DNA of 64,000 nucleotides, taken from contig JAUNVR010000004.1 of NCBI GenBank assembly GCA_030537595.1, positions 4,761 through 68,760 of the forward strand, in the 5' to 3' direction. The notes under the pieces were generated by a model. It was given only the letters and a program-made list of their open reading frames with translations, was not told the DNA's origin and searched no databases. How positions within the stretch are numbered: position 1 is the stretch's first letter; every line of letters starts with the position of its first letter. Origin of the DNA: Eubacteriales bacterium (GTDB lineage Bacteria > Bacillota > Clostridia > Saccharofermentanales > DTU023). Below, one piece after another: positions 1-64,000 of the stretch. A program made the translations under genes and the position numbers.

Positions 1-291
1 CAGAAAGACGGGCATAATTAATTGCAAAACGACCTTTAAGAGCAGGCCGACAAAGATGCAGGCTGCAAATTTCCGCTTTCCATAGAGGATGAAAAAACGC
101 GGCAAAAGATGTTGGACGATTAAATAGGTGAGCAGGGAAATCACATAAATCATGATTAAGCGCGGCCACTGGTCAAAGATTAAGGCTAGGTAGCCAGGCA
201 CGACCATACCACCCGGGGTGATCCCAAATAAATCATCCATAATCAGGCTCAGAGTCAGGCCTAAAACAATACTGAGATAAATATAGTTCAT
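1..291 (-). CDS. pgsC: Poly-gamma-glutamate biosynthesis membrane protein PgsC/CapC (N-terminal part; gene runs off the window start)
   Basis: Absent from the ORF track because it is truncated. My translation of the minus strand from the ATG at 289-291 gives MNYIYLSIVLGLTLSLIMDDLFGITPGGMVVPGYLALIF...FILYGKRKFAA. This matches remembered B. subtilis PgsC (GIVPAGLVVPGYL, ILYGRRKFAA). It has an ATGA stop/start overlap with pgsB. Confidence 0.8.
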   Translation of the reverse strand, partial: MNYIYLSIVLGLTLSLIMDDLFGITPGGMVVPGYLALIFDQWPRLIMIYVISLLTYLIVQHLLPRFFILYGKRKFAACIFVGLLLKVVLQLIMPVFL

Positions 292-1568
292 AGATTCTCC
301 TCATCAGTGCTAGTCCGGAAATCGTCAGGGTTCAAAGTGGAGGGTGGGAGACCTGCGAAAGCTTCTTTAATCCGAACGCGATCGGTCGCCATCAGATTTC
401 CTTCACGAGCCAGCTCCATAATCACTTCTTCACCTGCCCCGTGCAGGTTGCCAACTGCAAAAATAGTTCTACCGCCGGCTAGGGATTGAAGAATCTTGGC
501 TATTTCTGCAGTCGAGTGCTGGGTTAAATCGTAAACCCGAGTGATTTTCGGGTAGCGTCCCCGTTTAACTTCTTTAATAAAAGATTTTGCACTCTCACCG
601 ATAACCACAACTTCTGCCTCAGGTAGGAGGGGAAAGAAATCCTTTGCAAAGAGGCGGGTGCGGTCGACTCGGTCGGCCCTGGTATTAAATAAGATTAAGG
701 GATTATCTAGGGGCAAGTTCAAACGCCCGATTAAATCCCAGATTTTCAAAGAAGACTCTGGCTCATTCGCAGCAAAGGCATTGACGAAAAAGCCATTGCC
801 CTTCGCCGAGGAAATTTCCTGAATGCGCATTGCGCCAGGGTCTGGAGCGGCCTTCAGGATGCCCCTGATTGCGACATCTTCGGGGATTTCGAGAGCCTTG
901 GCGACAGCTAGTGCAGCCGCACAGTTTGCGGGGAAAATACCCTTTGCAATGAGACCATGAAGAGCTTCAGGAACCCGGTTCTCAGCAAAGCTAATGACCC
1001 GGCTACCAAGTTTTTCTGCCTCGGCACTATAATAATCAGTAAATTCATCTTCCGGGACAATAAGGATGCCATTTTCGGGAATGCTTTTTGCAAAAGCCCA
1101 GGCGATTTGGGTAGTTGTTGGACCCATCTCATCGAGGTGATCTTTAAGTGTATTGACAATCACCGTAAGCTGAGCTTTGAACATTACATTTTGATAAATG
1201 TCTTGGTACTCAGGACGGACGGCCATGCACTCGCAGACCAGGGCCTTAGCCCCGTATTTGGCAGCCCGGTCAATGACCCGTACCTGCTCCTTGATAGATG
1301 GACCTGCCGGGGGCCTGTCGATACATTCTTCGGCCTCCTGATCCCAAAAGAGCATCCGAGTTGCCGAGCCAGTGGTCTTACCGATTACTTCATAACCGGC
1401 TTCACGCAAAATCGAAAAAGTTAAACGGGTCACGGTTGATTTACCGCGAATCCCATTCACATTTATCCGTAGAGGTATTTTTTCGATGTTAGCCTGATTG
1501 CGAGACTTCTCTCGCACCCCTAGATAGGCAATTAATATGATTGGCAGGCAGATGATAAGCCAGCTCAC
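288..1568 (-). CDS. pgsB: Poly-gamma-glutamate synthase PgsB/CapB (Mur-ligase-like amide ligase)
   Basis: The ORF 288..1583 matches remembered B. subtilis PgsB along its length (INVNGIRGKSTVTRL, ECMAV.PEYQ, APDPGAMRI, RADRVDRT). I prefer the GTG start at 1568, which follows AGAGGA by 6 nt, over the TTG at 1583. Confidence 0.9.
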   Translation of the reverse strand: MSWLIICLPIILIAYLGVREKSRNQANIEKIPLRINVNGIRGKSTVTRLTFSILREAGYEVIGKTTGSATRMLFWDQEAEECIDRPPAGPSIKEQVRVIDRAAKYGAKALVCECMAVRPEYQDIYQNVMFKAQLTVIVNTLKDHLDEMGPTTTQIAWAFAKSIPENGILIVPEDEFTDYYSAEAEKLGSRVISFAENRVPEALHGLIAKGIFPANCAAALAVAKALEIPEDVAIRGILKAAPDPGAMRIQEISSAKGNGFFVNAFAANEPESSLKIWDLIGRLNLPLDNPLILFNTRADRVDRTRLFAKDFFPLLPEAEVVVIGESAKSFIKEVKRGRYPKITRVYDLTQHSTAEIAKILQSLAGGRTIFAVGNLHGAGEEVIMELAREGNLMATDRVRIKEAFAGLPPSTLNPDDFRTSTDEENL

Positions 1569-1800
1569 GCAATATCCTCTCAATCTGCTGTTAACAGCTT
1601 TGCAATTAAATTGCTAATAGTTCAAAACCACATGCTAATTTAACACCAAAGGTAGTCAACTGCAAGCTTTTAGCCCTATTTCTGGGCGAAGATAGCCTTC
1701 TCAAATCTGTAAAGAGAAAAGCAAATTATAGCTTGAATTCAAAAACTGAGCAGAGGCTTAAAAATCTCGCCCCTGCCCAGACTCTGATCCTTAAATTTTC

Positions 1801-1835
1801 TGAAAAACTTTACTCGGCCTCAAAATAGGAGGCCG
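1801..1835 (-). terminator. Putative intrinsic terminator after the zinc-type ABC operon
   Basis: A 7-bp stem (cggcctc 1815-1821 / gaggccg 1829-1835) lies just downstream, in the minus sense, of the permease stop. A T-rich stretch follows on the minus strand. Confidence 0.45.
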
Positions 1836-1844
1836 TGCTCAGCC

Positions 1845-2693
1845 TTAGAAGCCCGCAGCCTTAGAGTTTCCTCCGGCTCTGTGCAGCTCGTCATGGTGGC
1901 TAATTTTACGCAGCTTACTGTAGATACTCATAATTAGCATGCCCACAACGGCATTCAGGACGATTGCACCACCCGGCTTAATTTCATAGTAGTAAGAGGT
2001 GGTAATTCCGACCATGGTATAGATAATTCCGAGCACGATTGTAATAATCATCGTCGACTTATAGCTGCGGCTGACGAAGAGCGCAGTGGCTACCGGCAAG
2101 ACAATCAAGGAGGCGACAAGGAGGGCGCCAACAATCTTACAAGCTAGGGCAATTGTGATGGCTGAAAGCAGGGTGAAAATCCCATTAACCAGCTCAACCT
2201 TGACCCCGGCAATCCGGGCTAAATTATTGTCAATCGAAATATCGAGTAAGGCACCATAGAGGAAAATCGAGCAGATCATCACAGGGAAGAATACGATAAT
2301 TACATTGCGTAAATCCGCAGTAGTAATTGACGAAATACTACCAAAAAGATAAGACTCGAAAGTGTTACCACCAGGGGCAAAGTCCGATAAAATAGCGGCT
2401 AAACCGAGGCCTGTACTCATGATTACAGCGGTGGCCATATCGCCGTAGTGAGGAAAGCGTTTACGGATAGTCTCAATCGAAAAGCCCGCCACAATACAGA
2501 CAGCAATTGCACCCAAGACCGGGTCAAAGCCGAAGATCAGGCCGAGGGCAACACCAGCTAAAGAAGTGTGTGATAAGGCATCACCGACCATTGAGGTCCG
2601 GCGGTTAACCATCACCACCCCAATTAGGGGCACCATAATTGAGAGCAAAAAGCCCGCAAGGAGGGCGCGGCGCATAAAGTCAAATTCTAACAT
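1845..2693 (-). CDS. Metal (zinc-type) ABC transporter permease, ABC-3 family (ZnuB/AdcB-like)
   Basis: The product is a polytopic membrane protein carrying the ABC-3 motif GDALSHTSLAGVA. The start is taken at MLEFDF (ATG 2693), preceded by GGGAGA. It overlaps the upstream ATPase gene by 14 nt. Confidence 0.85.
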   Translation of the reverse strand: MLEFDFMRRALLAGFLLSIMVPLIGVVMVNRRTSMVGDALSHTSLAGVALGLIFGFDPVLGAIAVCIVAGFSIETIRKRFPHYGDMATAVIMSTGLGLAAILSDFAPGGNTFESYLFGSISSITTADLRNVIIVFFPVMICSIFLYGALLDISIDNNLARIAGVKVELVNGIFTLLSAITIALACKIVGALLVASLIVLPVATALFVSRSYKSTMIITIVLGIIYTMVGITTSYYYEIKPGGAIVLNAVVGMLIMSIYSKLRKISHHDELHRAGGNSKAAGF

Positions 2694-3357
2694 TGCTAAG
2701 TCTCCCTTCCTCCATCTTATAAATCGCATCGAAGTCGAGACCCTCAGCTAGAGTCTCAATCTCATGGGTCACGATAATCGTTGTAATCCCTTCTTCGCTG
2801 TTCATGCGTTTGATTAATTTCAAAAACTGTTCCTTACTCTCCTGGTCGACACCTGCGGTGGGCTCATCTAAGACCAGAACTTTAGTCTCATTCATCATCG
2901 CCCGCGCAATCATTGTGCGCTGCTTTAAACCGCCGGAAAGCTCCTTGAATGGCACCTTTGCAAAGTGCTTCAGGCCTAGCTCGTCTAGGACCTCGAGGGC
3001 CTTCTGCTTATGGCGGCGACGCGGGATTTTCAAGAGCCCGAAATCCTCGTAGAGATTGAGCACGACCAGCTCTAGGGTTGTAGTCGGAAATGTGATTTGA
3101 TTAAAGTTTTGCACCTGTGGCACATAGCCGATATGGCGCAGAGATTTGAGCTTTCTCACCGCTTCACCGCAGATTTTAACTTCTCCAGTGTCCGGTTTCA
3201 GTTCGCCAATAATCAGTTTCATCAAAGTCGATTTGCCGGAGCCGTTTTCACCGACCACAGCAACTAAGTCACCCTTTTCTACATTAAAGTTCAAACCATC
3301 AATAACCTTATCTGCAGTGTAGGCGAAGCTTAGATTTTTAATTTCAATATCTAGCAT
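2680..3357 (-). CDS. Metal ABC transporter ATP-binding protein (ZnuC/AdcC-like)
   Basis: Readable motifs are Walker A GENGSGKST, signature LSGGLKQR and Walker B VLVLDEP. The gene lies between the SBP and permease genes. Confidence 0.9.
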   Translation of the reverse strand: MLDIEIKNLSFAYTADKVIDGLNFNVEKGDLVAVVGENGSGKSTLMKLIIGELKPDTGEVKICGEAVRKLKSLRHIGYVPQVQNFNQITFPTTTLELVVLNLYEDFGLLKIPRRRHKQKALEVLDELGLKHFAKVPFKELSGGLKQRTMIARAMMNETKVLVLDEPTAGVDQESKEQFLKLIKRMNSEEGITTIIVTHEIETLAEGLDFDAIYKMEEGRLSNVRI

Positions 3358-3376
3358 AAATTCCTCCGCTTCTTAG

Positions 3377-4684
3377 CTATTGGCCTTTACTGAGCGAGGA
3401 ATAGAGCTTTTCTAAATTCTCGCGCATGATTTCCGTATAGTTTAATTCATCAGGATTTTCAAAAATATACTCCATCGAGGTCAAAGGCACAGCCTCCCCC
3501 TTTAATTCTTCTGCCAAAGTTCTAGCACCAGCGGGGTCGTGACCCTGCTCATAAAAAACCTCTTTAATCCCGTAATTTTGGCAAAAGCCGAGCGCCCGAC
3601 GAATCGTCTTCAAGCTCGGAGTTTCGGTTGAAACTAAACCTTGGAGTGGGAATTGAATCAGGTCGAATTCCTTGGCCAAATATTCATAGGCGTAGTGTGT
3701 AACGACAAATTCACGGCGCTTTAGATCCTTGAATTTATCCTTGTATTCATATTCTAAATCAGTCAGAGCGTCGACGGCTTTCAGCTTATTGCGGCCATAA
3801 AGCCTTTTGTTTTCAGGAAAGCGTCGGACCAACTCATCATGAATTGTGTTCAGGTATTTTTTTGCGTTGCCGAGGCCAATCCAGGAATGCGGATCGTAGG
3901 TGATTTTATCAAAGCCGGAGGTGGAACCCTCGAGCAGCACCTCAATGTCCAGAGGCTCACCATTATGGTCGCAAATTGTGTAGGGGAGTAGGCGTTCGGA
4001 AACTCGGTCTGAGATAAAAAGCCATTCACCGGCTTCGGGCAGGCGATAGAAAACCTCACCAGCCTCATGTCCCATTTCAATGGCGTAGACCTGTCCTTCC
4101 TCAACCGCAATCTCACCCTCCTGCTGAATTACGGTACCCTTAGCTTCCATCTGTTTTTTGCCGCGCTCAATAGTTTTTTCAATTTTTTCATCAGGCGAGC
4201 GGCGCATGAAGCTGACGCGCATCAAGTCTTCATGGGTGTGGCCAAAGTCGATCTTATATCGTTCCTCAGGCCTGCCCTCCTGAGCTGCGAGAAATTGGAA
4301 GTCACCAATCGCAGCGGCGCCCTTATAAGTAATTAGCTCGATGAAGTCAGAGAGGACTAAGACTTCCAAGCCTGGAATTGCATCACGGACTTGATCGAGC
4401 CATTTCTCCATGTTGGCGCCATTAACAATCAAAAGGTCTGCCTCGGTCAAAGCCTTCATACTGGCCGGGGTTGGTTCCCAGAGGTGGGGATCCTTGTCGA
4501 TTGGCATTAAAGTCCGAATATCGACAGTATCACCGGCAACTTGGCGGGTTAAGTCATAAATAGGAAAAAAAGAAGTGTAAATCAAAGGCTTATCTCCCTT
4601 GACCGAAACATTGCGGCGGCAGCCTCCGCAGAGCGGAAGCATGAGGAGTATAGCCAAGACTACACCGAGAATGCGTTTTTGCAT
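3377..4684 (-). CDS. Metal (zinc-type) ABC substrate-binding lipoprotein, cluster A-I (ZnuA/AdcA-like) with a large internal insertion
   Basis: It has a lipoprotein signal (...LMLPLCGGC) and ligand motifs DKDPHLWEP, YDPHSWIG and VVTHYAYEYL. About 140 extra residues sit where ZnuA proteins carry the His-rich loop. Confidence 0.85.
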   Translation of the reverse strand: MQKRILGVVLAILLMLPLCGGCRRNVSVKGDKPLIYTSFFPIYDLTRQVAGDTVDIRTLMPIDKDPHLWEPTPASMKALTEADLLIVNGANMEKWLDQVRDAIPGLEVLVLSDFIELITYKGAAAIGDFQFLAAQEGRPEERYKIDFGHTHEDLMRVSFMRRSPDEKIEKTIERGKKQMEAKGTVIQQEGEIAVEEGQVYAIEMGHEAGEVFYRLPEAGEWLFISDRVSERLLPYTICDHNGEPLDIEVLLEGSTSGFDKITYDPHSWIGLGNAKKYLNTIHDELVRRFPENKRLYGRNKLKAVDALTDLEYEYKDKFKDLKRREFVVTHYAYEYLAKEFDLIQFPLQGLVSTETPSLKTIRRALGFCQNYGIKEVFYEQGHDPAGARTLAEELKGEAVPLTSMEYIFENPDELNYTEIMRENLEKLYSSLSKGQ

Positions 4685-4698
4685 GATATCTGCTTTCT

Positions 4699-4732
4699 GG
4701 AAAAAATGCAGGCTGCCGGAAGGCAGCCTGCA
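4699..4732 (-). terminator. Rho-independent terminator between zinT and the SBP gene
   Basis: A perfect 11-bp stem (tgcaggctgcc 4707-4717 / ggcagcctgca 4722-4732) has a GGAA loop. A T6 run follows on the minus strand (A6 at 4701-4706). Confidence 0.7.
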
Positions 4733-4744
4733 GAGTTAATGAGC

Positions 4745-5395
4745 TTACTCAGTGATCTCTTCGAGCAACTGCTGGGTGGTGGTATTCGGCTTAACAAAGG
4801 TGGGATACCAGCCTTCTTTAGCCATTAATTCATCGACATCGTCGCCGTAGCGCATGTGGAAGTGAGTCATGGATTCTTCACCGTGGACTTCCATCATCAG
4901 CAGGACCGGATACTTAGCATCGGCCTCTTTGGCCTTAAAGACGAACCATTGCAGCTCGAAGTTACCGTGCTGCACGGTGTGTGATTCAACGAATTCGTAC
5001 TCGACAGCAGAAAGCTCTTCAGCATTCTCTGCAGCCGGGAAAGCGTTTAGGAAACGAACCTTATCGCCTTCGATAATTAAGCCGTCAAATTCACAGTGGC
5101 GTTTTTCGACATAAGCGGCCTTGGCTTCTTCTGGGGTGACATTTTCGCGCTCAGCGAGGGTCACGAAGCCTTCTTGAAGCTCTTCGTCATCCAAGTAGGC
5201 GCCCATGTTATTCCATTCGCCGTCCCACTCACTCATGCTAGCCTCAGCTGGGGCTGCATCAGCGGGTTCTTCGGCAGGTGCTGCTGCCGGTGGAGCCTCA
5301 GCGCTATCCTCGGCTGGCTGCTGCTCTTCACAGGCAACTAAGAAGAGAGAGAGTACCATAAAGAGACTTAAAAGTACTGCAAGTTGTTTTTTCAT
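4745..5395 (-). CDS. zinT: ZinT/YodA-family periplasmic zinc-binding lipoprotein
   Basis: It has the lipobox LFLVAC. The blocks SEWDGEWNNM and MTHFHMRYGDD...GWYPTF match remembered E. coli ZinT blocks SDWDGVWQSV and SSHFHIFMGND...NWPTYY. An Ala/Pro/Glu-rich linker follows the lipobox. Confidence 0.85.
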   Translation of the reverse strand: MKKQLAVLLSLFMVLSLFLVACEEQQPAEDSAEAPPAAAPAEEPADAAPAEASMSEWDGEWNNMGAYLDDEELQEGFVTLAERENVTPEEAKAAYVEKRHCEFDGLIIEGDKVRFLNAFPAAENAEELSAVEYEFVESHTVQHGNFELQWFVFKAKEADAKYPVLLMMEVHGEESMTHFHMRYGDDVDELMAKEGWYPTFVKPNTTTQQLLEEITE

Positions 5396-5445
5396 TTCTA
5401 TCCTCCCGGAAATAGTGTCGAATTGCCGAGTTCCTTCAGCCCAAA

Positions 5446-5524
5446 TTAGCTAAAATCTCCCGGCAACCCAAGTTTTTTTATTTAGCTAAAACTAAACCTT
5501 CTAGAAAGGGTTAGCCTTGGCTAA
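5446..5524. promoter_or_regulatory. Three TTAGC/GCTAA palindromes upstream of zinT (candidate operator sites)
   Basis: TTAGCTAA occurs at 5446-5453. TTTAGCTAAA occurs at 5481-5490. TTAGCCTTGGCTAA occurs at 5511-5524. They lie 51-129 nt upstream of the zinT start codon. Confidence 0.3.
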
Positions 5525-5812
5525 TCAGTTGCAGTATAAGCCGAGTAGTCACGAAAGTCAATTATAAATTGCATATCATTTATTAAATTATATCTTGAAA
5601 ACTTGTTTACTTTATATAAAAGCGTTTATCAAAACTGCAAAAGAAATTAAAAAAGCCGTGACCCTGCAGTTGTCATGTTCAGGCCTGAATTGTTCGAGTA
5701 TCAGCTAGGAAAGCGAACGGAGTGCTGATATTATTTAACAATTTGGCCGCAGAGACTGCTGAGTCACGGGCTAGCATCCCCTTCCGGGAGGAGCTACTTT
5801 TTACTTTAGCGA

Positions 5813-6679
5813 CTAGGCGCTAGGTTTGGCAAATTGCCGACGATCGGACTTTACTGAGTTGCGATACTGATGGTAGGCAAAGGCAAGGACATAAACAAAA
5901 CCCATAATCGCTGCTGTTAGACCGGCTGCGTTTAGGTTGAAGTACCAGGAGAGAGCATAGCTGACACTGCCCGTTACGAGAGCGTAGAGCAATGAGTAAA
6001 CAATCGCCTGGCCCAGACTGCGCGTAAATAAGAGCGCAAAGGAGGCCGGAATAACTAAGAAGGCAATGACTAAGATGGCACCGACAATCTCGAAAGAAAC
6101 AACTGCTGAGACTGCGACCATCAAACTCAGGCCAAAGTTCAAGAGCTGATTATGGAAACCTGCCAGGGTTGCCATCAGGGGGTCAAAGCTCGAAAGCTTA
6201 AGCTCCTTGAAGAATAGTGTAATCAGGAAGATATTGAAGATTAAAACAATTGCCAATGAGACCAAGCTGCTGGGAACACTAATCCCAAAAATCTCAGTTC
6301 TAACTAAGTCGGCAAAGGTTAGATCACCCATGATGACACAATCCAAGTCGAGGTGGACATTACGTAAATAGCGGCTTAGAAGAATTACCCCGAGGGCAAA
6401 GAAGAAGGGGAAAACGATACCAATTGAGGCATCTCCCGCAATCCCGGCCTTTTGGTTCAGGTATTCAATTAAGCTGACGGTTAAAACAGAAAATACACTG
6501 GCAGTCAAAATTAGCACCGGAGAATTCAAATCCGGGGCAATGAAGAAGCCAAGCACGATACCGAGAAGTACGGTATGGGATAGGGCATCCCCGAGCATCG
6601 CCATATTTCTGAGCACCAGGAACAAACCCGGCAAGGTCAGAGCAACAGCGGCAAATAATAGAATAATTAATCCGTACAT
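5813..6679 (-). CDS. Metal ABC transporter permease, ABC-3 family (TroD/MntD-like)
   Basis: The 288-aa product is a polytopic membrane protein with the motif GDALSHTVLLGIV. It is the last gene of the SBP-ATPase-permease-permease operon. Confidence 0.85.
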   Translation of the reverse strand: MYGLIILLFAAVALTLPGLFLVLRNMAMLGDALSHTVLLGIVLGFFIAPDLNSPVLILTASVFSVLTVSLIEYLNQKAGIAGDASIGIVFPFFFALGVILLSRYLRNVHLDLDCVIMGDLTFADLVRTEIFGISVPSSLVSLAIVLIFNIFLITLFFKELKLSSFDPLMATLAGFHNQLLNFGLSLMVAVSAVVSFEIVGAILVIAFLVIPASFALLFTRSLGQAIVYSLLYALVTGSVSYALSWYFNLNAAGLTAAIMGFVYVLAFAYHQYRNSVKSDRRQFAKPSA

Positions 6680-7561
6680 CTATAACCTCCGACTCATTCG
6701 CTTTTTACGCAGTGTACTGTGAGTGCCGATAACAATTGAAACAAGTGTGATTAGCGACAGCACAAAGACAATAGAAGCTCCGTTCGGCCAACCTAATCTG
6801 CCAAGTAGCGTGCCGAGGAAGGCAGAGACTACACCTGTCACCGCAGCGACCCTTAAGACGCCGCGGAAAGAACCCTTCCATTGTAAGCCGGCGACAGTTG
6901 GCGCGATTAGTAAGGCGGCAATCAGAATTGCACCGACGACACGTAGTCCGGTTGCAATCAGCGCGAGGATTAAAATCAGCGTAATCTGATGGACTAAGTC
7001 TGGCTTGAAGCCGGTCACATCGGCGAAGCGATCATCAAAGATTGAAAGCTGAATCTCCTTATAGAAGATAAAGAAGAGAATAATCGTAAAGATCGCAACC
7101 CCGATAATCATGTACAAGTCTTTTCTGGCAGCCAGGGCAGCTTGACCGAAAATATAGGTTTCTAGTCCAGCCTTAGGCACCTGACGGTAGTGGGGGTGGC
7201 TTTGGATTACGCTCTTCAAGGTAATACCCAGGCCAAAAAATGATGATAAAACAATGGCTTGAGCACGGTCCAGGTCAGCCTTATCAGGGCCGGCCAAATA
7301 CTCGATTAAACGGTATGCAATATAGCCGAAAACCATCGCGCCGAGCATTAGAACCCAGGGAGCTCGAGTTAAAAAGAGCATAAAAGCGAGCATGACTCCG
7401 GGTAGTGAGGCGTGACCGATGGCATCACCAATTAAACTCTGTCCTCGAAGAACTGAAACTGAGCCGACCAGAGAGGTTGCCAAAGCCAAAATCATTGCCG
7501 ACAAGGCAGGAACCCAGAAGTTGATATCTCTTAACATTGCGGTCAATTCAGTTAGGTTCAT
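6680..7561 (-). CDS. Metal ABC transporter permease, ABC-3 family (TroC/MntC-like)
   Basis: The 293-aa product is a polytopic membrane protein with the motif GDAIGHASLPGVM. It abuts the next permease gene and overlaps the ATPase gene by 4 nt. Confidence 0.85.
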   Translation of the reverse strand: MNLTELTAMLRDINFWVPALSAMILALATSLVGSVSVLRGQSLIGDAIGHASLPGVMLAFMLFLTRAPWVLMLGAMVFGYIAYRLIEYLAGPDKADLDRAQAIVLSSFFGLGITLKSVIQSHPHYRQVPKAGLETYIFGQAALAARKDLYMIIGVAIFTIILFFIFYKEIQLSIFDDRFADVTGFKPDLVHQITLILILALIATGLRVVGAILIAALLIAPTVAGLQWKGSFRGVLRVAAVTGVVSAFLGTLLGRLGWPNGASIVFVLSLITLVSIVIGTHSTLRKKRMSRRL

Positions 7562-8307
7562 GACTGGGGACCTCCGTATGCGGTATTCAGGTTCTCCTTA
7601 GTTAAGGTTGTGGCCGGGTCACCGGCAGCAATTAACTTACGGTGGAGGAGAACAGCTTGGTCAAAGCGCTGATCAACTGCTTCGAGGTCGTGGTGAACGA
7701 TGACAATAGCCTTGCCTGCAGCCCGCAAATCTTCGAGAATTTCCCAGAGGATTTCTGAGGAGCGGACGTCAATGCCTTGGAAGGCCTCGTCTAGGAAGTA
7801 GTAGTCTGCTTCCTGGGCCAAGGCTCTAGCTAAGAAGGCTCTCTGCTTTTGGCCGCCGGAGAGCTCAGAAATCTGCCGATGCTTAAACTCGGTCATTTCA
7901 ACCATCTCGAGAGCTTTGGCTGCGATTTCCTTATCCTGCTTGCGGGGGCGCTTAAACCAGGACAGACGGGGGTATCTACCCATTACCGCTAATTCGCCAA
8001 CAGTCAGGGGGAAATCCCAGTTGACTTCTGACTTCTGCGGAAGGTAGGCAATTTGCCGTCTCACATTGTTTAAGGGCTCGCCATTGAATAAGACTTCACC
8101 ACTGACCAGGGGATGCAGGCCGAGCATACCTTTAAATAAGGTAGACTTACCTGCGCCGTTCGGCCCTACTAGGGCCACCATCGTCCCGGGTTCGACGTTG
8201 AACGACAAATCCTGGACGACGGGGGCCTCTTGGTAGCGCATCGTAACATTATTGACAGTGATAGCTGCCTTTTTGTCCGATAAATTATTACTTAATCTTG
8301 CATTCAT
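7558..8307 (-). CDS. Metal ABC transporter ATP-binding protein (TroB/MntB-like)
   Basis: Readable motifs are Walker A GPNGAGKST, signature LSGGQKQR and Walker B YYFLDEA. Confidence 0.9.
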   Translation of the reverse strand: MNARLSNNLSDKKAAITVNNVTMRYQEAPVVQDLSFNVEPGTMVALVGPNGAGKSTLFKGMLGLHPLVSGEVLFNGEPLNNVRRQIAYLPQKSEVNWDFPLTVGELAVMGRYPRLSWFKRPRKQDKEIAAKALEMVEMTEFKHRQISELSGGQKQRAFLARALAQEADYYFLDEAFQGIDVRSSEILWEILEDLRAAGKAIVIVHHDLEAVDQRFDQAVLLHRKLIAAGDPATTLTKENLNTAYGGPQS

Positions 8308-9269
8308 TATTTCAAATTCTCCACAATCAGGCTGACATTGTGGCGCACCATATCGATAAAATTATCTCCGGGCTCGCCAAGCGGTGCCAGTGAGTCAGAG
8401 AATAATTCTTGACCGTCACCGTGCACAACTTTAACGTCAAAACCCTTTGCTTTACAGTCTTCTCTTAATTTTTCCATTCTTGCGGGGTCGGTTGTAGACT
8501 CAGCAAAGATTGCCTTAATCTTCTTCTCAACGATTAAATTAACAGTTTCTTCAACAGCCTTACTCGAAACTTCGGAGTCGGTGCTGACGCCTTGCGGTGC
8601 CTGAACCGGCATGCCGTAGCTGCGGGAGAAGTAGTTAAATGCGTCGTGAGGTGTAATCAGGTAACGTGATTCTTCAGGAATCTTGGTCAGCTCTTCGCGG
8701 ATCCAAGCGTCAGTTTCTTTTAACTGCTCTTGGTAGGCCAAAAGATTCTTCTGAATCTCATCTTTCTCCTCAGGGAGCAATTCGCCCAGCGCTTCTGCTG
8801 CGTTCTCGCAAGCCATGCTGTAGAGGTCCAGGTTGAACCAGAAGTGAGGGTCAACGATCATTTCACCGTCCTGATCCATAATGCCAAGATCGTCCGGGGA
8901 GAAGTTCTTACTGACGGAGACACCATACTCTTCGAGGGCTTCAACCATCTTGCCTTCAAAGTGTAGGCCGTGGTAGAGAACTAGGTCAGCGTTTTTAATC
9001 TTTTTGCTGTCCTCAGGGAGAGGTTTGTAAAGGTGGGGGTCTTCACCTGCCGGAATAATCATCTGGAGGTTGACCTTATCACCGACTAAGACGGTAACCA
9101 TGTCACGTAAAAATGAGGTGGTTACGGTAACAGTTTTTTTGCTCTCATCAAGGTCAGCACTTTGTTTTAATTCACTACATGCAGTGAGGATGCTGAGCAC
9201 CATGATGACGGAGACTGCAAGGGCTAAAAATCTTGAAAATCTGCAGCCATTATTTCTTGCTTTTTTCAT
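8307..9269 (-). CDS. Metal ABC substrate-binding lipoprotein, cluster A-I (TroA-like; Mn/Zn/Fe)
   Basis: It has the lipobox ILTAC. The ligand motifs EDPHLYKP, VDPHFWFN, TPHDAFNYF and FAESTTDP give a His-His-His-Asp pattern as in TroA. The gene order A-B-C-D matches the tro operon. Confidence 0.85.
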   Translation of the reverse strand: MKKARNNGCRFSRFLALAVSVIMVLSILTACSELKQSADLDESKKTVTVTTSFLRDMVTVLVGDKVNLQMIIPAGEDPHLYKPLPEDSKKIKNADLVLYHGLHFEGKMVEALEEYGVSVSKNFSPDDLGIMDQDGEMIVDPHFWFNLDLYSMACENAAEALGELLPEEKDEIQKNLLAYQEQLKETDAWIREELTKIPEESRYLITPHDAFNYFSRSYGMPVQAPQGVSTDSEVSSKAVEETVNLIVEKKIKAIFAESTTDPARMEKLREDCKAKGFDVKVVHGDGQELFSDSLAPLGEPGDNFIDMVRHNVSLIVENLK

Positions 9270-9375
9270 TTCTGCCTCTTTCTAAATTGCTAAAAAAATT
9301 CTGCGCCATAGCCTCGCTATTCTCTACAGCCAGAGGCTGCCTGAAAATTTTATTCAACTGAAGCTATAACACAGT

Positions 9376-9395
9376 TAGTTAGCTCGCGCTAACTA
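9376..9395. promoter_or_regulatory. 8-4-8 palindrome TAGTTAGC-TCGC-GCTAACTA upstream of the TroA-like gene (candidate operator)
   Basis: These are perfect 8-bp inverted arms read directly from the sequence. They lie 107-126 nt upstream of the SBP start. They share the TTAGC/GCTAA half-site with the sites upstream of zinT. Confidence 0.3.
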
Positions 9396-9555
9396 TTACA
9401 TTTTAACCTTTTTTCCACTAAAGTTCAAGAAAACGGCCTGCTCTCAGGACTTTTTGTTATACTTGACTAAAAGATTGTTCGTCCATCAGAGATTGTCTGG
9501 TTTGGTGAACTAAAGGCTAGGAAAATGCCTAAAATACTTGAAAGGGTCAAACAGC

Positions 9556-9822
9556 ATGGAGTTAAAACAGGCGGCGACTTGTGGCACACATGCCTCGAGT
9601 GACGTTTATATCGAAGTGTATCCAGATTCTGAAGTTTTGGAGATTAATATAGATTCTCCAGTCAAAGCCCAATTCGGCGAGGCGATAGATCAAACGGTGC
9701 GTGAGGTTCTAGCCGATTATGGCTTAACTAAGGGGAGAGTCCAGCTCCAAGATCAGGGTGCTTTAGACTGTACAATTAGGGCGCGGCTGAAAACTGCCCT
9801 CGAAAGGGGAGGCTTAAGATGA
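9556..9822 (+). CDS. citD: Citrate lyase acyl carrier protein (gamma subunit)
   Basis: MELKQAATCGTHASSDVYIEV resembles the CitD N-terminus (AGTLESSDVMV) that contains the prosthetic-group serine. The ATG at 9556 is preferred over the TTG at 9538. It overlaps citE by 4 nt. Confidence 0.8.
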   Translation: MELKQAATCGTHASSDVYIEVYPDSEVLEINIDSPVKAQFGEAIDQTVREVLADYGLTKGRVQLQDQGALDCTIRARLKTALERGGLR

Positions 9823-10742
9823 AACTGAGATCCCTATTATTTTTGCCCGGGAATAGCCCTGGAATGCTCTTAAATGGGACGGTACTCGAAGCTGATGCTT
9901 TAATTTTGGACCTTGAAGATGCGGTTGCACCGGAGCAGAAAGATGCAGCTCGAAAGCTCCTGGTCGAGGCCATGCGGAGTCTGGACTTTGGAGAGCGCAA
10001 AGTGGTGATTCGAATCAATGCCTGTGACACAGAATTCTGGGAGGCAGATTTAGAAGCTTTAGTTCCGCTGAGACCTTTTGCAATTATGCCGCCAAAAGTC
10101 AGTTCTGCAGACTACTTGCAGCCCCTTTTGGAGCGGCTCGATGAGCTCGAGAATAGACATCAGATCCCGCTCGGCTCAATCCAGTTAATTCCACTCTTGG
10201 AAACAGCTGCAGGTGTAGCTTCGGCCCGCGAAATTGCGCTTAGTTCAGCGCGTAATCTCGCATTATTTCTAGGTGCAGAGGACTATACGGCGGATATTGG
10301 GGCAAGTCGCACGCAGGGCGGGGCAGAGATTTTCCTCGCGCGCTCCCAGATTGTTCTAGCCGCTAAGTCTGCAGGGATTGGCGCCATTGATACCCCCTTT
10401 ACAGATGCCCAGGATTTAGCTGGTTTGAAGGCAGATGCAGAGCTGGCTAAAAGTCTCGGCTTCACAGCTAAAGCTAGTATTTCACCACATCATTTGGCCG
10501 GTATCCATGAAGTCTTCTCGCCTAAGAGCGAGGAGATCAGCTATGCACTAGAAGTCTTGGAATGCCTGGATCGAGGGATTAAGGCTGGACAGGGTGCAGT
10601 TTCCCTCAGGGGTAAGATGATTGACAAGCCAATTGAACTTAGAGCCCTGCGCACACTCAGTATGGCCAGTGATTTAGGGCTTTTAGATGCAGGTCAAAGC
10701 AAGTTTTTTGACGAATATCAAAACGAGCAGTTAAGGAGTTAA
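9819..10742 (+). CDS. citE: Citrate lyase beta subunit (citryl-CoA lyase, HpcH/HpaI aldolase fold)
   Basis: The 307-aa ORF begins RSLLFLPGN and contains LDLEDAV and GAEDY motifs typical of CitE. It lies between citD and citF. Confidence 0.85.
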   Translation: MKLRSLLFLPGNSPGMLLNGTVLEADALILDLEDAVAPEQKDAARKLLVEAMRSLDFGERKVVIRINACDTEFWEADLEALVPLRPFAIMPPKVSSADYLQPLLERLDELENRHQIPLGSIQLIPLLETAAGVASAREIALSSARNLALFLGAEDYTADIGASRTQGGAEIFLARSQIVLAAKSAGIGAIDTPFTDAQDLAGLKADAELAKSLGFTAKASISPHHLAGIHEVFSPKSEEISYALEVLECLDRGIKAGQGAVSLRGKMIDKPIELRALRTLSMASDLGLLDAGQSKFFDEYQNEQLRS

Positions 10743-10745
10743 GAG

Positions 10746-12149
10746 ATGTCTAAGTTATATACCGATCTTGGGAAATTAATTGCGCACTTGGATATTCCGA
10801 ATGGTTCTCGAATTTCTTTTCACCACCATTTGAGAAATGGTGACTATGTTTTAAATGCTGTGATGGCAGAGTTGGCGAAGCAGGGTAAGCGCGATTTAAC
10901 GATTAATGCCTCGGCCTTTTTTGACTGTCACGAGCCGCTGATTGAGCTGATTGAAAAAGGCGTTGTCAGCGGCCTGGAATGTAACTATATGTCTGCAAAA
11001 TTAGGGGCAGCAATCGGTCTTGGCATCCTCGAAAAGCCAGTGATCTTTAGAACCCACGGCGGGCGTCCAAAGGCCATTTTAGACGCTGTGACTCCGATTG
11101 ACTTTGCCTTTATTGCAGCGCCGACAGCCGACTACCAGGGGAACCTTAGTGGGAAGTACGGGCCTTCAGCCTGCGGCTCCCTGGGCTATGCCTTTCCTGA
11201 TGCCCGAGCGGCCAAGACGGTCATCGCCTTAAGCGATAATCTAATTGATGAAGCTCTTGCGGATTACTCAATTCCGGGCTGTGAGGTCGACTATGTCGTA
11301 AGCCTAGAGCAGATTGGCAATCCCCAGGGGATAGTCTCTGGGACTACTCAGGTTACCCGGGATCCGATTGGCCTCTTGATGGCTCAGCTTGCAGTCAAGA
11401 CGATCCAAGCCTCCGGCCTCTTAAAGGATGGATTTTCCTTCCAGACAGGGGCAGGGGGAGCTTCCTTAGCTAGTGCAAAGTATCTTCACGAACTGATGCT
11501 CGAGCAAGGGATTAAGGGTAGCTTTGGCCTCGGGGGGATTACCTCCTACCTGGTCAAGATGCTGGAAGATGGCTGCTTTGAAACTCTTTATGATGTGCAG
11601 TGCTTTGACCTAGCAGCGGTCGAATCGATTCGCAATAATCCGCAGCACCGCGAAGTGTCGGCGATGCACTATGCCGCGCCATCTAAGCAGGGAGCTTTGG
11701 TTGACCATCTCGATCTGGTCATCCTCGGGGCGACTGAAATTGATCGCAATTTTAATGTCAACGTTCATACTAATTCACAAGGTCAGATTATGGGTGGCTC
11801 GGGTGGCCACTCGGATACAGCAGCTGGGGCGAAGTTGGCAATGATTATTGCTCCCCTAATTCGCGCTAGGATGCCATTAATTTTGCCGGAAATTCAATGC
11901 GTTTCAACCCCAGGCGAAAGTATTGACTGCGTAGTGACCCAATATGGAATTGCAGTGAACCCGGCCCGGAGTGAATTGAAAGCGCGCTTAGAAGATGCGG
12001 GCTTGCCGCTAAAGTCGATTAGTGAATTAGAGCAGATTGCGACTAAGATTAGCGGTCGTCCACAGATTCAGAAAGCTTCAGGACGAGTTATTGCAGAAAT
12101 TCTTTATCGTGATGGCAGCCGACTTTCAGAAATTAGACAAAAGGCGTAA
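10746..12149 (+). CDS. citF: Citrate lyase alpha subunit (citrate CoA-transferase)
   Basis: The 467-aa ORF starts 3 nt after citE. Its size, the GGSGGHSDTAAGA block and the D-E-F gene order fit CitF. Confidence 0.8.
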   Translation: MSKLYTDLGKLIAHLDIPNGSRISFHHHLRNGDYVLNAVMAELAKQGKRDLTINASAFFDCHEPLIELIEKGVVSGLECNYMSAKLGAAIGLGILEKPVIFRTHGGRPKAILDAVTPIDFAFIAAPTADYQGNLSGKYGPSACGSLGYAFPDARAAKTVIALSDNLIDEALADYSIPGCEVDYVVSLEQIGNPQGIVSGTTQVTRDPIGLLMAQLAVKTIQASGLLKDGFSFQTGAGGASLASAKYLHELMLEQGIKGSFGLGGITSYLVKMLEDGCFETLYDVQCFDLAAVESIRNNPQHREVSAMHYAAPSKQGALVDHLDLVILGATEIDRNFNVNVHTNSQGQIMGGSGGHSDTAAGAKLAMIIAPLIRARMPLILPEIQCVSTPGESIDCVVTQYGIAVNPARSELKARLEDAGLPLKSISELEQIATKISGRPQIQKASGRVIAEILYRDGSRLSEIRQKA

Positions 12150-12158
12150 AACTTAGAA

Positions 12159-12193
12159 CTAAGGCCTTGCGAGAGCGAGGCCTTAGCTTTCTT
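12159..12193 (+). terminator. Intrinsic terminator after citF
   Basis: A 9-bp stem (ctaaggcct 12159-12167 / aggccttag 12178-12186) is followed by CTTTCTT. Confidence 0.6.
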
Positions 12194-12329
12194 AAAAATA
12201 TCAACTAGGAGTTGAACAACGGAAAGCTGAGAGAAAAAGCTAAAAAACAACTTAAGCACCATTGTTTCAGCCGGGTGAAAGGGCAAAGCTAGATTCTAAG
12301 AATAGATAAAGTCAAGGCAGGAGGAAATT

Positions 12330-13652
12330 ATGTCTCAATATGATTATGCAGGTCTAGGTTTTAGAATTGCGCAAAAGCGCAAGGCCAAGGGGCTTACTCA
12401 GGCTGAATTTGCCGAGCTCTTAGGTATCTCTGCGCAGGCTGTCTCGAAGTGGGAAACCGGAGGGGGCTATCCGGATATCAGCAGCTTGCCTGAAATCGCC
12501 ACAGTTTTAGAGCTCAGTATCGATGAACTTTTTGGCCTTAAAAAAGAGAAGCCAGAAAGTCCAGGAGAGCGCAGTCCCGGTCTACCAGAAAAAATTGATG
12601 ATATGTATTGGGTGGCGAGCTATGGGGACTATGCCTGCTACGCCTCCAAGGCAGAGTGCGAGCTGGATCTGCCGAAGATTCGCTTTAAGGATGGTTCGAC
12701 GGCCGACTTGTCAAGCAGGGTAATTATGAATCTTGGCCAAAATATAGTGATTGTAGAAAAAGATCGCTATCTCAAGGACTTTGAAGCTGCCCAAGCAAGG
12801 GCGAGTCAAGAAGAATCCGGCTCGGATGAAGAGCGAGTAGAGGAGGGGCAAAATCCGGAAAAGATAAAAGAGGCTGAAGGGCGAGAAGAGATAATCCAGA
12901 GTGCCAAAGAGGAAGACGAGAGAAGAGATAAGCTAGACTTCAAATCTTTGCGCTTGGAGTTTCTCGCTTCTAGCATAGACTTTCGCGTCATTCACGATCC
13001 TACTATGAATTATGGCTGGTATTTTGACGGTCCGGAAAATATTCGAGAGTTAATTAAATCAGAGATTATAAACAATGAGTTGATGATCAGGCTGGAGCGT
13101 CAATCGCGCTGGTCTGGGCTAAACTTCTTTATCAATTCAAAGCATTCGACTGAGGGCGAAATTTTGATTAATTGTCCTTACCCGCGAATGGAGTTTTTTG
13201 ATTTAAATCTCAGCGCAGCCTCGGATGGAAATATCGAACTGCCATTTGCTGCTGGCAAGATAGATATTAAGGGCAGCGGAGATTGTCAGTTAATGGAAAT
13301 AGAGCATTTAAAGGCTAGAGTTTTCGGAAGCGGCGATATCACTGTAAATAAAATCAAAGATCTAGACCTCTTAATAGCCGGGGTTGGTGATGTCGAGATC
13401 AAAGAGGCCAGCGAAAGTATAAAGGCTGTAATCTCTGGTGTGGGCGATATGAATTTGGCCGGGGATGTGAAATCTTGCGAGCTGCAAATTTCAGGTGTCG
13501 GTGATGTAAACGCTCGGGAACTCAGCTGTGATGAATTAAATTGCATAGTCAGTGGGCCAGGCTCTGCAGTGATTGGGCGGGTGCGTGGAGCTTCGAAAGA
13601 GCGGGCGATAATTGGCTCTTTAAAAATCCTGAAAAGGGGTTACGAAGCTTAA
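12330..13652 (+). CDS. XRE-family HTH protein with an acidic linker and a C-terminal GxGD-repeat (beta-helix, DUF2807/DUF4097-like) domain
   Basis: The N-terminus is an HTH_3 domain (KGLTQAEFAELLGISAQAVSKWETG). An Asp/Glu-rich linker follows. The C-terminus carries repeated GSGD / GVGDV / GVGDM / GPGS strands. Confidence 0.7.
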   Translation: MSQYDYAGLGFRIAQKRKAKGLTQAEFAELLGISAQAVSKWETGGGYPDISSLPEIATVLELSIDELFGLKKEKPESPGERSPGLPEKIDDMYWVASYGDYACYASKAECELDLPKIRFKDGSTADLSSRVIMNLGQNIVIVEKDRYLKDFEAAQARASQEESGSDEERVEEGQNPEKIKEAEGREEIIQSAKEEDERRDKLDFKSLRLEFLASSIDFRVIHDPTMNYGWYFDGPENIRELIKSEIINNELMIRLERQSRWSGLNFFINSKHSTEGEILINCPYPRMEFFDLNLSAASDGNIELPFAAGKIDIKGSGDCQLMEIEHLKARVFGSGDITVNKIKDLDLLIAGVGDVEIKEASESIKAVISGVGDMNLAGDVKSCELQISGVGDVNARELSCDELNCIVSGPGSAVIGRVRGASKERAIIGSLKILKRGYEA

Positions 13653-13752
13653 AAGTAATTTAAAGAGTGCTACTTTAATCAGCCTAAAAAGAGCAGCTAG
13701 CCTGTCTTCAGCCTTAGTTCTAAGTACTTTAGATCTCAAGCGAAAAAGCAGC

Positions 13753-13781
13753 TTGACAAATCATGGAGTACTAAGTATTCT
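13753..13781 (+). promoter_or_regulatory. Sigma-70-type promoter for tRNA-Val
   Basis: TTGACA (13753-13758) is separated by 17 nt from TATTCT (13776-13781). The tRNA 5' end lies 14 nt downstream. Confidence 0.6.
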
Positions 13782-13794
13782 GTCATAGAGCCGT

Positions 13795-13871
13795 GGGTGC
13801 TTAGCTCAGCTGGTTAGAGTACTTGCTTGACATGCAAGGGGTCACTGGTTCGAGTCCAGTAGTACCCACCA
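13795..13871 (+). tRNA. tRNA-Val (anticodon GAC), CCA encoded
   Basis: I folded the cloverleaf by hand. The acceptor pairs GGGTGCT/AGTACCC. The anticodon stem is CTTGC/GCAAG with loop TTGACAT. The T-arm is ACTGG-TTCGAGT-CCAGT. Confidence 0.95.
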
Positions 13872-13878
13872 CAGCTAG

Positions 13879-13921
13879 ATTAAAGCCCTGGAACATACTT
13901 GTTTCAGGGCTTTAATGCTTT
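13879..13921 (+). terminator. Terminator hairpin after tRNA-Val
   Basis: A 12-bp stem (attaaagccctg 13879-13890 / cagggctttaat 13905-13916) is followed by GCTTT. Confidence 0.55.
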
Positions 13922-14021
13922 AAGCCGGAACTATAAGATGGAGATTTTCTGGATCTGGCAGTATGAGTTTTTAGAAATCTAAGCTAGCTGAGCTGGCCTG
14001 GAAAAGAGGGGGACTGAGCTG

Positions 14022-15398
14022 ATGGATAAAGAATTGATGACGCGAGAAGAATACTGGGATTACTTACGAGATCTGTTAAAAGAACGTCGTTACTTAAAGC
14101 TCAGACATGAGCTCGTCGACGATAACGAAGTAGATATTGCTAATTTTATCGAGGAATTACATGAAGACGAGGCGGCTGTTGTTTTCAGAATGCTGCCAAA
14201 ACAGCTAGGGGCAGAGGTTTTTGCCCACCTAGAGCCGTCCTCTCAGCGTAATTTAGCTAAGGCCTTCTCTGACCGTGAAGTTGCGGATATGCTGGATAAG
14301 CTCTTTGTCGACGACGCTGTTGACTTCCTCGAGGAGATGCCGGCTTCTGTTGTGAAGCGGCTCCTTGCGATAACCGATAGCGAGAAACGACAGCTAATCA
14401 ATCACTTCTTACAATACCCGGAGGATTCAGCCGGTTCGATTATGACCGCGGAGTTCACGGATTTGAAAAAGAATATGACGGTGGGTCAGGCGATTGAACA
14501 TCTTCGCAAGCATGGTGAGGATCGTGAGACCATTTACACCTGTTACGTGACCAATGCCCAGCGTATCCTCGAAGGCGTCGTTTCGGTTAAAGCCCTATTG
14601 TTAGCAGATGACGATGAATTGATTGGCGACTTGATGGAAACAGATATTGTCAAGGCCAATACCTTGGATGACCAGGAAAACGTAGCCAACCTCTTCCATA
14701 CATATGACTTCCTAGCCATTCCGGTGGTCGATAATGAGAACCGCTTAGTCGGTATCGTCACGGTTGACGACGCTGTTGATATCATGCAGGAAGAGGTCAC
14801 AGAGGACTTTGAAAAGATGGCAGCAATGATGCCTTCAGAGCGTCCTTATTTGAAGACTTCAACTTTTAGCCACGCCAAGAGTAGAATACCTTGGCTGCTG
14901 ATTTTGATGATTTCTGCAATGGTCAATGGTCATATTCTGGAGCGTTATGAGCAGGCCTTTGTCGCCTTGCCCGCCCTAGTTTTCTTTATCCCGATGTTGA
15001 CCGATACCGGTGGTAATGTAGGCTCTCAGACTTCAACGATGATGATTCGTGGTATGACCTTGCGTGAGATTGGCTTTGGCGACATTTTCCGTGTGCTCTG
15101 GAAAGAGACCAGAGTTTCCATGATTATGGGTTTGGTTTTGGCCGTGATTAACTTCATTAGAATCTACATCTCATATGACTTTACAATTGCGATGACTGTT
15201 TCTGTGGCGCTCTTTGTCACGGTCTTTATGTCGGCAGCAATTGGCGGAATTCTTCCCCTCGTGGCAAGTCGCTTGAAGCTTGACCCGGCGATTATGGCTG
15301 CCCCCTTAATTACGACGATTGTCGACGCTGGGGCTCTGGTTATCTACTTTGCAACCGCCCACTTGCTCTTATCGACCTTTGGTGTACCTGGGGTCTAG
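14022..15398 (+). CDS. mgtE: Magnesium transporter MgtE
   Basis: The 458-aa ORF has an MgtE N-domain, a CBS pair and a C-terminal TM domain with PMLTDTGGNVGSQ and TTIVDAGALVIYF. Confidence 0.9.
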   Translation: MDKELMTREEYWDYLRDLLKERRYLKLRHELVDDNEVDIANFIEELHEDEAAVVFRMLPKQLGAEVFAHLEPSSQRNLAKAFSDREVADMLDKLFVDDAVDFLEEMPASVVKRLLAITDSEKRQLINHFLQYPEDSAGSIMTAEFTDLKKNMTVGQAIEHLRKHGEDRETIYTCYVTNAQRILEGVVSVKALLLADDDELIGDLMETDIVKANTLDDQENVANLFHTYDFLAIPVVDNENRLVGIVTVDDAVDIMQEEVTEDFEKMAAMMPSERPYLKTSTFSHAKSRIPWLLILMISAMVNGHILERYEQAFVALPALVFFIPMLTDTGGNVGSQTSTMMIRGMTLREIGFGDIFRVLWKETRVSMIMGLVLAVINFIRIYISYDFTIAMTVSVALFVTVFMSAAIGGILPLVASRLKLDPAIMAAPLITTIVDAGALVIYFATAHLLLSTFGVPGV

Positions 15399-15418
15399 AC
15401 TTTAAGTAGTTAATTAAA

Positions 15419-17773
15419 TTATTTATCCTGGGGGTCCGGCTCAGTCGAGTCGGACTCTATTAATTTAGGCTCTGGGCTGTCTGGATTAGTCGAGCTTTCT
15501 TCTTCCGAGCTCTCCGAACCGATTGTGAGCGGTGCTAGAGGTATCACGAGTTCAGCGGTGAAGAGGTCAGCGACAACCTCCAAATTTAGCTTTCCATACA
15601 TCAATTCCATTAAGCTAGAGGCGATCGATAGCCCGAGGCCTGAACCTTCCGAATTGCGCGCTGTGTTGCCTTGAACAAAGCGCTCTAGTAAATCTTCAGA
15701 GGGCATGTTTAATGCTTCCTTAGAGAGATTGCGCAGCCAGAGCTGTGCATATCCTTCTTCCTGATCGACTTCCAGGCTCAGGTAAACTCTGCTTTCCGGG
15801 CGGCTATACTGAGCAATATTATTTAAAAGATTGCCTAGGACCCGCCAGAGGGCATCGCCGTCAGCTATGACGAAGACCTCCTCAGAAACTTCTGCAATGA
15901 GTTCGAGCTGGCGGTCTTTAAAGAGCTCGATATATTCTGCCAAAGCCTGGTTTAAAAACTCGTTCAGATTTAAGACGCTGAGCTCTAGGTGGACAACGCC
16001 GGAATGCAGTTTGGAGCTTTCGATTAAATCATTACTTAGTCTTTGTAGGCGCCGGGTCTGCTTTAAGATAATCTCCAGATAATCTAAACCAACCTGGTTT
16101 TGATACTGTTCTTCCAGCAGTTGCTCATGCAATAAATTGCCGTAGGACATAATTGAAGTTAAGGGTGTTTTAATGTCATGAGAGACATTGGTGATAAGCT
16201 CTGAGCGCATCCGTTCAGATTTTAATTTAGCCTTTAAGTTTTCAGCACTGATGCGATGATTTCGCTCGAGTGCTTCTTCCAGCGGCTGAAGTAGGGTGAA
16301 AAGTCTGAAGCCATGACTTTTCTCAGCCTCAGTGGAGTCTAGTTCAGGGTCGGGAGCAGAGGCCAGGATTGGCTGTTCAGCCGTTTGAATCAGGTGACTC
16401 ATTTCCATAAAGAACTGGTAACCAATATAAAAGAGCGGGATGAGCAAGATTAAGGCCAGAGCTCTTGGTCCGGTGGCGATTAATATTAAAAGAATAATAA
16501 CTAGTAAAAAGCTCCAACGATTATGTCTTCTGACCTCAGTTGGCCAGCTTTTATCGGCCTTACGGAAGGCCTGAAAACTCCGCTTAATTCTAGTCAATAG
16601 CCTAGTAATTAAGAGATTTTTTCTGAGCGCATTATTGCGATACTGGGCGGTCGCAGCATAGATTAAAAGACAGAGGCAAAAGAGCGGAATTGTCCAGATT
16701 GCGCTGATTAAAATAATTTGCCAGAACAATCTCCGCGGTGAGAAGCTATTCGTCGAAGAGGTTCCGAAAGCATAGGGCAGAGAAAATATATAAAAGCAGA
16801 TGAGAGCAAAGAAATCAAGGGGCAAAGAAGTCTTGGGCTGGCTTTGCCAAGCGTAATGTAAGAGGGTGCAAAGCAGCGCAAAAGAGAGCAGATAAAAGAC
16901 CACTGAGACGAAGACTATCTGACTATGCTTAGGTTCCATCGCCAAAATTTTGTCGCGGCGGGAAATCACTGATTCAAGCATTGTGGATTGGCGACCAGGG
17001 AGTTTAGTTAAGGTCGTATAGACCAAGATCTGGAAGTCAAAGTCAAGTTCTGAGCTGGAGTAATATATCTGATCAGAATTAAAACCGTAGCTAATGGTAG
17101 CGGCGTCATCAATCTGATGTATAGGTGAGCCGACATTTTGTGCCAAATAGTTTCGGTTGACAAAGGCATAATTAGCCCGGGTTTCAGGCGGAATTTCAAA
17201 TTCAAAGGGGCTCGCGAAGATGAGTTTCGCCTCGGCAGGTGGAGGATAGCTAAGGCGGTTACTGGGAAACTGTCCTTGGCGATCCTGGGTAGAAATCAGG
17301 GGGAAGAGGTAAATTTCAAAGGCCAAAGGCTTGATTTCTGAAGCCAAGGATTCGAGATACTCTTCTGAGCGATCGCTCAGTTCTAAATCCTCGATCAGAT
17401 CCAGATTTATGCTCTCATTTGCAAAGTCCGAATCTACTTCCTCTGGGCTCTCGTCCGGGACAGCCCTGTCAGCTGTTTTGAAGTCCTTCTCCGAACCTTC
17501 TCCAGCCTCGAGCTGGGCTTCGGGCACAGCGTGCTCTGAGTACAGCTCGGAAAGATTTTTGAGGGCCAATAAGTCCATCGCAGAGCGTGCGGAGTGATTG
17601 ATGTAAGGTCTGATTTCAGGGTAATATTCGACGCCCAGAGCGCTTTCCTCACGCATCGACCTAAAGGCTTTACCGGTGTTTACGAATGAGCTGGCAGTGA
17701 GAATTAAAATAAAGAGTAGGATCCAGGCCAGGTAGCGTAGAAATTTTTTATTTATGATTTTAGTAAAAATCAT
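15419..17773 (-). CDS. Sensor histidine kinase with a large N-terminal multi-TM sensor region
   Basis: Readable motifs are H-box SHDIKTPLTSI, N-box LLNNIAQYS and G-box GSGLGLSIA. It has an ATGA overlap with the response regulator gene. Confidence 0.85.
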   Translation of the reverse strand: MIFTKIINKKFLRYLAWILLFILILTASSFVNTGKAFRSMREESALGVEYYPEIRPYINHSARSAMDLLALKNLSELYSEHAVPEAQLEAGEGSEKDFKTADRAVPDESPEEVDSDFANESINLDLIEDLELSDRSEEYLESLASEIKPLAFEIYLFPLISTQDRQGQFPSNRLSYPPPAEAKLIFASPFEFEIPPETRANYAFVNRNYLAQNVGSPIHQIDDAATISYGFNSDQIYYSSSELDFDFQILVYTTLTKLPGRQSTMLESVISRRDKILAMEPKHSQIVFVSVVFYLLSFALLCTLLHYAWQSQPKTSLPLDFFALICFYIFSLPYAFGTSSTNSFSPRRLFWQIILISAIWTIPLFCLCLLIYAATAQYRNNALRKNLLITRLLTRIKRSFQAFRKADKSWPTEVRRHNRWSFLLVIILLILIATGPRALALILLIPLFYIGYQFFMEMSHLIQTAEQPILASAPDPELDSTEAEKSHGFRLFTLLQPLEEALERNHRISAENLKAKLKSERMRSELITNVSHDIKTPLTSIMSYGNLLHEQLLEEQYQNQVGLDYLEIILKQTRRLQRLSNDLIESSKLHSGVVHLELSVLNLNEFLNQALAEYIELFKDRQLELIAEVSEEVFVIADGDALWRVLGNLLNNIAQYSRPESRVYLSLEVDQEEGYAQLWLRNLSKEALNMPSEDLLERFVQGNTARNSEGSGLGLSIASSLMELMYGKLNLEVVADLFTAELVIPLAPLTIGSESSEEESSTNPDSPEPKLIESDSTEPDPQDK

Positions 17774-18504
17774 TCAGACTCTTTGTCCTCCGTCTTTGCT
17801 TGGCTTAGCGCATCTTCGTTATAGAGGCGGTAACCTTGCCCCCAGACTACGGTAATGTAACGTGGTTCAGCAGGGTTGATCTCGAGCTTTTCACGGAGGT
17901 GACGGATATGAACGGCCAGGGTGCCTTCAGCTCCGAAGGGCTTACTTTGCCAAACTGCTGAGTAAATATCCTTTGAGGAGTGGACCTGGTTAGGATTTAG
18001 CATCAAGAATTCGAAGATCTTATACTCTGTTGGAGTTAGGTTCACCCACTCCCCATCACGGCTGACCATCTCCTTTTTACTATCCAAGAGGAGGTTGCCA
18101 CAAATATAAACTTCTTCCGGGGCTTTAGGTTGAGCGCCGAGGTCGGTGTAGCGGCGGAGGATACTCTTCACTCTGGCTAAGAGCTCAAAGGGGTTAAAGG
18201 GCTTAGTTAAATAATCATCTGCACCAATGTTCAGACCGGCGATTTTATCTGCATCCTGATCTTTCGCTGAGAGAAAGATAATCGGGACGTTGGAGAATTC
18301 ACGGATTTTTTCCGCGCATTCAAAACCGTCCATAACTGGCATCATAATGTCCAAAATGACAACTTCCGGCTGCTTTTCACGGACGATTTCTAGAGCTTCT
18401 ACTCCATTTTCCGCCAGGTAAATATCTTTGAACTCAGAAGCCATATAGATTTTCACAGCTTCCCGAATATCGCGGTCATCATCGACGATTAAAATTGAGT
18501 GCAT
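17770..18504 (-). CDS. OmpR-family response regulator
   Basis: The receiver domain reads ILIVDDD...ILDIMMPVMDG, and the winged-helix C-terminus ends VWGQGYRL. The ATG at 18504 follows GGAGGA by 5 nt. The ORF track start at 18516 is the alternative. Confidence 0.9.
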   Translation of the reverse strand: MHSILIVDDDRDIREAVKIYMASEFKDIYLAENGVEALEIVREKQPEVVILDIMMPVMDGFECAEKIREFSNVPIIFLSAKDQDADKIAGLNIGADDYLTKPFNPFELLARVKSILRRYTDLGAQPKAPEEVYICGNLLLDSKKEMVSRDGEWVNLTPTEYKIFEFLMLNPNQVHSSKDIYSAVWQSKPFGAEGTLAVHIRHLREKLEINPAEPRYITVVWGQGYRLYNEDALSQAKTEDKESE

Positions 18505-18591
18505 TGCTTCCTCCATACTTCAGCCCTGTTTTAAAGGAATAATAGTCCTTATATTATAAGGCCTTTTCGCAGTGGAATTCTTAAGCAGAAC

Positions 18592-19881
18592 TTAATTATC
18601 CAGGGGTAGTCCCGGTGGGCGAATTAAGAGCGGAGGATTCTCTGCAGTATAGTCACAGTTGAGTAGACGCGCAGGGCAGAGAATATTCCGCCCATATTTT
18701 TCTGACAAGCTGTAGCTGATGCGGTTTAGTTTTTCTAGTTTTTCAAGCTTCTGCCAGTCTTCAAAAAAATGTTCCTGGATTGGTTGATTCGCAGCTTGGA
18801 GCTGAATGGCGCGGACGCTTAAGGCGCGCAAAGGCTTATTTTGTGGATATTTTTCCAGATATAGGGCGAAGGCGTGGCGAGCAAGATAAAGCTCAGAGCT
18901 GGCTGGATAGGGCAGGGGTTTCTGCAGCTCGACAGTATGTAGCTCAGTATCCTTCAGGCCAATTTGGATTCCCCCGGCCTTATAATTGCCTTCCTGCAAA
19001 CGGTAACTCAGCTCATGACTAAGTTTAAGTAGAACGGTAAAAACCTCCTCGGCATTTTGCAGATCTCGGCGACAGGTCAGGCCATGCCCGATGCTCTTAA
19101 CGGGGATGCTTTCACCAAAGATTCGCACGCGGCCAGAGTCTAGTCCATTGGCCCAGTCATGGAGGCGCAGCCCATTAACCCCGAGTCTTTGCCCTAAGAA
19201 GTCTCGGGGTGCACGCGCTAGGTCGCCAATCGTGAAGATGCCATACTTAGCAAGCTTACGCGTCGTTGCGGGACCAACTCCAAGCAGTTCAGAGGCCGGC
19301 CTGGGCCAAATTACACGGCGAAAATCGTGACGTCCGATGACTGTGCTCGCATCCGGTTTTTTATAGTCAGAACCGAACTTAGCAAAAACTTTATTGAAGC
19401 TGACTCCAACTGAGATACTGAGCTTCAACTCAGATTTCATCCGTGCGCGCAATTGATCGGCGATTTCGGCTCCGCTGCCAAAGAGTTTTTGACTCTCGCT
19501 GACATCTAACCAACACTCGTCTAAACCGTAGCTTTCCACTTGGTCTGAATATTCGTAGTAAATCTTGCGAGCCAAGCGAGAGTAATAGAGATATGCTTCA
19601 TAGTTCGGGGGGACGAGGATGAGATCTGGGCACTTTTGCTGGGCTTGCCAAATTGCCTCCCCAGTTTTCACTCCAGCTTGTTTTGCGGCTTCACTTTTCG
19701 CGAGGATGATGCCGTGGCGATCTTCCCGGCTTCCGGCAACTGCCATCCTGCTACCGCGGAGTTGGGGGTTTAAAATCATCTCGACAGAGGCATAGAAGGC
19801 ATTCATATCGCAATGCAAGATACTGCGCTCGCCTAAATCTGTGGCTCTGCTGGCAAAGTGCTCTGAACTTAGGGCGGACAT
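18592..19881 (-). CDS. dinB: DNA polymerase IV (Y-family)
   Basis: ILHCDMNAFYASVE and SIDE-like Y-family motifs are present. The start is taken at MSALSS (ATG 19881), 7 nt after AGGAGA. The ORF track start at 19941 is probably upstream read-through. Confidence 0.9.
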   Translation of the reverse strand: MSALSSEHFASRATDLGERSILHCDMNAFYASVEMILNPQLRGSRMAVAGSREDRHGIILAKSEAAKQAGVKTGEAIWQAQQKCPDLILVPPNYEAYLYYSRLARKIYYEYSDQVESYGLDECWLDVSESQKLFGSGAEIADQLRARMKSELKLSISVGVSFNKVFAKFGSDYKKPDASTVIGRHDFRRVIWPRPASELLGVGPATTRKLAKYGIFTIGDLARAPRDFLGQRLGVNGLRLHDWANGLDSGRVRIFGESIPVKSIGHGLTCRRDLQNAEEVFTVLLKLSHELSYRLQEGNYKAGGIQIGLKDTELHTVELQKPLPYPASSELYLARHAFALYLEKYPQNKPLRALSVRAIQLQAANQPIQEHFFEDWQKLEKLEKLNRISYSLSEKYGRNILCPARLLNCDYTAENPPLLIRPPGLPLDN

Positions 19882-19933
19882 ATCAGCTCTCCTCTCTGCT
19901 TGACAGCTAAGCTGCACTAAAGTAAGGTTGAGA

Positions 19934-19983
19934 TGAAACAACTTGCAGCTCGAGTGAAAACAGAATAGCTGAAAGTTGTTTCA
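19934..19983. promoter_or_regulatory. 16-bp inverted repeat (15/16 match, 18-nt spacer) in the dinB / xre-immA divergent intergenic region
   Basis: TGAAACAACTTGCAGC (19934-19949) faces GCTGAAAGTTGTTTCA (19968-19983). A candidate plus-strand promoter, TTGACA (19900-19905) then 17 nt then TAAGGT (19923-19928), ends just upstream. Confidence 0.45.
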
Positions 19984-20024
19984 CTGTCAAGTGAAAGTTG
20001 ATTAAGGATAGCGAGGCTTTAAAG

Positions 20025-20471
20025 ATGTTAAATAATCTTTCAAAAGAAGAGCAGATGGCTCTGGACTTCGGTTCAAAATTACGCAAATTGCGCAGAGCTC
20101 AGCAGCTCACGCAAAAGGATTTGGCCGAAAAAATAGGCGTTTCCACACGCACTGTAATCAACTATGAGCAGGGGCGCTGCTTGCCGAAGCAGGCGCAGGT
20201 TATAGGCCTACTCGCTGATGAGTTTAATGTTTCAGCAGATTATCTTTTAAGTGAGCGGCAAAATCCACCTGAGCTGGAAAGCTTCAATTGGTCCGGCGTC
20301 TATGGCAAAGCGGCGGTTGAGGAACTGGTTTCACGCCTGACCACGCTCTTTGCAGGCGGTTATCTGAACGAGAATGATCGCGATGCAGCGATGGAGGCTA
20401 TCACGCAGGCTTACTGGGAAAGTAGGCGCGCCGAGCGCAGCGATTCTGAGGAGCCCGGTCAGGAGAGTTAG
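20025..20471 (+). CDS. XRE-family HTH transcriptional regulator (ImmR/DdrO-like position)
   Basis: The HTH_3 domain reads LRKLRRAQQLTQKDLAEKIGVSTRTVINYEQG. The ATG at 20025 is preferred over the TTG at 19998. Confidence 0.8.
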   Translation: MLNNLSKEEQMALDFGSKLRKLRRAQQLTQKDLAEKIGVSTRTVINYEQGRCLPKQAQVIGLLADEFNVSADYLLSERQNPPELESFNWSGVYGKAAVEELVSRLTTLFAGGYLNENDRDAAMEAITQAYWESRRAERSDSEEPGQES

Positions 20472-20474
20472 GCC

Positions 20475-20993
20475 TTGCAAAAATACAGTTACATCATAGA
20501 TAGCTGTGCGGCCTTATGCGAGAAGCATCAGAGCAGAGACCCTCTACTTTTAGCTGAAGCGGATGGAATTCATCTTTTCCCACGCTTTGACTTTGAGCAG
20601 TTGAAGGGGATGTACATGGTGCTGAATAACTGGCGCTGTATTTTCTACAAGGCGGACTTAGCAGAGCCTCAGATTGCTGAGATTATTGCCCATGAGTTGG
20701 GTCACGATCAGCTGCATCAAGATTACATTGAGGCGGGTCGGGAGTTTATTGATCACAGCCTCTTTGATCCGCGCTCTAAATTAGAGCGTGAAGCCAATTT
20801 CTTTGCGGCCGAGTTATTGCTCACAGACCGCGAGTTCTTTGACTTAATGGAGGAGGGGGCAGCCTTGGAGTGGGCGGCTCAAACCTGTGGCTATAATCCC
20901 AATTTATTGCTCTACAAGGCTGAATTGTTACGCTCTAAGGGATACCAGCTAAGCCTGCCGTTTACGCCACGAGCAGACTTCCTGGCGACCTAA
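20475..20993 (+). CDS. ImmA/IrrE-family (COG2856) zinc metallopeptidase
   Basis: It has the HEXXH motif IAHELGHDQLH and a downstream E...FAAELL block typical of the family. The TTG start lies 3 nt after the XRE stop and is preceded by GGAGAG. Confidence 0.8.
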   Translation: MQKYSYIIDSCAALCEKHQSRDPLLLAEADGIHLFPRFDFEQLKGMYMVLNNWRCIFYKADLAEPQIAEIIAHELGHDQLHQDYIEAGREFIDHSLFDPRSKLEREANFFAAELLLTDREFFDLMEEGAALEWAAQTCGYNPNLLLYKAELLRSKGYQLSLPFTPRADFLAT

Positions 20994-21141
20994 GCCGGCC
21001 TTTTTAGACTTTCAATTATATTTTGCTGCAACAGTCTTGTAACATAGATTGCTGGTAAAGCGAGCCTAAATTTCATACAATTAGAAAACTAAAGATGGAG
21101 ACATAGGTGTTGCTATTAATTCTGTCTAATGGAGGCCTGTT

Positions 21142-22662
21142 TTGCAGAAGTACCCAAGTTCAGATTCAGAGAAACGCAGTTCTAAAGCAGGGGAGGAATC
21201 CAGCTTTGCTAAGCCCTGGCTGCGAGTCACAGTTATCGTACTAGCAGTAGTCAGTGCGTTATTCCTCCTGCTTGCAGCTGGCTTTTTCCTACTCTCTCGT
21301 CAGGGCAGAAAGAATGCTGAAAAGATTGCCTTTAATCCAATTGAGCAAGCGAGCAACACCGAGCGGGAGATCTTAGAGACCTTAAAAATTATGCCGACAG
21401 AAGCTGAGCCTGAACTAGCAGAGCAACAAGCCGGGCGTAGTGAGCGCAGGATTATTAAGGATCCCGCAGCCGTAATGGCTGAGATGAGTGAATTGCTAGA
21501 GAAGGGCAAGAGCTTAGCCTTAGCTGACGAAGTATTGGAAAATTACAGCCTCGGTCAGATGGCCGATGCGGAATCCGATTTGCAACCCTTTATTCGGCAG
21601 CAGGTCCAGGCTATCCAAGCTGCAATTCCCGACGATTTGGGGATTCAGGTTCAAGAAGATACAGTTACTGCAACTTATGAGCTACCTTTGACAGCTGCCT
21701 TTGAGATGGGCAATTTTGTCGAAACAGGGGTTCAACTCTGGGTCTTTGCTGAAATTGCTAATATTCGTCAGGATGCTTCAATCGATGCGCCGAAGCTCGG
21801 AGAAGCAGTTCGTGGGGACTTTGTCTGGGAGGTTTCCAGTAATGGTGCCTGGTCATACGTCGTTTTCCAAGACGGTACAGCAGGTTACATCTACAAGGAT
21901 TTACTCCGTGAAGTCGAGGTCGAGCATGAGGTTGTAGAAGTCATCACCCTGAGCGATGAGGAGCTGGATAATTTAACTCCATTCGAGGCCACTTTGTATT
22001 CAAAGAACTCTGGCGTGAGAATTCGCAAAACTCCATCCACAGAAAGTGAAATTATCGGGGAGCTGTACTACGGCGACTCCGTGCAGTGTATTGCTTACGG
22101 CATCGACTGGTATCAGGTCATCTTGCCGGATGGGCAAATTGGCTACATCTATGGTGACCTAGTCCAATTTGATCCGGTTGAGGATTTGAATCCCTTAGAG
22201 GAGGCCGGCGAGAACTTCCATGACTACGATGAGTTCGTGGATGAGAATGATTGGTACGAGCCAGAAATCCCCGTTGCTGAACCTTCAGCCGGTGGTCAGG
22301 GTCTGGTTAACCTAGCCCTGCAGCATGTCGGTAAGCCCTATGTTCTAGGTGCCACCGGACCGGACGCTTTTGACTGCTCAGGCTTTGTCCAATTCCTCTT
22401 GGCTCAGATGGGCGTTTCAGTAGGTCGAACCACTTATGATCAGGTTCATGCTGGAAGTCCTGTAAACTGGGGTGGTGATGTAAACAACCTGCTGCCAGGT
22501 GATATCATTCTCTTAGGTAGAGCTGGGGATATTTATCACTCGATGATATATATCGGGAACGGGCAGATTGTCCACGCCGGAACCCCCGCTACGGGAGTTA
22601 ATGTGGACCAATTAGAATGGTACATGTCGCAAATAGCTCATGTACGGAGGATTTTCTACTAG
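21142..22662 (+). CDS. Cell-wall hydrolase: N-terminal TM anchor, SH3b-like domains and a C-terminal NlpC/P60 endopeptidase
   Basis: The NlpC/P60 catalytic block is GPDAFDCSGFVQFLL ... YHSMIYIGNGQIVHA. The SH3-like motifs are GYIYKDLL and GYIYGDLV. Confidence 0.8.
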   Translation: MQKYPSSDSEKRSSKAGEESSFAKPWLRVTVIVLAVVSALFLLLAAGFFLLSRQGRKNAEKIAFNPIEQASNTEREILETLKIMPTEAEPELAEQQAGRSERRIIKDPAAVMAEMSELLEKGKSLALADEVLENYSLGQMADAESDLQPFIRQQVQAIQAAIPDDLGIQVQEDTVTATYELPLTAAFEMGNFVETGVQLWVFAEIANIRQDASIDAPKLGEAVRGDFVWEVSSNGAWSYVVFQDGTAGYIYKDLLREVEVEHEVVEVITLSDEELDNLTPFEATLYSKNSGVRIRKTPSTESEIIGELYYGDSVQCIAYGIDWYQVILPDGQIGYIYGDLVQFDPVEDLNPLEEAGENFHDYDEFVDENDWYEPEIPVAEPSAGGQGLVNLALQHVGKPYVLGATGPDAFDCSGFVQFLLAQMGVSVGRTTYDQVHAGSPVNWGGDVNNLLPGDIILLGRAGDIYHSMIYIGNGQIVHAGTPATGVNVDQLEWYMSQIAHVRRIFY

Positions 22663-22698
22663 AATATAGAGATTCATAATTAGAGAGGTAGGGGCTGT

Positions 22699-24357
22699 AT
22701 GGCACGGCAAAATCAGGATGCAAAGGCCGGAGCAAAAAAAACAAAGAACCAGCGTGTGAGGCGTGAGAAAAGAAGTCTCTTCGTGAGTCTTTGCCTCCTT
22801 TTAATTGCTGTAGTAGTAGTTTATTTTTCATGGTTGAGAAATTATTCCGCCCTGGATGAACAGAATGTCTTACGTCCAGCACGTACGACAAAGCCGGCTA
22901 AGGAACTTGCAGATTCAGAGCTTAAATCTGAGCGTCTACCAAGCAATCTAAGCCTAAGCGGTATTCAGCTTGGTGACTTAGAGATTGATGCAGCTATAGA
23001 AGCTTTGAATCAGCATCTCGATGACTTAATCGCGCACGAATTCACCTTCTATCACGGTGAAAAAGAAGTGCGGGTTAGCGGCCCTGAGCTAGGTTTGAAG
23101 ATTGCTGAGCCTGAATTGCGCAAAATATTAGCTGAAGCAGTTAAAAGCCAGAAGGGTGGAAGTCTTGAGATCCCCCTCGAAGCTTCAGCTGAAAACTTAG
23201 CGAAAGTTTTAGATAAATTGGAGCGCAATTTTAATAAGCAGGCCAAAGACGCAAGTTACGCTGAGAACAGTACGGCCGGCGGGAAGCTAGAGTTGAAACC
23301 TGCTGAAACTGGCTTGGCCTTCAATCGGGGAGCCTTTGTTGCGGAGCTCAAAGAGCGCCTACTCAAGGGACAGCTAGATTCACGAATTGAGCTGAATCTG
23401 GAGCCGGTAGATGCAGAGATCCAAGCCTCAGACTTAGAGACTGACTTTAGTCTTCTAGCCAGTGCTTATACTAATATTCCTTACTATGACGCGAATCGAA
23501 TTCACAACCTAATCGTTTCCTGTGAGAAGATTAGTGGCGCAATTATCCAGCCAGGGCAGATTTATTCCTTCATGAATGTGATGGGTGACTTCCAGCCGGG
23601 CGATGGCTGGGCCGATGCCGGCATCCAGTCAGATGGAGTAACAGTTTCAGGCCTGGGTGGCGGAATCTGCCAGACTTCAACGACCTTATTCCAGGCAGCT
23701 ATTTTGGCCGGCTTGGATATCGTTGAGGCGCATAACCATGACCTGCCCTCGGATTACTGTGAACTCGGTCAAGATGCAATGGTAGCCTATGGCTGGTCCG
23801 ACTTAAAGATTCAGAATAATCTCAAAGCACCAGTAAAAATAATTGCTTATTTCTCTAATCCCTCAGTGATTTTTGAGATTTATGGCCCGGCTCGTGAGGC
23901 AGGATTGACAACCCAGCTGTATGTCGAGCATGGTGATAAGATCAAACCCGGTCCAGATGAAAAGCGCGAGACTGAAGATTTAGAGCCTGGTGAGACTAAA
24001 GTATTTAGACAGCGCTCTGAAGGTTATAAAACTAGTTTATACCGTCTCTGGTTAAAAAATGGCGAGGTCATTCAGAAGGATTGGATCACGAGCTACACTT
24101 ATCCGGCCTTCTCAGCTATTTATCTGGTTGGGAAAAAGCCTAAGGGCAGTGAGACAGAGGAGTCTGATAATGACAATTCCTGGCCGCTGAGCCCGAGTTC
24201 TACGGGTTACAACTATGAGCCAACAAATAAATGGCAGAACGGTGGCTACGATTATGACTACAATCCGGGCGGGGAACAGAGCAAGAACAATTATTACGAT
24301 CCGGGCACTTACCCGTCTTATCAGGTACCAGATTCGTCGCAGGAGACAGGCTGTTGA
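22699..24357 (+). CDS. VanW-family protein with a Tyr/Asn/Gly-rich C-terminal tail
   Basis: It has an N-terminal TM segment and the VanW core GGGICQTSTTLFQAAILAGL. The C-terminus is low-complexity. Confidence 0.8.
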   Translation: MARQNQDAKAGAKKTKNQRVRREKRSLFVSLCLLLIAVVVVYFSWLRNYSALDEQNVLRPARTTKPAKELADSELKSERLPSNLSLSGIQLGDLEIDAAIEALNQHLDDLIAHEFTFYHGEKEVRVSGPELGLKIAEPELRKILAEAVKSQKGGSLEIPLEASAENLAKVLDKLERNFNKQAKDASYAENSTAGGKLELKPAETGLAFNRGAFVAELKERLLKGQLDSRIELNLEPVDAEIQASDLETDFSLLASAYTNIPYYDANRIHNLIVSCEKISGAIIQPGQIYSFMNVMGDFQPGDGWADAGIQSDGVTVSGLGGGICQTSTTLFQAAILAGLDIVEAHNHDLPSDYCELGQDAMVAYGWSDLKIQNNLKAPVKIIAYFSNPSVIFEIYGPAREAGLTTQLYVEHGDKIKPGPDEKRETEDLEPGETKVFRQRSEGYKTSLYRLWLKNGEVIQKDWITSYTYPAFSAIYLVGKKPKGSETEESDNDNSWPLSPSSTGYNYEPTNKWQNGGYDYDYNPGGEQSKNNYYDPGTYPSYQVPDSSQETGC

Positions 24358-24369
24358 GGTGATTAGTTT

Positions 24370-25740
24370 CTACCCGGCGGGTGAAAAGATAGTTTCTAAT
24401 AAGCATTCGTTGGCTGGCAGGACTTGGAGTTCTGCCAGTTCTTTTTCTCTGAAGAAGCCGCCAGCGGAATGCTCGAGTAAGATGGGCTCAGTCTCTGCAC
24501 TCAAGTTTAAGCGGTAGAAAATTAAATTGACGCGCAAATCAGCGTAGTCCCAAAGTAAGAAGTAGTACGGATCTTTCCCTAATTGATCGACTGTAAGCTC
24601 GAGCCCGAGCTCTTCTTTAAGTTCACGGCAGAGGGCCTGGTCTGGAAATTCTCCAGCTTCCACCTTCCCACCTGGAAGCTCCCAGTAGCCAGCCATGAAG
24701 CTGCCCTCGGGACGTTGCCCCATAAAGAGCTGATCAGCCTTAAAGAGGCAGGCTGCGCTCACTAGAATTTCCGGAGGAGCATTGATGCTGCCAGCTTTAA
24801 ATAATTCACGCTTGCGATTGCTGCCATGGTAATCCGAGCCTCCCGTCCGGAAGAGCCTCAAAGCTAGGGCAATCAGGGAAGCGGCCTGACGAACTTCTTC
24901 TCCAGCATCACCATGCCAAACCTCTAAGCCGTCTAAGCCTGCCGCAGCTAGACTTGAGATTTTTTGCCAAGCAGAGATTGGCACAAGACCGAGCCGCGGC
25001 CCAGTAAACCAGCCATATTCGTGTGGGTGGGCGAGGACGGCTAAACCGCCAGCAGAGTGGACAGCTTTGATGGCTGCTTGAATCGTTTTTCGCTGGCGTG
25101 GGAGATAGGCTGGACGCCCCTCAAGTAAAAGCTGATTAAAGGCTTCATCGATTGAATTGAAATAGCCTTTTTGCTGCAGAACCTTGGCCATATGCACACG
25201 CCCGATAACCGCGGTCGAGCTTTGTTCAGACTTGCTATTTACTGCCTCTAATTCCTCTGCAGTAATCGCATAACCCAGGCTATTTAGCCGTTCGAGCATT
25301 CCTTGATTGCGCAGTTTGCGCTCTTTTCGCTCAGTCTCCAGATAGGCTTCGAAGCGCGCCTTTGAGGCCGCATCAAAATAGGCTAAAAGATGGACCTCCT
25401 GGCCCTTATTCTCGGCTGCGCAAGCTTCACTTTCTGGCATTAGGACACTTAACTCGACACCGTAAATTTCTGGGCCCTGATGGCCAAGATTTGCTAGGGC
25501 AGCCTGAAATTCCGCCTGCCCAGCGAGCGTATCATGGTCGGTTAAAACGACGTCACGCAAACCGCGCTCAAGTAGCTCTTGGGCTAGTTCACTAGGACTT
25601 TGGCTGCCGTCAGAAGCAGTGGAGTGTAGGTGCAAGTCGAAACAGTCTCTTTTTAAATATGCCTCGGTCCAAAAAAATTGCCGCCAGTCTGTCGCAGGAA
25701 AATCAGTTCCTAGCCCACTAGAATATCTTTTTACTGCCAT
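24370..25740 (-). CDS. Fusion protein: N-terminal PHP phosphoesterase (TrpH/YciV-like) and C-terminal Nudix (MutT-like) hydrolase
   Basis: The PHP motifs are [12 protein letters not shown] and VLTDHDT. The Nudix box is [24 protein letters not shown]. It overlaps the upstream GT2 gene by 23 nt. Confidence 0.8.
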
Positions 25741-26716
25741 TTTGCAGCTCCTTTTCTTGCTCGGCCAGGCTGCGATTATGAAGTGAAAAACGATCCTGGT
25801 CGAAGCTCAGCTCAGACAGGAGATAGCGGGGCCGACCTTTGACCTCGATAAAGAGGCGGGCAATATAAATTGCAATCAGGCTAATTGAGAAGAGAATGGC
25901 CCCACCGATTAACAATTGGAGCAAAATTACTGTGGTAAAGCCAGTTGCCGCCTGTCCGTTGAAAAAGTGGTAAAGGGTCTGGATGCCTAGAATCAGGAAA
26001 AACAACCAAAAAACACCGGCTAAAATTGGGATAATTAACAAAATCTTTGCTGAGAAGCCGGTAATGGCATCGAGCGAAAGGCGAAGCAGGGAGAAAAAGT
26101 TCCAACTGCTCTCACCATGTTCCCGCTCTGCAACTTCAAAGTCGAAGCTGCAGCGTTTAAATCCGAGCCAGAGGGAAAGTCCACGAAAGAATGAGATGCG
26201 CTCGCTAAGCCCATACCAGGCCTCTAAAACCTTGCGATCCCAAAGCTGAAAATCCGTGGCATTGTTTAAATCGTAGCCGGAAAGTCGGCGAAAGAAGCGG
26301 TAGAAGCCCTTGGCCTTCAAGCGAGAGAAAAAACTCTCCTTTTGACGCGTGATTTTCCGCCCAGCAACTATCTCATAGCCGGACTGCCAAAGCTCTAGCA
26401 TCTTTGCGATATATTGTGGTGGAAATTGTAAGTCGCAGTCTAAGACGATTAGCGCAGAAGACTTAGGATGCACTGCATCTAAGCCTGCAAGCAGTGCGGA
26501 TTCCTTGCCGAAATTACGCGATAAACGCAATAATTTCAGGCGTGGCTCCTCCTTTTGAGCTGCCTTAAGTACAGCCCAAGTCTGATCCTCAGAACCGTCA
26601 TCTATGAAGATAAACTCATAGCTATATTCTGCTGGCAGAACACTCTGCAAGCTTTCTATAGTCGTAGGAATTTGCAAAGCTTCGTTATGTGCAGGAATAA
26701 CAAGAGAGATTAACAT
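25718..26716 (-). CDS. Family 2 glycosyltransferase (polyprenyl-phosphate sugar transferase, GtrB/ArnC-like) with C-terminal TM helices
   Basis: Readable motifs are [16 protein letters not shown] and [10 protein letters not shown]. Two C-terminal hydrophobic helices are present. Confidence 0.85.
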
Positions 26717-26823
26717 ATCATCCTCGCATTTATCAGGGGCGCCAATTGCTGTTTGAGCCCTAATTTGTTATATTTGAAGCGAATAAACACAGTATAACAT
26801 AGTGCTTTTTTAAGGAGGCAATT

Positions 26824-28794
26824 ATGGCCCAAGTCAAGAAACAAACTGTTGATCAACTGCAGAATATTTCCGGTAAAAAAATCCTCGTTCGCGTGGACTT
26901 CAATGTGCCTAGAGATAAGGCCAGCGGAGCAATCACAGATGATCGCAGAATCCGGGCAGCCCTACCAACTATTAAAAAACTGCTCGCAGAGGATGCCAGA
27001 GTTATTCTGGTCACCCACCTCGGTCGGCCGAAAGGTTTCGATCCGGAACTTAGTACAAAGATTCTCGCAGAGCGTTTGAGTGAACTAATCGAGCGTCCTG
27101 TCCAGCATGCCGAGGATGTCATCGGCGAATCTGCTAAAGCTAAGGCAGCAGCCCTGAAAAACGGTGAGATCCTGCTCTTGGAAAACGTCCGCTACCACAA
27201 GGAAGAAACAAAGAATGATCCGGAATTTGCCAGAGAGCTGGCCTCTTTAGCTGAGCTATATGTGAACGATGCCTTCGGCACGGCCCACCGTGCTCACGCA
27301 TCCACAGAGGGGGTTGCACATTTCCTCTACCCAGTTGCCGGCTATCTGATGCAAAAAGAGATTGAGATTATGGCCGAGTCGCTTGAAGCTCCTGAGCATC
27401 CCTTTGTGGCGATTCTCGGTGGGGCAAAAGTTTCCGATAAAATTGGCGTAATCAAGAATCTCATGAAGAAAGCCGACAAAATCATCATTGGCGGTGGGAT
27501 GACCTACACCTTCCTCGCAGCCAAGGGTCTTTCAGTCGGTAAGTCACTTTGCGAAAGCGATAAGCTCGAAGAGGCTAAGGCCCTGATGGCAGAGGCTGAG
27601 CAACGCGGGGTGGAACTCATCTTCCCAGTCGATCTGCTCGGCGCTACGGAATTTGACCGTGAGGCAAAGGCTGAGAGCTTTAAAGCCGACGCAATTCCTG
27701 CTGAGATGATGGGGCTTGATCTGGGGCCAGAAACTGTAAAGCTCTTTGCTGAAGCTATAAAAGATGCTAAGACGGTGGTCTGGAACGGACCTTTAGGAGT
27801 CTTTGAATTCCCGCAGTTTGCTGAGGGTACCAATGCTGTGGCGAAGGCAATTGCCGAATCCAATGCCCGCTCGATCGTGGGTGGTGGTGACTTGGCTGCG
27901 GCGATTGAAAACTCAGGCTATGCAGAGCAATTTACGCACATCTCAACTGGGGGTGGCGCATCCCTGGAGTTGTTAGAGGGTAAAAACTTACCTGGCCTGG
28001 CAGCTCTCTTACCGGCACACGGCAGAAGGAATATCCCCGCCGGTAACTGGAAGATGAACAAGCAGCTTCCCGCAGAGGCCAAGAGCTTCTTTGCTGAATT
28101 TATTGAGGCGCTTGATGAAAGTCCCGAGCGGATTATCTTTAACGTACCCTACACCGTCCTCAGCACGGCTCTCGAGGCGACAGCCTACAGCCGGATCTTT
28201 ATCGGTGCAGAAAATGGCCATGCTGCTGATAACGGCGCTTACACCGGCGAGATTTCACTGCGGGCCCTGGCGGAAATGGGCGTACCTTATGTCGTCCTCG
28301 GGCACTCTGAGCGGCGGCAGTATTTTGGTGAAAGCTCAGAGCTGGTGAACGAAAAAGTACTAGCAGCTTTAAATTGGGGTCGCTTCCCAATTATGTGCTG
28401 TGGTGAAACTTTAGCAGAACGAGAAGCTGATGCCACACTCGAAGTTATTAAGGAGCAGGTCTTGACTGGCCTGGAAGCTGTAAAGGCTGATGATTTCTGG
28501 CGCATTGCTATTGCCTATGAACCAATCTGGGCAATTGGTACTGGCAGAACTGCAAGTAGTGAACAGGCCGAGGAGGTTTGTCGCTATATCCGTGAACTGA
28601 TTGCTGAAGAGTTTTCCCAGGTCGCGGCTGAACAGCTCGTCATCCTCTACGGTGGCTCGGTTAAGCCGGACAATGCCGCTGAGCTCTTTGCCATGCCGAA
28701 TATTGACGGCGGCTTAGTTGGCGGAGCAAGTCTCAAAGCTGAAGATTTTGCAAAGATTTCTGGAGCCTCTGCAGCAGCTGAGCAAAAGCAATAA
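26824..28794 (+). CDS. pgk/tpiA: Bifunctional phosphoglycerate kinase / triosephosphate isomerase (in-frame fusion)
   Basis: Residues 1-395 are PGK (VRVDFNVP, FGTAHRAHAS, STGGGASLE). From about residue 405 the sequence is TIM (AGNWKMN, LGHSERR, AYEPIWAIGTG). There is no stop or frame change across 28000-28050. Confidence 0.9.
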   Translation: MAQVKKQTVDQLQNISGKKILVRVDFNVPRDKASGAITDDRRIRAALPTIKKLLAEDARVILVTHLGRPKGFDPELSTKILAERLSELIERPVQHAEDVIGESAKAKAAALKNGEILLLENVRYHKEETKNDPEFARELASLAELYVNDAFGTAHRAHASTEGVAHFLYPVAGYLMQKEIEIMAESLEAPEHPFVAILGGAKVSDKIGVIKNLMKKADKIIIGGGMTYTFLAAKGLSVGKSLCESDKLEEAKALMAEAEQRGVELIFPVDLLGATEFDREAKAESFKADAIPAEMMGLDLGPETVKLFAEAIKDAKTVVWNGPLGVFEFPQFAEGTNAVAKAIAESNARSIVGGGDLAAAIENSGYAEQFTHISTGGGASLELLEGKNLPGLAALLPAHGRRNIPAGNWKMNKQLPAEAKSFFAEFIEALDESPERIIFNVPYTVLSTALEATAYSRIFIGAENGHAADNGAYTGEISLRALAEMGVPYVVLGHSERRQYFGESSELVNEKVLAALNWGRFPIMCCGETLAEREADATLEVIKEQVLTGLEAVKADDFWRIAIAYEPIWAIGTGRTASSEQAEEVCRYIRELIAEEFSQVAAEQLVILYGGSVKPDNAAELFAMPNIDGGLVGGASLKAEDFAKISGASAAAEQKQ

Positions 28795-28933
28795 TCTAGA
28801 CTATCGACTTTGCTGTTGTGACGGCGGTCACAACAGTAAAGTCCGATTTCTGCTATAATACTAGGTTGAATAGGCAAGTTATCTTGCAGAATTAAAAATA
28901 GGGTATCTTGCTGACATAAAAAGGAGAGATTTT

Positions 28934-31900
28934 ATGGCAAAAGAAAAGAAGTTTATGACCATGGATGGTAATACCGCTGCGGCGTATACCTCCTATGCCT
29001 TCTCTGAGGTTGCGGGTATTTATCCAATTACTCCGTCCTCACCGATGGCAGACTATGTAGACCAATGGGCCCAGGGAGATCGCAAGAATATCTTTGGCCA
29101 GACGGTCAATGTTATCGAGATGCAGTCCGAAGCCGGTGCGGCAGCTGCAGTACACGGCTCACTAAATACCGGTGCACTAACTACCACTTACACAGCATCC
29201 CAGGGTTTGCTCTTAATGATTCCCAATATGTATAAGATCTCCGGTGAGCTTTTACCGGCGGTTTTTCATGTTTCAGCTAGAGCAATTGCAACTCACGCCC
29301 TCTCAATCTTCGGTGACCATTCTGACGTAATGGCTTGCCGCCAGACCGGTTTTGCCATGCTAGCCTCCTCCTCAGTCCAGGAAGCTCACGATTTAGCCGC
29401 TGTTGCTCACTTGGCAGCAATTAAGGGCAGAGTACCATTCCTGCACTTCTTTGACGGCTTCAGAACCTCACACGAAATTCAGAAGATTGAAATCATGGAC
29501 TACGACGACCTCAAAGAATTGGTCGACATGGATGCAGTTGAAGCGTTCAGAAATCGTGCCCTAAGTCCGAACCATCCCTCGGAGCGCGGTACTGCACAAA
29601 ACCCGGATATTTTCTTCCAGGCTCGTGAAGCTTCTAACCCCTATTACGACCGACTCCCAGAAATTGTCCAAAAGTATATGGATGACATCTCTGGATTGAC
29701 CGGCCGGGACTATCAATTCTTTAACTACTTCGGCGATCCTGAAGCAGAGAATATCATTGTCTGCATGGGTTCAGTTGTCGATACAATTCGTGAAGTTATT
29801 AACTACGCAAATGCCAATGGCGAGAAATACGGTTTAGTCAGCGTTCACCTCTACCGGCCCTTCGTCAACGAAGCCTTGCGTAAAGCAATTCCTGCCAGCT
29901 GTAAGCGCATTGCTGTTCTGGATAGAACTAAAGAGCCTGGCGCACCTGGCGAGCCTCTCTACCTCGACGTAGTGAATGCTTTCGCCGGCGAAGCTAACGC
30001 CCCGCAAATTGTTGGTGGTCGTTACGGCCTCGGTTCAAAAGACACCACGCCTGCTCAGATTTTTGCAGTCTACAATATGCTGCGCGATAACCCGCGTCAC
30101 AACTTCACCATCGGCATCAACGATGACGTGACTAAGCTTAGCCTGGAAGATTGCGATTCTTGTCCCGACGTCTCTCCCGAGGGCACCTTCGCAGCACGCT
30201 TCTGGGGTCTTGGCTCTGACGGTACCGTTGGCGCGAATAAGAACTCAATTAAGATTATCGGTGACCACACTGACATGTATGCCCAGGCCTACTTCAGCTA
30301 TGACTCGAAGAAGTCTGGTGGTGTGACAATTTCTGACCTGCGTTTCGGCCACAGTCCGATTACCGCACCTTATCTGGTCAACTCAGCTGACTTCGTCGCC
30401 TGCCACAACCAGAGCTACATCGATAAATACGAGATTGTTACGGACCTGAAAAAAGGTGGTGTATTCCTGCTCAATACGCAGTGGAATGAAGCCGAGCTTG
30501 AAGAGCATCTCCCGGGCAGCGTCAAGCGCTTCCTAGCCGAGAATGAAATCAAGTTCTATACCATTGACGCAGTTACCCTGGCCGACGAGATTGGACTTGG
30601 CAACCGCATTAACACAATTTGTCAGGCAGCCTTCTTTAAGATTGCTCCAGTCATTCCACTGGAAGACTCAGTCAAGTACATGAAGGAAGCAATCGTTAAA
30701 TCCTACGGTAAAAAGGGCGAGCGCATCGTCAACATGAACTACGAAGCAGTCGATGCTGGCGTTGAGCACGTGAAGCAGATCCAGATTCCTGAACACTGGA
30801 AGAATGCTCAAGACGAAATCATGCCGGTCCCCGATGCTCCGGACTTCGTACTCAATATTGCCAACGTCATGAACGCCCAGCAGGGTGACAAGCTCCCGGT
30901 CTCGGCCTTTGCCGAACGGGCAGACGGTACCTTCCCTGAAGGCTTAACCCAGTATGAGAAGCGCGGTATCGCAGTGAACATTCCGGTCTGGCAGGCAGAC
31001 AAATGTATACAGTGTAACCAATGCTCATACGTCTGTCCTCACGCCGTAATTCGTCCCTTCCTCCTCGACGAGGCGGAAGCCGAGAAACTCAGTGAGCAGA
31101 TGCCTCTACGCGATGGCATGAAGCCCTATAACCAATATAAGTATAGAATTCAGGTCTCAGCCTTAGACTGTACCGGTTGTGGTTCCTGCGCCAATGTTTG
31201 CCCGGCCAAAGAAAAAGCTCTGATCATGGAGCCGCTGGAAGAGCATATGGAGCAAAAGGACAATTGGGACGAGTTAATCAAGCTGCCACGTAAGCCGAAC
31301 CCGATGAAGAAGAACACAGTCAAGGGTTCACAGTTTGAAGAGCCGCTCTTTGAGTTCTCAGGCGCTTGTGCCGGTTGTGGTGAGACTCCCTATGTCAAGC
31401 TTGTAACTCAGCTCTTTGGTGAGCGTCTACAAGTTTCGAACGCCACGGGTTGTTCCTCAATTTACGGCGGATCTGCACCCTCCACACCTTATAAGGCTAG
31501 TGTCAGCGGTCGTGGTCCGACCTGGGCAAACTCCCTCTTCGAAGATGCTGCAGAGCACGGTCTCGGCATGCACCTCGGCTATAAGCAATTAAGAGCTAGA
31601 GCGACCGATAAGGTTAAGGATCTTCGCGCCGCAGAGATTAATCCCGAGTTGGCTTCAGCAATTGATGCCTGGTTGGAAAACTATGACAACGGCGACGAAA
31701 CCTTAGAATTAACAGATCGCCTGATCAAACTGCTCGAGGCTGAAAGCGCAAACAAATCAAAGGCCGACGAAGTCCTCTTACTCCGTGACTACCTGGCAAA
31801 ACGTTCATCCTGGATTTTCGGTGGTGACGGTTGGGCCTACGATATCGGTTACGGCGGTCTTGACCACGTAATTGCAACCGGGGAAGACATTAACATCCTG

Positions 31901-32479
31901 GTCCTCGATACAGAAGTTTACTCGAACACTGGTGGTCAGGCCTCAAAGGCTACACCACTCGGTGCTATTGCCCAGTTCGCTGCCGGTGGTAAGGCGCTGA
32001 AGAAGAAAGACCTCGGCATGATGGCTACAACCTATGGTTATGTCTACGTCGCACAGGTCGCAATGGGTGCAAACCAGATGCAAACCTTGAAAGCAATTGC
32101 TGAGGCCGAGGCCTGGCCCGGACCCTCACTGGTCATTGCTTACTCACCCTGTATCAACCATGGTATCCGCGGTGGCTTAACAATTTCACAAACCCGTGAA
32201 AAAGAAGCTGTCGAGAGTGGCTACTGGCACCTCTGGAGATACAACCCGGCCTTAAGAGAGCAGGGCAAGAACCCCTTCGTGCTGGATTCCAGACCGCCAA
32301 AGAGCGACTACAAGAACTACCTGATGAGCGAAGTCCGTTACACCTCGCTGTCTAAGCGCTACGAGCCTGAGAAGGTTGAAGAAATCTTCGATAAGGCAGC
32401 AGCCGCGGCAGATGAGCGTTACCAGAGCTACATCAGAATGGCTGAAGCAGATTACTCAAAACCTGAGCAAGAAGCCTAG
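28934..32479 (+). CDS. nifJ: Pyruvate:ferredoxin (flavodoxin) oxidoreductase
   Basis: The 1181-aa ORF has a ferredoxin domain (CIQCNQCSYVCPH, CTGCGSCANVCP) and the TPP motif GGDGWAYDIG. Confidence 0.95.
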   Translation: MAKEKKFMTMDGNTAAAYTSYAFSEVAGIYPITPSSPMADYVDQWAQGDRKNIFGQTVNVIEMQSEAGAAAAVHGSLNTGALTTTYTASQGLLLMIPNMYKISGELLPAVFHVSARAIATHALSIFGDHSDVMACRQTGFAMLASSSVQEAHDLAAVAHLAAIKGRVPFLHFFDGFRTSHEIQKIEIMDYDDLKELVDMDAVEAFRNRALSPNHPSERGTAQNPDIFFQAREASNPYYDRLPEIVQKYMDDISGLTGRDYQFFNYFGDPEAENIIVCMGSVVDTIREVINYANANGEKYGLVSVHLYRPFVNEALRKAIPASCKRIAVLDRTKEPGAPGEPLYLDVVNAFAGEANAPQIVGGRYGLGSKDTTPAQIFAVYNMLRDNPRHNFTIGINDDVTKLSLEDCDSCPDVSPEGTFAARFWGLGSDGTVGANKNSIKIIGDHTDMYAQAYFSYDSKKSGGVTISDLRFGHSPITAPYLVNSADFVACHNQSYIDKYEIVTDLKKGGVFLLNTQWNEAELEEHLPGSVKRFLAENEIKFYTIDAVTLADEIGLGNRINTICQAAFFKIAPVIPLEDSVKYMKEAIVKSYGKKGERIVNMNYEAVDAGVEHVKQIQIPEHWKNAQDEIMPVPDAPDFVLNIANVMNAQQGDKLPVSAFAERADGTFPEGLTQYEKRGIAVNIPVWQADKCIQCNQCSYVCPHAVIRPFLLDEAEAEKLSEQMPLRDGMKPYNQYKYRIQVSALDCTGCGSCANVCPAKEKALIMEPLEEHMEQKDNWDELIKLPRKPNPMKKNTVKGSQFEEPLFEFSGACAGCGETPYVKLVTQLFGERLQVSNATGCSSIYGGSAPSTPYKASVSGRGPTWANSLFEDAAEHGLGMHLGYKQLRARATDKVKDLRAAEINPELASAIDAWLENYDNGDETLELTDRLIKLLEAESANKSKADEVLLLRDYLAKRSSWIFGGDGWAYDIGYGGLDHVIATGEDINILVLDTEVYSNTGGQASKATPLGAIAQFAAGGKALKKKDLGMMATTYGYVYVAQVAMGANQMQTLKAIAEAEAWPGPSLVIAYSPCINHGIRGGLTISQTREKEAVESGYWHLWRYNPALREQGKNPFVLDSRPPKSDYKNYLMSEVRYTSLSKRYEPEKVEEIFDKAAAAADERYQSYIRMAEADYSKPEQEA

Positions 32480-32513
32480 ATGAGCAATTAAGCTTAATCT
32501 GAATAGATAGTAA

Positions 32514-32566
32514 ACCGGCCTCTGTACGGACTCAGCAATTAGTCCCACAGAGGCCGGTATTTTTTA
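32514..32566 (+). terminator. Rho-independent terminator after nifJ
   Basis: A 12-bp stem (accggcctctgt 32514-32525 / acagaggccggt 32547-32558) is followed by ATTTTTT. Confidence 0.7.
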
Positions 32567-32593
32567 CTATAATAGGCTGGGGGAAAAGGGAAA

Positions 32594-33667
32594 ATGAAAG
32601 AGCATGATCTAAGACAGATGAATTTACGCCCTGAACGAGTGCCAGGTACTGGCGAATTTCTCTTGGCGGAAGGCTTTGTCCTAAGGGAATTAGCCAGACT
32701 AAGTGGTGAAGCAGTTAAGCTTTACCTACTTTTGCTATACCACAGCCAGAAGTCCCAGCTTCTACCAGAGCGCAAAGAATTGCTGCAGACTTTAAACTTT
32801 GACCTGGCAGAGTATAAGGGGGCCTTGAATGAACTGCTCCAAAAGGCAGTACTGCGCTTAGAAGGAAATAGCTATTATTTAGCTGACCTGCGCTTTACTG
32901 AGAGTTCAAACCCTCAGCCTGCGGAAAGCAGTGCTGAGCTAAATTTGGACTTAGAAAAAGGGCAAGGCAGTAGTATTTCGAGTCCGCAGCCCGATTTAGT
33001 CCAAGAGCGTGAAGATGCGATTAAGCAGATTAACGACAGCTTTTTCCAGGGAGTTATGCCAACTGGCCTTTATCATATAATTGATCATTGGTTTTCAGAG
33101 TATAAGTTCTCACCCCACGTAATCTATGCCATCTTTTCTGAAGCCGAGCAGAATCAGGCGGTTAATAATACGAGCTATGTGCGCGCAATTGCCGATAACT
33201 GGCATCACCAGGGCATTCGCGAGTACGAGGATTTAAATAATTATCTAAGGCGCCGCGAAGAAATGTTTGGCGCCGGTGAATTGGTTCGTAAACGCTTGAA
33301 ATTACGCGGAAATTTGACCCATTATCAGGAAGAATTAGTAGATAAATGGGTCAATCAATGGAAGTTCTCAAATGAGATAATTGATCGAGCGCTCGGCCTA
33401 ACCGTAAAAATTACGAATCCGAACCTCGACTACGTCGATAAGGTTTTAAAGACCTGGCATGAGGTGGGGATTAAGGATCTAGCAGGACTTGAAAGATACT
33501 TGGACCACTGGGACAAGCGCAAGAAGAAACAGGCTCCGAGAAGCGCTGAGCCAATTAAGCGGCAGAACTTTGCTGGGCGTCAGGACAGTAACTACGCGGC
33601 TTTAAGTAGCCGGCGCTGGCGGCGCAGCACGCCTGAGGAAGAGTCGGCCGAGGGCGAGCAGGCTTAG
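32594..33667 (+). CDS. DnaD-domain replication protein (Bacillus DnaB/DnaD-type helicase-loading accessory protein)
   Basis: Two DnaD/DnaB_2-type repeats are present (YVRAIADNWHHQGIREYEDL and YVDKVLKTWHEVGIKDLAGL). It lies directly upstream of the dnaI-like gene, as in the B. subtilis dnaB-dnaI operon. Confidence 0.7.
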   Translation: MKEHDLRQMNLRPERVPGTGEFLLAEGFVLRELARLSGEAVKLYLLLLYHSQKSQLLPERKELLQTLNFDLAEYKGALNELLQKAVLRLEGNSYYLADLRFTESSNPQPAESSAELNLDLEKGQGSSISSPQPDLVQEREDAIKQINDSFFQGVMPTGLYHIIDHWFSEYKFSPHVIYAIFSEAEQNQAVNNTSYVRAIADNWHHQGIREYEDLNNYLRRREEMFGAGELVRKRLKLRGNLTHYQEELVDKWVNQWKFSNEIIDRALGLTVKITNPNLDYVDKVLKTWHEVGIKDLAGLERYLDHWDKRKKKQAPRSAEPIKRQNFAGRQDSNYAALSSRRWRRSTPEEESAEGEQA

Positions 33668-33699
33668 GCTATACAGGCAGCTTGAAAGAGGGTGAGCGA

Positions 33700-34710
33700 A
33701 TGGTTTTTGAGCGAGAAATAAAGAGAATATCAGCCCAGAGAGCCCAAGTGGCCTCGATGGAAAGAGAAGCGAAGCGCGAAAAATTAGCGCAAAGTGGAGA
33801 CTTTCTAAAAGTCGAAGCTGAATTGAATGCGGCTGGAGCTCGGCTAGCTCGCGCTTCAATCGCCGGCCGAGAAGCGGCAGCAGCTGCCAGAAGAGAGTTC
33901 GATGCCTTGCGTGAGCGCTATACTGAAGTTTTGGCAAAAGCAGGCTTCAGCGCCGCTGACCTGGAATTAAAAGCCCAGTGCAAGCTCTGCGGAGATAGTG
34001 GCTATCTTGCGGATAATCGACTCTGCTCCTGTTTGCGGAGAGAATTACCGAGCCTCTTACCAGCTGAACTTAACTTCTTTCCAGATCCTCAGCAAAACTT
34101 TGCCAAGTACAATAGCGATATTTTTACTCCGGAAAAAAGGCCCGAATGGTATGGGGGAGAGATTTCGCCCCGTGTGGCAGCCGAGGATTTTCTAGCCTTT
34201 GCAAAGGACTATGTAAAAGACTTTACTGAAGGGGCGATGAACCTTTTCTTTTACGGCGACCCGGGTACCGGCAAGACCTATCTACTTGCGGCGATTGCTA
34301 ACGCCCTCTTGCAGGAAGGTTATATAGTTTCCTATTTAACTGCCGACCGCTTCTTTCAAATTATGAGTAAGAAACGTTTTCTCGAGCAGAACTTTAACCC
34401 CAATCCGGTCGAGCAAGATCTCAACCGTAGACAGCTCGAGCTCTTACAATCTGCTGCGCTTTTAATTATTGATGATCTAGGAATTGAAAATCCGAATGCG
34501 GCAAATTACAGCGAGCTCTTCCAGCTTTTTGAGCGCCGCGCGCGTGGGCAAAAGCCACTCTTGATTGGCTCGAATATTAGTCCTGATGAGTTTCGGGAAA
34601 ACTATGACGAGCGTTTAAGTTCGCGCCTCGTTGGGAGTTTTGACCTAATTCAGCTAATGGGGCCGGATTTAAGAGTCCTAGCAGCGCAAAGAAGACTTGC
34701 TGAAGGCTAG
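33700..34710 (+). CDS. dnaI: Helicase loader ATPase, DnaI/DnaC (IstB-like AAA+) family
   Basis: It has an N-terminal Cys cluster (CKLCGDSGY..CSC), Walker A GDPGTGKTY and Walker B LLIIDDLG. The ATG at 33700 follows AGAGGGTGAG. Confidence 0.75.
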   Translation: MVFEREIKRISAQRAQVASMEREAKREKLAQSGDFLKVEAELNAAGARLARASIAGREAAAAARREFDALRERYTEVLAKAGFSAADLELKAQCKLCGDSGYLADNRLCSCLRRELPSLLPAELNFFPDPQQNFAKYNSDIFTPEKRPEWYGGEISPRVAAEDFLAFAKDYVKDFTEGAMNLFFYGDPGTGKTYLLAAIANALLQEGYIVSYLTADRFFQIMSKKRFLEQNFNPNPVEQDLNRRQLELLQSAALLIIDDLGIENPNAANYSELFQLFERRARGQKPLLIGSNISPDEFRENYDERLSSRLVGSFDLIQLMGPDLRVLAAQRRLAEG

Positions 34711-34722
34711 GAGGATGGGGCT

Positions 34723-35106
34723 ATGCGCCTAGCAAATGGCTGTGACATCGTTGATATCCAGCGCTTTTCACGAAGTATGAAGCGGGGCGGGGAGCGCTTT
34801 TTAAAGCGCCTCTTCACGGCGCGTGAGCTAGAGCTCGGCGCCAGTCGACTGACTGAAGCCGAGTATTGGGCAGTGCGCTTTGCCGCAAAGGAAGCTGTTG
34901 CTAAGGCCTTAGGCACAGGAATTTGGCGCTCAGGAATTGCTTGGCGGGATATCGAAATCTTAAAAGAGCCCCAGGGCCAGCCCTATTTCGAAGTTAAAGG
35001 CCAGGCCTTAGACTTATATCAAAGCCAAGGTTGGGAGGCCAAAAGCCTAGCCTTAAGCCACGATAGTTTTGCCTTAGCCACAGTAGTTTTATTTAGCACA
35101 GAGTGA
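34723..35106 (+). CDS. acpS: Holo-[acyl-carrier-protein] synthase
   Basis: The 127-aa ORF has GCDIVDIQRF, FAAKEAVAKALG and LSHD motifs. Confidence 0.85.
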   Translation: MRLANGCDIVDIQRFSRSMKRGGERFLKRLFTARELELGASRLTEAEYWAVRFAAKEAVAKALGTGIWRSGIAWRDIEILKEPQGQPYFEVKGQALDLYQSQGWEAKSLALSHDSFALATVVLFSTE

Positions 35107-35119
35107 GATCAGAGAAGTT

Positions 35120-36190
35120 ATGAATCTTAAAACTAAGTTAAAAAATCTGCTTAGCACCGAATTGAGTACAAAGCAAAAGCGCCGAATCCCGGCTTGGATT
35201 ATTGCCCTAGTGGCAATTGTCGTGATTGCTGCCTTTGTTATTTTCTGGGCGCCGCGGATCTTCCACGCTCGGCTGAAGCCTGAAATCAGGCAGGAAGAGC
35301 GGCGGCGTGGTGCCTTAATCTATACTGAGAATACTGCAGTGGTTCGGGTCCCGCAGACTGCAGTCTACCCACTTGCTGATAACACTCGTGAAAGGCTCTG
35401 TTCATTAATTTTTAATGAGCCTGTTGAAGTACTAGACAAAAGCCTCGGGAAATATTGGTTAGTCAAGCTTCCAGAGGGTCTTGAAGGCTATGTGGCCTCA
35501 GTCGATTTAGATACAGACACAGAAGCTATAGAGCCTGAGCTAGCCTACTATAAGGCGGTGGTCTTGGCCCGTGAAAAGCGCCTCTATTCGCATGCTAGAC
35601 GCGGTGAATTAAAAGCCGTAGTGCCTTTAGGAACCGTGCTCTTTGCAGACTATCGAAGCCAAGAATTACTGCGTGTAAAGCTCGCGGGCGGGGATAATGC
35701 TTGGGTCTCGACAGAGGATTTATTAATTTTAGAGCCAGATCAGAAAATCACGGTTCCCGAGGCCGAACAGGTCAGTCGTTTCCTTTCCTCTCTGATGGCC
35801 TTTTATGGCGCTCCACGCCTCCCTGCACAGATGACCATCAACGGGACCGACATGGCTGGCGCAGTCTCTATTGCGGCGCGTTTAAATGGTTTAGAGCTCC
35901 CACGTACTATCGAGGCTCAAGCCCGCGTCGGTGAACGGGTCGAGCTAGCCCGTGATCAAGAAAGCGGATTAGTTAATCTGAATGATTTAAAAGCTGGTGA
36001 TTTAATCTACTTTGCCCATCCAGAAAGTCCGGATAAAGTCTTTGACCTAGCCTGTGTAATGGAAGACAGCTTAGTCCTAATGAACCAAGTAAACTCGAGC
36101 ACGATAGGGATCTGGGACTTAGCTAATGATGAGGAGAGGCATAAGCAAATCGCCTTTGTAATTCGGCACTTTCCATTAAAAGAGGAGTAA
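35120..36190 (+). CDS. Membrane-anchored SH3-like protein with a degenerate NlpC/P60-like C-terminal domain (catalytic Cys absent)
   Basis: It has an N-terminal TM segment and SH3-like strands (KYWLVKLPEGLEGYVAS). The C-terminal block NGTDMAGAVSIAARLNGLELPRTIEAQ...LKAGDLIYF aligns by eye with the DCSG...LPR..Q...GDL.FF pattern. The Cys position is occupied by Ala. Confidence 0.6.
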   Translation: MNLKTKLKNLLSTELSTKQKRRIPAWIIALVAIVVIAAFVIFWAPRIFHARLKPEIRQEERRRGALIYTENTAVVRVPQTAVYPLADNTRERLCSLIFNEPVEVLDKSLGKYWLVKLPEGLEGYVASVDLDTDTEAIEPELAYYKAVVLAREKRLYSHARRGELKAVVPLGTVLFADYRSQELLRVKLAGGDNAWVSTEDLLILEPDQKITVPEAEQVSRFLSSLMAFYGAPRLPAQMTINGTDMAGAVSIAARLNGLELPRTIEAQARVGERVELARDQESGLVNLNDLKAGDLIYFAHPESPDKVFDLACVMEDSLVLMNQVNSSTIGIWDLANDEERHKQIAFVIRHFPLKEE

Positions 36191-36388
36191 ATAATTCTGC
36201 TCAGGCCTTTAAAGCCTGCTTTTAAGCTGAGCTTTTAACTTTCACGCCAAATTTTTTTTTTAACTTTTCACCCGACTCTCTTTTCGGCAGCAATTGGCTG
36301 CGCCCTCATGATAGAATAGTGCCGAGCACGAAAGCAGATGCTTTTTGCCTAAAAAAGCTAATTTTGACCGGATGAAAAGGAGTTACGG

Positions 36389-37036
36389 ATGTATAAAGTA
36401 GAGGAATTTGAAAACGTTAGAGTATTCGACCATCCCCTGATTCAGCATAAAGTTGCCCACTTGAGAATGAAGGAAACCAGCACTAAGGAGTTTCGTGAGT
36501 TGACCTCGGAAATTGCTATGCTGATGACCTATGAGGCCTGCCGTGATTTACCTTTAAAGGAAATTGAGATAGAGACACCAATCTGTCCCTGCAAGGCAAA
36601 GGTTTTGGCCGGTAAGAAATTGGCCTTGGTCCCAATTTTGAGAGCTGGGCTCGGCATGGTGGAGGGCGTGATGAATATGGTTCCCTCAGCCCGGGTTGGC
36701 CACATCGGCCTCTACCGTGATCCGGAAACCTTAAAGGCTGTCGAGTATTATTGTAAATTCCCGCAGGATATTAAGGATCGCCATGTCTTTTTACTCGATC
36801 CAATGCTGGCGACCGGAGGCTCAATTCTGGCCGGGCTGGAGTTTTTAAAGGAGCGGGGCATTGAGCAGATTTCCTTGCTCTGTATTATTGCAGCCAGACC
36901 CGGTTTGGAAAAGGTGGTTGCTGCACATCCCGAAGTTAAAATTTACTGTGCAGCTCTGGATGACGAGTTGAATGAACATGCCTATATTGTCCCGGGCTTA
37001 GGTGATGCCGGTGACAGACTCTTTGGCACCAAGTAA
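36389..37036 (+). CDS. upp: Uracil phosphoribosyltransferase
   Basis: The motifs [18 protein letters not shown] and the PRPP motif [11 protein letters not shown] are present. Confidence 0.9.
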
Positions 37037-37053
37037 AGGCTCTGAGGTCTAAT

Positions 37054-38070
37054 ATGCGCTATTTGGAAACCTACAGCAATGATCCCGAATACAATCTTTC
37101 CTTTGAAGAGTACTGTTTTAAGTACCTGCCATTGGAAGATGAGGAATATGTCTTTCTCTGGATTAATAGCCCGGCGGTAATCATTGGTAAAAACCAGAAT
37201 GCCAGGCGGGAAATTAACAGCGAGTACTTTGCCACGCATGATTTAAAGCTAATTCGGCGGATTACTGGTGGCGGAGCGGTTTACCACGATTTAAATAATC
37301 TGAACTTCTCTTTCGTGACCAAGGTCAAAGGCTTAGCTCAGATTGATTTTAAAAGCTATTATCAGCCGATTGTGAACGCTTTAAGGGCAATCGGAGTTGA
37401 GGCTGAGCTATCCGGGCGGAACGATGTCACGATCGACGGTCTGAAGTGCATCGGCGCTTCACAGTCGATTTGGCACAATCGCGTGCTCTCGAATGGCTGT
37501 ATCCTCTTTGATGTCCAATTGACTGAGCTAGCCAAGGCTCTAAATCCCGATCCTTCGAAACTTGAAACCAAGGGCGTGAAGTCGGTGCGCAGTCGAATTA
37601 CCAATATTAAGCCCCACTTGAAGCAAGAAATTGATGTCTTGGAGTTCAAGGCTGAACTCTTACGGCAGATCTTTGCCCTGCGTGGCGAGGAGCCACGTGA
37701 GTATAAGTTAAGTGAGCAGGAACTGGCCGGGGTGAATAAAGTCTACAATGAGCGCTTTTCCAGGGCGAGCTGGAACTGGGGCCGAGATCTCGGTGCCGCT
37801 TATTATCATAAGCGTCGATTCCCTAGCGGCTCGGTAGAACTCTCCTTTGATCTAGAAAACGCAGGAGATGAGGCAAAAGCTCGGGTTAAAAATCTAAAAA
37901 TCTATGGTGACTTCTTTGGGATTAGGGAAGTTAGCGAGTTAGAAGAGCGCCTAGAAGGCATCCCGCTGTCAGAAGAGGAGATGCTTGAAGCAATTTCTGA
38001 CCTGCCCTTAAAAGAGATTATCGGGGCAGTCAGCGCTGAGGAGCTTGTAGAAATCTTCTTCATGACCTAA
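37054..38070 (+). CDS. lplA: Lipoate-protein ligase
   Basis: RRITGGGAVYHDLNNLNFSF matches the LplA motif RRSSGGGAVFHDLGN. The length is 338 aa. Confidence 0.85.
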   Translation: MRYLETYSNDPEYNLSFEEYCFKYLPLEDEEYVFLWINSPAVIIGKNQNARREINSEYFATHDLKLIRRITGGGAVYHDLNNLNFSFVTKVKGLAQIDFKSYYQPIVNALRAIGVEAELSGRNDVTIDGLKCIGASQSIWHNRVLSNGCILFDVQLTELAKALNPDPSKLETKGVKSVRSRITNIKPHLKQEIDVLEFKAELLRQIFALRGEEPREYKLSEQELAGVNKVYNERFSRASWNWGRDLGAAYYHKRRFPSGSVELSFDLENAGDEAKARVKNLKIYGDFFGIREVSELEERLEGIPLSEEEMLEAISDLPLKEIIGAVSAEELVEIFFMT

Positions 38071-38120
38071 GTCTGACGCCCAGGCCTTAGGGTCTAGAAG
38101 CAAGTCTTAAAACTTAAGTG

Positions 38121-38160
38121 AAATAAAAAAGAAGCCTCGGATTCGGGGCTTCTTATAATT
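38121..38160. terminator. Bidirectional terminator between convergent lplA and rpmB
   Basis: An 11-bp stem (aagaagcctcg 38129-38139 / cggggcttctt 38144-38154, one G-U pair) is flanked by an A-run upstream and a T-rich run downstream. Confidence 0.6.
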
Positions 38161-38182
38161 TCTAGATTATTCTCGAGCTTGC

Positions 38183-38383
38183 TTATGCGCGCTGGACTTT
38201 GCCTGAACGGAGGCAGCGAGTGCACACGTGGGCGGTGCAAGGGGTGCCATTTTCGTTCACGATGCGTACGCGACGAACGTTGGGCCGTTGCTTAACCTTA
38301 GCGCGACGAGAAACCTGCGAACGGGTGATTGAAATCTTACGTCCGAAGAACATATCCTTTTCACAAATATCACATTTGGCCAT
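38183..38383 (-). CDS. rpmB: 50S ribosomal protein L28
   Basis: MAKCDICEK..FGRKISITRSQ...VCTRCLRSGKV matches the L28 pattern. The ATG at 38383 follows AGGAGG. The ORF track start at 38392 is an upstream GTG. Confidence 0.9.
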   Translation of the reverse strand: MAKCDICEKDMFFGRKISITRSQVSRRAKVKQRPNVRRVRIVNENGTPCTAHVCTRCLRSGKVQRA

Positions 38384-38517
38384 TTTCTCCACCTCCTGGT
38401 TCTTAATTTCTGATGCGCTCCTAAAATGGATTTAGGCGCAAGCGCAAAAATGATAGTATCATAAGTGCTTTCAGGGTGCAATACCCTAGCACAATTATTT
38501 TTAACTGACTTAGCTAT

Positions 38518-39411
38518 TTAGCTAATTAATCTAGCAGCTTCAGCTTCTTCTTCATTAATCCGATCGACCCGAGCGAGTCGCTCTTCATCTTCTGGATTGA
38601 TTAGACCCTTAGTAATCGCGCCGGTGGGGCAGTTCTTTTTACAGATACCACAATGGCGGCAAAGCTCCTGATTGATGACGGCGCGGTTTTCGTGCATCGA
38701 GATCGCATCGAAGGGGCATTTTTTAACGCAAATTCGGCAGCCAATACAGCCGATATCACATTTGCCGCGCACTTCCTTGCCGGGCAGGGGATTGCTGCAG
38801 CGGACTTGGAAGAGGTCCGTATACTTGGGCATCATCTGAATAATGCCTTTAGGACAGGCGCCGACACAGGCCCCACAGGCGATGCAGCGCTCTGGATTAA
38901 TTCTTGCCAGGTCATCAATAATTTCGATTGCCTCGTAGTGGCAGGCGCGCTTACAGTCGCCGAGGCCGATACAGGAATACATACAGGCTCCCGGGCCGGC
39001 AAAGAGCCCCGCGGCTGAGGCGCAAGATTCGGAGCCGTTGTACTCGTAGCGTTGGCGCTCGTAATAGCAAGAGCCCTGGCAGAGCACCTGGGCGACCTTT
39101 GGAACAAAGGCTGCCGCCTCGAGCCCTAATTTGGCTGCGAGTTGGTCAATTACTTCCTTACCGCCAGGAGCACATTTGCTAATATCGCTATCTGCTCCGG
39201 AGGCCAGGGCCTTAGCATAACCAGGGCAGCCAGAATAACCACAGCCACCACAGTTGACCCCAGGTAGACATTCGAGAATTTCAGCTTCTCGCTCGTCTGA
39301 GGGGATGTGAAAAAGTTTAAATATCAGGACGATGATTAAACCGAGAATTAGGGCCAGAACACCGACCACTAGAACTGCGGTAAACACCGTTTGCATTAAT
39401 AATAGACTCAT
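38518..39411 (-). CDS. rnfB: Rnf electron-transport complex subunit B (polyferredoxin)
   Basis: It has an N-terminal TM segment, CGGCGYSGC, and several CxxCxxCxxxCP clusters. It is the last gene of rnfCDGEAB. Confidence 0.9.
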   Translation of the reverse strand: MSLLLMQTVFTAVLVVGVLALILGLIIVLIFKLFHIPSDEREAEILECLPGVNCGGCGYSGCPGYAKALASGADSDISKCAPGGKEVIDQLAAKLGLEAAAFVPKVAQVLCQGSCYYERQRYEYNGSESCASAAGLFAGPGACMYSCIGLGDCKRACHYEAIEIIDDLARINPERCIACGACVGACPKGIIQMMPKYTDLFQVRCSNPLPGKEVRGKCDIGCIGCRICVKKCPFDAISMHENRAVINQELCRHCGICKKNCPTGAITKGLINPEDEERLARVDRINEEEAEAARLIS

Positions 39412-39437
39412 GCCTTATCCTTTCCAGCTCAGCTCAA

Positions 39438-40028
39438 TTAAGCGAAGAGATTCTCGACTATGCCCTTGAAACCCATAAAGCTCAGGGAGACAATCCCTGC
39501 GGAAATCAGGGCTAGAGGCAGGCCTTTGAGAAATTCAGGCGGATTAGCATCTTCCAGGCGCTCACGCACACCGGCAAAGAGGAACATTGCAAGCATGTAG
39601 CCGAGGCCGGCTCCGAGGCCGTTAAACATGGCCTGGGCGAAGCTCAGCTCCTGGTCAATGTTGAGGAACATTACGCCGAGAATGGCGCAGTTTGTCGTAA
39701 TTAAGGGCAGGTAAATGCCGAGCGCATTGTACAAGGCTGGCATAGTTTTGTGCATAATTGCCTCAATGACCTGGACCGTCGAAGCGATGACTAAGATGAA
39801 GACCAGGTTGTCGAGATAGCCGAGCCCGAACTCTGCCAAAAGATAGTAATAGATCGGGTAGGTTACAGCAGTTGCAACCAGCATGACAAAGGTTACAGCC
39901 AAAGACATGCCCATCGAGTTTTTCAAGTTCTTAGTCAAACCTAAGAAGGAACAGATTCCGAGGAACTTTGAAAGCACCAGGTTATCGACTAAGATGACAC
40001 TAAACAAAATCATTAATAAGCTTTTCAT
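39438..40028 (-). CDS. rnfA: Rnf complex subunit A
   Basis: The 196-aa product is a polytopic membrane protein with LGICSFLG and ITTNCAILG motifs. It has a TAATG overlap with rnfE. Confidence 0.9.
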   Translation of the reverse strand: MKSLLMILFSVILVDNLVLSKFLGICSFLGLTKNLKNSMGMSLAVTFVMLVATAVTYPIYYYLLAEFGLGYLDNLVFILVIASTVQVIEAIMHKTMPALYNALGIYLPLITTNCAILGVMFLNIDQELSFAQAMFNGLGAGLGYMLAMFLFAGVRERLEDANPPEFLKGLPLALISAGIVSLSFMGFKGIVENLFA

Positions 40029-40936
40029 TAGGCGTTCGCTCCTTCCTCAGATTCTTGCTTCGCTTGATCGACTTCAGCCGCCTCTTTACTCACCGCTGAG
40101 GGTTGAGCTTTAAGACTAGCTTCAGTGGCAGCCTTTTCGACCTTGCTCTTAGCTTCAGCAGAGGACTGCTGGCGGGACTCACCACTGACCGCTTCAGGGC
40201 CGCGGATCCGATCGCGTCTTTCCGCTTCCTGACGCTCCATCCCGGCATAGCCGGAGTCGACCTTACTCATTTGAATGCGCGGAGCTTTTTCTGCGGTGTA
40301 AGGTTCGTTGGCATAAATCTTATTAATCAGCTGTTGCGAGATTGCAATCAAAATACCAAAGACGATAAAGCCACCGGGCGGCAAGATGAAGAGGGTCATC
40401 GGCTTGAGGCCCAAGGCTGCTAAGCCGGGGATTTTTAGGCCAAAGATTGAACCATTGCCCAAGACTTCACGGAAGACACCGATTAAAAAGAGTGCCCCAG
40501 TAAAGCCCAGACCCATGCCCAGGCCATCAATCACGGCCAAAAGCGGTGGGTTCTTACCGGCAAAAGCCTCGGCACGTCCGAGGATAATGCAGTTAACGGT
40601 GATTAAGGGGATGAAAATTCCCAAGGCCTTATCGAGCTCAGGCAGGTAAGCCTGCAAGAGAAATTTCAAGATGGTTACAAAAGAGGCAATAATTGTGATG
40701 TAGGCAGGAATTCTGACCTTATCGGGAATTGCTTTACGTAAGAGTGAGATAACTAAGTTTGAGCAGAGCAAAACAAAGGTTGCAGCAAGACCCATACCTA
40801 AGCCGTTAATTGCCGAAGTCGTGACGGCGAGAGCCGGACAGGCTCCAAGTAAAAGCGCAAGCAAGGGGTTTTCACGCAGGAAACCGCGGGTAAAAACCAT
40901 TGCTGATTGCCCAGATTTTTTCTTTTCAGCTGGCAT
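40028..40936 (-). CDS. rnfE: Rnf complex subunit E with a C-terminal extension of about 94 aa
   Basis: The core carries [12 protein letters not shown] and [13 protein letters not shown]. The start is taken at MPAEKKK (ATG 40936), which follows AAGGAGA and lies 17 nt after the rnfG stop. Confidence 0.85.
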
Positions 40937-40953
40937 AATTCTCTCCTTCCGGC

Positions 40954-41556
40954 CTAGTCTAAGAGGCCACGTAACGCGGTGGTGGCCCAGTTTACACCAG
41001 TACAAACTGCTTCAGAAGAAATAGTTGCACCGGAGATGGAATCGATTTTTGCTGGCTCTAAATTGAGGCCAGAGGGGCTCTGCCCATCTGTTGAAAAGAA
41101 GCTACTGAGCTGGTAGCCGCTAAATTGATCGCGGAACTCAGCTTCCTCAATCCGCTTACCGAGACCAGCCGTTTCGGCGTTATCGCCGACTAGGACACCG
41201 AGGACTTCGCCCGTCGGGCTGAGTGCGGTGAGGACCTCAACTGGATCTGAACCGTAGCCTTTGACCATGGCTTGCACCAGATAGCCGAGCTCAGTCCCAT
41301 CAGCAGCGCGAACAGCCTCAAAGAGTGGGATCTGTTCTGGGCTAAATTCTTCAGGTAATTCTAAGGGCGTAAATTCCTCGCCATTCGGAAAGAGTAATTG
41401 CTTATTTTCCAAAAGTGCGGTCTCAACTAAAAGGGCGCGGCGCTCAGCTGTTAGCTCATAGGTCATAGCGAGGGCCGCTGTGGAGACCAGGCAGATCAGA
41501 AAGAGAATTAGTGCCGGCATTACACCGCGGTCTTTTAAAGCTACTGACTTAGGCAT
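40954..41556 (-). CDS. rnfG: Rnf complex subunit G (FMN-binding)
   Basis: It has an N-terminal TM segment and the flavinylation motif SGATISS near the C-terminus. Confidence 0.85.
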
Positions 41557-42526
41557 TAGCGGCTCCTTTCTCTTGCTTCTGGCGGTAGTGGCTGAGCGGT
41601 TTTTCGCGACACCACTTATTTAAGTGGGGAGTCAGAATATTCATCACCAGGATGGCGTAGGAGACACCTTCAGGTGTACCGCCATACAGCCTAATCAGGC
41701 CGGTAATTAGCCCTGCCCCGAGGCCAAAGAAGAACTTGCCCTTGGGGGAGTAGGGTGTGCTGACGTAGTCAGTGGCCATAAAGAAGGCACCGAGAATTAA
41801 ACCACCGGATAATAGATGGTAGAGCGGGCTTTGCCCGCCGAGCGTGACAACTATCATCGTCGTGGCGATGAAGCTGAGTGGAATCCAAATATCGATCACT
41901 CTTTTGATCAGGAGATAGGCTGCGCCAATAAGTAGGGCGAGGATTGAAACTTCACCAATCGAACCTGCTTTCAGACCGATAAAGAGCTCTGAGAGCGAGG
42001 GTAATCCGGCTTCGGGATTGCCGATATATGAAAGTACCGTTGCCGAGGAGCAGAGGTCATAGGCAGCAGCTCCACTTTCTTTTAAGTGCTTACCGAGGAC
42101 GACAAAATTGGTCATTTCCTGGGGGAAGCAGACGAGGAGGAAAACTCGGGCCGTCAGCGCCGGGTTGGTAATATTGTAGCCCAGCCCACCAAAGATCAGT
42201 TTTGCGCCGACGATTGCGACAAAGGCACCGAGAATAGCCATCCACCAAGGGAAGTTAGCCGGAAAGTTAAAAGCCAGCAAGACGCCGGTGACCACAGCCG
42301 ATAAATCACTAATGGTTTGTGGGCGGTGCATTAAGCGATTGCCGGCCCACTCGAAAAAGACACAGGCTGCTGTGGTAACGAAAGTTAAGACAATTGCTCG
42401 CCAGCCAAAGGCCATATAGGCGAGGACTAGTGCAGGCAGCAAGGCGATGACGACATCACCCATAACCTTAGTCGTAGTCGATTTATCGCGAATATGTGGT
42501 GAGGCAGAAACCTTAAGCATTTGCAT
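41549..42526 (-). CDS. rnfD: Rnf complex subunit D
   Basis: It begins MQMLKVSASPHI and has the C-terminal motif FMATDYVTSP-like (FMATDYVSTP). The ATG at 42526 lies 6 nt after GAAGGAGG. Confidence 0.9.
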   Translation of the reverse strand: MQMLKVSASPHIRDKSTTTKVMGDVVIALLPALVLAYMAFGWRAIVLTFVTTAACVFFEWAGNRLMHRPQTISDLSAVVTGVLLAFNFPANFPWWMAILGAFVAIVGAKLIFGGLGYNITNPALTARVFLLVCFPQEMTNFVVLGKHLKESGAAAYDLCSSATVLSYIGNPEAGLPSLSELFIGLKAGSIGEVSILALLIGAAYLLIKRVIDIWIPLSFIATTMIVVTLGGQSPLYHLLSGGLILGAFFMATDYVSTPYSPKGKFFFGLGAGLITGLIRLYGGTPEGVSYAILVMNILTPHLNKWCREKPLSHYRQKQEKGAANA

Positions 42527-43853
42527 TTGCGGCCTCCTTCTTAGCTGTTTGAGCAGTCCTGTAGATTTGCTTGCCAACCCGGATATTCTGGACTAAATAA
42601 CGTTTTGCAGGGCAGACATAGGTGCAGCAACCACACTCGATACAGTCCATTACGTAAAAGTGCCCGAGTCGCTCAGCCTGCTCTTTTCTGGCTGCCTGGT
42701 CGAGTGCTGTTGGCACTAAGCCCATCGGGCAGGAGCGGGTGCAGCGACCACAGAGCATACAAGCTGACTCTGGGGGAATTGCAGCCTCTTCGGCTGAGAA
42801 AACTAAAATCGCGTTATTATTCTTTAAAATCGGATCGCTCAGGCTGGAAACCGCAATTCCCATCATTGGCCCGCCCATAATAACTTTGGCCGGGTTTTTC
42901 TGGAAACCTCCGGTTAAATCTACAAAGTCATCAATTGGAGCACCAATTGGGACTTCGTAGTTTCCAGGTCGTCTGACGGCTCCTCCATCGAGGGTCACAA
43001 TTTTTGAGACTAGGGGCATGCCCGTACTTAAAAACTGCTGGATGCTGCGGCAGGTACCGACGTTTAAGACGAGGCAGCCGACATCATGGGGCAGGCCACC
43101 CTCCGGTACAATCCGCCCAGTCAGGCGGTAGATCAGCATCTTTTCCGCGCCGAGGGGGTAGCGAGCTTTCTGAGCCATTAATTTAATCGAGCCTGAAAGA
43201 CCGAGGTCGGCGATGATCTTTTTAATCTTGGCATTAGCTCTCGGAGTGTTGCCCTCGACCCCGATAATGGCTTGGGGAATTTGTGTCCACTTTAAGACTT
43301 GTCTGACCCCTTCGATAATTTCCTCGGTATACTCGCGCATCTGGAAATCATCCGAAGTGATAAAAGGCTCACACTCCATACCGTTGATCAGTAACATATC
43401 AATCTTCTTATCTGGTGGTGGATTGAGCTTAAAATGGGTCGGGAAGCCAGCGCCACCGAGTCCGACTAGGCCGGAGTCTCGAACAGCGGTACAAAAACTT
43501 TCACGGTCATTTACTTCGGGAATTTTCAAATCAGGGCAAACAGTGTCCTTGAAATCATTTTTAATTTCAATGACCTCCATAGGTCTGCCTGCATGTTGGA
43601 TTTCCGTGCTAATCTTTTCCACAGTTCCAGAAACCGAGCTGTGAATCGGAACGGACATTGGAGCTATGGGCTCGCCTATGACTTGTCCAACAGTGACCTT
43701 ATCGCCTCTTTTTACACAGGCCTTTGCACCGGGTCCAATTTGCTGCTGCATTGACATCCGAATTGTCGGGAAGCGCCGCAGCACTTTGAGCTCGGAGCTC
43801 GAAGTATGCTTGGACTCGGGTGGATGAATCCCGGCTCGTGCGAATAAATCCAT
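42513..43853 (-). CDS. rnfC: Rnf complex subunit C (NADH-binding, 2x[4Fe-4S])
   Basis: The motifs GLVGLGGAGFPT, CMLCGRCTRSCP and CIECGCCTYVCP are present. Confidence 0.9.
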   Translation of the reverse strand: MDLFARAGIHPPESKHTSSSELKVLRRFPTIRMSMQQQIGPGAKACVKRGDKVTVGQVIGEPIAPMSVPIHSSVSGTVEKISTEIQHAGRPMEVIEIKNDFKDTVCPDLKIPEVNDRESFCTAVRDSGLVGLGGAGFPTHFKLNPPPDKKIDMLLINGMECEPFITSDDFQMREYTEEIIEGVRQVLKWTQIPQAIIGVEGNTPRANAKIKKIIADLGLSGSIKLMAQKARYPLGAEKMLIYRLTGRIVPEGGLPHDVGCLVLNVGTCRSIQQFLSTGMPLVSKIVTLDGGAVRRPGNYEVPIGAPIDDFVDLTGGFQKNPAKVIMGGPMMGIAVSSLSDPILKNNNAILVFSAEEAAIPPESACMLCGRCTRSCPMGLVPTALDQAARKEQAERLGHFYVMDCIECGCCTYVCPAKRYLVQNIRVGKQIYRTAQTAKKEAANANA

Positions 43854-44013
43854 TCAGCAATCCTCTCTTTCAAAGCCAAATACGATGCCTAAATAAGAGA
43901 ACTGAAAGATAAATTCAGCTGTAGCTGAAAGACAGCCACAGTTTATTCCTTACTGACATCATTAACGCATTTAAAATATAACAAAATCGTAAGCTAAAGT
44001 AAAAGTTATCCGC

Positions 44014-45444
44014 CTAAAGCCGTCTTGGACGCTGATAACGTTGGCGTTTTTTCTTGCGCAGTAAATACCAACTAAAGCCTAGGCAAATAAAAGCGGCTGG
44101 CAGGGCGTACTTCAAAATCCTCAGATTTTTCTGCCGGGCTCTGGCCTGGAGGTATTCGCTAGCCTCTTGGGCTGCGAGGGTTTCAAGTAGGCGCGGCTGG
44201 AAATTATCCTCATTTTCAGTGACCTCGGCAGGGCTCGGGGGTTTTAAGGGGCCGGCTTGCTCGAGGCCGGCTTCAGCCTTCGAGCTCAGCTCAGGCCAAC
44301 GCTGCTCTGGACTCGGGACAACTGTATCGGCAGGAAGCTCCGGCAGATGATCCTCTAGATAGCTATAGATTTTCGCGTGATCCAAGATTTGCTGACCTGC
44401 CTTCAAGGCGCGTTCCGTTGAAACAATGATCAAACGATTGCCAAAGAGGGCATAGGAGGTAAAGCAGTAACCGGCCTCGGGCAGCCAACCAGTTTTACCA
44501 CCAGCGATGACACTGTCATCAACCGCCAGCTGTGCACCGTAATGCTGGATCGTGTGCTCCAGGGGGATACCCTCGGGGTGGAGATTAGTTGCCGGAGTCG
44601 TATAGCTTCTGCTCCCGCAGATTTGCCGAAAGAGTGGGTCTTGTAATAAACAATGTAAAAGCAAGGTCATATCTTCAGCAGTACTGAAATTATAGGGGTC
44701 ATGGAGCCCAGTAGAGTTTGCAAAGTGAGTTCCCTTCATGCCTAAAATCGCAGCTGTTCGATTCATATCCTCGACAAAGGCTTCTTCGCTGCTGTGGACA
44801 TGGCGATGTAAGAGTCGTAAAGCATCTGAACCGGAGGGCAAGAGGATGCCGTAAAGGGCCTCACGAATTGGAATCAGCTCGCCAATCAGTAAACCCATGA
44901 TTGAAGCACCGGCCGCGGCCAAGCCCTGCACATCACGCATTTCAACTTCGAGAATATCGTGCATTGAATAGCCCTCGGCTCTGAGCCCACGCAGAATTAC
45001 GAGGGTTGACATCATCTTAGTCATCGAAGCGGGGTAAATCGGGTCTGCGGCCAAGCTGCGATGGTAATCACGGTAGCTGCCATCACCAAAGTATTCACGA
45101 ATGATGACATTCGGGGATGCGAGTTGCAATTCGTCCAGGTCCAGTTGGATTTCCTCTAAACCCTGCCGCTCTACCTGCGGCTTTAATTCGGGATAGATTA
45201 AATCCTCGGGCTCAGTTTCTGCAGCAGCTAGGGCTTCCAGACAGCCAAAAGCTCCTAAGAGAATGCTGGAAGAGAGAAAGCAGAAGAGCAAGATTCCAGC
45301 TAAATAGGACTTGCTTCGAGCCTTGTCGAAGCTGGGGCGAGCTTTCGCCAAACTGGCCTTAGGGGCTGATTTAAAGTAGGACATTAGATTCAATAAATTC
45401 ACTTTGCAACTCCGAACTTTGAGATTTCGTAAAAATTTTAACAT
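44014..45444 (-). CDS. D-alanyl-D-alanine carboxypeptidase (peptidase S11, PBP5/DacB-like) with a C-terminal membrane anchor
   Basis: It has SxxK (ASMTK), an SxN-like motif (PSGSDA) and KTG (GGKTGW). The start codon is uncertain; 45384 is the alternative to 45444. Confidence 0.75.
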   Translation of the reverse strand: MLKFLRNLKVRSCKVNLLNLMSYFKSAPKASLAKARPSFDKARSKSYLAGILLFCFLSSSILLGAFGCLEALAAAETEPEDLIYPELKPQVERQGLEEIQLDLDELQLASPNVIIREYFGDGSYRDYHRSLAADPIYPASMTKMMSTLVILRGLRAEGYSMHDILEVEMRDVQGLAAAGASIMGLLIGELIPIREALYGILLPSGSDALRLLHRHVHSSEEAFVEDMNRTAAILGMKGTHFANSTGLHDPYNFSTAEDMTLLLHCLLQDPLFRQICGSRSYTTPATNLHPEGIPLEHTIQHYGAQLAVDDSVIAGGKTGWLPEAGYCFTSYALFGNRLIIVSTERALKAGQQILDHAKIYSYLEDHLPELPADTVVPSPEQRWPELSSKAEAGLEQAGPLKPPSPAEVTENEDNFQPRLLETLAAQEASEYLQARARQKNLRILKYALPAAFICLGFSWYLLRKKKRQRYQRPRRL

Positions 45445-45451
45445 ATAAGAG

Positions 45452-45480
45452 TTGACAAGTGAGCAAGTGCTTGCTAATAT
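45452..45480 (+). promoter_or_regulatory. Sigma-70-type promoter for the tRNA cluster
   Basis: TTGACA (45452-45457) is separated by 17 nt from TAATAT (45475-45480). Confidence 0.6.
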
Positions 45481-45519
45481 ACTTTAGCCGCTGTACAGAA
45501 CGCCAGTTGCGGCAGCTGC

Positions 45520-45596
45520 GGCGGCGTAGCTTAGTTGGTCAGAGCATCCGGTTCATACCCGGAGGGTCGTAGGTTCGACTCCTACCGCCGCCACCA
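45520..45596 (+). tRNA. tRNA-Met (anticodon CAT, elongator type), CCA encoded
   Basis: The acceptor pairs GGCGGCG/CGCCGCC. The anticodon stem is TCCGG/CCGGA with loop TTCATAC. The 1:72 pair is intact and there is no GGG/CCC anticodon stem, so it is not an initiator. The loop is unlike Ile2 (CTCATAA). Confidence 0.85.
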
Positions 45597-45599
45597 GAC

Positions 45600-45674
45600 G
45601 GCCCGTTGGTCAAGAGGTTAAGACATCGCCCTTTCACGGCGGAGTCAGGGGTTCGATTCCCCTACGGGTCACCA
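45600..45674 (+). tRNA. tRNA-Glu (anticodon TTC), CCA encoded
   Basis: It is nearly identical to the remembered B. subtilis tRNA-Glu (GGCCCGTTGGTCAAG.GGTTAAGACA.CGCCCTTTCACGGCGG...ACGGGTCACCA). It starts 3 nt after tRNA-Met. Confidence 0.95.
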
Positions 45675-45677
45675 GAT

Positions 45678-45707
45678 AGAAGACTCAGCGGTGGCGCTGA
45701 GTCTTCT
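45678..45707 (+). other. Perfect 13-bp hairpin with a GTGG tetraloop between tRNA-Glu and tRNA-Val
   Basis: agaagactcagcg (45678-45690) pairs with cgctgagtcttct (45695-45707). No clear U-tract follows. Confidence 0.5.
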
Positions 45708-45715
45708 TGCCTTTA

Positions 45716-45792
45716 GGGCATTTAGCTCAGCTGGTTAGAGCACCAGCTTCACACGCTGGGGGTCGTAGGTTCGAGTCCTATAGTGCCCACCA
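45716..45792 (+). tRNA. tRNA-Val (anticodon CAC), CCA encoded
   Basis: The acceptor pairs GGGCATT/AGTGCCC. The anticodon stem is CCAGC/GCTGG with loop TTCACAC. The T-arm is GTAGG-TTCGAGT-CCTAT. Confidence 0.95.
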
Positions 45793-45828
45793 AAAAGCAC
45801 CACAGTCTGACTGCGGTGCTTTTGTTTT
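45793..45828 (+). terminator. Rho-independent terminator after the tRNA cluster
   Basis: The stem agcaccacag/ctgcggtgct has one mismatch and is followed by TTTTGTTTT. Confidence 0.7.
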
Positions 45829-45864
45829 AAGCTGATATAGTTTTTCAATGAAAAGTATATAAAG

Positions 45865-47766
45865 CTAGGATTGCTGATTGCGCTTTACTTTCCTGCTGCT
45901 AGTCATCGGGAAGGGTGTAGTCCGAATAAAGGCAGAGCGTAAATGCTTATAGCTGACCAGCTTATTATTTACCTGCTTAATAATCTGCATGCAGCGATCA
46001 TTAACCAAGGGGTGGTCAAAAGCTAGGCTGTAAAGCTCAGGATCATCGTCCATGAACTGACGCGAGGGATAGATTTCGGCAATCAGCTGCTCACCGCCAC
46101 GGTCATCACGTCCCATCCGCACCACGGCTTCTTCAATTAAGGGATACTGCTTTAGCATGAACTCAATTTCTTCTGGGAAGATATTTTTGCCATTTTTAGA
46201 AACAATCAAATTAGCTTTCCGACCAGTTAGGACGAGGTAGTAGTCCTCATCTAAATAGCCGAGGTCACCAGTATGGAGGAAGCCTTCTTCATCAATTGCT
46301 TCTGCCGTGCGCTCTGGATCATCGAGGTAACCGAGCATAATCGAGTCGGAGCGAGCGATGACCTCACCGACCCCGTTCTCATCGGGGTTGATAATTCTAA
46401 GTTCTGTCCCTGGTAGAGGTAAGCCAGCGGCCTTGTCCTTCGGATTATAATCTGGGTTTAAGGCGATAATTGGGGCAGATTCAGTTAGCCCGTAGCCCTG
46501 CAAGCAGTTAAAGCCCAGAGCCCGCCAGTTCGCAATCAGCTGAGAGTCAACCGCGGCGCCGCCCACGATAAAGCTCTTAATTCCTGGGAAGGCCTCGTGC
46601 ACCTTCTTGAACAGCCTTTGACTCTGGTCTGCTCCGACCAGCTGGGTCAGGCGTGAAAGCTTCAGAATCAGTCTAAAGCCGTGGGTTTTGGCCAGGGAAG
46701 TTTGCACCGTCTTAATTAAGCGATTATAAAAAGTCTCCAGCATGAGTGGCACAATCAGCATGATCGTGGGTTCAACTTCCTTGATATTCTTTGGGATATA
46801 TCTGAGTCCTTCAGAAATTGCGATACAGGCCCCACTGTAAATCGGCGCGAGGAAGCCGCAGGTGCATTCGTAGGTGTGGTGGAGGGGCAGGACAGATAAG
46901 AAGCAATCTTGGGCTGTAACTTGATAAAGTTTCAAGGTTGCATTCAAATTGCTCAGAATATTTGCCTGAGAGAGCTTCACGGCCTTTGATTTAGAAGTCG
47001 TACCTGAAGTAAAGAGTAAAACTGAGAGAGCATCCTCATCTATTTCCAAGCTGTCGACAAAGGGCTTTTCCTGATATAGCTGGCGCCCAGCCTCCAGTAA
47101 ATCCCAGAAGTAAAGCTCGTCCAGCCCTGTCTGGTCAAAGCAGATTAACCTTTGCACGGCGGGCAATTCATCTAATTTCGCACTGAGTTTTGGCAGTAAA
47201 TCGCCAGAGAGTAGGATGGTGTCGCAGTTGGCCCGCTGTAAGCAGTTCAGCAATTCGTCCAGCGGCAGCTCGCGGTCCAAGGGGACAATAGTTGCGGGGC
47301 CCTGGCCGATAGCCAGATAGCTAAGATACCATTCATAGCGGCTTTCACCACAGATTGCGACAGATTTGACTGCGCTTTTAATTTTGCTGCCTTCGCTTGG
47401 ATAACTCTCAAAGGGAGCCAGCTCACCAGCCGGAGTCATAGCGTAAATTGCTGTAGCCAGGGCTTTGACATCTGCTTCATATTGACGGTAGGACAGCGGC
47501 TTATATTCAGGCAGTCGAAGTGGTAGATTGCGCTTGTCAAAGCTAGTTTCCTGACCAAAGGCTCGGGGTTCCTTGAGTAAAAAGGCTGGCCCATCTGGAT
47601 TCTGGCTAGTACCCTGCCTTAAAAGCTCTCTAAAGTTTTTGGCATCCTTGAAAGAGTAAAACTCTGACTTGTAAAGCTCCGGGCCACTGGGGTGGCTTTG
47701 GTACCTTGGAGCCTGCAGGATGCGGCGAAAATTCTCTTCGATTTTCTTTGTACTAATAAAGTCCAT
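45865..47766 (-). CDS. AMP-dependent acyl-CoA synthetase (long-chain fatty acid-CoA ligase-like)
   Basis: The AMP-binding motifs are LFTSGTTSKSKAV, GYGLTE and TGDLGYLDEDYY. Confidence 0.8.
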   Translation of the reverse strand: MDFISTKKIEENFRRILQAPRYQSHPSGPELYKSEFYSFKDAKNFRELLRQGTSQNPDGPAFLLKEPRAFGQETSFDKRNLPLRLPEYKPLSYRQYEADVKALATAIYAMTPAGELAPFESYPSEGSKIKSAVKSVAICGESRYEWYLSYLAIGQGPATIVPLDRELPLDELLNCLQRANCDTILLSGDLLPKLSAKLDELPAVQRLICFDQTGLDELYFWDLLEAGRQLYQEKPFVDSLEIDEDALSVLLFTSGTTSKSKAVKLSQANILSNLNATLKLYQVTAQDCFLSVLPLHHTYECTCGFLAPIYSGACIAISEGLRYIPKNIKEVEPTIMLIVPLMLETFYNRLIKTVQTSLAKTHGFRLILKLSRLTQLVGADQSQRLFKKVHEAFPGIKSFIVGGAAVDSQLIANWRALGFNCLQGYGLTESAPIIALNPDYNPKDKAAGLPLPGTELRIINPDENGVGEVIARSDSIMLGYLDDPERTAEAIDEEGFLHTGDLGYLDEDYYLVLTGRKANLIVSKNGKNIFPEEIEFMLKQYPLIEEAVVRMGRDDRGGEQLIAEIYPSRQFMDDDPELYSLAFDHPLVNDRCMQIIKQVNNKLVSYKHLRSAFIRTTPFPMTSSRKVKRNQQS

Positions 47767-47890
47767 AATCGTTTTATCTCAATCGTTGCTTAGATTTTTT
47801 ATTCTCTCGTTTACTGGAATATTAATTCTAGTTCAGAGCTATGCTTACTGCAATCAGTCTTTCTTAATTTGTGCTTAAACTTTTACCAAG

Positions 47891-49171
47891 CTACTTGATT
47901 TCACAGTAGGGTGGAGTCTTATCTGCTAACTCCAGGAGTACGAAGGCTAGGTTATTGATATTTCTGCTCAGTAAATCAATAGCCTCATCTGGCTCTTCAT
48001 TGTTGTCGCGCGCAGCTTGATTTTGCTCACTTGTGTTGACTGCAAAGTGGGGCAGCAGAATCTGGGTCGAGTCAAAGCCGGATCCGGCAATCCTGCCTCC
48101 GGAGGCATTAAAGAAGGGGTCAGTACTTTCGCGGAAGCTTTGCTGCTCGCTGTTAAAGTCATACTGACCGGATTGAATGAAGACTATTGGATAGCCTGCC
48201 CGGTCAAAGACGCTATGATCACTTTCCACGAGGGTCCACTCCCGGTAGAGAACGGGGATGCCGAGGCTAGGATGAGTGACTTTTTCAGTTGATTGGTTGG
48301 TGTAAATTGCAAAGTTATTGTGGGTTAAGAGCAGATTATTATAGTAAATATCTGTGACCTCGTAGAGTTTCCGCCGCAGGGCATAGTTTTTACTATGCTC
48401 GCCGGTGACCGAGTTTTGCCCAGCGTGAGCATAGATCTTATCTCCAGCGTAGATATTACTGAGATTGACCACGCAGTCAGTTAAGTTTTTATCTTCAGCA
48501 CTTAGGGTGCTAAGTAAAGCTGACGCTCCAGCATAATCGCTATGCCCAGCGCCCAAGAGAACGAGGACGATATCATAGGCTGTTTGATGGCTCTTTAACT
48601 CTTTAGCCAAGCTTAAAAGTACAGCTACAGCGGCACTATTGTCATGGATGCCGTCTGCCTGATTGAAATTTGGCAGAGCGGGACTGCGTTCGCTGAGGGC
48701 CAAGTATTCACTTTCTGAGGCATAGCTATCGTAGTGAGCCATGATGTAGAGTTTTCGCCCACTTAGCTCTGCAGGTGGACGTTGGGAGTCCAGGATGCTG
48801 CTATTTGGATCGTAGTTCGACTCTAGCTTGAAGCCCCGGCCGGGGATTTTGATAATCAGGTTTTGTGACTCTGCCTGCTGGCCGGAATTTAAATAAAATG
48901 AAAAGGGCTGCAGCTCAACCTGGTAGCCGAGTCCTTCAAAAGCCGCTTTAATTAATTCTGCGGCTTGCCTTTCCCCACTGCTGCCAGGGCCTCTTTGCGG
49001 GACTGAACGTGCCAGCTCAACAGCAAAGTCAGCGCCGAAACTACCATAGCGGGCGGGCTTTGCTTCAGCTTCGCTGTCGTGGTGGGAGCAGCCGCTGAAG
49101 ACAAGGGAGAGTGAGATTAGCAAAGCTAAAAGATAGCAGAGTGAAGTTCTTTTTCTGATCACAGGAAACAT
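47891..49171 (-). CDS. M28-family peptidase-like lipoprotein (active-site residues apparently degenerate)
   Basis: The lipoprotein signal MFPVIRKRTSLCYLLALLISLSLVFSGC starts at ATG 49171. The M28 blocks MAHYDS, DNSAAVAVLLSLAKEL and SDHSVFDRAGYP are present. The usual EE pair appears replaced (LGAGHSDYAG). Confidence 0.65.
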   Translation of the reverse strand: MFPVIRKRTSLCYLLALLISLSLVFSGCSHHDSEAEAKPARYGSFGADFAVELARSVPQRGPGSSGERQAAELIKAAFEGLGYQVELQPFSFYLNSGQQAESQNLIIKIPGRGFKLESNYDPNSSILDSQRPPAELSGRKLYIMAHYDSYASESEYLALSERSPALPNFNQADGIHDNSAAVAVLLSLAKELKSHQTAYDIVLVLLGAGHSDYAGASALLSTLSAEDKNLTDCVVNLSNIYAGDKIYAHAGQNSVTGEHSKNYALRRKLYEVTDIYYNNLLLTHNNFAIYTNQSTEKVTHPSLGIPVLYREWTLVESDHSVFDRAGYPIVFIQSGQYDFNSEQQSFRESTDPFFNASGGRIAGSGFDSTQILLPHFAVNTSEQNQAARDNNEEPDEAIDLLSRNINNLAFVLLELADKTPPYCEIK

Positions 49172-49178
49172 TCCTCGT

Positions 49179-49637
49179 TTATTTATTCTTAGTAAAAGGG
49201 ACGAAACAACAGCCGCGACGTAAGCAGCTGAACCAGGCGCAGAAGCAGCAGAGCTGACGTAGACAGCCCGAGTCGATTTGCGAGCTGTTACTTTTATTCC
49301 AGGAGGTCCAGTTGGCACCACGCGCGGAATTTCGACTATCCCTTGCGGAGGCTTGGCCTCTGTCTTGATAGCGCTCAGAGCTTGAGCCAAAGGGGCTACG
49401 GCTCTCTCGACTAGCTTCTTCTGGGAAACTCGAGGCGCCGGTAAAACGGTCAGAAGTCAAGGCGTCATAGGCAGCGTTTAACTCATCCGTGTAGCGTTCG
49501 GAGAGTTGAATCATGCCCGGATCCTTGTACTGACTGGGGTCATATTCTGCCAGTAACTCTAGATAGCGTTGCCGAATTTCTTCGGTACTGGCATCTTCAG
49601 CTAAATTTAAATAATTAAGTGCATCTTTCCGATCCAT
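49179..49637 (-). CDS. J-domain-like protein lacking the HPD motif
   Basis: ALNYLNLAEDASTEEIRQRYLELLAEYDPSQY...ELNAAYDAL follows the J-domain helix II/III pattern, but HPD reads DPS. The ATG at 49637 lies 6 nt after GAGG. Its stop lies 7 nt before the M28 gene start. The C-terminal half is compositionally odd, so the 3' boundary is uncertain. Confidence 0.5.
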   Translation of the reverse strand: MDRKDALNYLNLAEDASTEEIRQRYLELLAEYDPSQYKDPGMIQLSERYTDELNAAYDALTSDRFTGASSFPEEASRESRSPFGSSSERYQDRGQASARDSRNSARGANWTSWNKSNSSQIDSGCLRQLCCFCAWFSCLRRGCCFVPFTKNK

Positions 49638-50532
49638 TTTCAACCTCGTAATCTTGCCAAACTCTATTCATTGTAACACTTTGTTCTTGGCTTTTTTTAA
49701 AGACCTCGGCACGCGAACTAGGGAATGAGCTCAAGATTAGCTGCCTCAGTAGTAGAGTCTGCCTCTGAAAGGGCAGGAGGGCAGCATGGCGGCGTAATTC
49801 AGCTTCTAAATCGAGGATTCTAGCAGGCAGGGCCTGGAGCTCTTCAGAATTCAAATGATTGAGGTAGTTATCACGAGCACGGCGCCGGTCTTTGACCTCG
49901 TCATCGAGGGCGTCGAGTAGGGTAATCCATTCACCTAAGGCAGCCCCGATGCGATAGGCGGCTTCTTCGATCGGGTGCAGTCCCTCTGCGGCGAGGGCTT
50001 TAAAATAGGGGTCAGGGCTGGGCTTTAATTTTTTCGCAGCAAGCTTAAAGAGCTCACCCATCAATTCGCCAAAGCGCTCAACCAGCCCCTCTAGGCTAGC
50101 TTCGTGATCGTAAGCTTCGATTAGAGCCGCAGCCTCCGGCCAGCTCCGGCGCGCCGCTTCAACTTGCCGCCCGATGAGGAGGGCAGATGCCCCGCTGGCT
50201 CTTAGTCTTTGACCGTCTGCTCGATCGTCTTCAATCTTGGCCGCAAAGAGTAAGGGTGAAAGGGTCGCTGCTAGGTCTGTAAAGCGCGTTCTCCGGGCCT
50301 TGGGCCGCTGGATTGAGGGCAGTGGGCAGGCCGCATTCATGACTAGCTCAGCTTCGCTATCTAGAGCGCTAAAAAAGATTGCGAAAAAACACAAGTCGTA
50401 GGATAGCAAAAAGCGGTAACGCAGCTTTCCGAGCTCGCCGAGAGCCAGACAAAGTCCGCAGTAGTACTCTGAATAACTTCGCTCTAAATTTTCTTCTGCG
50501 CTTGTAAAGACTGGCCTAGTATATCCAAACAT
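49615..50532 (-). CDS. Uncharacterized protein, DUF5685-like (MFGY...YYCGLC N-terminus)
   Basis: The 305-aa ORF has the N-terminal pattern MFGYTRP...YSEYYCGLCLALG...RFLLSYD. I recall this as the hallmark of a Firmicutes DUF that is usually found next to a J-domain gene. This assignment is not verified. Confidence 0.55.
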   Translation of the reverse strand: MFGYTRPVFTSAEENLERSYSEYYCGLCLALGELGKLRYRFLLSYDLCFFAIFFSALDSEAELVMNAACPLPSIQRPKARRTRFTDLAATLSPLLFAAKIEDDRADGQRLRASGASALLIGRQVEAARRSWPEAAALIEAYDHEASLEGLVERFGELMGELFKLAAKKLKPSPDPYFKALAAEGLHPIEEAAYRIGAALGEWITLLDALDDEVKDRRRARDNYLNHLNSEELQALPARILDLEAELRRHAALLPFQRQTLLLRQLILSSFPSSRAEVFKKSQEQSVTMNRVWQDYEVENGSERCT

Positions 50533-50607
50533 GCTGGTATGTTATCATTATTGAAGTAGTTATTCTATTGCAATTAGAGAGTTATTTTCTAGCGATAGAA
50601 GGAGGAA

Positions 50608-52086
50608 ATGATGATAAAAGAACAGCTTTGTCGCACCCGTTTTGCACCCAGTCCTACAGGCTTTATGCATATCGGCAACTTACGTTCAGCACTCTATGCC
50701 TATCTTTTGGCTAGAGCAAAACATGGTAAGTTCATTTTGCGAATTGAAGACACCGACCGCGCGCGTCTAGTTGAAGGTGCGGTAGATAAAATTTATTCGA
50801 GTCTTGAAATTTGCGGTTTAGATCACGATGAGGGTCCAGATATTGGCGGCCCCTATGGTCCTTATGTGCAGAGCGAGCGCAAAGATCATTACCTGCCCTA
50901 TGCGCAGGAGCTAATTGACAAATCCGAAGCCTATTATTGTTTCTGCTCGAAGGAACGCTTGGAGGCTTTAGCAGAAAGTGGCCAGATTGGTTATGACCGA
51001 CACTGCCGTGACCTGAGCCCGGAAGAAGTCGAGGCTCGGCTCGCCAAGGGTGAACCATATGTGATTAGGCAAAAGATGCCAAGTAGTGGCAGCAGCGAGT
51101 TTGTCGATGAAGTTTTTGGCCGTATTGTAGTTGATAATAAAGAGCTTGAAGACCAGGTTTTAATTAAGTCTGACGGCTATCCCACCTATAACTTTGCCAA
51201 TGTTATTGATGACCATGAAATGGGGATTACTCATGTCTTGCGTGGCAGCGAGTATCTGTCCTCGACACCGAAGTACCAGCAGCTATACCGGGCCTTGGGT
51301 TGGGCTGAACCAGCCTATGTTCACCTCCCTTTAATTCTCGGCGAAGATGGTAAAAAGCTCTCTAAAAGGCATGGAGCGACCTCCTTGGAAGACTTATTAG
51401 AGGCGGGCTATTTGCCGGAGGCAATCGTCAATTACATCGCCTTCCTCGGCTGGTCTCCAGGTGGCGATACTAGAGAAATCTTTAGCTTAGAGGAGCTCTG
51501 CGAGCACTTTAGCACTGAGCATATCAATAAGGCACCTGCAGTCTTTGACTACAATAAATTAGCCTGGGTCAATGGGCAGTACATTGCAGCCTTAAGTCCT
51601 GAGGAATTCTTGGCCGCAGGGCAAAGCTGGTTAAAAGAAGCCTATAGCGGCTTAAATTCGGAGAATGAAAAAATCCTAGCGGAGATTCTCGGCAGCCGGA
51701 TCCAGAGCTTTTCCGAGATTCCGGAAAAAATTGCCTTCTTAGAAGCTAGACCAGCGCTGACGGCTGAGCTCTTTTACAATAAGCGGCAGAAACTCGATTG
51801 CAATTTGAGCCTTAGGGTTCTGGAGGAGATCTTGCCTGAGCTGGAGAGCTGGACTGAGTGGGAGCGGGAGAAAATCCATACTTACCTGATGAGCTTACCG
51901 GAGCAGCTCGGGCTGAAAACTGGTCAGGTGATGGGTCCGCCACGCCTAGCTTTGGCCGGACAGAAGGTCACCCCAGGTGGTGCAATTGAAATAATGATGA
52001 TTTTAGGCCGTGAGGAAAGCTTAAAGCGCCTCCAATCGGCTGTCGAATTCCTAACAGAGGAGTCCAAAAATGGCAGAGATGACTAA
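50608..52086 (+). CDS. gltX: Glutamyl-tRNA synthetase
   Basis: The HIGH motif is PSPTGFMHIGN and the KMSKS motif is KLSKRHG. The second ATG at 50611 has better spacing to GGAGG. Confidence 0.9.
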   Translation: MMIKEQLCRTRFAPSPTGFMHIGNLRSALYAYLLARAKHGKFILRIEDTDRARLVEGAVDKIYSSLEICGLDHDEGPDIGGPYGPYVQSERKDHYLPYAQELIDKSEAYYCFCSKERLEALAESGQIGYDRHCRDLSPEEVEARLAKGEPYVIRQKMPSSGSSEFVDEVFGRIVVDNKELEDQVLIKSDGYPTYNFANVIDDHEMGITHVLRGSEYLSSTPKYQQLYRALGWAEPAYVHLPLILGEDGKKLSKRHGATSLEDLLEAGYLPEAIVNYIAFLGWSPGGDTREIFSLEELCEHFSTEHINKAPAVFDYNKLAWVNGQYIAALSPEEFLAAGQSWLKEAYSGLNSENEKILAEILGSRIQSFSEIPEKIAFLEARPALTAELFYNKRQKLDCNLSLRVLEEILPELESWTEWEREKIHTYLMSLPEQLGLKTGQVMGPPRLALAGQKVTPGGAIEIMMILGREESLKRLQSAVEFLTEESKNGRDD

Positions 52087-53740
52087 TAATTTTATTCACG
52101 ATTTTATCGTTGAGGATATCGCAGAAGGTGGGCAGTACGAGGGGCAAAGAGTCCATACCCGCTTCCCACCAGAGCCGAATGGCTATTTACATATCGGGCA
52201 CGCCAAGGCGGTCTGCTTAAACTTTGCTACGGCTGCAAAGTTTAATGGCCTATGTAATTTACGAATGGACGATACCAATCCGGTCAAAGAAGATGAGCAG
52301 TATATCGAAGCAATTAAAGAAGATATTCACTGGCTCGGCTTTGATTGGGAGGATCGCTTTTATTACGCTTCTTCCTACTTTGAAGAAATGTACCACTACG
52401 CTGAAGAACTGATTGAAAAAGGCCTTGCCTTCGTCTGTGAGATGTCGGCCGAGGAGATTCGTAACTCACGTGGTACTTTAACCGAGCCCGGCAAGCCCTC
52501 GCCCTGGCGCGATCGTCCGATTGCTGAGAGCTTAGACCTCTTCCGCAGAATGCGCGCGGGCGAGTTCCCCAATGGGGCGATGAGTTTAAGGGCAAAGATC
52601 GATATGAGTTCGGGCAATATCAATATGCGCGACCCTGTCATCTTTAGAATTGCTCATGAGAGCCATCACCAGACTGGTGATGAGTGGTGCATCTACCCGA
52701 TGTACGACTTTGCCCATCCCTTGGAGGACGCAATCGAGGGTATCACTCACTCCCTGTGCTCACTGGAGTTTGAGGATCACAGGCCGCTTTATGACTGGGT
52801 GATCGAAAACTGCTCGGTGCCACATATTCCGCGGCAGATTGAATTTGCTAGACTCAATTTAGAGCACTGCGTCATGAGTAAGCGCTATCTTAGAGAGCTG
52901 GTCGAAAGTGCCCAGGTTAGTGGCTGGGATGATCCCAGAATGCCGACTCTTTGTGGTTTAAGACGTAGAGGTTACACCCCGCAGGCAGTGCGGAACTTTA
53001 TTGATCGGATAGGCGTCTCCAAGGTTGACAGTTTAGTCGCCTATGAATTCCTCGAGTTCTGCCTCCGTGAGGACTTAGATGCTAACGCAAGACGAGCCAT
53101 GGTTGTGAAGGAGCCGATTCAACTGATCATCACGAACTATCCTGAAGGACAAAGTGAAAAGCTAAAGGTTTCCAATCACCCGAAGCGTCCAGAATTAGGC
53201 GAGCATGAGGTCACATTCTCGAAGCGTCTGTGGATCGAGGCAGAGGACTTTAAGATTGATCCGCCAAAGAAATATCACCGCCTCTTCCCAGGCCAGGAAG
53301 TGCGCCTGCGTGGAGCATATATTGTGCGCTGTACCGGCTATGAGGAAAAGGATGGGGAGCTCATCGTATACGCAGAGTATGACCCCGAAACAAGAGGTGG
53401 CACGACTCCGGATGGCCGGAAAGTTCGCGGCACAATTCACTGGGTCGACCAAGCCACAGCAGCGGACTGCGAGCTGAGAATTTACGACAAATTATTTACT
53501 GAGCAAGATCCGAGCGAGTTAATCGGAACTGATGAGTTAAAGATTAATCCTGAGTCTTTGACCGTGGTTAAAAATGCCAAGGCAGAGGCATATTTGGTCG
53601 AGGATGCGGCAGCCGAGCCAGGGCATCGCTACCAATTCATGCGCCAAGGTTACTTCGTGGCAGATTCAGTAGATTTCACTAAGGCAGAGCCGGTCTTCAA
53701 TCTGGCAGTAGGCTTACGGAGTAGTTATAAACCAGAGTAG
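52070..53740 (+). CDS. glnS: Glutaminyl-tRNA synthetase
   Basis: The motifs RFPPEPNGYLHIGHAKA and VMSKRYL are present. The length is 556 aa. It overlaps gltX by 17 nt. Confidence 0.9.
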   Translation: MAEMTNNFIHDFIVEDIAEGGQYEGQRVHTRFPPEPNGYLHIGHAKAVCLNFATAAKFNGLCNLRMDDTNPVKEDEQYIEAIKEDIHWLGFDWEDRFYYASSYFEEMYHYAEELIEKGLAFVCEMSAEEIRNSRGTLTEPGKPSPWRDRPIAESLDLFRRMRAGEFPNGAMSLRAKIDMSSGNINMRDPVIFRIAHESHHQTGDEWCIYPMYDFAHPLEDAIEGITHSLCSLEFEDHRPLYDWVIENCSVPHIPRQIEFARLNLEHCVMSKRYLRELVESAQVSGWDDPRMPTLCGLRRRGYTPQAVRNFIDRIGVSKVDSLVAYEFLEFCLREDLDANARRAMVVKEPIQLIITNYPEGQSEKLKVSNHPKRPELGEHEVTFSKRLWIEAEDFKIDPPKKYHRLFPGQEVRLRGAYIVRCTGYEEKDGELIVYAEYDPETRGGTTPDGRKVRGTIHWVDQATAADCELRIYDKLFTEQDPSELIGTDELKINPESLTVVKNAKAEAYLVEDAAAEPGHRYQFMRQGYFVADSVDFTKAEPVFNLAVGLRSSYKPE

Positions 53741-53789
53741 AAGCAAGGCAGAGAGCAGAATTCAGCTCTATCAATAATGGGAGGACAAA

Positions 53790-54290
53790 ATGGACAGCGG
53801 CATATTTAACAATTTACTAAGCTTAATCAACAATTTCCCTATCTGGCTAATCTGGTTCATTGTTGCCATCATCTTCTTTATCGTCGAGGCTGCAACCGTC
53901 AGTTTATGTACGATTTGGTTTGGCTTTGGTGCCTTACTTGCCCTGCTGGCCTCCTTACTCGGCTGGGGCATGGGGACTCAGATTATAATCTTTTTCCTAG
54001 TCTCCAGTGTCAGCTTAGCCTTCTTCCTGCTCTTTTTCCGGCCCAAAATTAAAGGCGCAAGAAGACAGCCTGATCGCACGAATGCGGATCGGATTATTGA
54101 TGAAATTGGCGTCGTAGTCAAAGAAATTAATCCGATGCTCGGGGCCGGGCAAATTTTAGTCCAGAAACAGTACTGGACAGCTAGCACAGCAGATCAATCA
54201 AGCGTGCCAGTCGGGGCAAAGGTCAAGGTCTTGCGCATTGAAGGCGTGAAGGCGATTGTTGAGACCTTACCGGAGGCCGCAGCAGAATAA
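53790..54290 (+). CDS. NfeD-family membrane protein
   Basis: It has three N-terminal TM helices and a C-terminal OB-like domain (GAKVKVLRIEGVKAIVE). It lies upstream of an SPFH gene, the usual pairing. Confidence 0.75.
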   Translation: MDSGIFNNLLSLINNFPIWLIWFIVAIIFFIVEAATVSLCTIWFGFGALLALLASLLGWGMGTQIIIFFLVSSVSLAFFLLFFRPKIKGARRQPDRTNADRIIDEIGVVVKEINPMLGAGQILVQKQYWTASTADQSSVPVGAKVKVLRIEGVKAIVETLPEAAAE

Positions 54291-54421
54291 GCAGGGTACG
54301 CCTGCTTTGTGACTCATCAGCCGCAAGGATTTTGGCGCAGATAGCAAGGTAGAGAAGCTCTAATTAAATCTACTAAAGCTACTTAGATTGAAGAAAGTCA
54401 AAAGCTAATGGAGGAAAAATC

Positions 54422-55507
54422 ATGAACTTTTACCAAGTTTTAAATCAAGTTGCTGCCAGTTCAGAAATGAATAGCGCAGTTTCTAAAGTCGCCCCACTCG
54501 GGGCAATTATCCTAGTTGTCTGCGTAATCTTAATCATTATTGTGCGCAATATTCGGGTCGTCCCCCAAGCCAATGCCTATGTAATCGAGCGGCTGGGTAC
54601 CTTTAAGGAAACCTGGGGTACTGGCCTGCATGTCAAAATGCCCTTCCTCGACAACATTGTCAAAAAGTTATCTTTAAAGGAGCAGGTTGCAGACTTTGCG
54701 CCACAGGCTGTAATTACAAAAGACAACGTCACGATGCAGATTGACACTGTAGTTTTCTACCAGGTTGTTGACCCGAAGCTTTATACCTACGGGATTGAGA
54801 ATCCAATTCTGGCGATTGAAAACCTCTCTGCGACTACTTTGCGTAACGTCATCGGTGATCTCGAGCTGGATGAAACCTTAACTTCACGTGACCTAATTAA
54901 TGCTAAGATGCGTGAAACCTTAGATATTGCAACTGATCCCTGGGGAATCAAGGTCAACCGAGTCGAGTTAAAAAACATCATTCCCCCACGTGAGATTCAG
55001 AACGCAATGGAGCGGCAGATGAAGGCTGAGCGTGAAAAACGTGAGAATATCCTCCGCGCTGAGGGTAAAAAACAAGCCCAGATTACAGTTGCTGAAGGTG
55101 AAAAACAGGCTGCAATTTTGAGAGCTGAAGCCAAGAAACTCCAAGCAATTCGCGAAGCGGAAGGTGAAGCGGAAGCAATCCTCAGCATTCAGGAAGCCAC
55201 AGCCCGTGGTCTCAGAATGATTAAGGATGTCGCAGCCGATGAGAGCCTGATTGCAATTAAGGGTTTAGAAACCTTGGCCAAGGTTGCCGATGGTCGTGCA
55301 ACGAAGCTGATTATTCCTTCGAATTTACAAAACCTAGCCTCAGTCGTGACGGCCGCCCAGGAAATCTGGACCACTCCAGCAGCCTCAGAAGCAGCAGATA
55401 AGTCAGAGCAGGCAGCGGATTCAAGCTTAAGTAATTCAAGTGCTGAGCAAAGCGCAGCTGGCTATCGCCCACGTCCACAAGCCGATCCCAATGGTCCGCG
55501 AATCTAG
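54422..55507 (+). CDS. SPFH/band-7 (stomatin-like) membrane protein
   Basis: It has an N-terminal TM segment and an SPFH core (VPQANAYVIERLG, TKDNVTMQIDTVVFYQV). A coiled-coil Ala/Glu-rich region follows. Confidence 0.85.
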   Translation: MNFYQVLNQVAASSEMNSAVSKVAPLGAIILVVCVILIIIVRNIRVVPQANAYVIERLGTFKETWGTGLHVKMPFLDNIVKKLSLKEQVADFAPQAVITKDNVTMQIDTVVFYQVVDPKLYTYGIENPILAIENLSATTLRNVIGDLELDETLTSRDLINAKMRETLDIATDPWGIKVNRVELKNIIPPREIQNAMERQMKAEREKRENILRAEGKKQAQITVAEGEKQAAILRAEAKKLQAIREAEGEAEAILSIQEATARGLRMIKDVAADESLIAIKGLETLAKVADGRATKLIIPSNLQNLASVVTAAQEIWTTPAASEAADKSEQAADSSLSNSSAEQSAAGYRPRPQADPNGPRI

Positions 55508-55585
55508 TTCAAGTTGCGGCCACAGAAGTTAAAGAGCAGGCTGGACTAAAGCAGTCAGGCTTAATTAGGAAACAAAGGTTATAAA

Positions 55586-56770
55586 ATGTTACAAGGAATT
55601 CACTGTAGAGGTTACGCCATACTCGAGGACTTTACCCTCGGTCTCAGCTGGGCGCAGCTCAAAAAGCTACACAGCCTGGAGGAGGCCTTGGCAGAACCGC
55701 GTTTACAAGCTTTAACCTGCCTGATCGGGCGGGCCTCGACTGGGAAGACCTCGGCCTTTGAAGCCTTGCGCTTTATTTCCGAGAGCTTAAAGCAGGGTGT
55801 GCCAGAAGCTGCCTCAGCGCTGAGTGATGAGGGTTTCGCCTCAATGCTAAGCTACAACGGCAATGATCAGATGCACTTTGCCCTAGTCTTTTACCGCGAG
55901 AAAGAGGCAGATTTTTTAAACTATCAGATTCTGATTAAAGCAGATCGCTATGGACGGCCCCGAGTGGCGGCTGAAGAGGTCATTCATGGAGCTTATCTTG
56001 ATGGTAGCTTCGTGGAGACCCAATTACTCCAACATCAAGATGGCGAGGGTAGGGTCTATTCACAAAACTTTGGGGCTGCAGAAATCAATTTATTAGAGGT
56101 CAAAATGCCAGCCCTGAGCCTATATGGACGCTTTTTGCAGTATCCTGAGCTCTGCTGGCTGTACCTGTCAATCACCCGTTGGTTTATCACCTCCGGCCCC
56201 TTTGAGCTAAAGCGGATGCCGGCGCGTAAAATTGATGGCATCAACCGCCATCTAACCAGTGATTTTGAAAACGCGACCAATGTCCTAGACTACTATGAGG
56301 CCAGAGATCGTGAGCAGGGGCGAGCAGGGGCAACTGTGCAGAGAATTCTCGAGAAAATGCCCGACTTCAAGTTAACCGGAGATATTCGCCTCGACCGAGA
56401 ATTGACCTCAGGTAATTTAAAACTCTTTCTTTACTACTTACTTTTAGAAGATAATCGTCCTCTAATCTGTCTCGATGGCCCGGAACTCGGACTATACCAT
56501 GAGCGGGTCGAGGACCTAGTCACGGAAATGCGGATCTACTTGGATGTCGAGTTAGGTGCGCAGATTTTCCTTTCATCCCACAGCACTGTTCTACTCGACA
56601 CGCTAGCGCCGGCCGAAGTCTGGCTCCTCGAGAGGAAGCGCGAGGCTGGTGCAGATAAAGCCCTAATTCAGGCCCGCTGGCTCGGTTCAGATGACCTGAT
56701 CCAAAAAATGGCAGAAGAAGGAATTAGCTTAGGCAGTCTGTGGTATAGCGGGCACTTGGACTTTCAATGA
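55586..56770 (+). CDS. ABC/SMC-type ATPase (AAA_21/COG4637-like), first gene of a two-gene module
   Basis: Readable motifs are Walker A LIGRASTGKTS, signature-like LTSGN, Walker B PLICLDGPE (Gly where the catalytic Glu is usual) and H-loop FLSSHSTVLLD. The C-terminus reads LGSLWYSGHL. Confidence 0.75.
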   Translation: MLQGIHCRGYAILEDFTLGLSWAQLKKLHSLEEALAEPRLQALTCLIGRASTGKTSAFEALRFISESLKQGVPEAASALSDEGFASMLSYNGNDQMHFALVFYREKEADFLNYQILIKADRYGRPRVAAEEVIHGAYLDGSFVETQLLQHQDGEGRVYSQNFGAAEINLLEVKMPALSLYGRFLQYPELCWLYLSITRWFITSGPFELKRMPARKIDGINRHLTSDFENATNVLDYYEARDREQGRAGATVQRILEKMPDFKLTGDIRLDRELTSGNLKLFLYYLLLEDNRPLICLDGPELGLYHERVEDLVTEMRIYLDVELGAQIFLSSHSTVLLDTLAPAEVWLLERKREAGADKALIQARWLGSDDLIQKMAEEGISLGSLWYSGHLDFQ

Positions 56771-57492
56771 GAAGCATAGTAGTTCTAACGGAGGATCGCT
56801 CTTCGGTGCCGACCTTGGAACGCATCTTTGAGCTTATTCTCGCCGAAACTAAGCTGGCCTGTAATTTAGAAATCTACTTCCACCGGGGTAGGGGGCATTT
56901 ACCGAAGAATTTAGCAGCAAGTCCGAATCCTCGGGCAAGCTCTCTCTTACAAGTCTTCCCGGCCAAATTAAGAGCCTATGCAGCAGCGACTGAGCCGGAG
57001 GAAGTACTGCTGGTCGTCGTGCTCGATTCTGATGACTCAGATGTCGACGTGCTTTACGGTCGCCTGGTTGAGTGCTACCGGCGCTTTGCCCCGCGGCACG
57101 TCTACTGTATCGGGATTGCAGTTGAAGAGTTCGAGGCCTGGCTTTTAGGCGACATCGAGGCTTTAAGCCGAGCTTATCCTGATTACAATAAGGAAGCATA
57201 TGCTAGCTACGAGCAGGATGCCATCGTAGGCACCTGGGAAATTCTAGCCAAGGTAGTTCATGCTGCTGGTGCTGACCGCCTAATCCGCAATGCCTACCCG
57301 GCAGTCGGAGCCTATAAAATGCGCTGGGCAGAAAATATATCCCCATTTTTAGAATTAGATAGCAACCGTTCAGAGAGCTTTAAGCGTTTTATTCAACATA
57401 TTCGCCGCAGCCTAGTTTTTTGGACTGAGCGAATTGAGGCGGCAGGAGAAGTCCCAGGAAACTTTCCCTCCGAGGAGGAGGGGGAGAGTTAA
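56767..57492 (+). CDS. Toprim-like / DUF4276-like protein, second gene of the two-gene module
   Basis: It has an ATGA overlap with the ATPase gene. It carries SIVVLTEDRS, an acidic cluster VVVLDSDDSDVD, and EEFEAWLLGD (the EAW motif I recall for DUF4276). The length is 241 aa. Confidence 0.6.
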   Translation: MRSIVVLTEDRSSVPTLERIFELILAETKLACNLEIYFHRGRGHLPKNLAASPNPRASSLLQVFPAKLRAYAAATEPEEVLLVVVLDSDDSDVDVLYGRLVECYRRFAPRHVYCIGIAVEEFEAWLLGDIEALSRAYPDYNKEAYASYEQDAIVGTWEILAKVVHAAGADRLIRNAYPAVGAYKMRWAENISPFLELDSNRSESFKRFIQHIRRSLVFWTERIEAAGEVPGNFPSEEEGES

Positions 57493-57494
57493 AG

Positions 57495-58886
57495 ATGAGC
57501 TCAGTCCTGCCTGAATCCGGCCTGGGTCTAACAGAGGCCCTGGCTTTAGCTGACCGCGGCTTGTCTTTAGAGAGCCTGGGCCTTGCAGATGCCCTCTATA
57601 TTCACGTCCCCTTCTGTGCGAAACGCTGCTATTACTGTGACTTTTATAGTCAGCTTCCAGCCAGCGGCGACTTAAGGCAGTATGAGGAGGCCCTCTTAAA
57701 TCACTTGCTTGCGCTCTTAGCTTGGCTTGAGCAAGAGGGCCGGGAGCCGAGCTGGGGCTTCGACACAGTTTACTTTGGCGGAGGAACGCCCTCGCTCTTA
57801 AGTGCTAAGTTTTATCAGCGCTTTTTCAAGATTCTGGCTCAGGCAAAGGCCTTAAAAGCCGAGGCAGAGATTACGGTTGAGGCAAATCCCACTTCCTTAA
57901 GTGCAAAGCTGGCCAGCGCTCTATATTCCGCAGGCGTAAACCGCCTCTCTCTTGGCCTACAGACTAGTTCTCAAGCAGCCTTGAAAATCCTTGGCAGAAT
58001 CCATGACTTCGAGGGCTTTTTGCGCGCTTTAAAAGCAGCTAGGGCTGCTGGGTTCAAGCGGATCAGTACAGATTTAATCTATGCCCTGCCAGGTCAAACC
58101 ATGGCAGATTTCAGGCTCGATTTAGAGCGGCTATTTGCACTCGAACTTGAGCATTTTTCTGCCTATTCTTTAATCCTAGCCGAGGATACCCCCTTTTATC
58201 GCTGCTACGTCGAAGGGGATAACTATTTAAAGCTGCCCGAATTACCGACTGAGGACTTAGAACGGGAGTTTTATTACGAGCTCAAGAAAGCTGCAGCAGA
58301 ACATGGCTACAAACATTATGAAATTGCGAGCTGGGCTCAGCCTGGGGCAGAATCTAGACATAATAATAAATACTGGAAATTACTACCCTATTTCGCACTA
58401 GGGCCAGCAGCAAGTGGTTTTTACCGTGGCTGTCGCTACCGCTTCCCAGAGGATTTAAAGGCTTATCTTGAATCTTGGACTGAGCCTAAATCGGGACTAG
58501 ATTACTGGCATGGCGCAAGCTTAGATGAGTGCCTGACGGCTGAGACGGAAGCAAAAGATTATCTATTCCTAGCCTTTCGCCGCATGTGCGGAGTTTCAGA
58601 AGCTGAGTATCGGCTGCGCTTTGGCCGTGACTTAGAAAAGGACTTCGGCCCCGAGCTGAAGAGCCTGAAAGCGCGGGCCTTGATTTATGACTATGAGGTG
58701 GAAAGAAGATCTGAGTCCTTAGTCCAAGCCCAAGCTAGTTCGAGTGAGAGCCTAGCCCCAGTGGAATCAGAGCAAAAGAAGCTCTTACTTGAGCCTAATC
58801 CTAAGCCCCTAAAGAAAGATCGCCGCTGGGCCCTAAGTAGCCTGGGTGAGGACTTTGCAAACGAAGTTTTCCGGGAATTTATCTAG
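57495..58886 (+). CDS. hemW: Radical SAM heme chaperone HemW (oxygen-independent coproporphyrinogen oxidase-like, HemN family)
   Basis: YIHVPFCAKRCYYCDF carries the CxxxCxxC motif, and GGGTPS is present. It sits upstream of hrcA as in Bacillus. The ATG lies 2 nt after the preceding stop. Confidence 0.85.
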   Translation: MSSVLPESGLGLTEALALADRGLSLESLGLADALYIHVPFCAKRCYYCDFYSQLPASGDLRQYEEALLNHLLALLAWLEQEGREPSWGFDTVYFGGGTPSLLSAKFYQRFFKILAQAKALKAEAEITVEANPTSLSAKLASALYSAGVNRLSLGLQTSSQAALKILGRIHDFEGFLRALKAARAAGFKRISTDLIYALPGQTMADFRLDLERLFALELEHFSAYSLILAEDTPFYRCYVEGDNYLKLPELPTEDLEREFYYELKKAAAEHGYKHYEIASWAQPGAESRHNNKYWKLLPYFALGPAASGFYRGCRYRFPEDLKAYLESWTEPKSGLDYWHGASLDECLTAETEAKDYLFLAFRRMCGVSEAEYRLRFGRDLEKDFGPELKSLKARALIYDYEVERRSESLVQAQASSSESLAPVESEQKKLLLEPNPKPLKKDRRWALSSLGEDFANEVFREFI

Positions 58887-58988
58887 TATTTTGTCTATCT
58901 TTGACTAATTCGGAAAAAGTTCACAATTCTGTGACATTACTGTCTAATTCAGCAATTGACAGCCCTCTATAATCCGTACTAAACTAAC

Positions 58989-59015
58989 TTAGCACTCAGG
59001 ACATACGAGTGCTAA
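58989..59015 (+). promoter_or_regulatory. CIRCE operator (HrcA binding site)
   Basis: TTAGCACTC-aggacatac-GAGTGCTAA is a perfect match to the consensus TTAGCACTC-N9-GAGTGCTAA. It lies 23 nt upstream of the hrcA ATG. A TATAAT hexamer lies at 58968-58973. Confidence 0.9.
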
Positions 59016-59037
59016 TTTTGAGAAGGGAGGGCAGAGA

Positions 59038-60162
59038 ATGAACTTGAATGGACAAATCGATTTTAGTAAATCTTTTCACCACGATCCAATTTTAGCAATT
59101 GATCCACCACTCAGTGAGCGGCAGCGGACAATTCTGAAGGCGATTGTTGAAAGATATATTATCGAAGCAGAGCCGGTCGGTTCGAAGAATCTTTTAAACC
59201 GCTATGCCTGGGATATTTCCTCCGCAACTGTGCGCAAGGAGATGGCAGAATTAGAGGCCATGGGTTATCTCGAACAGCCGCACACCTCTGCAGGGCGAGT
59301 GCCGAGTGATAAGGGTTACCGCGCCTATGTCGATGAACTTTTAATTCCACGTGGTTTGGGAGCAGCCGAGAAGGCCCAGCTCAATCGTTATTTTAATCAA
59401 CAATTGAGTGAGCTCGATTCCTTACTGAGAAGAGCCGCGGATGCCCTCTCTGCAGCAACCGGACTGACCGCCCTGGTCCTGATGCCTCGCTATGACAACG
59501 CGAGTTTAAAACAGTTGCATCTGATTTTAATTGAACCAGGACGAGCCCTCTGCATTTTAATTTTGACCGAAGGTATGGTTAAAGACCAAAGCATTAAGCT
59601 TGCGGTCGAATTAGATCAGGCAGATTTAGCAGCCGCAGCCGCCGCGATCAGCGCCCAGATTGCTGGGCAAAGGCTTCATGAAATAAGCCTGCAGGAGCTG
59701 ATTCAAGCGCTGCAAGTTCTCCCGCTAAATCCTGAGCTGAGTGAGCAAATTGCAGAGGAGATTTTTCGGGTAATCCGGGCGGCGGAAGAGCTCGATATTT
59801 ATGTCCAAGGTAAGCATCTTCTACTCCGTCAACCGGAGTTTAAAGATAGCGAAAGGGCTCATCTAACCTTTACAGAGCTACAGAAAGAAGCGCTCCTAGC
59901 AGCCTACCTCTGTGGCGATGATGAAGCCTCAACCCCGAGTTTGATGGTCCGGATTGGTCGCGAATTGGCTTTGGAGAATTTACAAGAACTTAGCTTTATC
60001 TCGGCCTGCTATCGCCAAGGCCCTGCAGTCCAAGGACAAATTGCAGTGATTGGGCCTCGACGGATGGCCTACGGGTCGATTATCTCAAATCTTAAATACG
60101 TTAGACGGGCTTTGAATTCTCTTAACCGAGAGCAGTCCGCAAAGGAGGATAACGGTGCTTAA
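59038..60162 (+). CDS. hrcA: Heat-inducible transcription repressor HrcA
   Basis: The LSERQRTILKAIVERYI...EPVGSK winged-helix N-terminus is present. The call is supported by the CIRCE site upstream and grpE downstream. Confidence 0.9.
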   Translation: MNLNGQIDFSKSFHHDPILAIDPPLSERQRTILKAIVERYIIEAEPVGSKNLLNRYAWDISSATVRKEMAELEAMGYLEQPHTSAGRVPSDKGYRAYVDELLIPRGLGAAEKAQLNRYFNQQLSELDSLLRRAADALSAATGLTALVLMPRYDNASLKQLHLILIEPGRALCILILTEGMVKDQSIKLAVELDQADLAAAAAAISAQIAGQRLHEISLQELIQALQVLPLNPELSEQIAEEIFRVIRAAEELDIYVQGKHLLLRQPEFKDSERAHLTFTELQKEALLAAYLCGDDEASTPSLMVRIGRELALENLQELSFISACYRQGPAVQGQIAVIGPRRMAYGSIISNLKYVRRALNSLNREQSAKEDNGA

Positions 60163-60796
60163 TCGAAAGCAAAGCTCGAAACGCAAAGCAGATAAGTCAG
60201 AAGAGATTCAGGCAGAAGCCGAGCAGGCTCAGAAAGAGAAAGCCGAGCAAGCAGAAGCTGAGTCCGCAGAACTCACCCAGGATGCTGGCCAAGAGTCTGA
60301 AGTGGACGGCGTAGAAAGTTCGAGCCAAGAGCCTGAGTCGAGCCAGAGAATCGCTGACTTAGAAGCTGAAAATGCGAAGCTCAATGATCGCTGGTTGCGA
60401 CTTCAGGCCGAGTATGACAACTATCGGCGCAGAAGCCAAGATGAGCTGAGTAGACGCTATGAAGATGCGCTGATCGATGTAGCTACTGCCTGGCTCCCAG
60501 TTCTGGACAATTTGGACCGAGCTGAAGCAGCCGCAGCAGAAATTGAAAGTGCAGATGGCGAGAAAGTTGCCGAGGGCATTCAATTAGTCAAGCGTCAGGC
60601 AAAAGAGACTATGGAGAGGCTCGGCATCACAGAAATAGCCTGTGTTGGAGAGTCCTTTGATCCGGCCTGGCATGAAGCCTTACATCATATCGAAACTGAA
60701 GACTACGGCGAGAACGAAATTAGCCAAGTCTTTACCAAGGGCTATAAAAAGGGTGAGCGCGTAATCCGCCATGCCCAGGTCCAGGTCGCGAACTAA
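60155..60796 (+). CDS. grpE: Nucleotide exchange factor GrpE
   Basis: RLQAEYDNYRRR and the C-terminal FDPAWHEAL block are present. The GTG start lies 5 nt after GGAGG and overlaps the hrcA stop. Confidence 0.9.
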   Translation: MLNRKQSSKRKADKSEEIQAEAEQAQKEKAEQAEAESAELTQDAGQESEVDGVESSSQEPESSQRIADLEAENAKLNDRWLRLQAEYDNYRRRSQDELSRRYEDALIDVATAWLPVLDNLDRAEAAAAEIESADGEKVAEGIQLVKRQAKETMERLGITEIACVGESFDPAWHEALHHIETEDYGENEISQVFTKGYKKGERVIRHAQVQVAN

Positions 60797-60867
60797 GCTT
60801 AATAAGCTAGTTCAGGAACTCAAGCTAAGGGCGCGAAAATAAATTAGTTAAAAATGAAATCAAATAG

Positions 60868-62736
<1,869 letters not shown>

Positions 62737-62887
62737 TGCTATACTTGAGCCTAGCTAGCCTCTAGCTTGATTCAGAAGACAGAGGGTCGAGCTCGAAGTA
62801 AGAGCAAATTAGATTAAACAGAATTAAAAATATGACCCACCGCAGTCCAAGAGGGCTTGCGGTGGGTTTCACCGCAAGGAGCAAGTT

Positions 62888-64000
62888 TTGGCCGATAAAC
62901 GCGATTATTATGATGTGCTCGGGGTAGAGAAGACTGCCTCAGAGTCAGATATTAAAAAGGCATACTGGAAGCTGGCAAAGAAATATCACCCGGATGTAAA
63001 CCCCGGAGATAAGGAAGCCGAAGAGAAATTCAAGGAAGCCAATGAGGCTTTTGAGGTTCTCTCAAATGAGGAAAAGCGCAAGAAGTATGACCAATTTGGT
63101 CATGCCGGCGTAGATCCCTCTGGCTTTGGTGGATACAGTGGTGGCGTCAATGTCGACCTGCACGACCTCTTTAACTCTATTTTCGGCGATTTGGGCGGTA
63201 ACTTCGGTGGTTTCGGTGGCTTTAGCCGAGGCTTTGGCTTTGGTGGAGCACATAGTGGAGCTAGCCCGAACGGCCCGGTGCCGGGAGCAAATCTGCGCTA
63301 CCGCATGAACCTCGATTTCATGGAGGCTGCCTTTGGTTGCGAGCGTGAAATTTCCATTCGTAAAGAAGAAAATTGCGAGCAATGTAAGGGTTACGGTACA
63401 GCGGACGGGAATCCCCCACCCAAGTGTTCAGTCTGTCATGGCAGTGGTCAGGTAAACCGGACTCAGCAGACAATTTTTGGTCAGATGATGACAGCCCAGA
63501 CCTGTGCGAGCTGTGGTGGTAGTGGTGTCGAAATTAAAAATCCCTGTTCGGCCTGTCACGGCAGCGGTAGAGTCAAGAAAACTAAGCGCCTATCGGTGAA
63601 GATTCCAGCCGGGATTAATGAGCACGAGATGCTGACTCTCCGTGGTGAGGGTGAGCCCGGTTTCCGTGGTGGCCCCCCAGGGGATTTATATATTGAAGTA
63701 CAGATTCGCCCACACCCCGTGTTCCAACGTGACGGGATGACTACCTTCTGTGAACTGCCAATTACCTATGCCCAGGCAACCTTGGGTAGCGAGGTTGAAG
63801 TTCCCACAATTGATGGGCCGGTGCTCTTTAAGTTAAAGGAAGGAACCCAGCCTGGCGATCTCTATACGATTCGCGAGAAGGGGATACCGAATATTCATAA
63901 TCGCCGCCAGCGCGGGGATCATAAGTTTAGAGTTAAGCTTGAGGTGCCGCGCAATCTGAATGCGGAACAAAAAGAATTACTGGAGCGCTTTGAAAACTCT
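62888..64000 (+). CDS. dnaJ: Molecular chaperone DnaJ (3' end beyond the window)
   Basis: It is absent from the ORF track because it is truncated. My translation from the TTG at 62888 gives [40 protein letters not shown]-rich region and four CxxCxGxG zinc-finger repeats follow. AAGGAG lies 6 nt upstream. Confidence 0.95.

Follow-up and report, generated by a model that had tools for sequence, protein, structure and literature searches.

We propose that dinB, in the 64,000-nucleotide stretch of Eubacteriales DNA analysed here (the window), belongs to a chromosomally resident, self-contained module in which an ImmR-type XRE protein and an ImmA-type zinc metallopeptidase regulate dinB as well as the operon that encodes them, and we put the probability of this reading at roughly 0.6. 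The observations behind it concern gene content, family assignments, conserved synteny, the conserved layout of promoters and operators, the confinement of the operators to the locus and the covariation of operators with the recognition helix of the XRE protein.

Gene Content and Protein Families

The initial annotation described a Pol IV gene transcribed divergently from an operon of an XRE gene and an M78 metallopeptidase gene. This arrangement was borne out:

18592-19881, minus strand: dinB, Pol IV-like Y-family DNA polymerase, 429 aa from ATG 19881
20025-20471, plus strand: XRE/ImmR-family repressor, 148 aa, with an N-terminal HTH and a C-terminal two-helix domain with an invariant LFAGG
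20349-20354, plus strand: codons of F109-A110, the predicted scissile bond, placed by alignment to ImmR F95-M96
20475-20993, plus strand: ImmA-type M78 metallopeptidase, 172 aa, single domain, HEXXH (H73, E74, H77) at 20691-20705
20982-21008, plus strand: terminator-like hairpin with a T-run behind it, closing the xre-M78 operon

The ORF of dinB (18592..19941, minus strand) holds ILHCDMNAFYASVE, and translation likely starts at ATG 19881, preceded by a GGAG-type ribosome-binding site. The product matches the Pfam families IMS (1e-42) and IMS_C (6e-15), so that both the catalytic core and the little-finger domain are present, and the catalytic motifs D(MNAFYASVE) and (L)DE(CWLD) can be seen in the translation. 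The top NCBIfam models are all DNA polymerase IV, yet the match stays under their equivalog cut-offs (309.6 vs 381 bits). The product also matches the DNA polymerase family PHROG 1268 (9e-71).

The XRE product is the same as the NCBI-annotated 148-aa protein P0079. It matches HTH_3 (Pfam, 2.7e-10) and has S40-TRTVINYE as recognition helix; the Pfam scan of this protein returned HTH families only and no S24 autopeptidase domain. A single-sequence, word-based search for homologues gave just five proteins and a profile search was used instead, by which the family has roughly 400 members. Against the PDB, the top match of the family profile was the DNA-binding domain of ImmR (7t8i, 2.9e-13), followed by the full-length repressor of phage phi106 (9sf2, 7.8e-13), and DdrO entries ranked under ImmR and matched through the HTH alone (residues 8-75, 4e-9 to 1e-7). 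A structure search with the XRE model retrieved mostly generic HTH domains and no decisive fold match for the C-terminal domain.

The ImmR sequence used in the hhalign comparison is confirmed by PDB 7t8i for residues 1-64 and approximate for residues 65-127. Its length and its F95/M96 position fit the literature. The XRE profile aligned with ImmR over 113 columns with a probability of 98.4% and an E-value of 4e-15 (ImmR residues 65-127 approximate), and the alignment, approximate in the C-terminal part of ImmR, sets F95-M96 of ImmR opposite F109-A110 of the XRE protein, within LFAGG. In ImmR, F95-M96 is the cleavage site (PMC6868357). LFAGG is the most conserved motif across 67 XREs, with F109, A110, G111 and G112 invariant or nearly so. 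In the predicted structure, a helix (94-110) is followed by a loop (111-115) and a further helix (116-141), which places LFAGG at the helix-loop junction ahead of the last helix.

The M78 gene starts with a TTG at 20475, 3 nt past the XRE stop codon and on the same strand. Its product is identical to NCBI protein P0001, matches Peptidase_M78 (Pfam, 2e-11) and carries IAHELGHDQLH, in agreement with the HEXXH peptidase that had been described 3 nt after the XRE gene. Residues H73, E74, H77, E104 and E106 are invariant among 25 homologues, and in most of 80 related loci the M78 gene is preceded by an XRE homologue. The AlphaFold model (pLDDT 86.5) has IrrE/PprI as its best PDB folds (E 3e-4, TM 0.56-0.58), in a structural alignment that spans about 155 columns of the 240-250-residue modelled chains and covers the peptidase part only. 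By sequence, the M78 profile matched IrrE (3dte) weakly (9e-3, residues 31-126 only) and its best PDB match was CapP (7t5t, 3e-5). PADLOC likewise reported capP (2.4e-10) and capH (1e-8), in both cases through the peptidase and HTH cores alone.

Judged by sequence, the pair is of the ImmR/ImmA type known from ICEBs1 and from phage phi105/phi106 and does not belong with DdrO/IrrE. The initial annotation had likened it to both. The likeness to ImmR/ImmA stands, and orthology to DdrO/IrrE was rejected on domain architecture and match ranking, as the peptidase is a single domain of 172 aa without a GAF domain and DdrO ranks under ImmR.

Predicted Promoters and Operators

Two predicted promoters stand face-to-face between dinB and xre, P(dinB) reading leftward, with transcription predicted to begin at about 19950-19955 on the minus strand, and P(xre) rightward, with a predicted start at about 19935-19940 on the plus strand, together with three operator-like sites:

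19900-19928, plus strand: P(xre), predicted promoter; -35 TTGACA 19900-19905, 17-nt spacer, weak -10 TAAGGT 19923-19928; 9/12
19934-19947: predicted operator O1, TGAAA-CAAC-TTGCA, located in the early transcribed region of each promoter, with a -10 box on either side
19962-19990, minus strand: P(dinB), predicted sigma-70 promoter; -35 TTGACA 19990-19985, 17-nt spacer, -10 TATTCT 19967-19962; 10/12
19970-19983: predicted operator O2, TGAAA-GTTG-TTTCA, filling the -35/-10 spacer of P(dinB)
19992-20005: O3, weak third operator-like site, TGAAA-GTTG-ATTAA, within the 5' leader of xre and immediately beyond the P(dinB) -35

A 16-bp inverted repeat had been noted here by the initial annotation. An inverted repeat is indeed present, with arms of 17 nt (19934-19950 and 19967-19983, 94% complementary, 16 nt apart), and it resolves better into two 14-bp dyads of the form TGMAA-N4-TTKCA, TGAAACAACTTGCA and TGAAAGTTGTTTCA. 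We read it as two operators because orthologues conserve the 14-bp dyads singly, at a spacing that varies from 25 to 36 bp; one long hairpin or terminator was rejected for the same reason. The form TGMAA-N4-TTKCA has two matches in the 64 kb, both of them these dyads, with 0.56 expected over the whole window. O2 is the most conserved intergenic block among the window, L004 and L006. O1 and O3 are imperfect dyads. Xre-proximal sites analogous to O3, judged by eye, occur in L004, L012, L013, L019, L049, L054 and L082.

The architecture recurs in related loci. A counterpart of P(dinB) scores at least 10/12 in 23 of 24 divergent loci, and hexamers identical to those of P(dinB) in the window were found upstream of the inverted dinB in L001. 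Counterparts of P(xre) lie at orthologous positions in L004, L006 and L001. In 21 of the 24 divergent loci, the two opposing promoters both reach 10/12 or more, compared to 0.13 expected. Operators across related loci occupy the spacer of P(dinB) and the stretch that separates the -10 boxes, and each locus's own operator was confined to these promoter regions in 11 of the 12 loci checked, with one extra match elsewhere in L019. This supports the view that a conserved operator system overlaps the dinB promoter.

The XRE residue aligned to I45, in the recognition helix, covaries with the operator half-site in a test that ignores phylogeny. Under this test, which takes no account of shared descent, Gln at this position goes with CG[AC]A half-sites (mean 5.9 vs 2.1, p = 4e-6) and Ile, Leu or Val with TG[AC]A half-sites (p = 1e-4). 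We infer from the sequence data that the XRE repressor is the protein that binds these operators.

Recurrence and Chromosomal Context

A Y-family polymerase gene lies within about 5 kb in 34 of 83 loci with related M78 genes. Some 24 of these polymerase-linked loci are divergent like the window, and others have a UmuC-like polymerase downstream of M78 in the same operon. The carriers include the cultured Helcococcus massiliensis (L056), Ruminococcus sp. zg-924 (L082) and Intestinimonas massiliensis (L052). In L001-L003, dinB is inverted, yet operators lie ahead of both dinB (4154) and xre (5498). Single domestication of the polymerase-linked pairs is not supported, because a neighbour-joining tree scatters them among mobile-type pairs.

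Small genes accompany some of the polymerases. Proteins of about 86 aa that end in a conserved Trp follow dinB in nine related loci and this cluster has no significant Pfam family. They are probably the stand-alone ImuB-C of a 2013 paper, a name that we use tentatively, and the window locus has no such ImuB-C-like gene. A second cluster of small neighbours is called putatively YolD-like, a name that is also tentative at a Pfam E-value of 0.035 only. The linkage between DUF955 and DinB was mentioned in one line of the same 2013 paper, which gives the gene linkage seen here as one sentence and a network figure, without an XRE partner, operators, promoter architecture, an ImmR-type cleavage site or experiments.

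The pair had been taken for a resident regulator of dinB and not for the immunity module of a mobile element, and the wider context supports its residence. In the window, its neighbours encode MgtE, a histidine kinase with a response regulator, an NlpC/P60-SH3 protein and a VanW-G5 protein. The other long ORFs (at least 110 aa) in the 64 kb matched housekeeping families only in Pfam, with no integrase, recombinase, phage gene or LexA, which bears out the earlier description of surroundings free of such mobile genes and made up of a two-component system and cell-wall hydrolases. No defence operon adjoins the XRE-M78 pair. The synteny proposed for comparison with relatives proved to be maintained: dinB, xre and M78 lie between the same chromosomal genes in the four closest lineages, at 59-62% M78 identity, with citrate lyase and MgtE in one flank and NlpC/P60, VanW, PHP-NUDIX, GT2 and PGK-TIM in the other. 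L004-L007 and L001-L003 share these conserved flanks. In 22 divergent loci, the 143 neighbouring genes represent 178 different Pfam families and an integrase family occurs in only 2 of the 143.

Proposed Mechanism and Alternatives

In the mechanism that we propose, repressor dimers would sit on the two 14-bp dyads, O1 and O2, and weakly on O3. O2 lies in the spacer of the dinB promoter and O1 just downstream of both promoters, and from this placement we propose that bound repressor silences dinB and autoregulates xre-M78. Upon a stress signal, the peptidase would cut the repressor at F109-A110, the bond predicted from the alignment with ImmR, and thereby remove a C-terminal helix that is probably needed for dimerisation. 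The new N-terminus would read AGGYLNEN. Both promoters would then open, Pol IV would be made and fresh repressor would reset the switch. The signal is most likely DNA damage, sensed via RecA or ssDNA, by analogy with ImmA, CapP and IrrE, since a response to DNA damage is common to ImmA/ImmR, CapP/CapH and IrrE/DdrO.

Several other explanations would leave the chemistry or the target of this switch different. The M78 protein could inactivate the repressor without proteolysis, through stoichiometric anti-repression that blocks oligomerisation, and dinB would be derepressed likewise. Rir of phage TP-J34 acts in this way on Crh without detectable cleavage (PMC6868357), so some COG2856 partners spare their repressor, and the titles of PDB entries 9sf2 and 9iaq indicate that small anti-repressors also control related phi106-type repressors. 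We consider this unlikely for the present pair, in which the HEXXH and the downstream ExE are kept in all 25 M78 homologues (25/25) and conservation within the repressor family is highest at the residues opposite the ImmR scissile bond. It would be very unlikely for the XRE and COG2856 proteins to form a type II toxin-antitoxin pair that plays no part at dinB. A toxin-antitoxin-like nature had been predicted for COG2856/XRE pairs (Makarova 2009, PMC2701414), a Brucella pair was investigated on that basis (PMC10538038), and there are weak NCBIfam matches to antitoxin families. This model, however, does not account for the repeated association with Y-family polymerases of two kinds or for the common arrangement of promoters and operators, and the repressor is homologous to ImmR across the cleavage region, as far as the approximate C-terminal part of ImmR allows.

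Alternatively, the pair could be a decayed phage or ICE immunity module, with dinB a mere neighbour or former cargo instead of a regulated target. Phage members of the M78 subfamily are found at 30-35% identity together with a match to phrog_87, serine recombinases or tyrosine integrases occur in related loci, mobile copies and those linked to a polymerase are intermixed in the tree, and dinB occurs together with recombinases in L015 and L073/L081. Against this, operators overlap the dinB promoter in 21/24 loci and one is still ahead of dinB in L001 despite the inversion, the chromosomal flanks are conserved, the 64 kb is free of mobile genes, and the neighbours of the 22 loci are heterogeneous housekeeping genes. 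It seems improbable that dinB is a bystander, and since phages and ICEs use the same subfamily and a few polymerase-linked copies stand beside recombinases, the module is best seen as a domesticated immunity switch. Control of dinB by LexA as part of the SOS response, or jointly by LexA and XRE, appears quite improbable; in the first case the XRE protein would autoregulate its own operon only. LexA is present in most Clostridia. In some related loci (L026, L054/L080 and L075) operators are one mismatch off the Cheo core GAAC-N4-GTTC. The window, however, has no match to this core in its 64 kb, in line with the earlier remark that the Firmicutes Cheo box is lacking between dinB and xre, and the intergenic region has none even when one mismatch is allowed. 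The operator of the window's clade, TGCAA/TGAAA-N4-TTGCA, is without the critical C and G positions, and operator sequences differ among loci and covary with the XRE helix, which a conserved LexA would not yield. lexA was not found within the window by tblastn with approximate B. subtilis and E. coli LexA queries. The LexA independence suggested by the initial annotation holds only in the sense that no LexA box is present at this locus. In B. subtilis, ImmA activation is itself RecA-dependent.

Implications for Translesion Synthesis

Mutagenesis under stress, through which antibiotic resistance also evolves, is driven by error-prone polymerases. To our knowledge, their silencing has been worked out chiefly for LexA and for its two S24-type substitutes HdiR and UmuDAb. 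The switch proposed here, if true, would be a third and mechanistically different way of silencing them, and translesion synthesis in numerous Clostridia of gut and rumen, for the most part uncultured, would be governed by a two-protein zinc-protease switch taken over from mobile elements. We suggest, as a tentative generalisation that may well not hold, that the phage- or ICE-derived ImmR/ImmA switch was repeatedly domesticated in Clostridia and neighbouring Firmicutes as a portable 'mini-SOS', which keeps DinB-like or UmuC-like polymerases (with a YolD-like or ImuB-C-like partner) silent until damage occurs, independently of LexA. In some lineages, the operators would have converged on the Cheo box (CGAAC-N4-TTTCG, as in the 'Q-type' operators of L054, L080 and L052), and XRE and LexA could compete for these sites or occupy them jointly. 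The locus would also offer a simple chromosomal read-out, with one promoter and one polymerase, for the small ImmA-type peptidases, a large family of which most has received no study, and this could help to show how GAF-less peptidases sense damage. Lastly, the covariation between operator and recognition helix provides a candidate specificity code.

Comparison with Known Systems

The closest known systems are ImmR/ImmA of B. subtilis ICEBs1 and c-phi105/phi106, which likewise have an XRE gene followed by a small single-domain M78 gene in one operon, and in which divergent promoters are controlled and the operon is autoregulated, as is predicted here. The F-M scissile bond of ImmR corresponds to the invariant F-A of the present repressor. 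In this family the protease cleaves its repressor upon DNA damage, via RecA, or upon a cell-cell signal. ImmR/ImmA are located on a mobile element with int and xis, whereas the module described here is not on such an element and has neither int nor xis. The divergent target also differs, being excision and transfer genes in the former and a translesion polymerase here, and so do the operators.

DdrO/IrrE (PprI) of Deinococcus is a chromosomal XRE and M78 pair that induces DNA-repair genes independently of LexA, and the same is proposed here. IrrE has additional HTH-like and C-terminal GAF-like domains and a length of about 280-300 aa, compared to 172 aa for the present peptidase. Moreover, the irrE and ddrO genes are unlinked and control a regulon of about 20 genes via the RDRM, whereas the genes described here are linked and their regulon appears to be local, with TGMAA-N4-TTKCA operators that are confined to this locus within the 64 kb in place of the multi-gene RDRM sites of DdrO. 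CapH/CapP, found in CBASS and other defence operons, is also an XRE and M78 pair; it represses a neighbouring non-mobile operon and is derepressed by damage. CapH is cut after a Phe (F82-R83), as is predicted for F109-A110 here. CapP, however, has a GAF domain, is activated by ssDNA and has an immune system as target, whereas the peptidase studied here has no GAF domain and its proposed target is a polymerase. The GAF domain has been proposed as the ssDNA sensor in CapP and PprI/IrrE.

In terms of the target, the module resembles HdiR-umuC of Streptococcaceae and UmuDAb of Acinetobacter, in which a phage-derived local repressor beside an error-prone polymerase forms a minimal SOS-like circuit (PMC8565304). 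HdiR and UmuDAb are S24 serine autopeptidases, with a Ser-Lys dyad and an Ala-Gly site, that are triggered by RecA*, whereas the module described here combines a repressor that has no peptidase domain with a separate zinc metallopeptidase.

The three genes and their surroundings

The module consists of dinB and, divergent from it, an operon for an XRE repressor and an M78 peptidase. ORF calls and Pfam matches placed all three genes where the initial annotation had put them, including the M78 start 3 nt past the XRE stop codon:

18592-19941, minus strand: dinB ORF, carrying ILHCDMNAFYASVE; Pfam IMS (1e-42) and IMS_C (6e-15)
20025-20471, plus strand: XRE gene; HTH_3 (2.7e-10); product identical to an NCBI-annotated 148-aa protein
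20475 (TTG start), plus strand: M78 gene; 172 aa with IAHELGHDQLH; Peptidase_M78 (2e-11); product a 100% match to the NCBI protein P0001

The top NCBIfam models for the dinB product were without exception those of DNA polymerase IV. We put its start at ATG 19881, because a GGAG-type ribosome-binding site lies upstream of that codon.

Pfam scans of the remaining long ORFs (at least 110 aa) gave only housekeeping functions outside the module, namely two zinc-uptake ABC systems, citrate lyase, MgtE, a two-component system, NlpC/P60 and VanW cell-wall proteins, a PHP-NUDIX fusion, PGK-TIM, PFOR, DnaD/DnaI-like loaders, the Rnf complex, tRNA synthetases and hrcA-grpE-dnaK. Integrase, recombinase and phage genes are all missing from these ORFs of the 64-kb window, as are lexA and recA. 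A tblastn of the window with B. subtilis and E. coli LexA sequences likewise gave no hit. Four tRNA genes are present, all at least 6 kb from the module. Other features of the window are:

1845-9269, minus strand: two adjacent ZnuABC-type zinc uptake systems and a ZinT-like protein, ~10 kb from the module
12330-13652, plus strand: second XRE-HTH protein, fused to a DUF2807 (adhesin-head-like) domain, beside tRNA-Val
24370-25740, minus strand: 456-aa fusion of a PHP phosphoesterase and a NUDIX (MutT-like) domain
26824-28794, plus strand: 656-aa fusion of phosphoglycerate kinase and triose-phosphate isomerase
55586-57492, plus strand: AAA_21 ATPase and DUF4276 gene pair flanked by an SPFH/NfeD pair and a radical-SAM gene, with matches to HEC-01, a candidate defence system in PADLOC (HEC-01A 1.5e-52, HEC-01B 2.6e-60)

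Activation of IrrE by zinc availability has been proposed (PMC7907104); the nearness of zinc uptake systems to a zinc metallopeptidase switch is probably a coincidence. The XRE-DUF2807 protein appears unrelated to the module. The PHP-NUDIX fusion may be repair-related; two cell-wall genes stand between it and the module, and its position near dinB is kept in the related loci L004 and L006, which also have the kinase-isomerase fusion.

Operators and promoters

The 16-bp inverted repeat described between dinB and xre exists, but its arms are 17 nt long and 16 nt apart. Each arm contains a 14-bp dyad, predicted as an operator (O1 and O2), and two face-to-face promoters are predicted around them:

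19900-19928, plus strand: P(xre), 9/12 consensus matches
19934-19950: first repeat arm, with O1 (TGAAA-CAAC-TTGCA)
19967-19983: second repeat arm, with O2 (TGAAA-GTTG-TTTCA)
19990-19962, minus strand: P(dinB), 10/12 consensus matches

The predicted -10 boxes are 33 bp apart; O1 lies between them and O2 within the spacer of P(dinB). A search for TGMAA-N4-TTKCA matched only O1 and O2 in the 64 kb. As had been noted, no Cheo box (the Firmicutes LexA site) occurs at 19882-20024; its core, GAAC-N4-GTTC, has zero matches in the whole window and, at up to one mismatch, none in the window clade. Judged by sequence, the term 'LexA-independent' would be justified at this locus only.

The window conforms to an intergenic plan common to the divergent loci. 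A TTGACA-17-TATAAT promoter beside dinB fires toward xre and is followed by an operator; on the xre side a second consensus promoter, whose spacer is occupied by an operator, points toward dinB, and often an extra operator sits just outside the -35 of this promoter. Of 24 non-redundant loci, 21 have both promoters face-to-face and scoring at least 10/12, where resampled sequence predicts 0.13, and the gap between -10 boxes is usually 20-34 bp. Each locus's own operator pattern, assigned by eye in some loci, was confined to promoter regions in 11 of the 12 loci checked; L019 has one extra match elsewhere.

Conservation in close relatives

The nearest M78 relatives, at 59-62% identity, come from contigs as long as 518 kb. 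The divergent arrangement and its flanks are kept in four of them (L004-L007), with CitF and MgtE on one side and NlpC/P60, VanW, PHP-NUDIX, GT2 and PGK-TIM on the other, as in the window. The intergenic DNA has diverged among relatives with the dyads retained (CTGCAAGTACTTGCAG and CTGCAATATATTGCAG in L004; TGCAACTACTTGCA in L006), and the most conserved intergenic block shared by the window, L004 and L006 consists of O2 together with the P(dinB) -35.

In three further relatives (L001-L003) dinB is inverted, making dinB, xre and M78 co-directional, and TrkA and TrkH are inserted downstream. L001 has one dyad ahead of dinB (TGCAACGAGTTGCA at 4154), downstream of a TTGACA-17-TATTCT promoter, and another ahead of xre (TGAAACCAATTGCA at 5498). 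This inversion is a natural experiment in which dinB was parted from xre yet retained a promoter with an operator.

Distribution and cassette behaviour

When the M78 alignment was used to scan a single genome from each species, 80 more loci came up, mostly from Clostridia MAGs, with some from Erysipelotrichaceae, Tissierellia/Peptoniphilaceae and Gemella and one from a 'Fusobacteria' MAG; genes in fetched loci are crude longest-ORF calls. Most of the 80 have an XRE homologue just upstream of M78, with tblastn matches covering residues 13-131, C-terminal domain included. A Y-family polymerase lies within ~5 kb in 34 of 83 loci, and ~24 loci have the window-like divergent arrangement.

Several other loci carry a distant Y-family polymerase (IMS and IMS_C) downstream of M78, directly so in L038 and L060, and after the polymerase a small protein bearing the YolD-like motif RAKxFxPFAAL ('YolD-like' and, below, 'ImuB-C-like' are tentative names):

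L038:6542-8352, L058:7225-9116, L060:6638-8723: xre, M78, distant Y-family polymerase, YolD-like protein
L067:3623-5400: polymerase and small YolD-motif protein upstream of xre, on the opposite strand

Since the two layouts have distinct polymerases, one switch is attached to two kinds of translesion polymerase. In Helcococcus massiliensis (L056:1464-3864) two tandem dinB paralogues (48% and 42% identity to the window DinB) are divergent from one xre-M78 pair.

Nine loci have, adjoining dinB, a protein of ~86 aa ending in a conserved Trp (C-terminus ..RWFVEAK), encoded after dinB or itself divergent from xre. Pfam gave no match for it, and the gene is absent from the window. These proteins probably correspond to the stand-alone ImuB-C domain that Aravind et al. 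described in 2013:

L013:3940-4197, L066:3644-3958, L075:3720-3980, L079:3721-3981, L073:3718-3963, L087:5041-5301: ~86-aa family

The 85-aa product of L073:2763-3020 (minus strand), which has an equivalent in L081, is the N-terminal DNA-binding domain of a LexA standing alone; it is encoded next to an unknown 185-aa gene, the ImuB-C-like gene and dinB. The L073 protein is 42% identical to residues 3-66 of B. subtilis LexA, has no S24 peptidase domain, and could be a non-cleavable LexA mimic.

Among the other family members, some adjoin large serine recombinases, some tyrosine integrases, and some an unknown gene of ~190 aa that recurs. This gene is upstream of and divergent from xre in L034, L044, L061, L025, L041, L050, L065 and L024; several of these loci also encode a small sigma-70 region-4 protein, and some a DinG-like helicase or tyrosine integrase. 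Such loci probably represent the mobile-element form of the same switch. Clostridia phages encode homologues of the M78 protein at 30-35% identity, and the protein also matches phrog_87. A neighbour-joining tree built from XRE and M78 has the polymerase-linked pairs scattered among the mobile-type ones. Around 22 divergent loci, 143 neighbouring genes hit 178 different Pfam families, and only 2 of these genes hit an integrase family. The unit of three genes therefore acts like a self-contained cassette that is found in varied chromosomal settings.

Operators differ by lineage:

Window clade: TGCAA/TGAAA-N4-TTGCA
L026: TGAAC-N4-TTTCA
L054, L080: CGAAC-N4-TTTCG
L019: CACAT-N4-ATGTG
L082: CGAAA-N4-TTGCG, three or four copies

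Such diversity is not expected of a LexA-like conserved global repressor but is expected of a fast-evolving local one. Operator half-sites covary with the recognition-helix residue aligned to I45 (RTvI45NYE). Upstream CG[AC]A pentamers average 5.9 in 31 Gln loci vs 2.1 in 18 Ile loci (Gln vs pooled Ile/Leu/Val, p = 4e-6, Mann-Whitney, ignoring kinship), and TG[AC]A averages 7.7 in Ile vs 4.2 in Gln loci (same pooling, p = 1e-4, likewise ignoring kinship). Gln and Ile-type states each occur in several separate tree branches. Operators of Gln-type loci (CGAAC-N4-TTTCG or CGAAA-N4-GTTCG) are one mismatch from the Cheo box, and in these loci LexA and the cassette repressor could conceivably cross-talk:

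L054:4855-4928, L080:5524-5598, L026:5489-5530, L075:5330-5466; L052 and L058, upstream of xre: near-Cheo sites

Family assignment and proposed mechanism

The initial annotation had named both ImmR/ImmA and DdrO/IrrE as models; the pair belongs to the former family and, judged by domain architecture and hit ranking, is not an orthologue of the latter. The XRE profile matched best, among solved structures, the DNA-binding domain of ICEBs1 ImmR (7t8i, 2.9e-13), and also the full-length repressor of phage phi106 (9sf2, 7.8e-13), with the alignment reaching residue 132. In hhalign, XRE and ImmR aligned with 98.4% probability (E 4e-15), using an ImmR query whose residues 1-64 match PDB 7t8i; beyond these, at residues 65-127, its length and the F95/M96 position agree with the literature. 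ImmA cuts ImmR at F95|M96 (PMC6868357), and these residues align with F109/A110 in LFAGG, the most conserved stretch across 67 family members. In the AlphaFold XRE model (pLDDT 78) F109 and A110 end helix 94-110, before the loop to the last helix, the same helix-loop position at which the ImmR cleavage site is described. For the M78 peptidase the model is confident (pLDDT 86.5) and structurally closest to IrrE and PprI, and the closest PDB sequence match is CapP; H73, E74, H77, E104 and E106 are invariant and, as in ImmA, there is no GAF domain. The pair was ruled out as a CapH/CapP orthologue. Alignment and architecture suggest that the pair, assigned to this family by sequence, would work like ImmR/ImmA. 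The one family feature that the window pair lacks is residence on a mobile element.

The proposed mechanism starts from the observed architecture, conservation and covariation of the module. Repressor dimers on O1, O2 and a third predicted operator, O3, would keep P(dinB) blocked and damp down P(xre). A damage-linked signal would activate the M78 peptidase, which would cut the repressor at F109|A110 and detach its C-terminal helix; P(dinB) and P(xre) would then fire, Pol IV would be made, and fresh repressor would restore silence. Binding, cleavage and trigger are here modelled on homology with ImmA/ImmR, CapP/CapH and IrrE/DdrO.

In reviews, COG2856/XRE pairs are mostly regulators of mobile elements or defence, and the only dedicated local repressors described for error-prone polymerases are the S24 autopeptidases HdiR and UmuDAb. 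Our literature search turned up no account of a Y-family polymerase controlled in the ImmA/ImmR manner, nor of the operators or promoter layout involved. Linkage of DUF955 and DinB was noted in 2013, in the one paper of the searched literature that mentions both. CapP cuts CapH after a Phe, like the predicted F109|A110, and is triggered by ssDNA; ImmA/ImmR is RecA- or RapI-stimulated.

Follow-up and report, generated by a model that had tools for sequence, protein, structure and literature searches.

A HEC-01-type ABC ATPase and DUF4276 gene pair beside hemW in Clostridia: a candidate domesticated relative of a mobile defence module

HEC-01 and other systems that pair an ATPase with a putative nuclease

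HEC-01, or 'Hma-embedded candidate 01', has been described as the combination of an ABC ATPase, HEC-01A, with a TOPRIM-like protein, HEC-01B (10.1101/2024.01.29.577857). It is among the more abundant 'candidate' defence systems, and the phage assays on it are contradictory: no protection was observed in one test (10.1101/2024.01.29.577857), whereas in another study one representative, tested in E. coli, was protective against at least one of T4, T5 and T7 (10.1101/2024.09.26.614923). The family was defined from cassettes inside Hma defence loci, and its members occupy mobile or variable sites. Here we describe a pair of this type at a site of a different kind, in a stretch of 64,000 nucleotides from an Eubacteriales bacterium of the Clostridia, which is called the window below.

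The pair consists of ORF1 (positions 55586-56770, 394 aa) and ORF2 (56767-57492, 241 aa), both on the + strand, as are all other features given here. Using the PADLOC models, we identified ORF1 as a protein of the HEC-01A type (PDLC04182, E 1.5e-52, 176.9 bits), with several further HEC-01A models also matched, and ORF2 as one of the HEC-01B type (PDLC04205, E 2.6e-60), with ORF2 residues 4-214 aligned to model positions 3-211 of 213. The genes lie side by side in the same direction and share an ATGA stop/start overlap (56767-56770) that we read as translational coupling. This two-gene co-directional architecture is common to HEC-01 and the present locus, together with a predicted ABC ATPase fold and a conserved acidic metal site. 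Judged by sequence, the two genes form a module of PADLOC's candidate family HEC-01 with predicted translational coupling. A preliminary description of this DNA had placed both frames and their overlap at these coordinates, which we reproduce; it had also given no experimentally defined role for such a pair. The pair type is catalogued, however: PADLOC already covers it with HEC-01, and phage tests of that candidate have been published. The present subfamily differs from HEC-01 as defined in that it is fixed at hemW and vertically inherited, and in that its ATPase has no 18-residue pre-signature segment and often no catalytic Glu.

The preliminary description had likened the pair to PARIS and AbiL. 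The plan of separate genes for an ATPase and a small, putatively Toprim-like protein stands, but the pair is a member of neither system, as ORF2 has no AriB or AbiLii match (E<=1). In PARIS, too, the ABC ATPase (AriA) and the small Toprim-type nuclease (AriB) are encoded by separate genes, and the system is a plausible analogy for an ATPase scaffold that controls a nuclease (PMC11464382). However, AriB belongs to DUF4435 and ORF2 to DUF4276, with no AriB or DUF4435 match in PADLOC or Pfam at E<=1, and the AriA model match on ORF1 covers mainly the generic stretch from Walker B to the H-loop (residues 271-338). AriA was not among the top 50 Foldseek matches of ORF1. For AbiL, ORF1 has weak matches to the AbiLi models (5.6e-9), whereas ORF2 belongs to another Pfam family and has no significant AbiLii or RloB match.

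Single-polypeptide nucleases and other ATPase families are also close to ORF1 in fold. The best solved structural match is OLD of Thermus scotoductus (PDB 6p74, E 5e-10), and Gabija GajA is likewise among the fold matches; in OLD and GajA, however, the ATPase and Toprim parts are fused in one polypeptide, while they are split here, and the Gabija helicase GajB is missing among the neighbours of the pair. Septu PtuA and retron PtuA-like ATPases account for most of the top 50 fold matches (E 1e-9 to 1e-7), although sequence identity is merely 10-13% and the partner of PtuA is the HNH nuclease PtuB, not a DUF4276 protein. RecF and RecR offer a precedent in which an SMC-like ABC ATPase and a Toprim-domain protein are paired as housekeeping components and inherited vertically; RecR is not a nuclease, and we use the pairing as an analogy only, no RecF or RecR sequence or model match having turned up in any search.

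The methylation-associated defence system MADS shares with the present locus the combination of an AAA-type ATPase (Mad3) and a DUF4276 protein (Mad4), and Mad4 has been cited as a DUF4276 homologue (PMC12065111). Membership of MADS was rejected: the NCBIfam MAD3 equivalog scored 22.4 bits against a cut-off of 420, and the neighbours are housekeeping genes, with no methyltransferase or mad genes among them. The MANTIS preprint is unconnected with ATPase/DUF4276 modules.

The ATPase and its DUF4276 partner

ORF1 matches Pfam AAA_21 far above chance (56.8 bits, cut-off 27, E 4.9e-15). The nearest solved folds of its AF2 model (pLDDT 89.7) in Foldseek are OLD 6p74, Septu/retron PtuA, GajA and SMC heads, and the earlier assignment as an AAA_21 ABC ATPase is thus borne out by both family and fold. 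Sequence and profile searches of the PDB returned nothing for ORF1 or ORF2. The motifs quoted earlier for ORF1 (LIGRASTGKTS, LTSGN, PLICLDGPE and FLSSHSTVLLD) are all present. In the Walker A or P-loop motif GRASTGKTS (55727-55753, residues 48-56), neither a set of 21 homologues nor the full set of 27 clade and free sequences shows any change at G48, G53 or K54; in the H-loop region QIFLSSH (56561-56581, residues Q326-H332), Q326 and H332 are invariant in the homologues compared.

Using a comparison of 19 members of the hemW-linked clade with eight free or mobile homologues, we found that other parts of the ATPase site differ between the groups. All eight free or mobile homologues carry a segment of 18 residues just upstream of the signature, and all 19 clade members lack it. 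The signature-like motif of the window, LTSGN (56402-56416, residues 273-277), reads (T/E)SGN throughout the window's group, SP(N/D) in the Saccharofermentans-type group and MSDGT in free homologues. The Walker B region, PLICLDGPE (56459-56485, residues 292-300), contains the Walker B acid D297 followed directly by Gly298 (56477-56479), so that the catalytic Glu is missing from ORF1 in the window, a feature absent from the preliminary description. Among the clade members this position is occupied by E in 10 and by G, T or S in 9; the free homologues show no Glu loss (0/8) and all eight have (I/L)EEPE, and the corresponding stretch of P2 Old is FIDEPE.

ORF2 was named earlier as a DUF4276 protein, and its Pfam score of 33.0 bits exceeds the gathering cut-off of 30.2, a match that, like that of ORF1, is far above chance; DUF4276 is also matched by 20 of 21 ORF2 homologues. 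The ATG at 56767 is backed as the genuine start by the alignment of these 21 homologues. The public gene call, at 228 aa, begins 13 codons downstream of it and thereby lacks the conserved Glu9. In the AF2 model (pLDDT 92.1) a β-α-β-α-β-α-β core is formed, with strands at residues 3-8, 33-38, 80-87 and 113-118. Glu9 (56791-56793), nearly invariant among the 21 homologues, comes directly after β1 at the Toprim motif-1 position, and Asp87-Ser-Asp89 (57025-57033), with both D87 and D89 invariant, lies at the end of β3 at the motif-2 position. A further acidic cluster, Glu120-Glu121-Phe-Glu123 (57124-57135), follows β4 and corresponds to the DUF4276 'EAW' motif; E121 and E123 are invariant in the 21 homologues and E120 is nearly so. 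The stretches SIVVLTEDRS, VVVLDSDDSDVD and EEFEAWLLGD, quoted before for ORF2, are all found in it, and the acidic putative nuclease residues are kept throughout the hemW-linked subfamily.

Model and alignment therefore have the layout expected of Toprim, with a Glu after β1, a DxD after β3 and the alternating core, and ORF2 may be a Toprim-like metal-dependent nuclease. Matches to other proteins were faint. No Toprim was found when the model was compared with the PDB by Foldseek (top match E 0.011), and in BFVD an RloB-like protein ranked second with a weak match (E 2.5e-3, TM about 0.37). RloB is the family most often weakly touched by ORF2 and its relatives, and was reached in Pfam by 1/21 ORF2 homologues at E=0.04. 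An hhalign comparison with P2 Old, statistically weak (P=0.005, probability 7%), aligned Glu9 with the LLVEG motif and put the β1-Glu and β2 G-x-G motifs of ORF2 in register with the P2 Old Toprim region; from the phage and plasmid collections used to attempt an OLD-Toprim profile, P2 alone was recovered. These data weakly suggest a Toprim-like fold for ORF2, an assignment that, besides motif layout and weak matches, rests on the literature. The Toprim-like character proposed earlier is consistent with the layout and the weak matches, but the fold was not confirmed against solved structures in the Foldseek search of the PDB.

Linkage to hemW and vertical descent

The gene for the radical SAM heme chaperone HemW, so labelled in the source (57495-58886, 463 aa), directly follows the pair: its ATG stands 2 nt after the ORF2 stop, a junction absent from the preliminary description, and its Shine-Dalgarno sequence is within the 3′ end of ORF2. 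The wider flanks are as described before, with NfeD and SPFH genes upstream of the pair and hemW-hrcA-grpE-dnaK downstream. The hrcA operon has its own sigma-70-like promoter (58956-58985, TTGACA-18-TAAACT) and a CIRCE operator (58989-59015) consisting of a perfect TTAGCACTC-N9-GAGTGCTAA. This CIRCE is the sole copy within the window, where 0.03 would be expected by chance, and CIRCE is also found between hemW and hrcA in lineages L011, L013 and L017. Since CIRCE opens the HrcA-controlled unit, the pair and hemW lie outside and upstream of that unit. We observed no CIRCE or conserved promoter upstream of ORF1, so that HrcA-mediated heat-shock co-regulation of the pair is unsupported, and no conserved promoter between the pair and hemW. 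The pair is not a compositional island, its GC content of 0.48-0.52 showing no anomaly against 0.44-0.53 in the flanks.

Rather than being an orphan, as first described, the pair has a fixed position beside hemW: it adjoins or overlaps hemW, upstream of hrcA, in 9/9 related lineages, a set that was found via searches with the pair and is therefore ascertainment-biased. This site, which lies between SPFH and hemW in the window, is not a defence or mobile locus of the kind from which HEC-01 was defined. Across all nine lineages ORF2 and hemW overlap by up to 14 nt or are at most 2 nt apart. In the relatives, ORF1 and ORF2 overlap by up to 4 nt or lie up to 26 nt apart, and both ORFs are intact throughout, with zero frameshifts or stop codons. 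Two upstream contexts occur, NfeD-SPFH or recG-rsmD-coaD-unknown, and pair-hemW-hrcA is retained in both. In the second context, the upstream protein of 157-164 aa was considered as a third component and rejected, having no significant Pfam match and weak coiled-coil-type matches only. The hosts are Clostridia MAGs labelled Eubacteriales, Oscillospiraceae or Saccharofermentans, with GCA_024695505.1, GCA_023426575.1, GCA_046128195.1, GCA_023622515.1, GCA_964499575.1 and GCA_964518595.1 as reference assemblies for the clade, and the hemW-linked subfamily makes up about 12 of 476 representative clusters. A scan of genome contigs with the window's HemW yielded just distant pair-less HemW loci (<=39% identity), which we kept as an outgroup. 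Anchoring a metagenome scan on SPFH returned 80 NfeD-SPFH loci, all from other lineages and none with hemW or the pair downstream.

The wider family occurs in defence and mobile settings, as had been anticipated. At 33-39% identity we observe relatives in a prophage, on four viral contigs, on a conjugative plasmid and beside AbiE; prophage, plasmid or AbiE settings are limited to relatives at <=39% identity. Mobile homologues include a pair on Pseudomonas plasmid pGLE121P3 and one in a Rahnella prophage. The preliminary description had named strict conservation with hemW, coupled with absence from variable or defence regions, as evidence against a defence system. Strict linkage is what we found in the present subfamily, but distant relatives do occupy variable or defence sites.

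The hemW-linked copy is inherited vertically across a deep branch of Clostridia. Free and hemW-linked sequences are split with 100% bootstrap, the linked subfamily being monophyletic, and each of the four deep splits in the pair tree, all at 100%, is recovered in the housekeeping tree at 94-100%. In the HemW tree, eight of the nine pair-bearing HemW proteins fall in one clade (87%) that contains no pair-less HemW; the Saccharofermentans HemW (L134) lies outside that clade. Clustering of 5.8 billion proteins gave 5 HemW, 5 ORF1 and 5 ORF2 clusters for the nearest subgroup, and the evidence on losses of the pair is indirect, consisting of the HemW tree and this 5:5:5 count, itself limited to the nearest subgroup. 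The pair has also diverged in step with the hrcA-grpE-dnaK-dnaJ block, and purifying selection on it is no weaker than on HemW and GrpE. When pairwise identities are compared as matrices, ORF1 and ORF2 follow the mean of HemW, HrcA, GrpE and DnaK, with Pearson correlations of 0.94 and 0.88, respectively, across lineages that have 68-75% DnaK identity. Between lineages L007 and L013, where synonymous sites are saturated, pN is 0.15 for ORF1 and 0.16 for ORF2, compared with 0.29 for HemW and 0.22 for GrpE; SNPs within lineages were too few to inform on selection.

Domestication and its alternatives

Altogether, the locus suggests that a mobile immune module has become a permanent part of the cell. 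The explanation we favour, with a confidence about evenly poised, is that the pair is a domesticated HEC-01 derivative with a nuclease gated by nucleotide binding. It would have entered the chromosome a single time from the mobile HEC-01 pool and then been domesticated. ORF2 would be a putative Mg2+-dependent nuclease, restrained and released or activated by ORF1, and ORF1 in this subfamily would be a nucleotide-binding switch and not a hydrolysing motor. This reading as a switch is drawn from the Walker A Lys and H-loop His, which are kept, together with the loss of the 18-residue segment and the replacement of the catalytic Glu in about half of the clade. The role may have moved from accessory anti-phage cargo to constitutive, lineage-wide nucleic-acid surveillance or processing, co-expressed with hemW. 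A more specific form of this explanation, which we put forward tentatively and hold to be short of even, is that one capture in front of hemW in a Clostridia ancestor was exapted to a housekeeping role, for example as a nucleotide-gated RNA/DNA processing or quality-control nuclease, expressed together with hemW beside the heat-shock operon, for which ATP hydrolysis became dispensable.

Several points stand against domestication, among them the ascertainment bias of the lineage set, the placement of the L134 HemW and the weakness of the Toprim assignment. Retention of the catalytic Glu in 10/19 clade members means that the loss of hydrolysis is not subfamily-wide, which counts against a domesticated switch; a defence system that is still active would equally well keep its nuclease residues and its ATPase partner; and tight coupling to hemW could hold the pair in place by expression alone.

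A vertically inherited, hemW-locked subfamily with an altered ATPase site is a natural experiment on HEC-01. Some parts appear indispensable, namely the acidic cluster of ORF2 and, in ORF1, the Walker A Lys and H-loop His. Others, namely the signature, the segment of 18 residues before it and the catalytic Glu, appear tied to a lifestyle that is mobile and presumably phage-sensing. If exaptation is true, bacteria would here provide a clear case of an immune module that became a core gene, and automated PADLOC counts of 'HEC-01' would take in loci that are not accessory and possibly not immune. Should the pair still be immune, it would be an unusually stable 'core' defence gene pair in Saccharofermentans-like anaerobes.

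That second case, a defence role within the core genome, is a strong rival to domestication, and we consider it possible though somewhat improbable. The pair would be a HEC-01 of the abortive-infection type, PARIS/OLD-like, in which the ATPase senses a phage cue and frees the DUF4276 nuclease to act on DNA or tRNA, with residence in the core genome being incidental. The strong HEC-01A and HEC-01B model matches fit this explanation, as do the relatives in prophages, on viral contigs and a plasmid and beside AbiE, the invariant putative catalytic residues of ORF2, the closeness of OLD, PtuA and GajA to ORF1 in structure, and the phage activity of one HEC-01 representative (10.1101/2024.09.26.614923); the other published test, however, was without protection (10.1101/2024.01.29.577857). 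Strict synteny and co-divergence with dnaK-operon genes over the observed range of DnaK divergence also argue against it. Defence genes typically turn over fast, and stable synteny and co-divergence are atypical for them. Moreover, HemW and GrpE evolve faster than the pair, in which no diversification is seen, and the ATPase of the pair has an eroded catalytic Glu and signature along with the subfamily-specific deletion.

Another reading is that the pair is kept not for a useful function but because it behaves like a toxin-antitoxin module, or because hemW expression has come to rely on transcription and translation through the pair, so that deletions are counter-selected. We regard such entrenchment or addiction as unlikely. 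ORF2 and hemW overlap or abut in all lineages with the hemW Shine-Dalgarno sequence inside ORF2, a conserved promoter was not seen before hemW or upstream of ORF1, and the Pfam text labels AAA_21 a 'putative AbiEii toxin, Type IV TA system', all of which would fit. Expression dependence alone, however, would not conserve protein sequence, and here the ORFs are intact, the catalytic residues invariant and pN lower than in HemW. Addiction modules are usually patchy and horizontally mobile, whereas the present pair co-diverges with its host.

That the pair is an inactive, decaying relic of an old insertion is very improbable, for although Gly298 at the catalytic-Glu position, the degenerate signatures in part of the clade and the inactivity of HEC-01 in one assay (10.1101/2024.01.29.577857) would fit it, the conservation data speak strongly against it, with reading frames free of frameshifts and stops in nine lineages, strong purifying selection, invariant Walker A, H-loop and ORF2 acidic residues, and confident structure models for both proteins.

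Gene structure, families and catalogue status of the pair

The pair consists of two plus-strand genes directly 5′ of hemW, ORF1 (55586-56770, 394 aa) and ORF2 (56767-57492, 241 aa), which share an ATGA at 56767-56770 (plus strand). The preliminary description had located both correctly, and every motif it quoted was found. We found ORF1 to be of the AAA_21 type, as proposed there (56.8 bits against a Pfam cut-off of 27), and ORF2 to belong to DUF4276, the family suggested there from its 'EAW' motif (33.0 bits against 30.2). A start of ORF2 at the ATG of 56767 is backed by an alignment of 21 homologues. The public (Logan) gene call of ORF2, P0001, has 228 aa and starts from a GTG inside the gene, 13 codons 3′ of this ATG (window 56767-56805; 10001 in L001, the window's own locus), removing strand β1 and the conserved Glu9. 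Because of this late start, an exact-sequence look-up of full-length ORF2 gave no match.

Both proteins gave confident structural models. The ORF1 model (pLDDT 89.7, pTM 0.90) had 124 PDB matches at E≤1e-3, led by the OLD nuclease of Thermus scotoductus (6p74, 5e-10), with the Septu and retron PtuA ATPases, GajA and SMC/cohesin heads among the other leading matches; AriA was absent from the best 50 of the 124. The ORF2 model (pLDDT 92.1, pTM 0.87) has a β(3-8)-α-β(33-38)-α-β(80-87)-α-β(113-118) core, with Glu9 after β1, Asp87-x-Asp89 closing β3, and Glu121 and Glu123 after β4, all five being invariant or nearly so in the 21-homologue alignment. This acidic set has the layout of the Toprim motifs; the Toprim fold itself is putative.

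By profile similarity, the pair is of an already known type, the PADLOC candidate system HEC-01: the PADLOC-DB models for HEC-01A (PDLC04182) and HEC-01B (PDLC04205) match ORF1 at 1.5e-52 and ORF2 over its full length at 2.6e-60, respectively. Two further models, PDLC04144 (labelled HEC-01B) and PDLC04143 (labelled HEC-01A), match the ATPase ORF1 (2.6e-22) and the DUF4276 protein ORF2 (2.3e-12), and their A/B labels appear to be swapped. Payne et al. [quoted passage not shown] A cold-seep study (bioRxiv 10.1101/2024.09.26.614923) reports that E. coli B carrying one representative was protected from one or more of the phages T4, T5 and T7. Newly recognized Toprim members include both DUF4276 and RloB according to the Menshen paper (PMC12065111), which also names Mad4, from MADS, as homologous to DUF4276, and the PARIS paper in Nature places DUF4276 partners within its AAA15/21 tree. 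The earlier view that no role was known for an ATPase/DUF4276 pair is therefore outdated. Its protein families and its analogy to ATPase-plus-nuclease defence systems held up; its proposed PARIS or AbiL membership did not, since ORF2 has no AriB/DUF4435 match (PARIS) and no AbiLii/RloB match (AbiL). Gabija is ruled out by the lack of a helicase, a fused OLD by the separate ATPase and DUF4276 genes, and MADS by a MAD3 score (22 bits) below the cut-off (420).

Vertical descent of the pair with hemW

Looking up where ORF1 and ORF2 homologues are encoded yielded nine loci (window/L001, L002, L137, L006, L011, L007, L013, L017 and L134, from Saccharofermentans sp.). The pair lies directly upstream of hemW-hrcA-grpE-(clpP)-dnaK-dnaJ-prmA in all nine lineages, a count subject to ascertainment bias, since the pair itself was the search target. 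Identity to the window is 40-50% for ORF2 and 29-56% for ORF1, and DnaK identity among the main groups is 68-75%. In 9/9 lineages ORF2 and hemW overlap, by up to 14 nt, or are at most 2 nt apart; in the window the hemW ATG (57495) is 2 nt past the ORF2 stop and its Shine-Dalgarno sequence lies within the ORF2 3′ end. Upstream neighbours are of two kinds, gltX-glnS-NfeD-SPFH or nrdR-...-recG-rsmD-coaD-unknown, and the conserved linkage of the pair is therefore to hemW. The GC content of the pair is indistinguishable from that of its flanks. Strict conservation with hemW, which the preliminary description had named as the first half of a result that would speak against its defence-type proposal, holds for the hemW-linked subfamily.

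The pairwise-identity matrices of ORF1 and ORF2 track the mean over HemW, HrcA, GrpE and DnaK (Pearson 0.94 and 0.88) as closely as these four track one another. Neighbour-joining trees (500 bootstraps) give 100% support to a split between the hemW-linked pairs and four homologues that are free or mobile, whether the pair is concatenated or either ORF is used alone. Each of the four deep splits in the pair tree has 100% support and recurs in the HrcA+GrpE+DnaK+HemW tree (94-100%), with differences limited to shallow branches. When 20 pair-less outgroups were added to the HemW tree, 8/9 pair-bearing HemWs formed a clade (87%) with no pair-less HemW nested among them; the ninth, the divergent HemW of Saccharofermentans, falls outside this clade. 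To look indirectly for losses in the nearest subgroup, we counted clusters in a database of 5.8 billion proteins and obtained exactly 5 for HemW (≥46% identity), 5 for ORF1 and 5 for ORF2. A comparison of L007 with L013 shows saturation at synonymous sites (pS 0.70-0.77), and nonsynonymous divergence is lower in ORF1 (0.15) and ORF2 (0.16) than in GrpE (0.22) and HemW (0.29). We conclude that the hemW-linked pair has a single origin and has descended vertically under purifying selection, coupled to hemW at the operon level.

ATPase remodelling and proposed function

An exhaustive HMMER search returned 476 representative clusters at E≤1e-3 with a score gap after the best 12, so the hemW-linked type makes up only a small subfamily. 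Several mobile or defence settings harbour homologues with 33-39% identity: beside AbiEi/AbiEii (L010), in a variable region (L015), as cargo between T4SS genes and the relaxase of the conjugative Pseudomonas plasmid pGLE121P3, and between antiterminator and lysis genes of a Rahnella prophage. Complete pairs in this identity range also occur on four IMG/VR viral contigs.

Comparing 19 clade and 8 free/mobile sequences, we find the Walker A Lys and H-loop His kept in all (19/19 and 8/8), whereas a segment of 18 residues that 8/8 free/mobile sequences carry ahead of the signature motif is deleted in 19/19 of the clade. The residue after the Walker B acid is Glu in 8/8 free/mobile sequences, within (I/L)EEPENGLYH, and in the clade is Glu in 10/19 and Gly, Thr or Ser in 9/19; in the window's 'PLICLDGPE', Gly298 occupies this catalytic glutamate position. 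The ABC signature MSDGT of free/mobile sequences is (T/E)SGN in the window's group; sequences of the Saccharofermentans type have SP(N/D) at this site together with Glu→Thr. The C-terminal WYS(D/E/K)Y (7/8) is replaced by WY(S/G/A)GH (18/19). The acidic residues of ORF2 are unaltered in the clade. Thus, this HEC-01-type pair has a remodelled ATPase site and an intact putative nuclease site. Because loss of the catalytic Glu in ABC ATPases ('EQ' mutants of SMC and Rad50) allows ATP binding and head engagement and blocks hydrolysis, we infer by analogy that ATP hydrolysis is probably dispensable in much of the clade.

ORF2 would be a Mg2+-dependent nuclease, and ORF1 a nucleotide-binding switch that gates it. 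The reading we favour, with about even confidence, is that the pair has been domesticated into a constitutive, lineage-wide function. It is preferred over a still-immune system residing in the core genome, which is a real though lesser possibility. Behind both come maintenance by entrenchment or addiction, which we consider improbable, and a mere relic, which is very improbable.

Promoters, CIRCE and neighbouring genes

A sigma-70-like promoter (TTGACA-18-TAAACT, 58956-58985) lies between hemW and hrcA, followed before hrcA by a perfect CIRCE operator, TTAGCACTC-N9-GAGTGCTAA (58989-59015), the only CIRCE element of the window. The same element separates hemW and hrcA in L011, L013 and L017, and also in Bacillaceae outgroups; upstream of ORF1 we detected no CIRCE and no conserved promoter. 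The pair and hemW are thus upstream of the HrcA-controlled unit. In L002, a hairpin resembling a terminator (GCCCCCGCACGGGGGC, then TTTTTT; 6796-6817) lies between SPFH and ORF1, only ~15 nt 5′ of the ORF1 ribosome-binding site, and the pair and hemW of this lineage may be expressed by terminator read-through; the window has no detected equivalent.

The window's HemW (57495-58886) is unusually long, 463 aa versus 382-426 aa in relatives, with a ~30-aa N-terminal extension and an inserted stretch close to the C-terminus. In the precomputed Pfam record it has Radical_SAM only, without the HemN_C found in nearly all other HemW matches. Saccharofermentans-type lineages carry clpP (CLP_protease, ~200 aa) between grpE and dnaK within the heat-shock operon (L007 11693-12298, L013 11682-12287, L017 11798-12403, L134 12956-13558); the window's group has none there. 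The same four loci encode a conserved 157-164-aa protein between coaD and the pair (L007 6278-6763, L013 6264-6752, L017 6239-6712, L134 7429-7923), with no Pfam match above threshold and weak matches to the coiled-coil-type families DivIVA, RNase_Y_N and ATP-synt_B.

The window's only Rfam matches at gathering threshold are four tRNA genes, one isolated (13795-13868) and three clustered (45520-45789). Upstream of gltX-glnS, the L001 gene calls include a divergent minus-strand trio (47891-50532) of Peptidase_M28, a small protein with a weak DnaJ match, and DUF5685; both L002 and L137 have the latter two at the equivalent position, and Peptidase_M28 is also in L002. gltX (492 aa) and glnS (556 aa) themselves (50608-53740) overlap by 17 nt (52070-52086), and this tandem therefore encodes a GluRS as well as a discriminating GlnRS.
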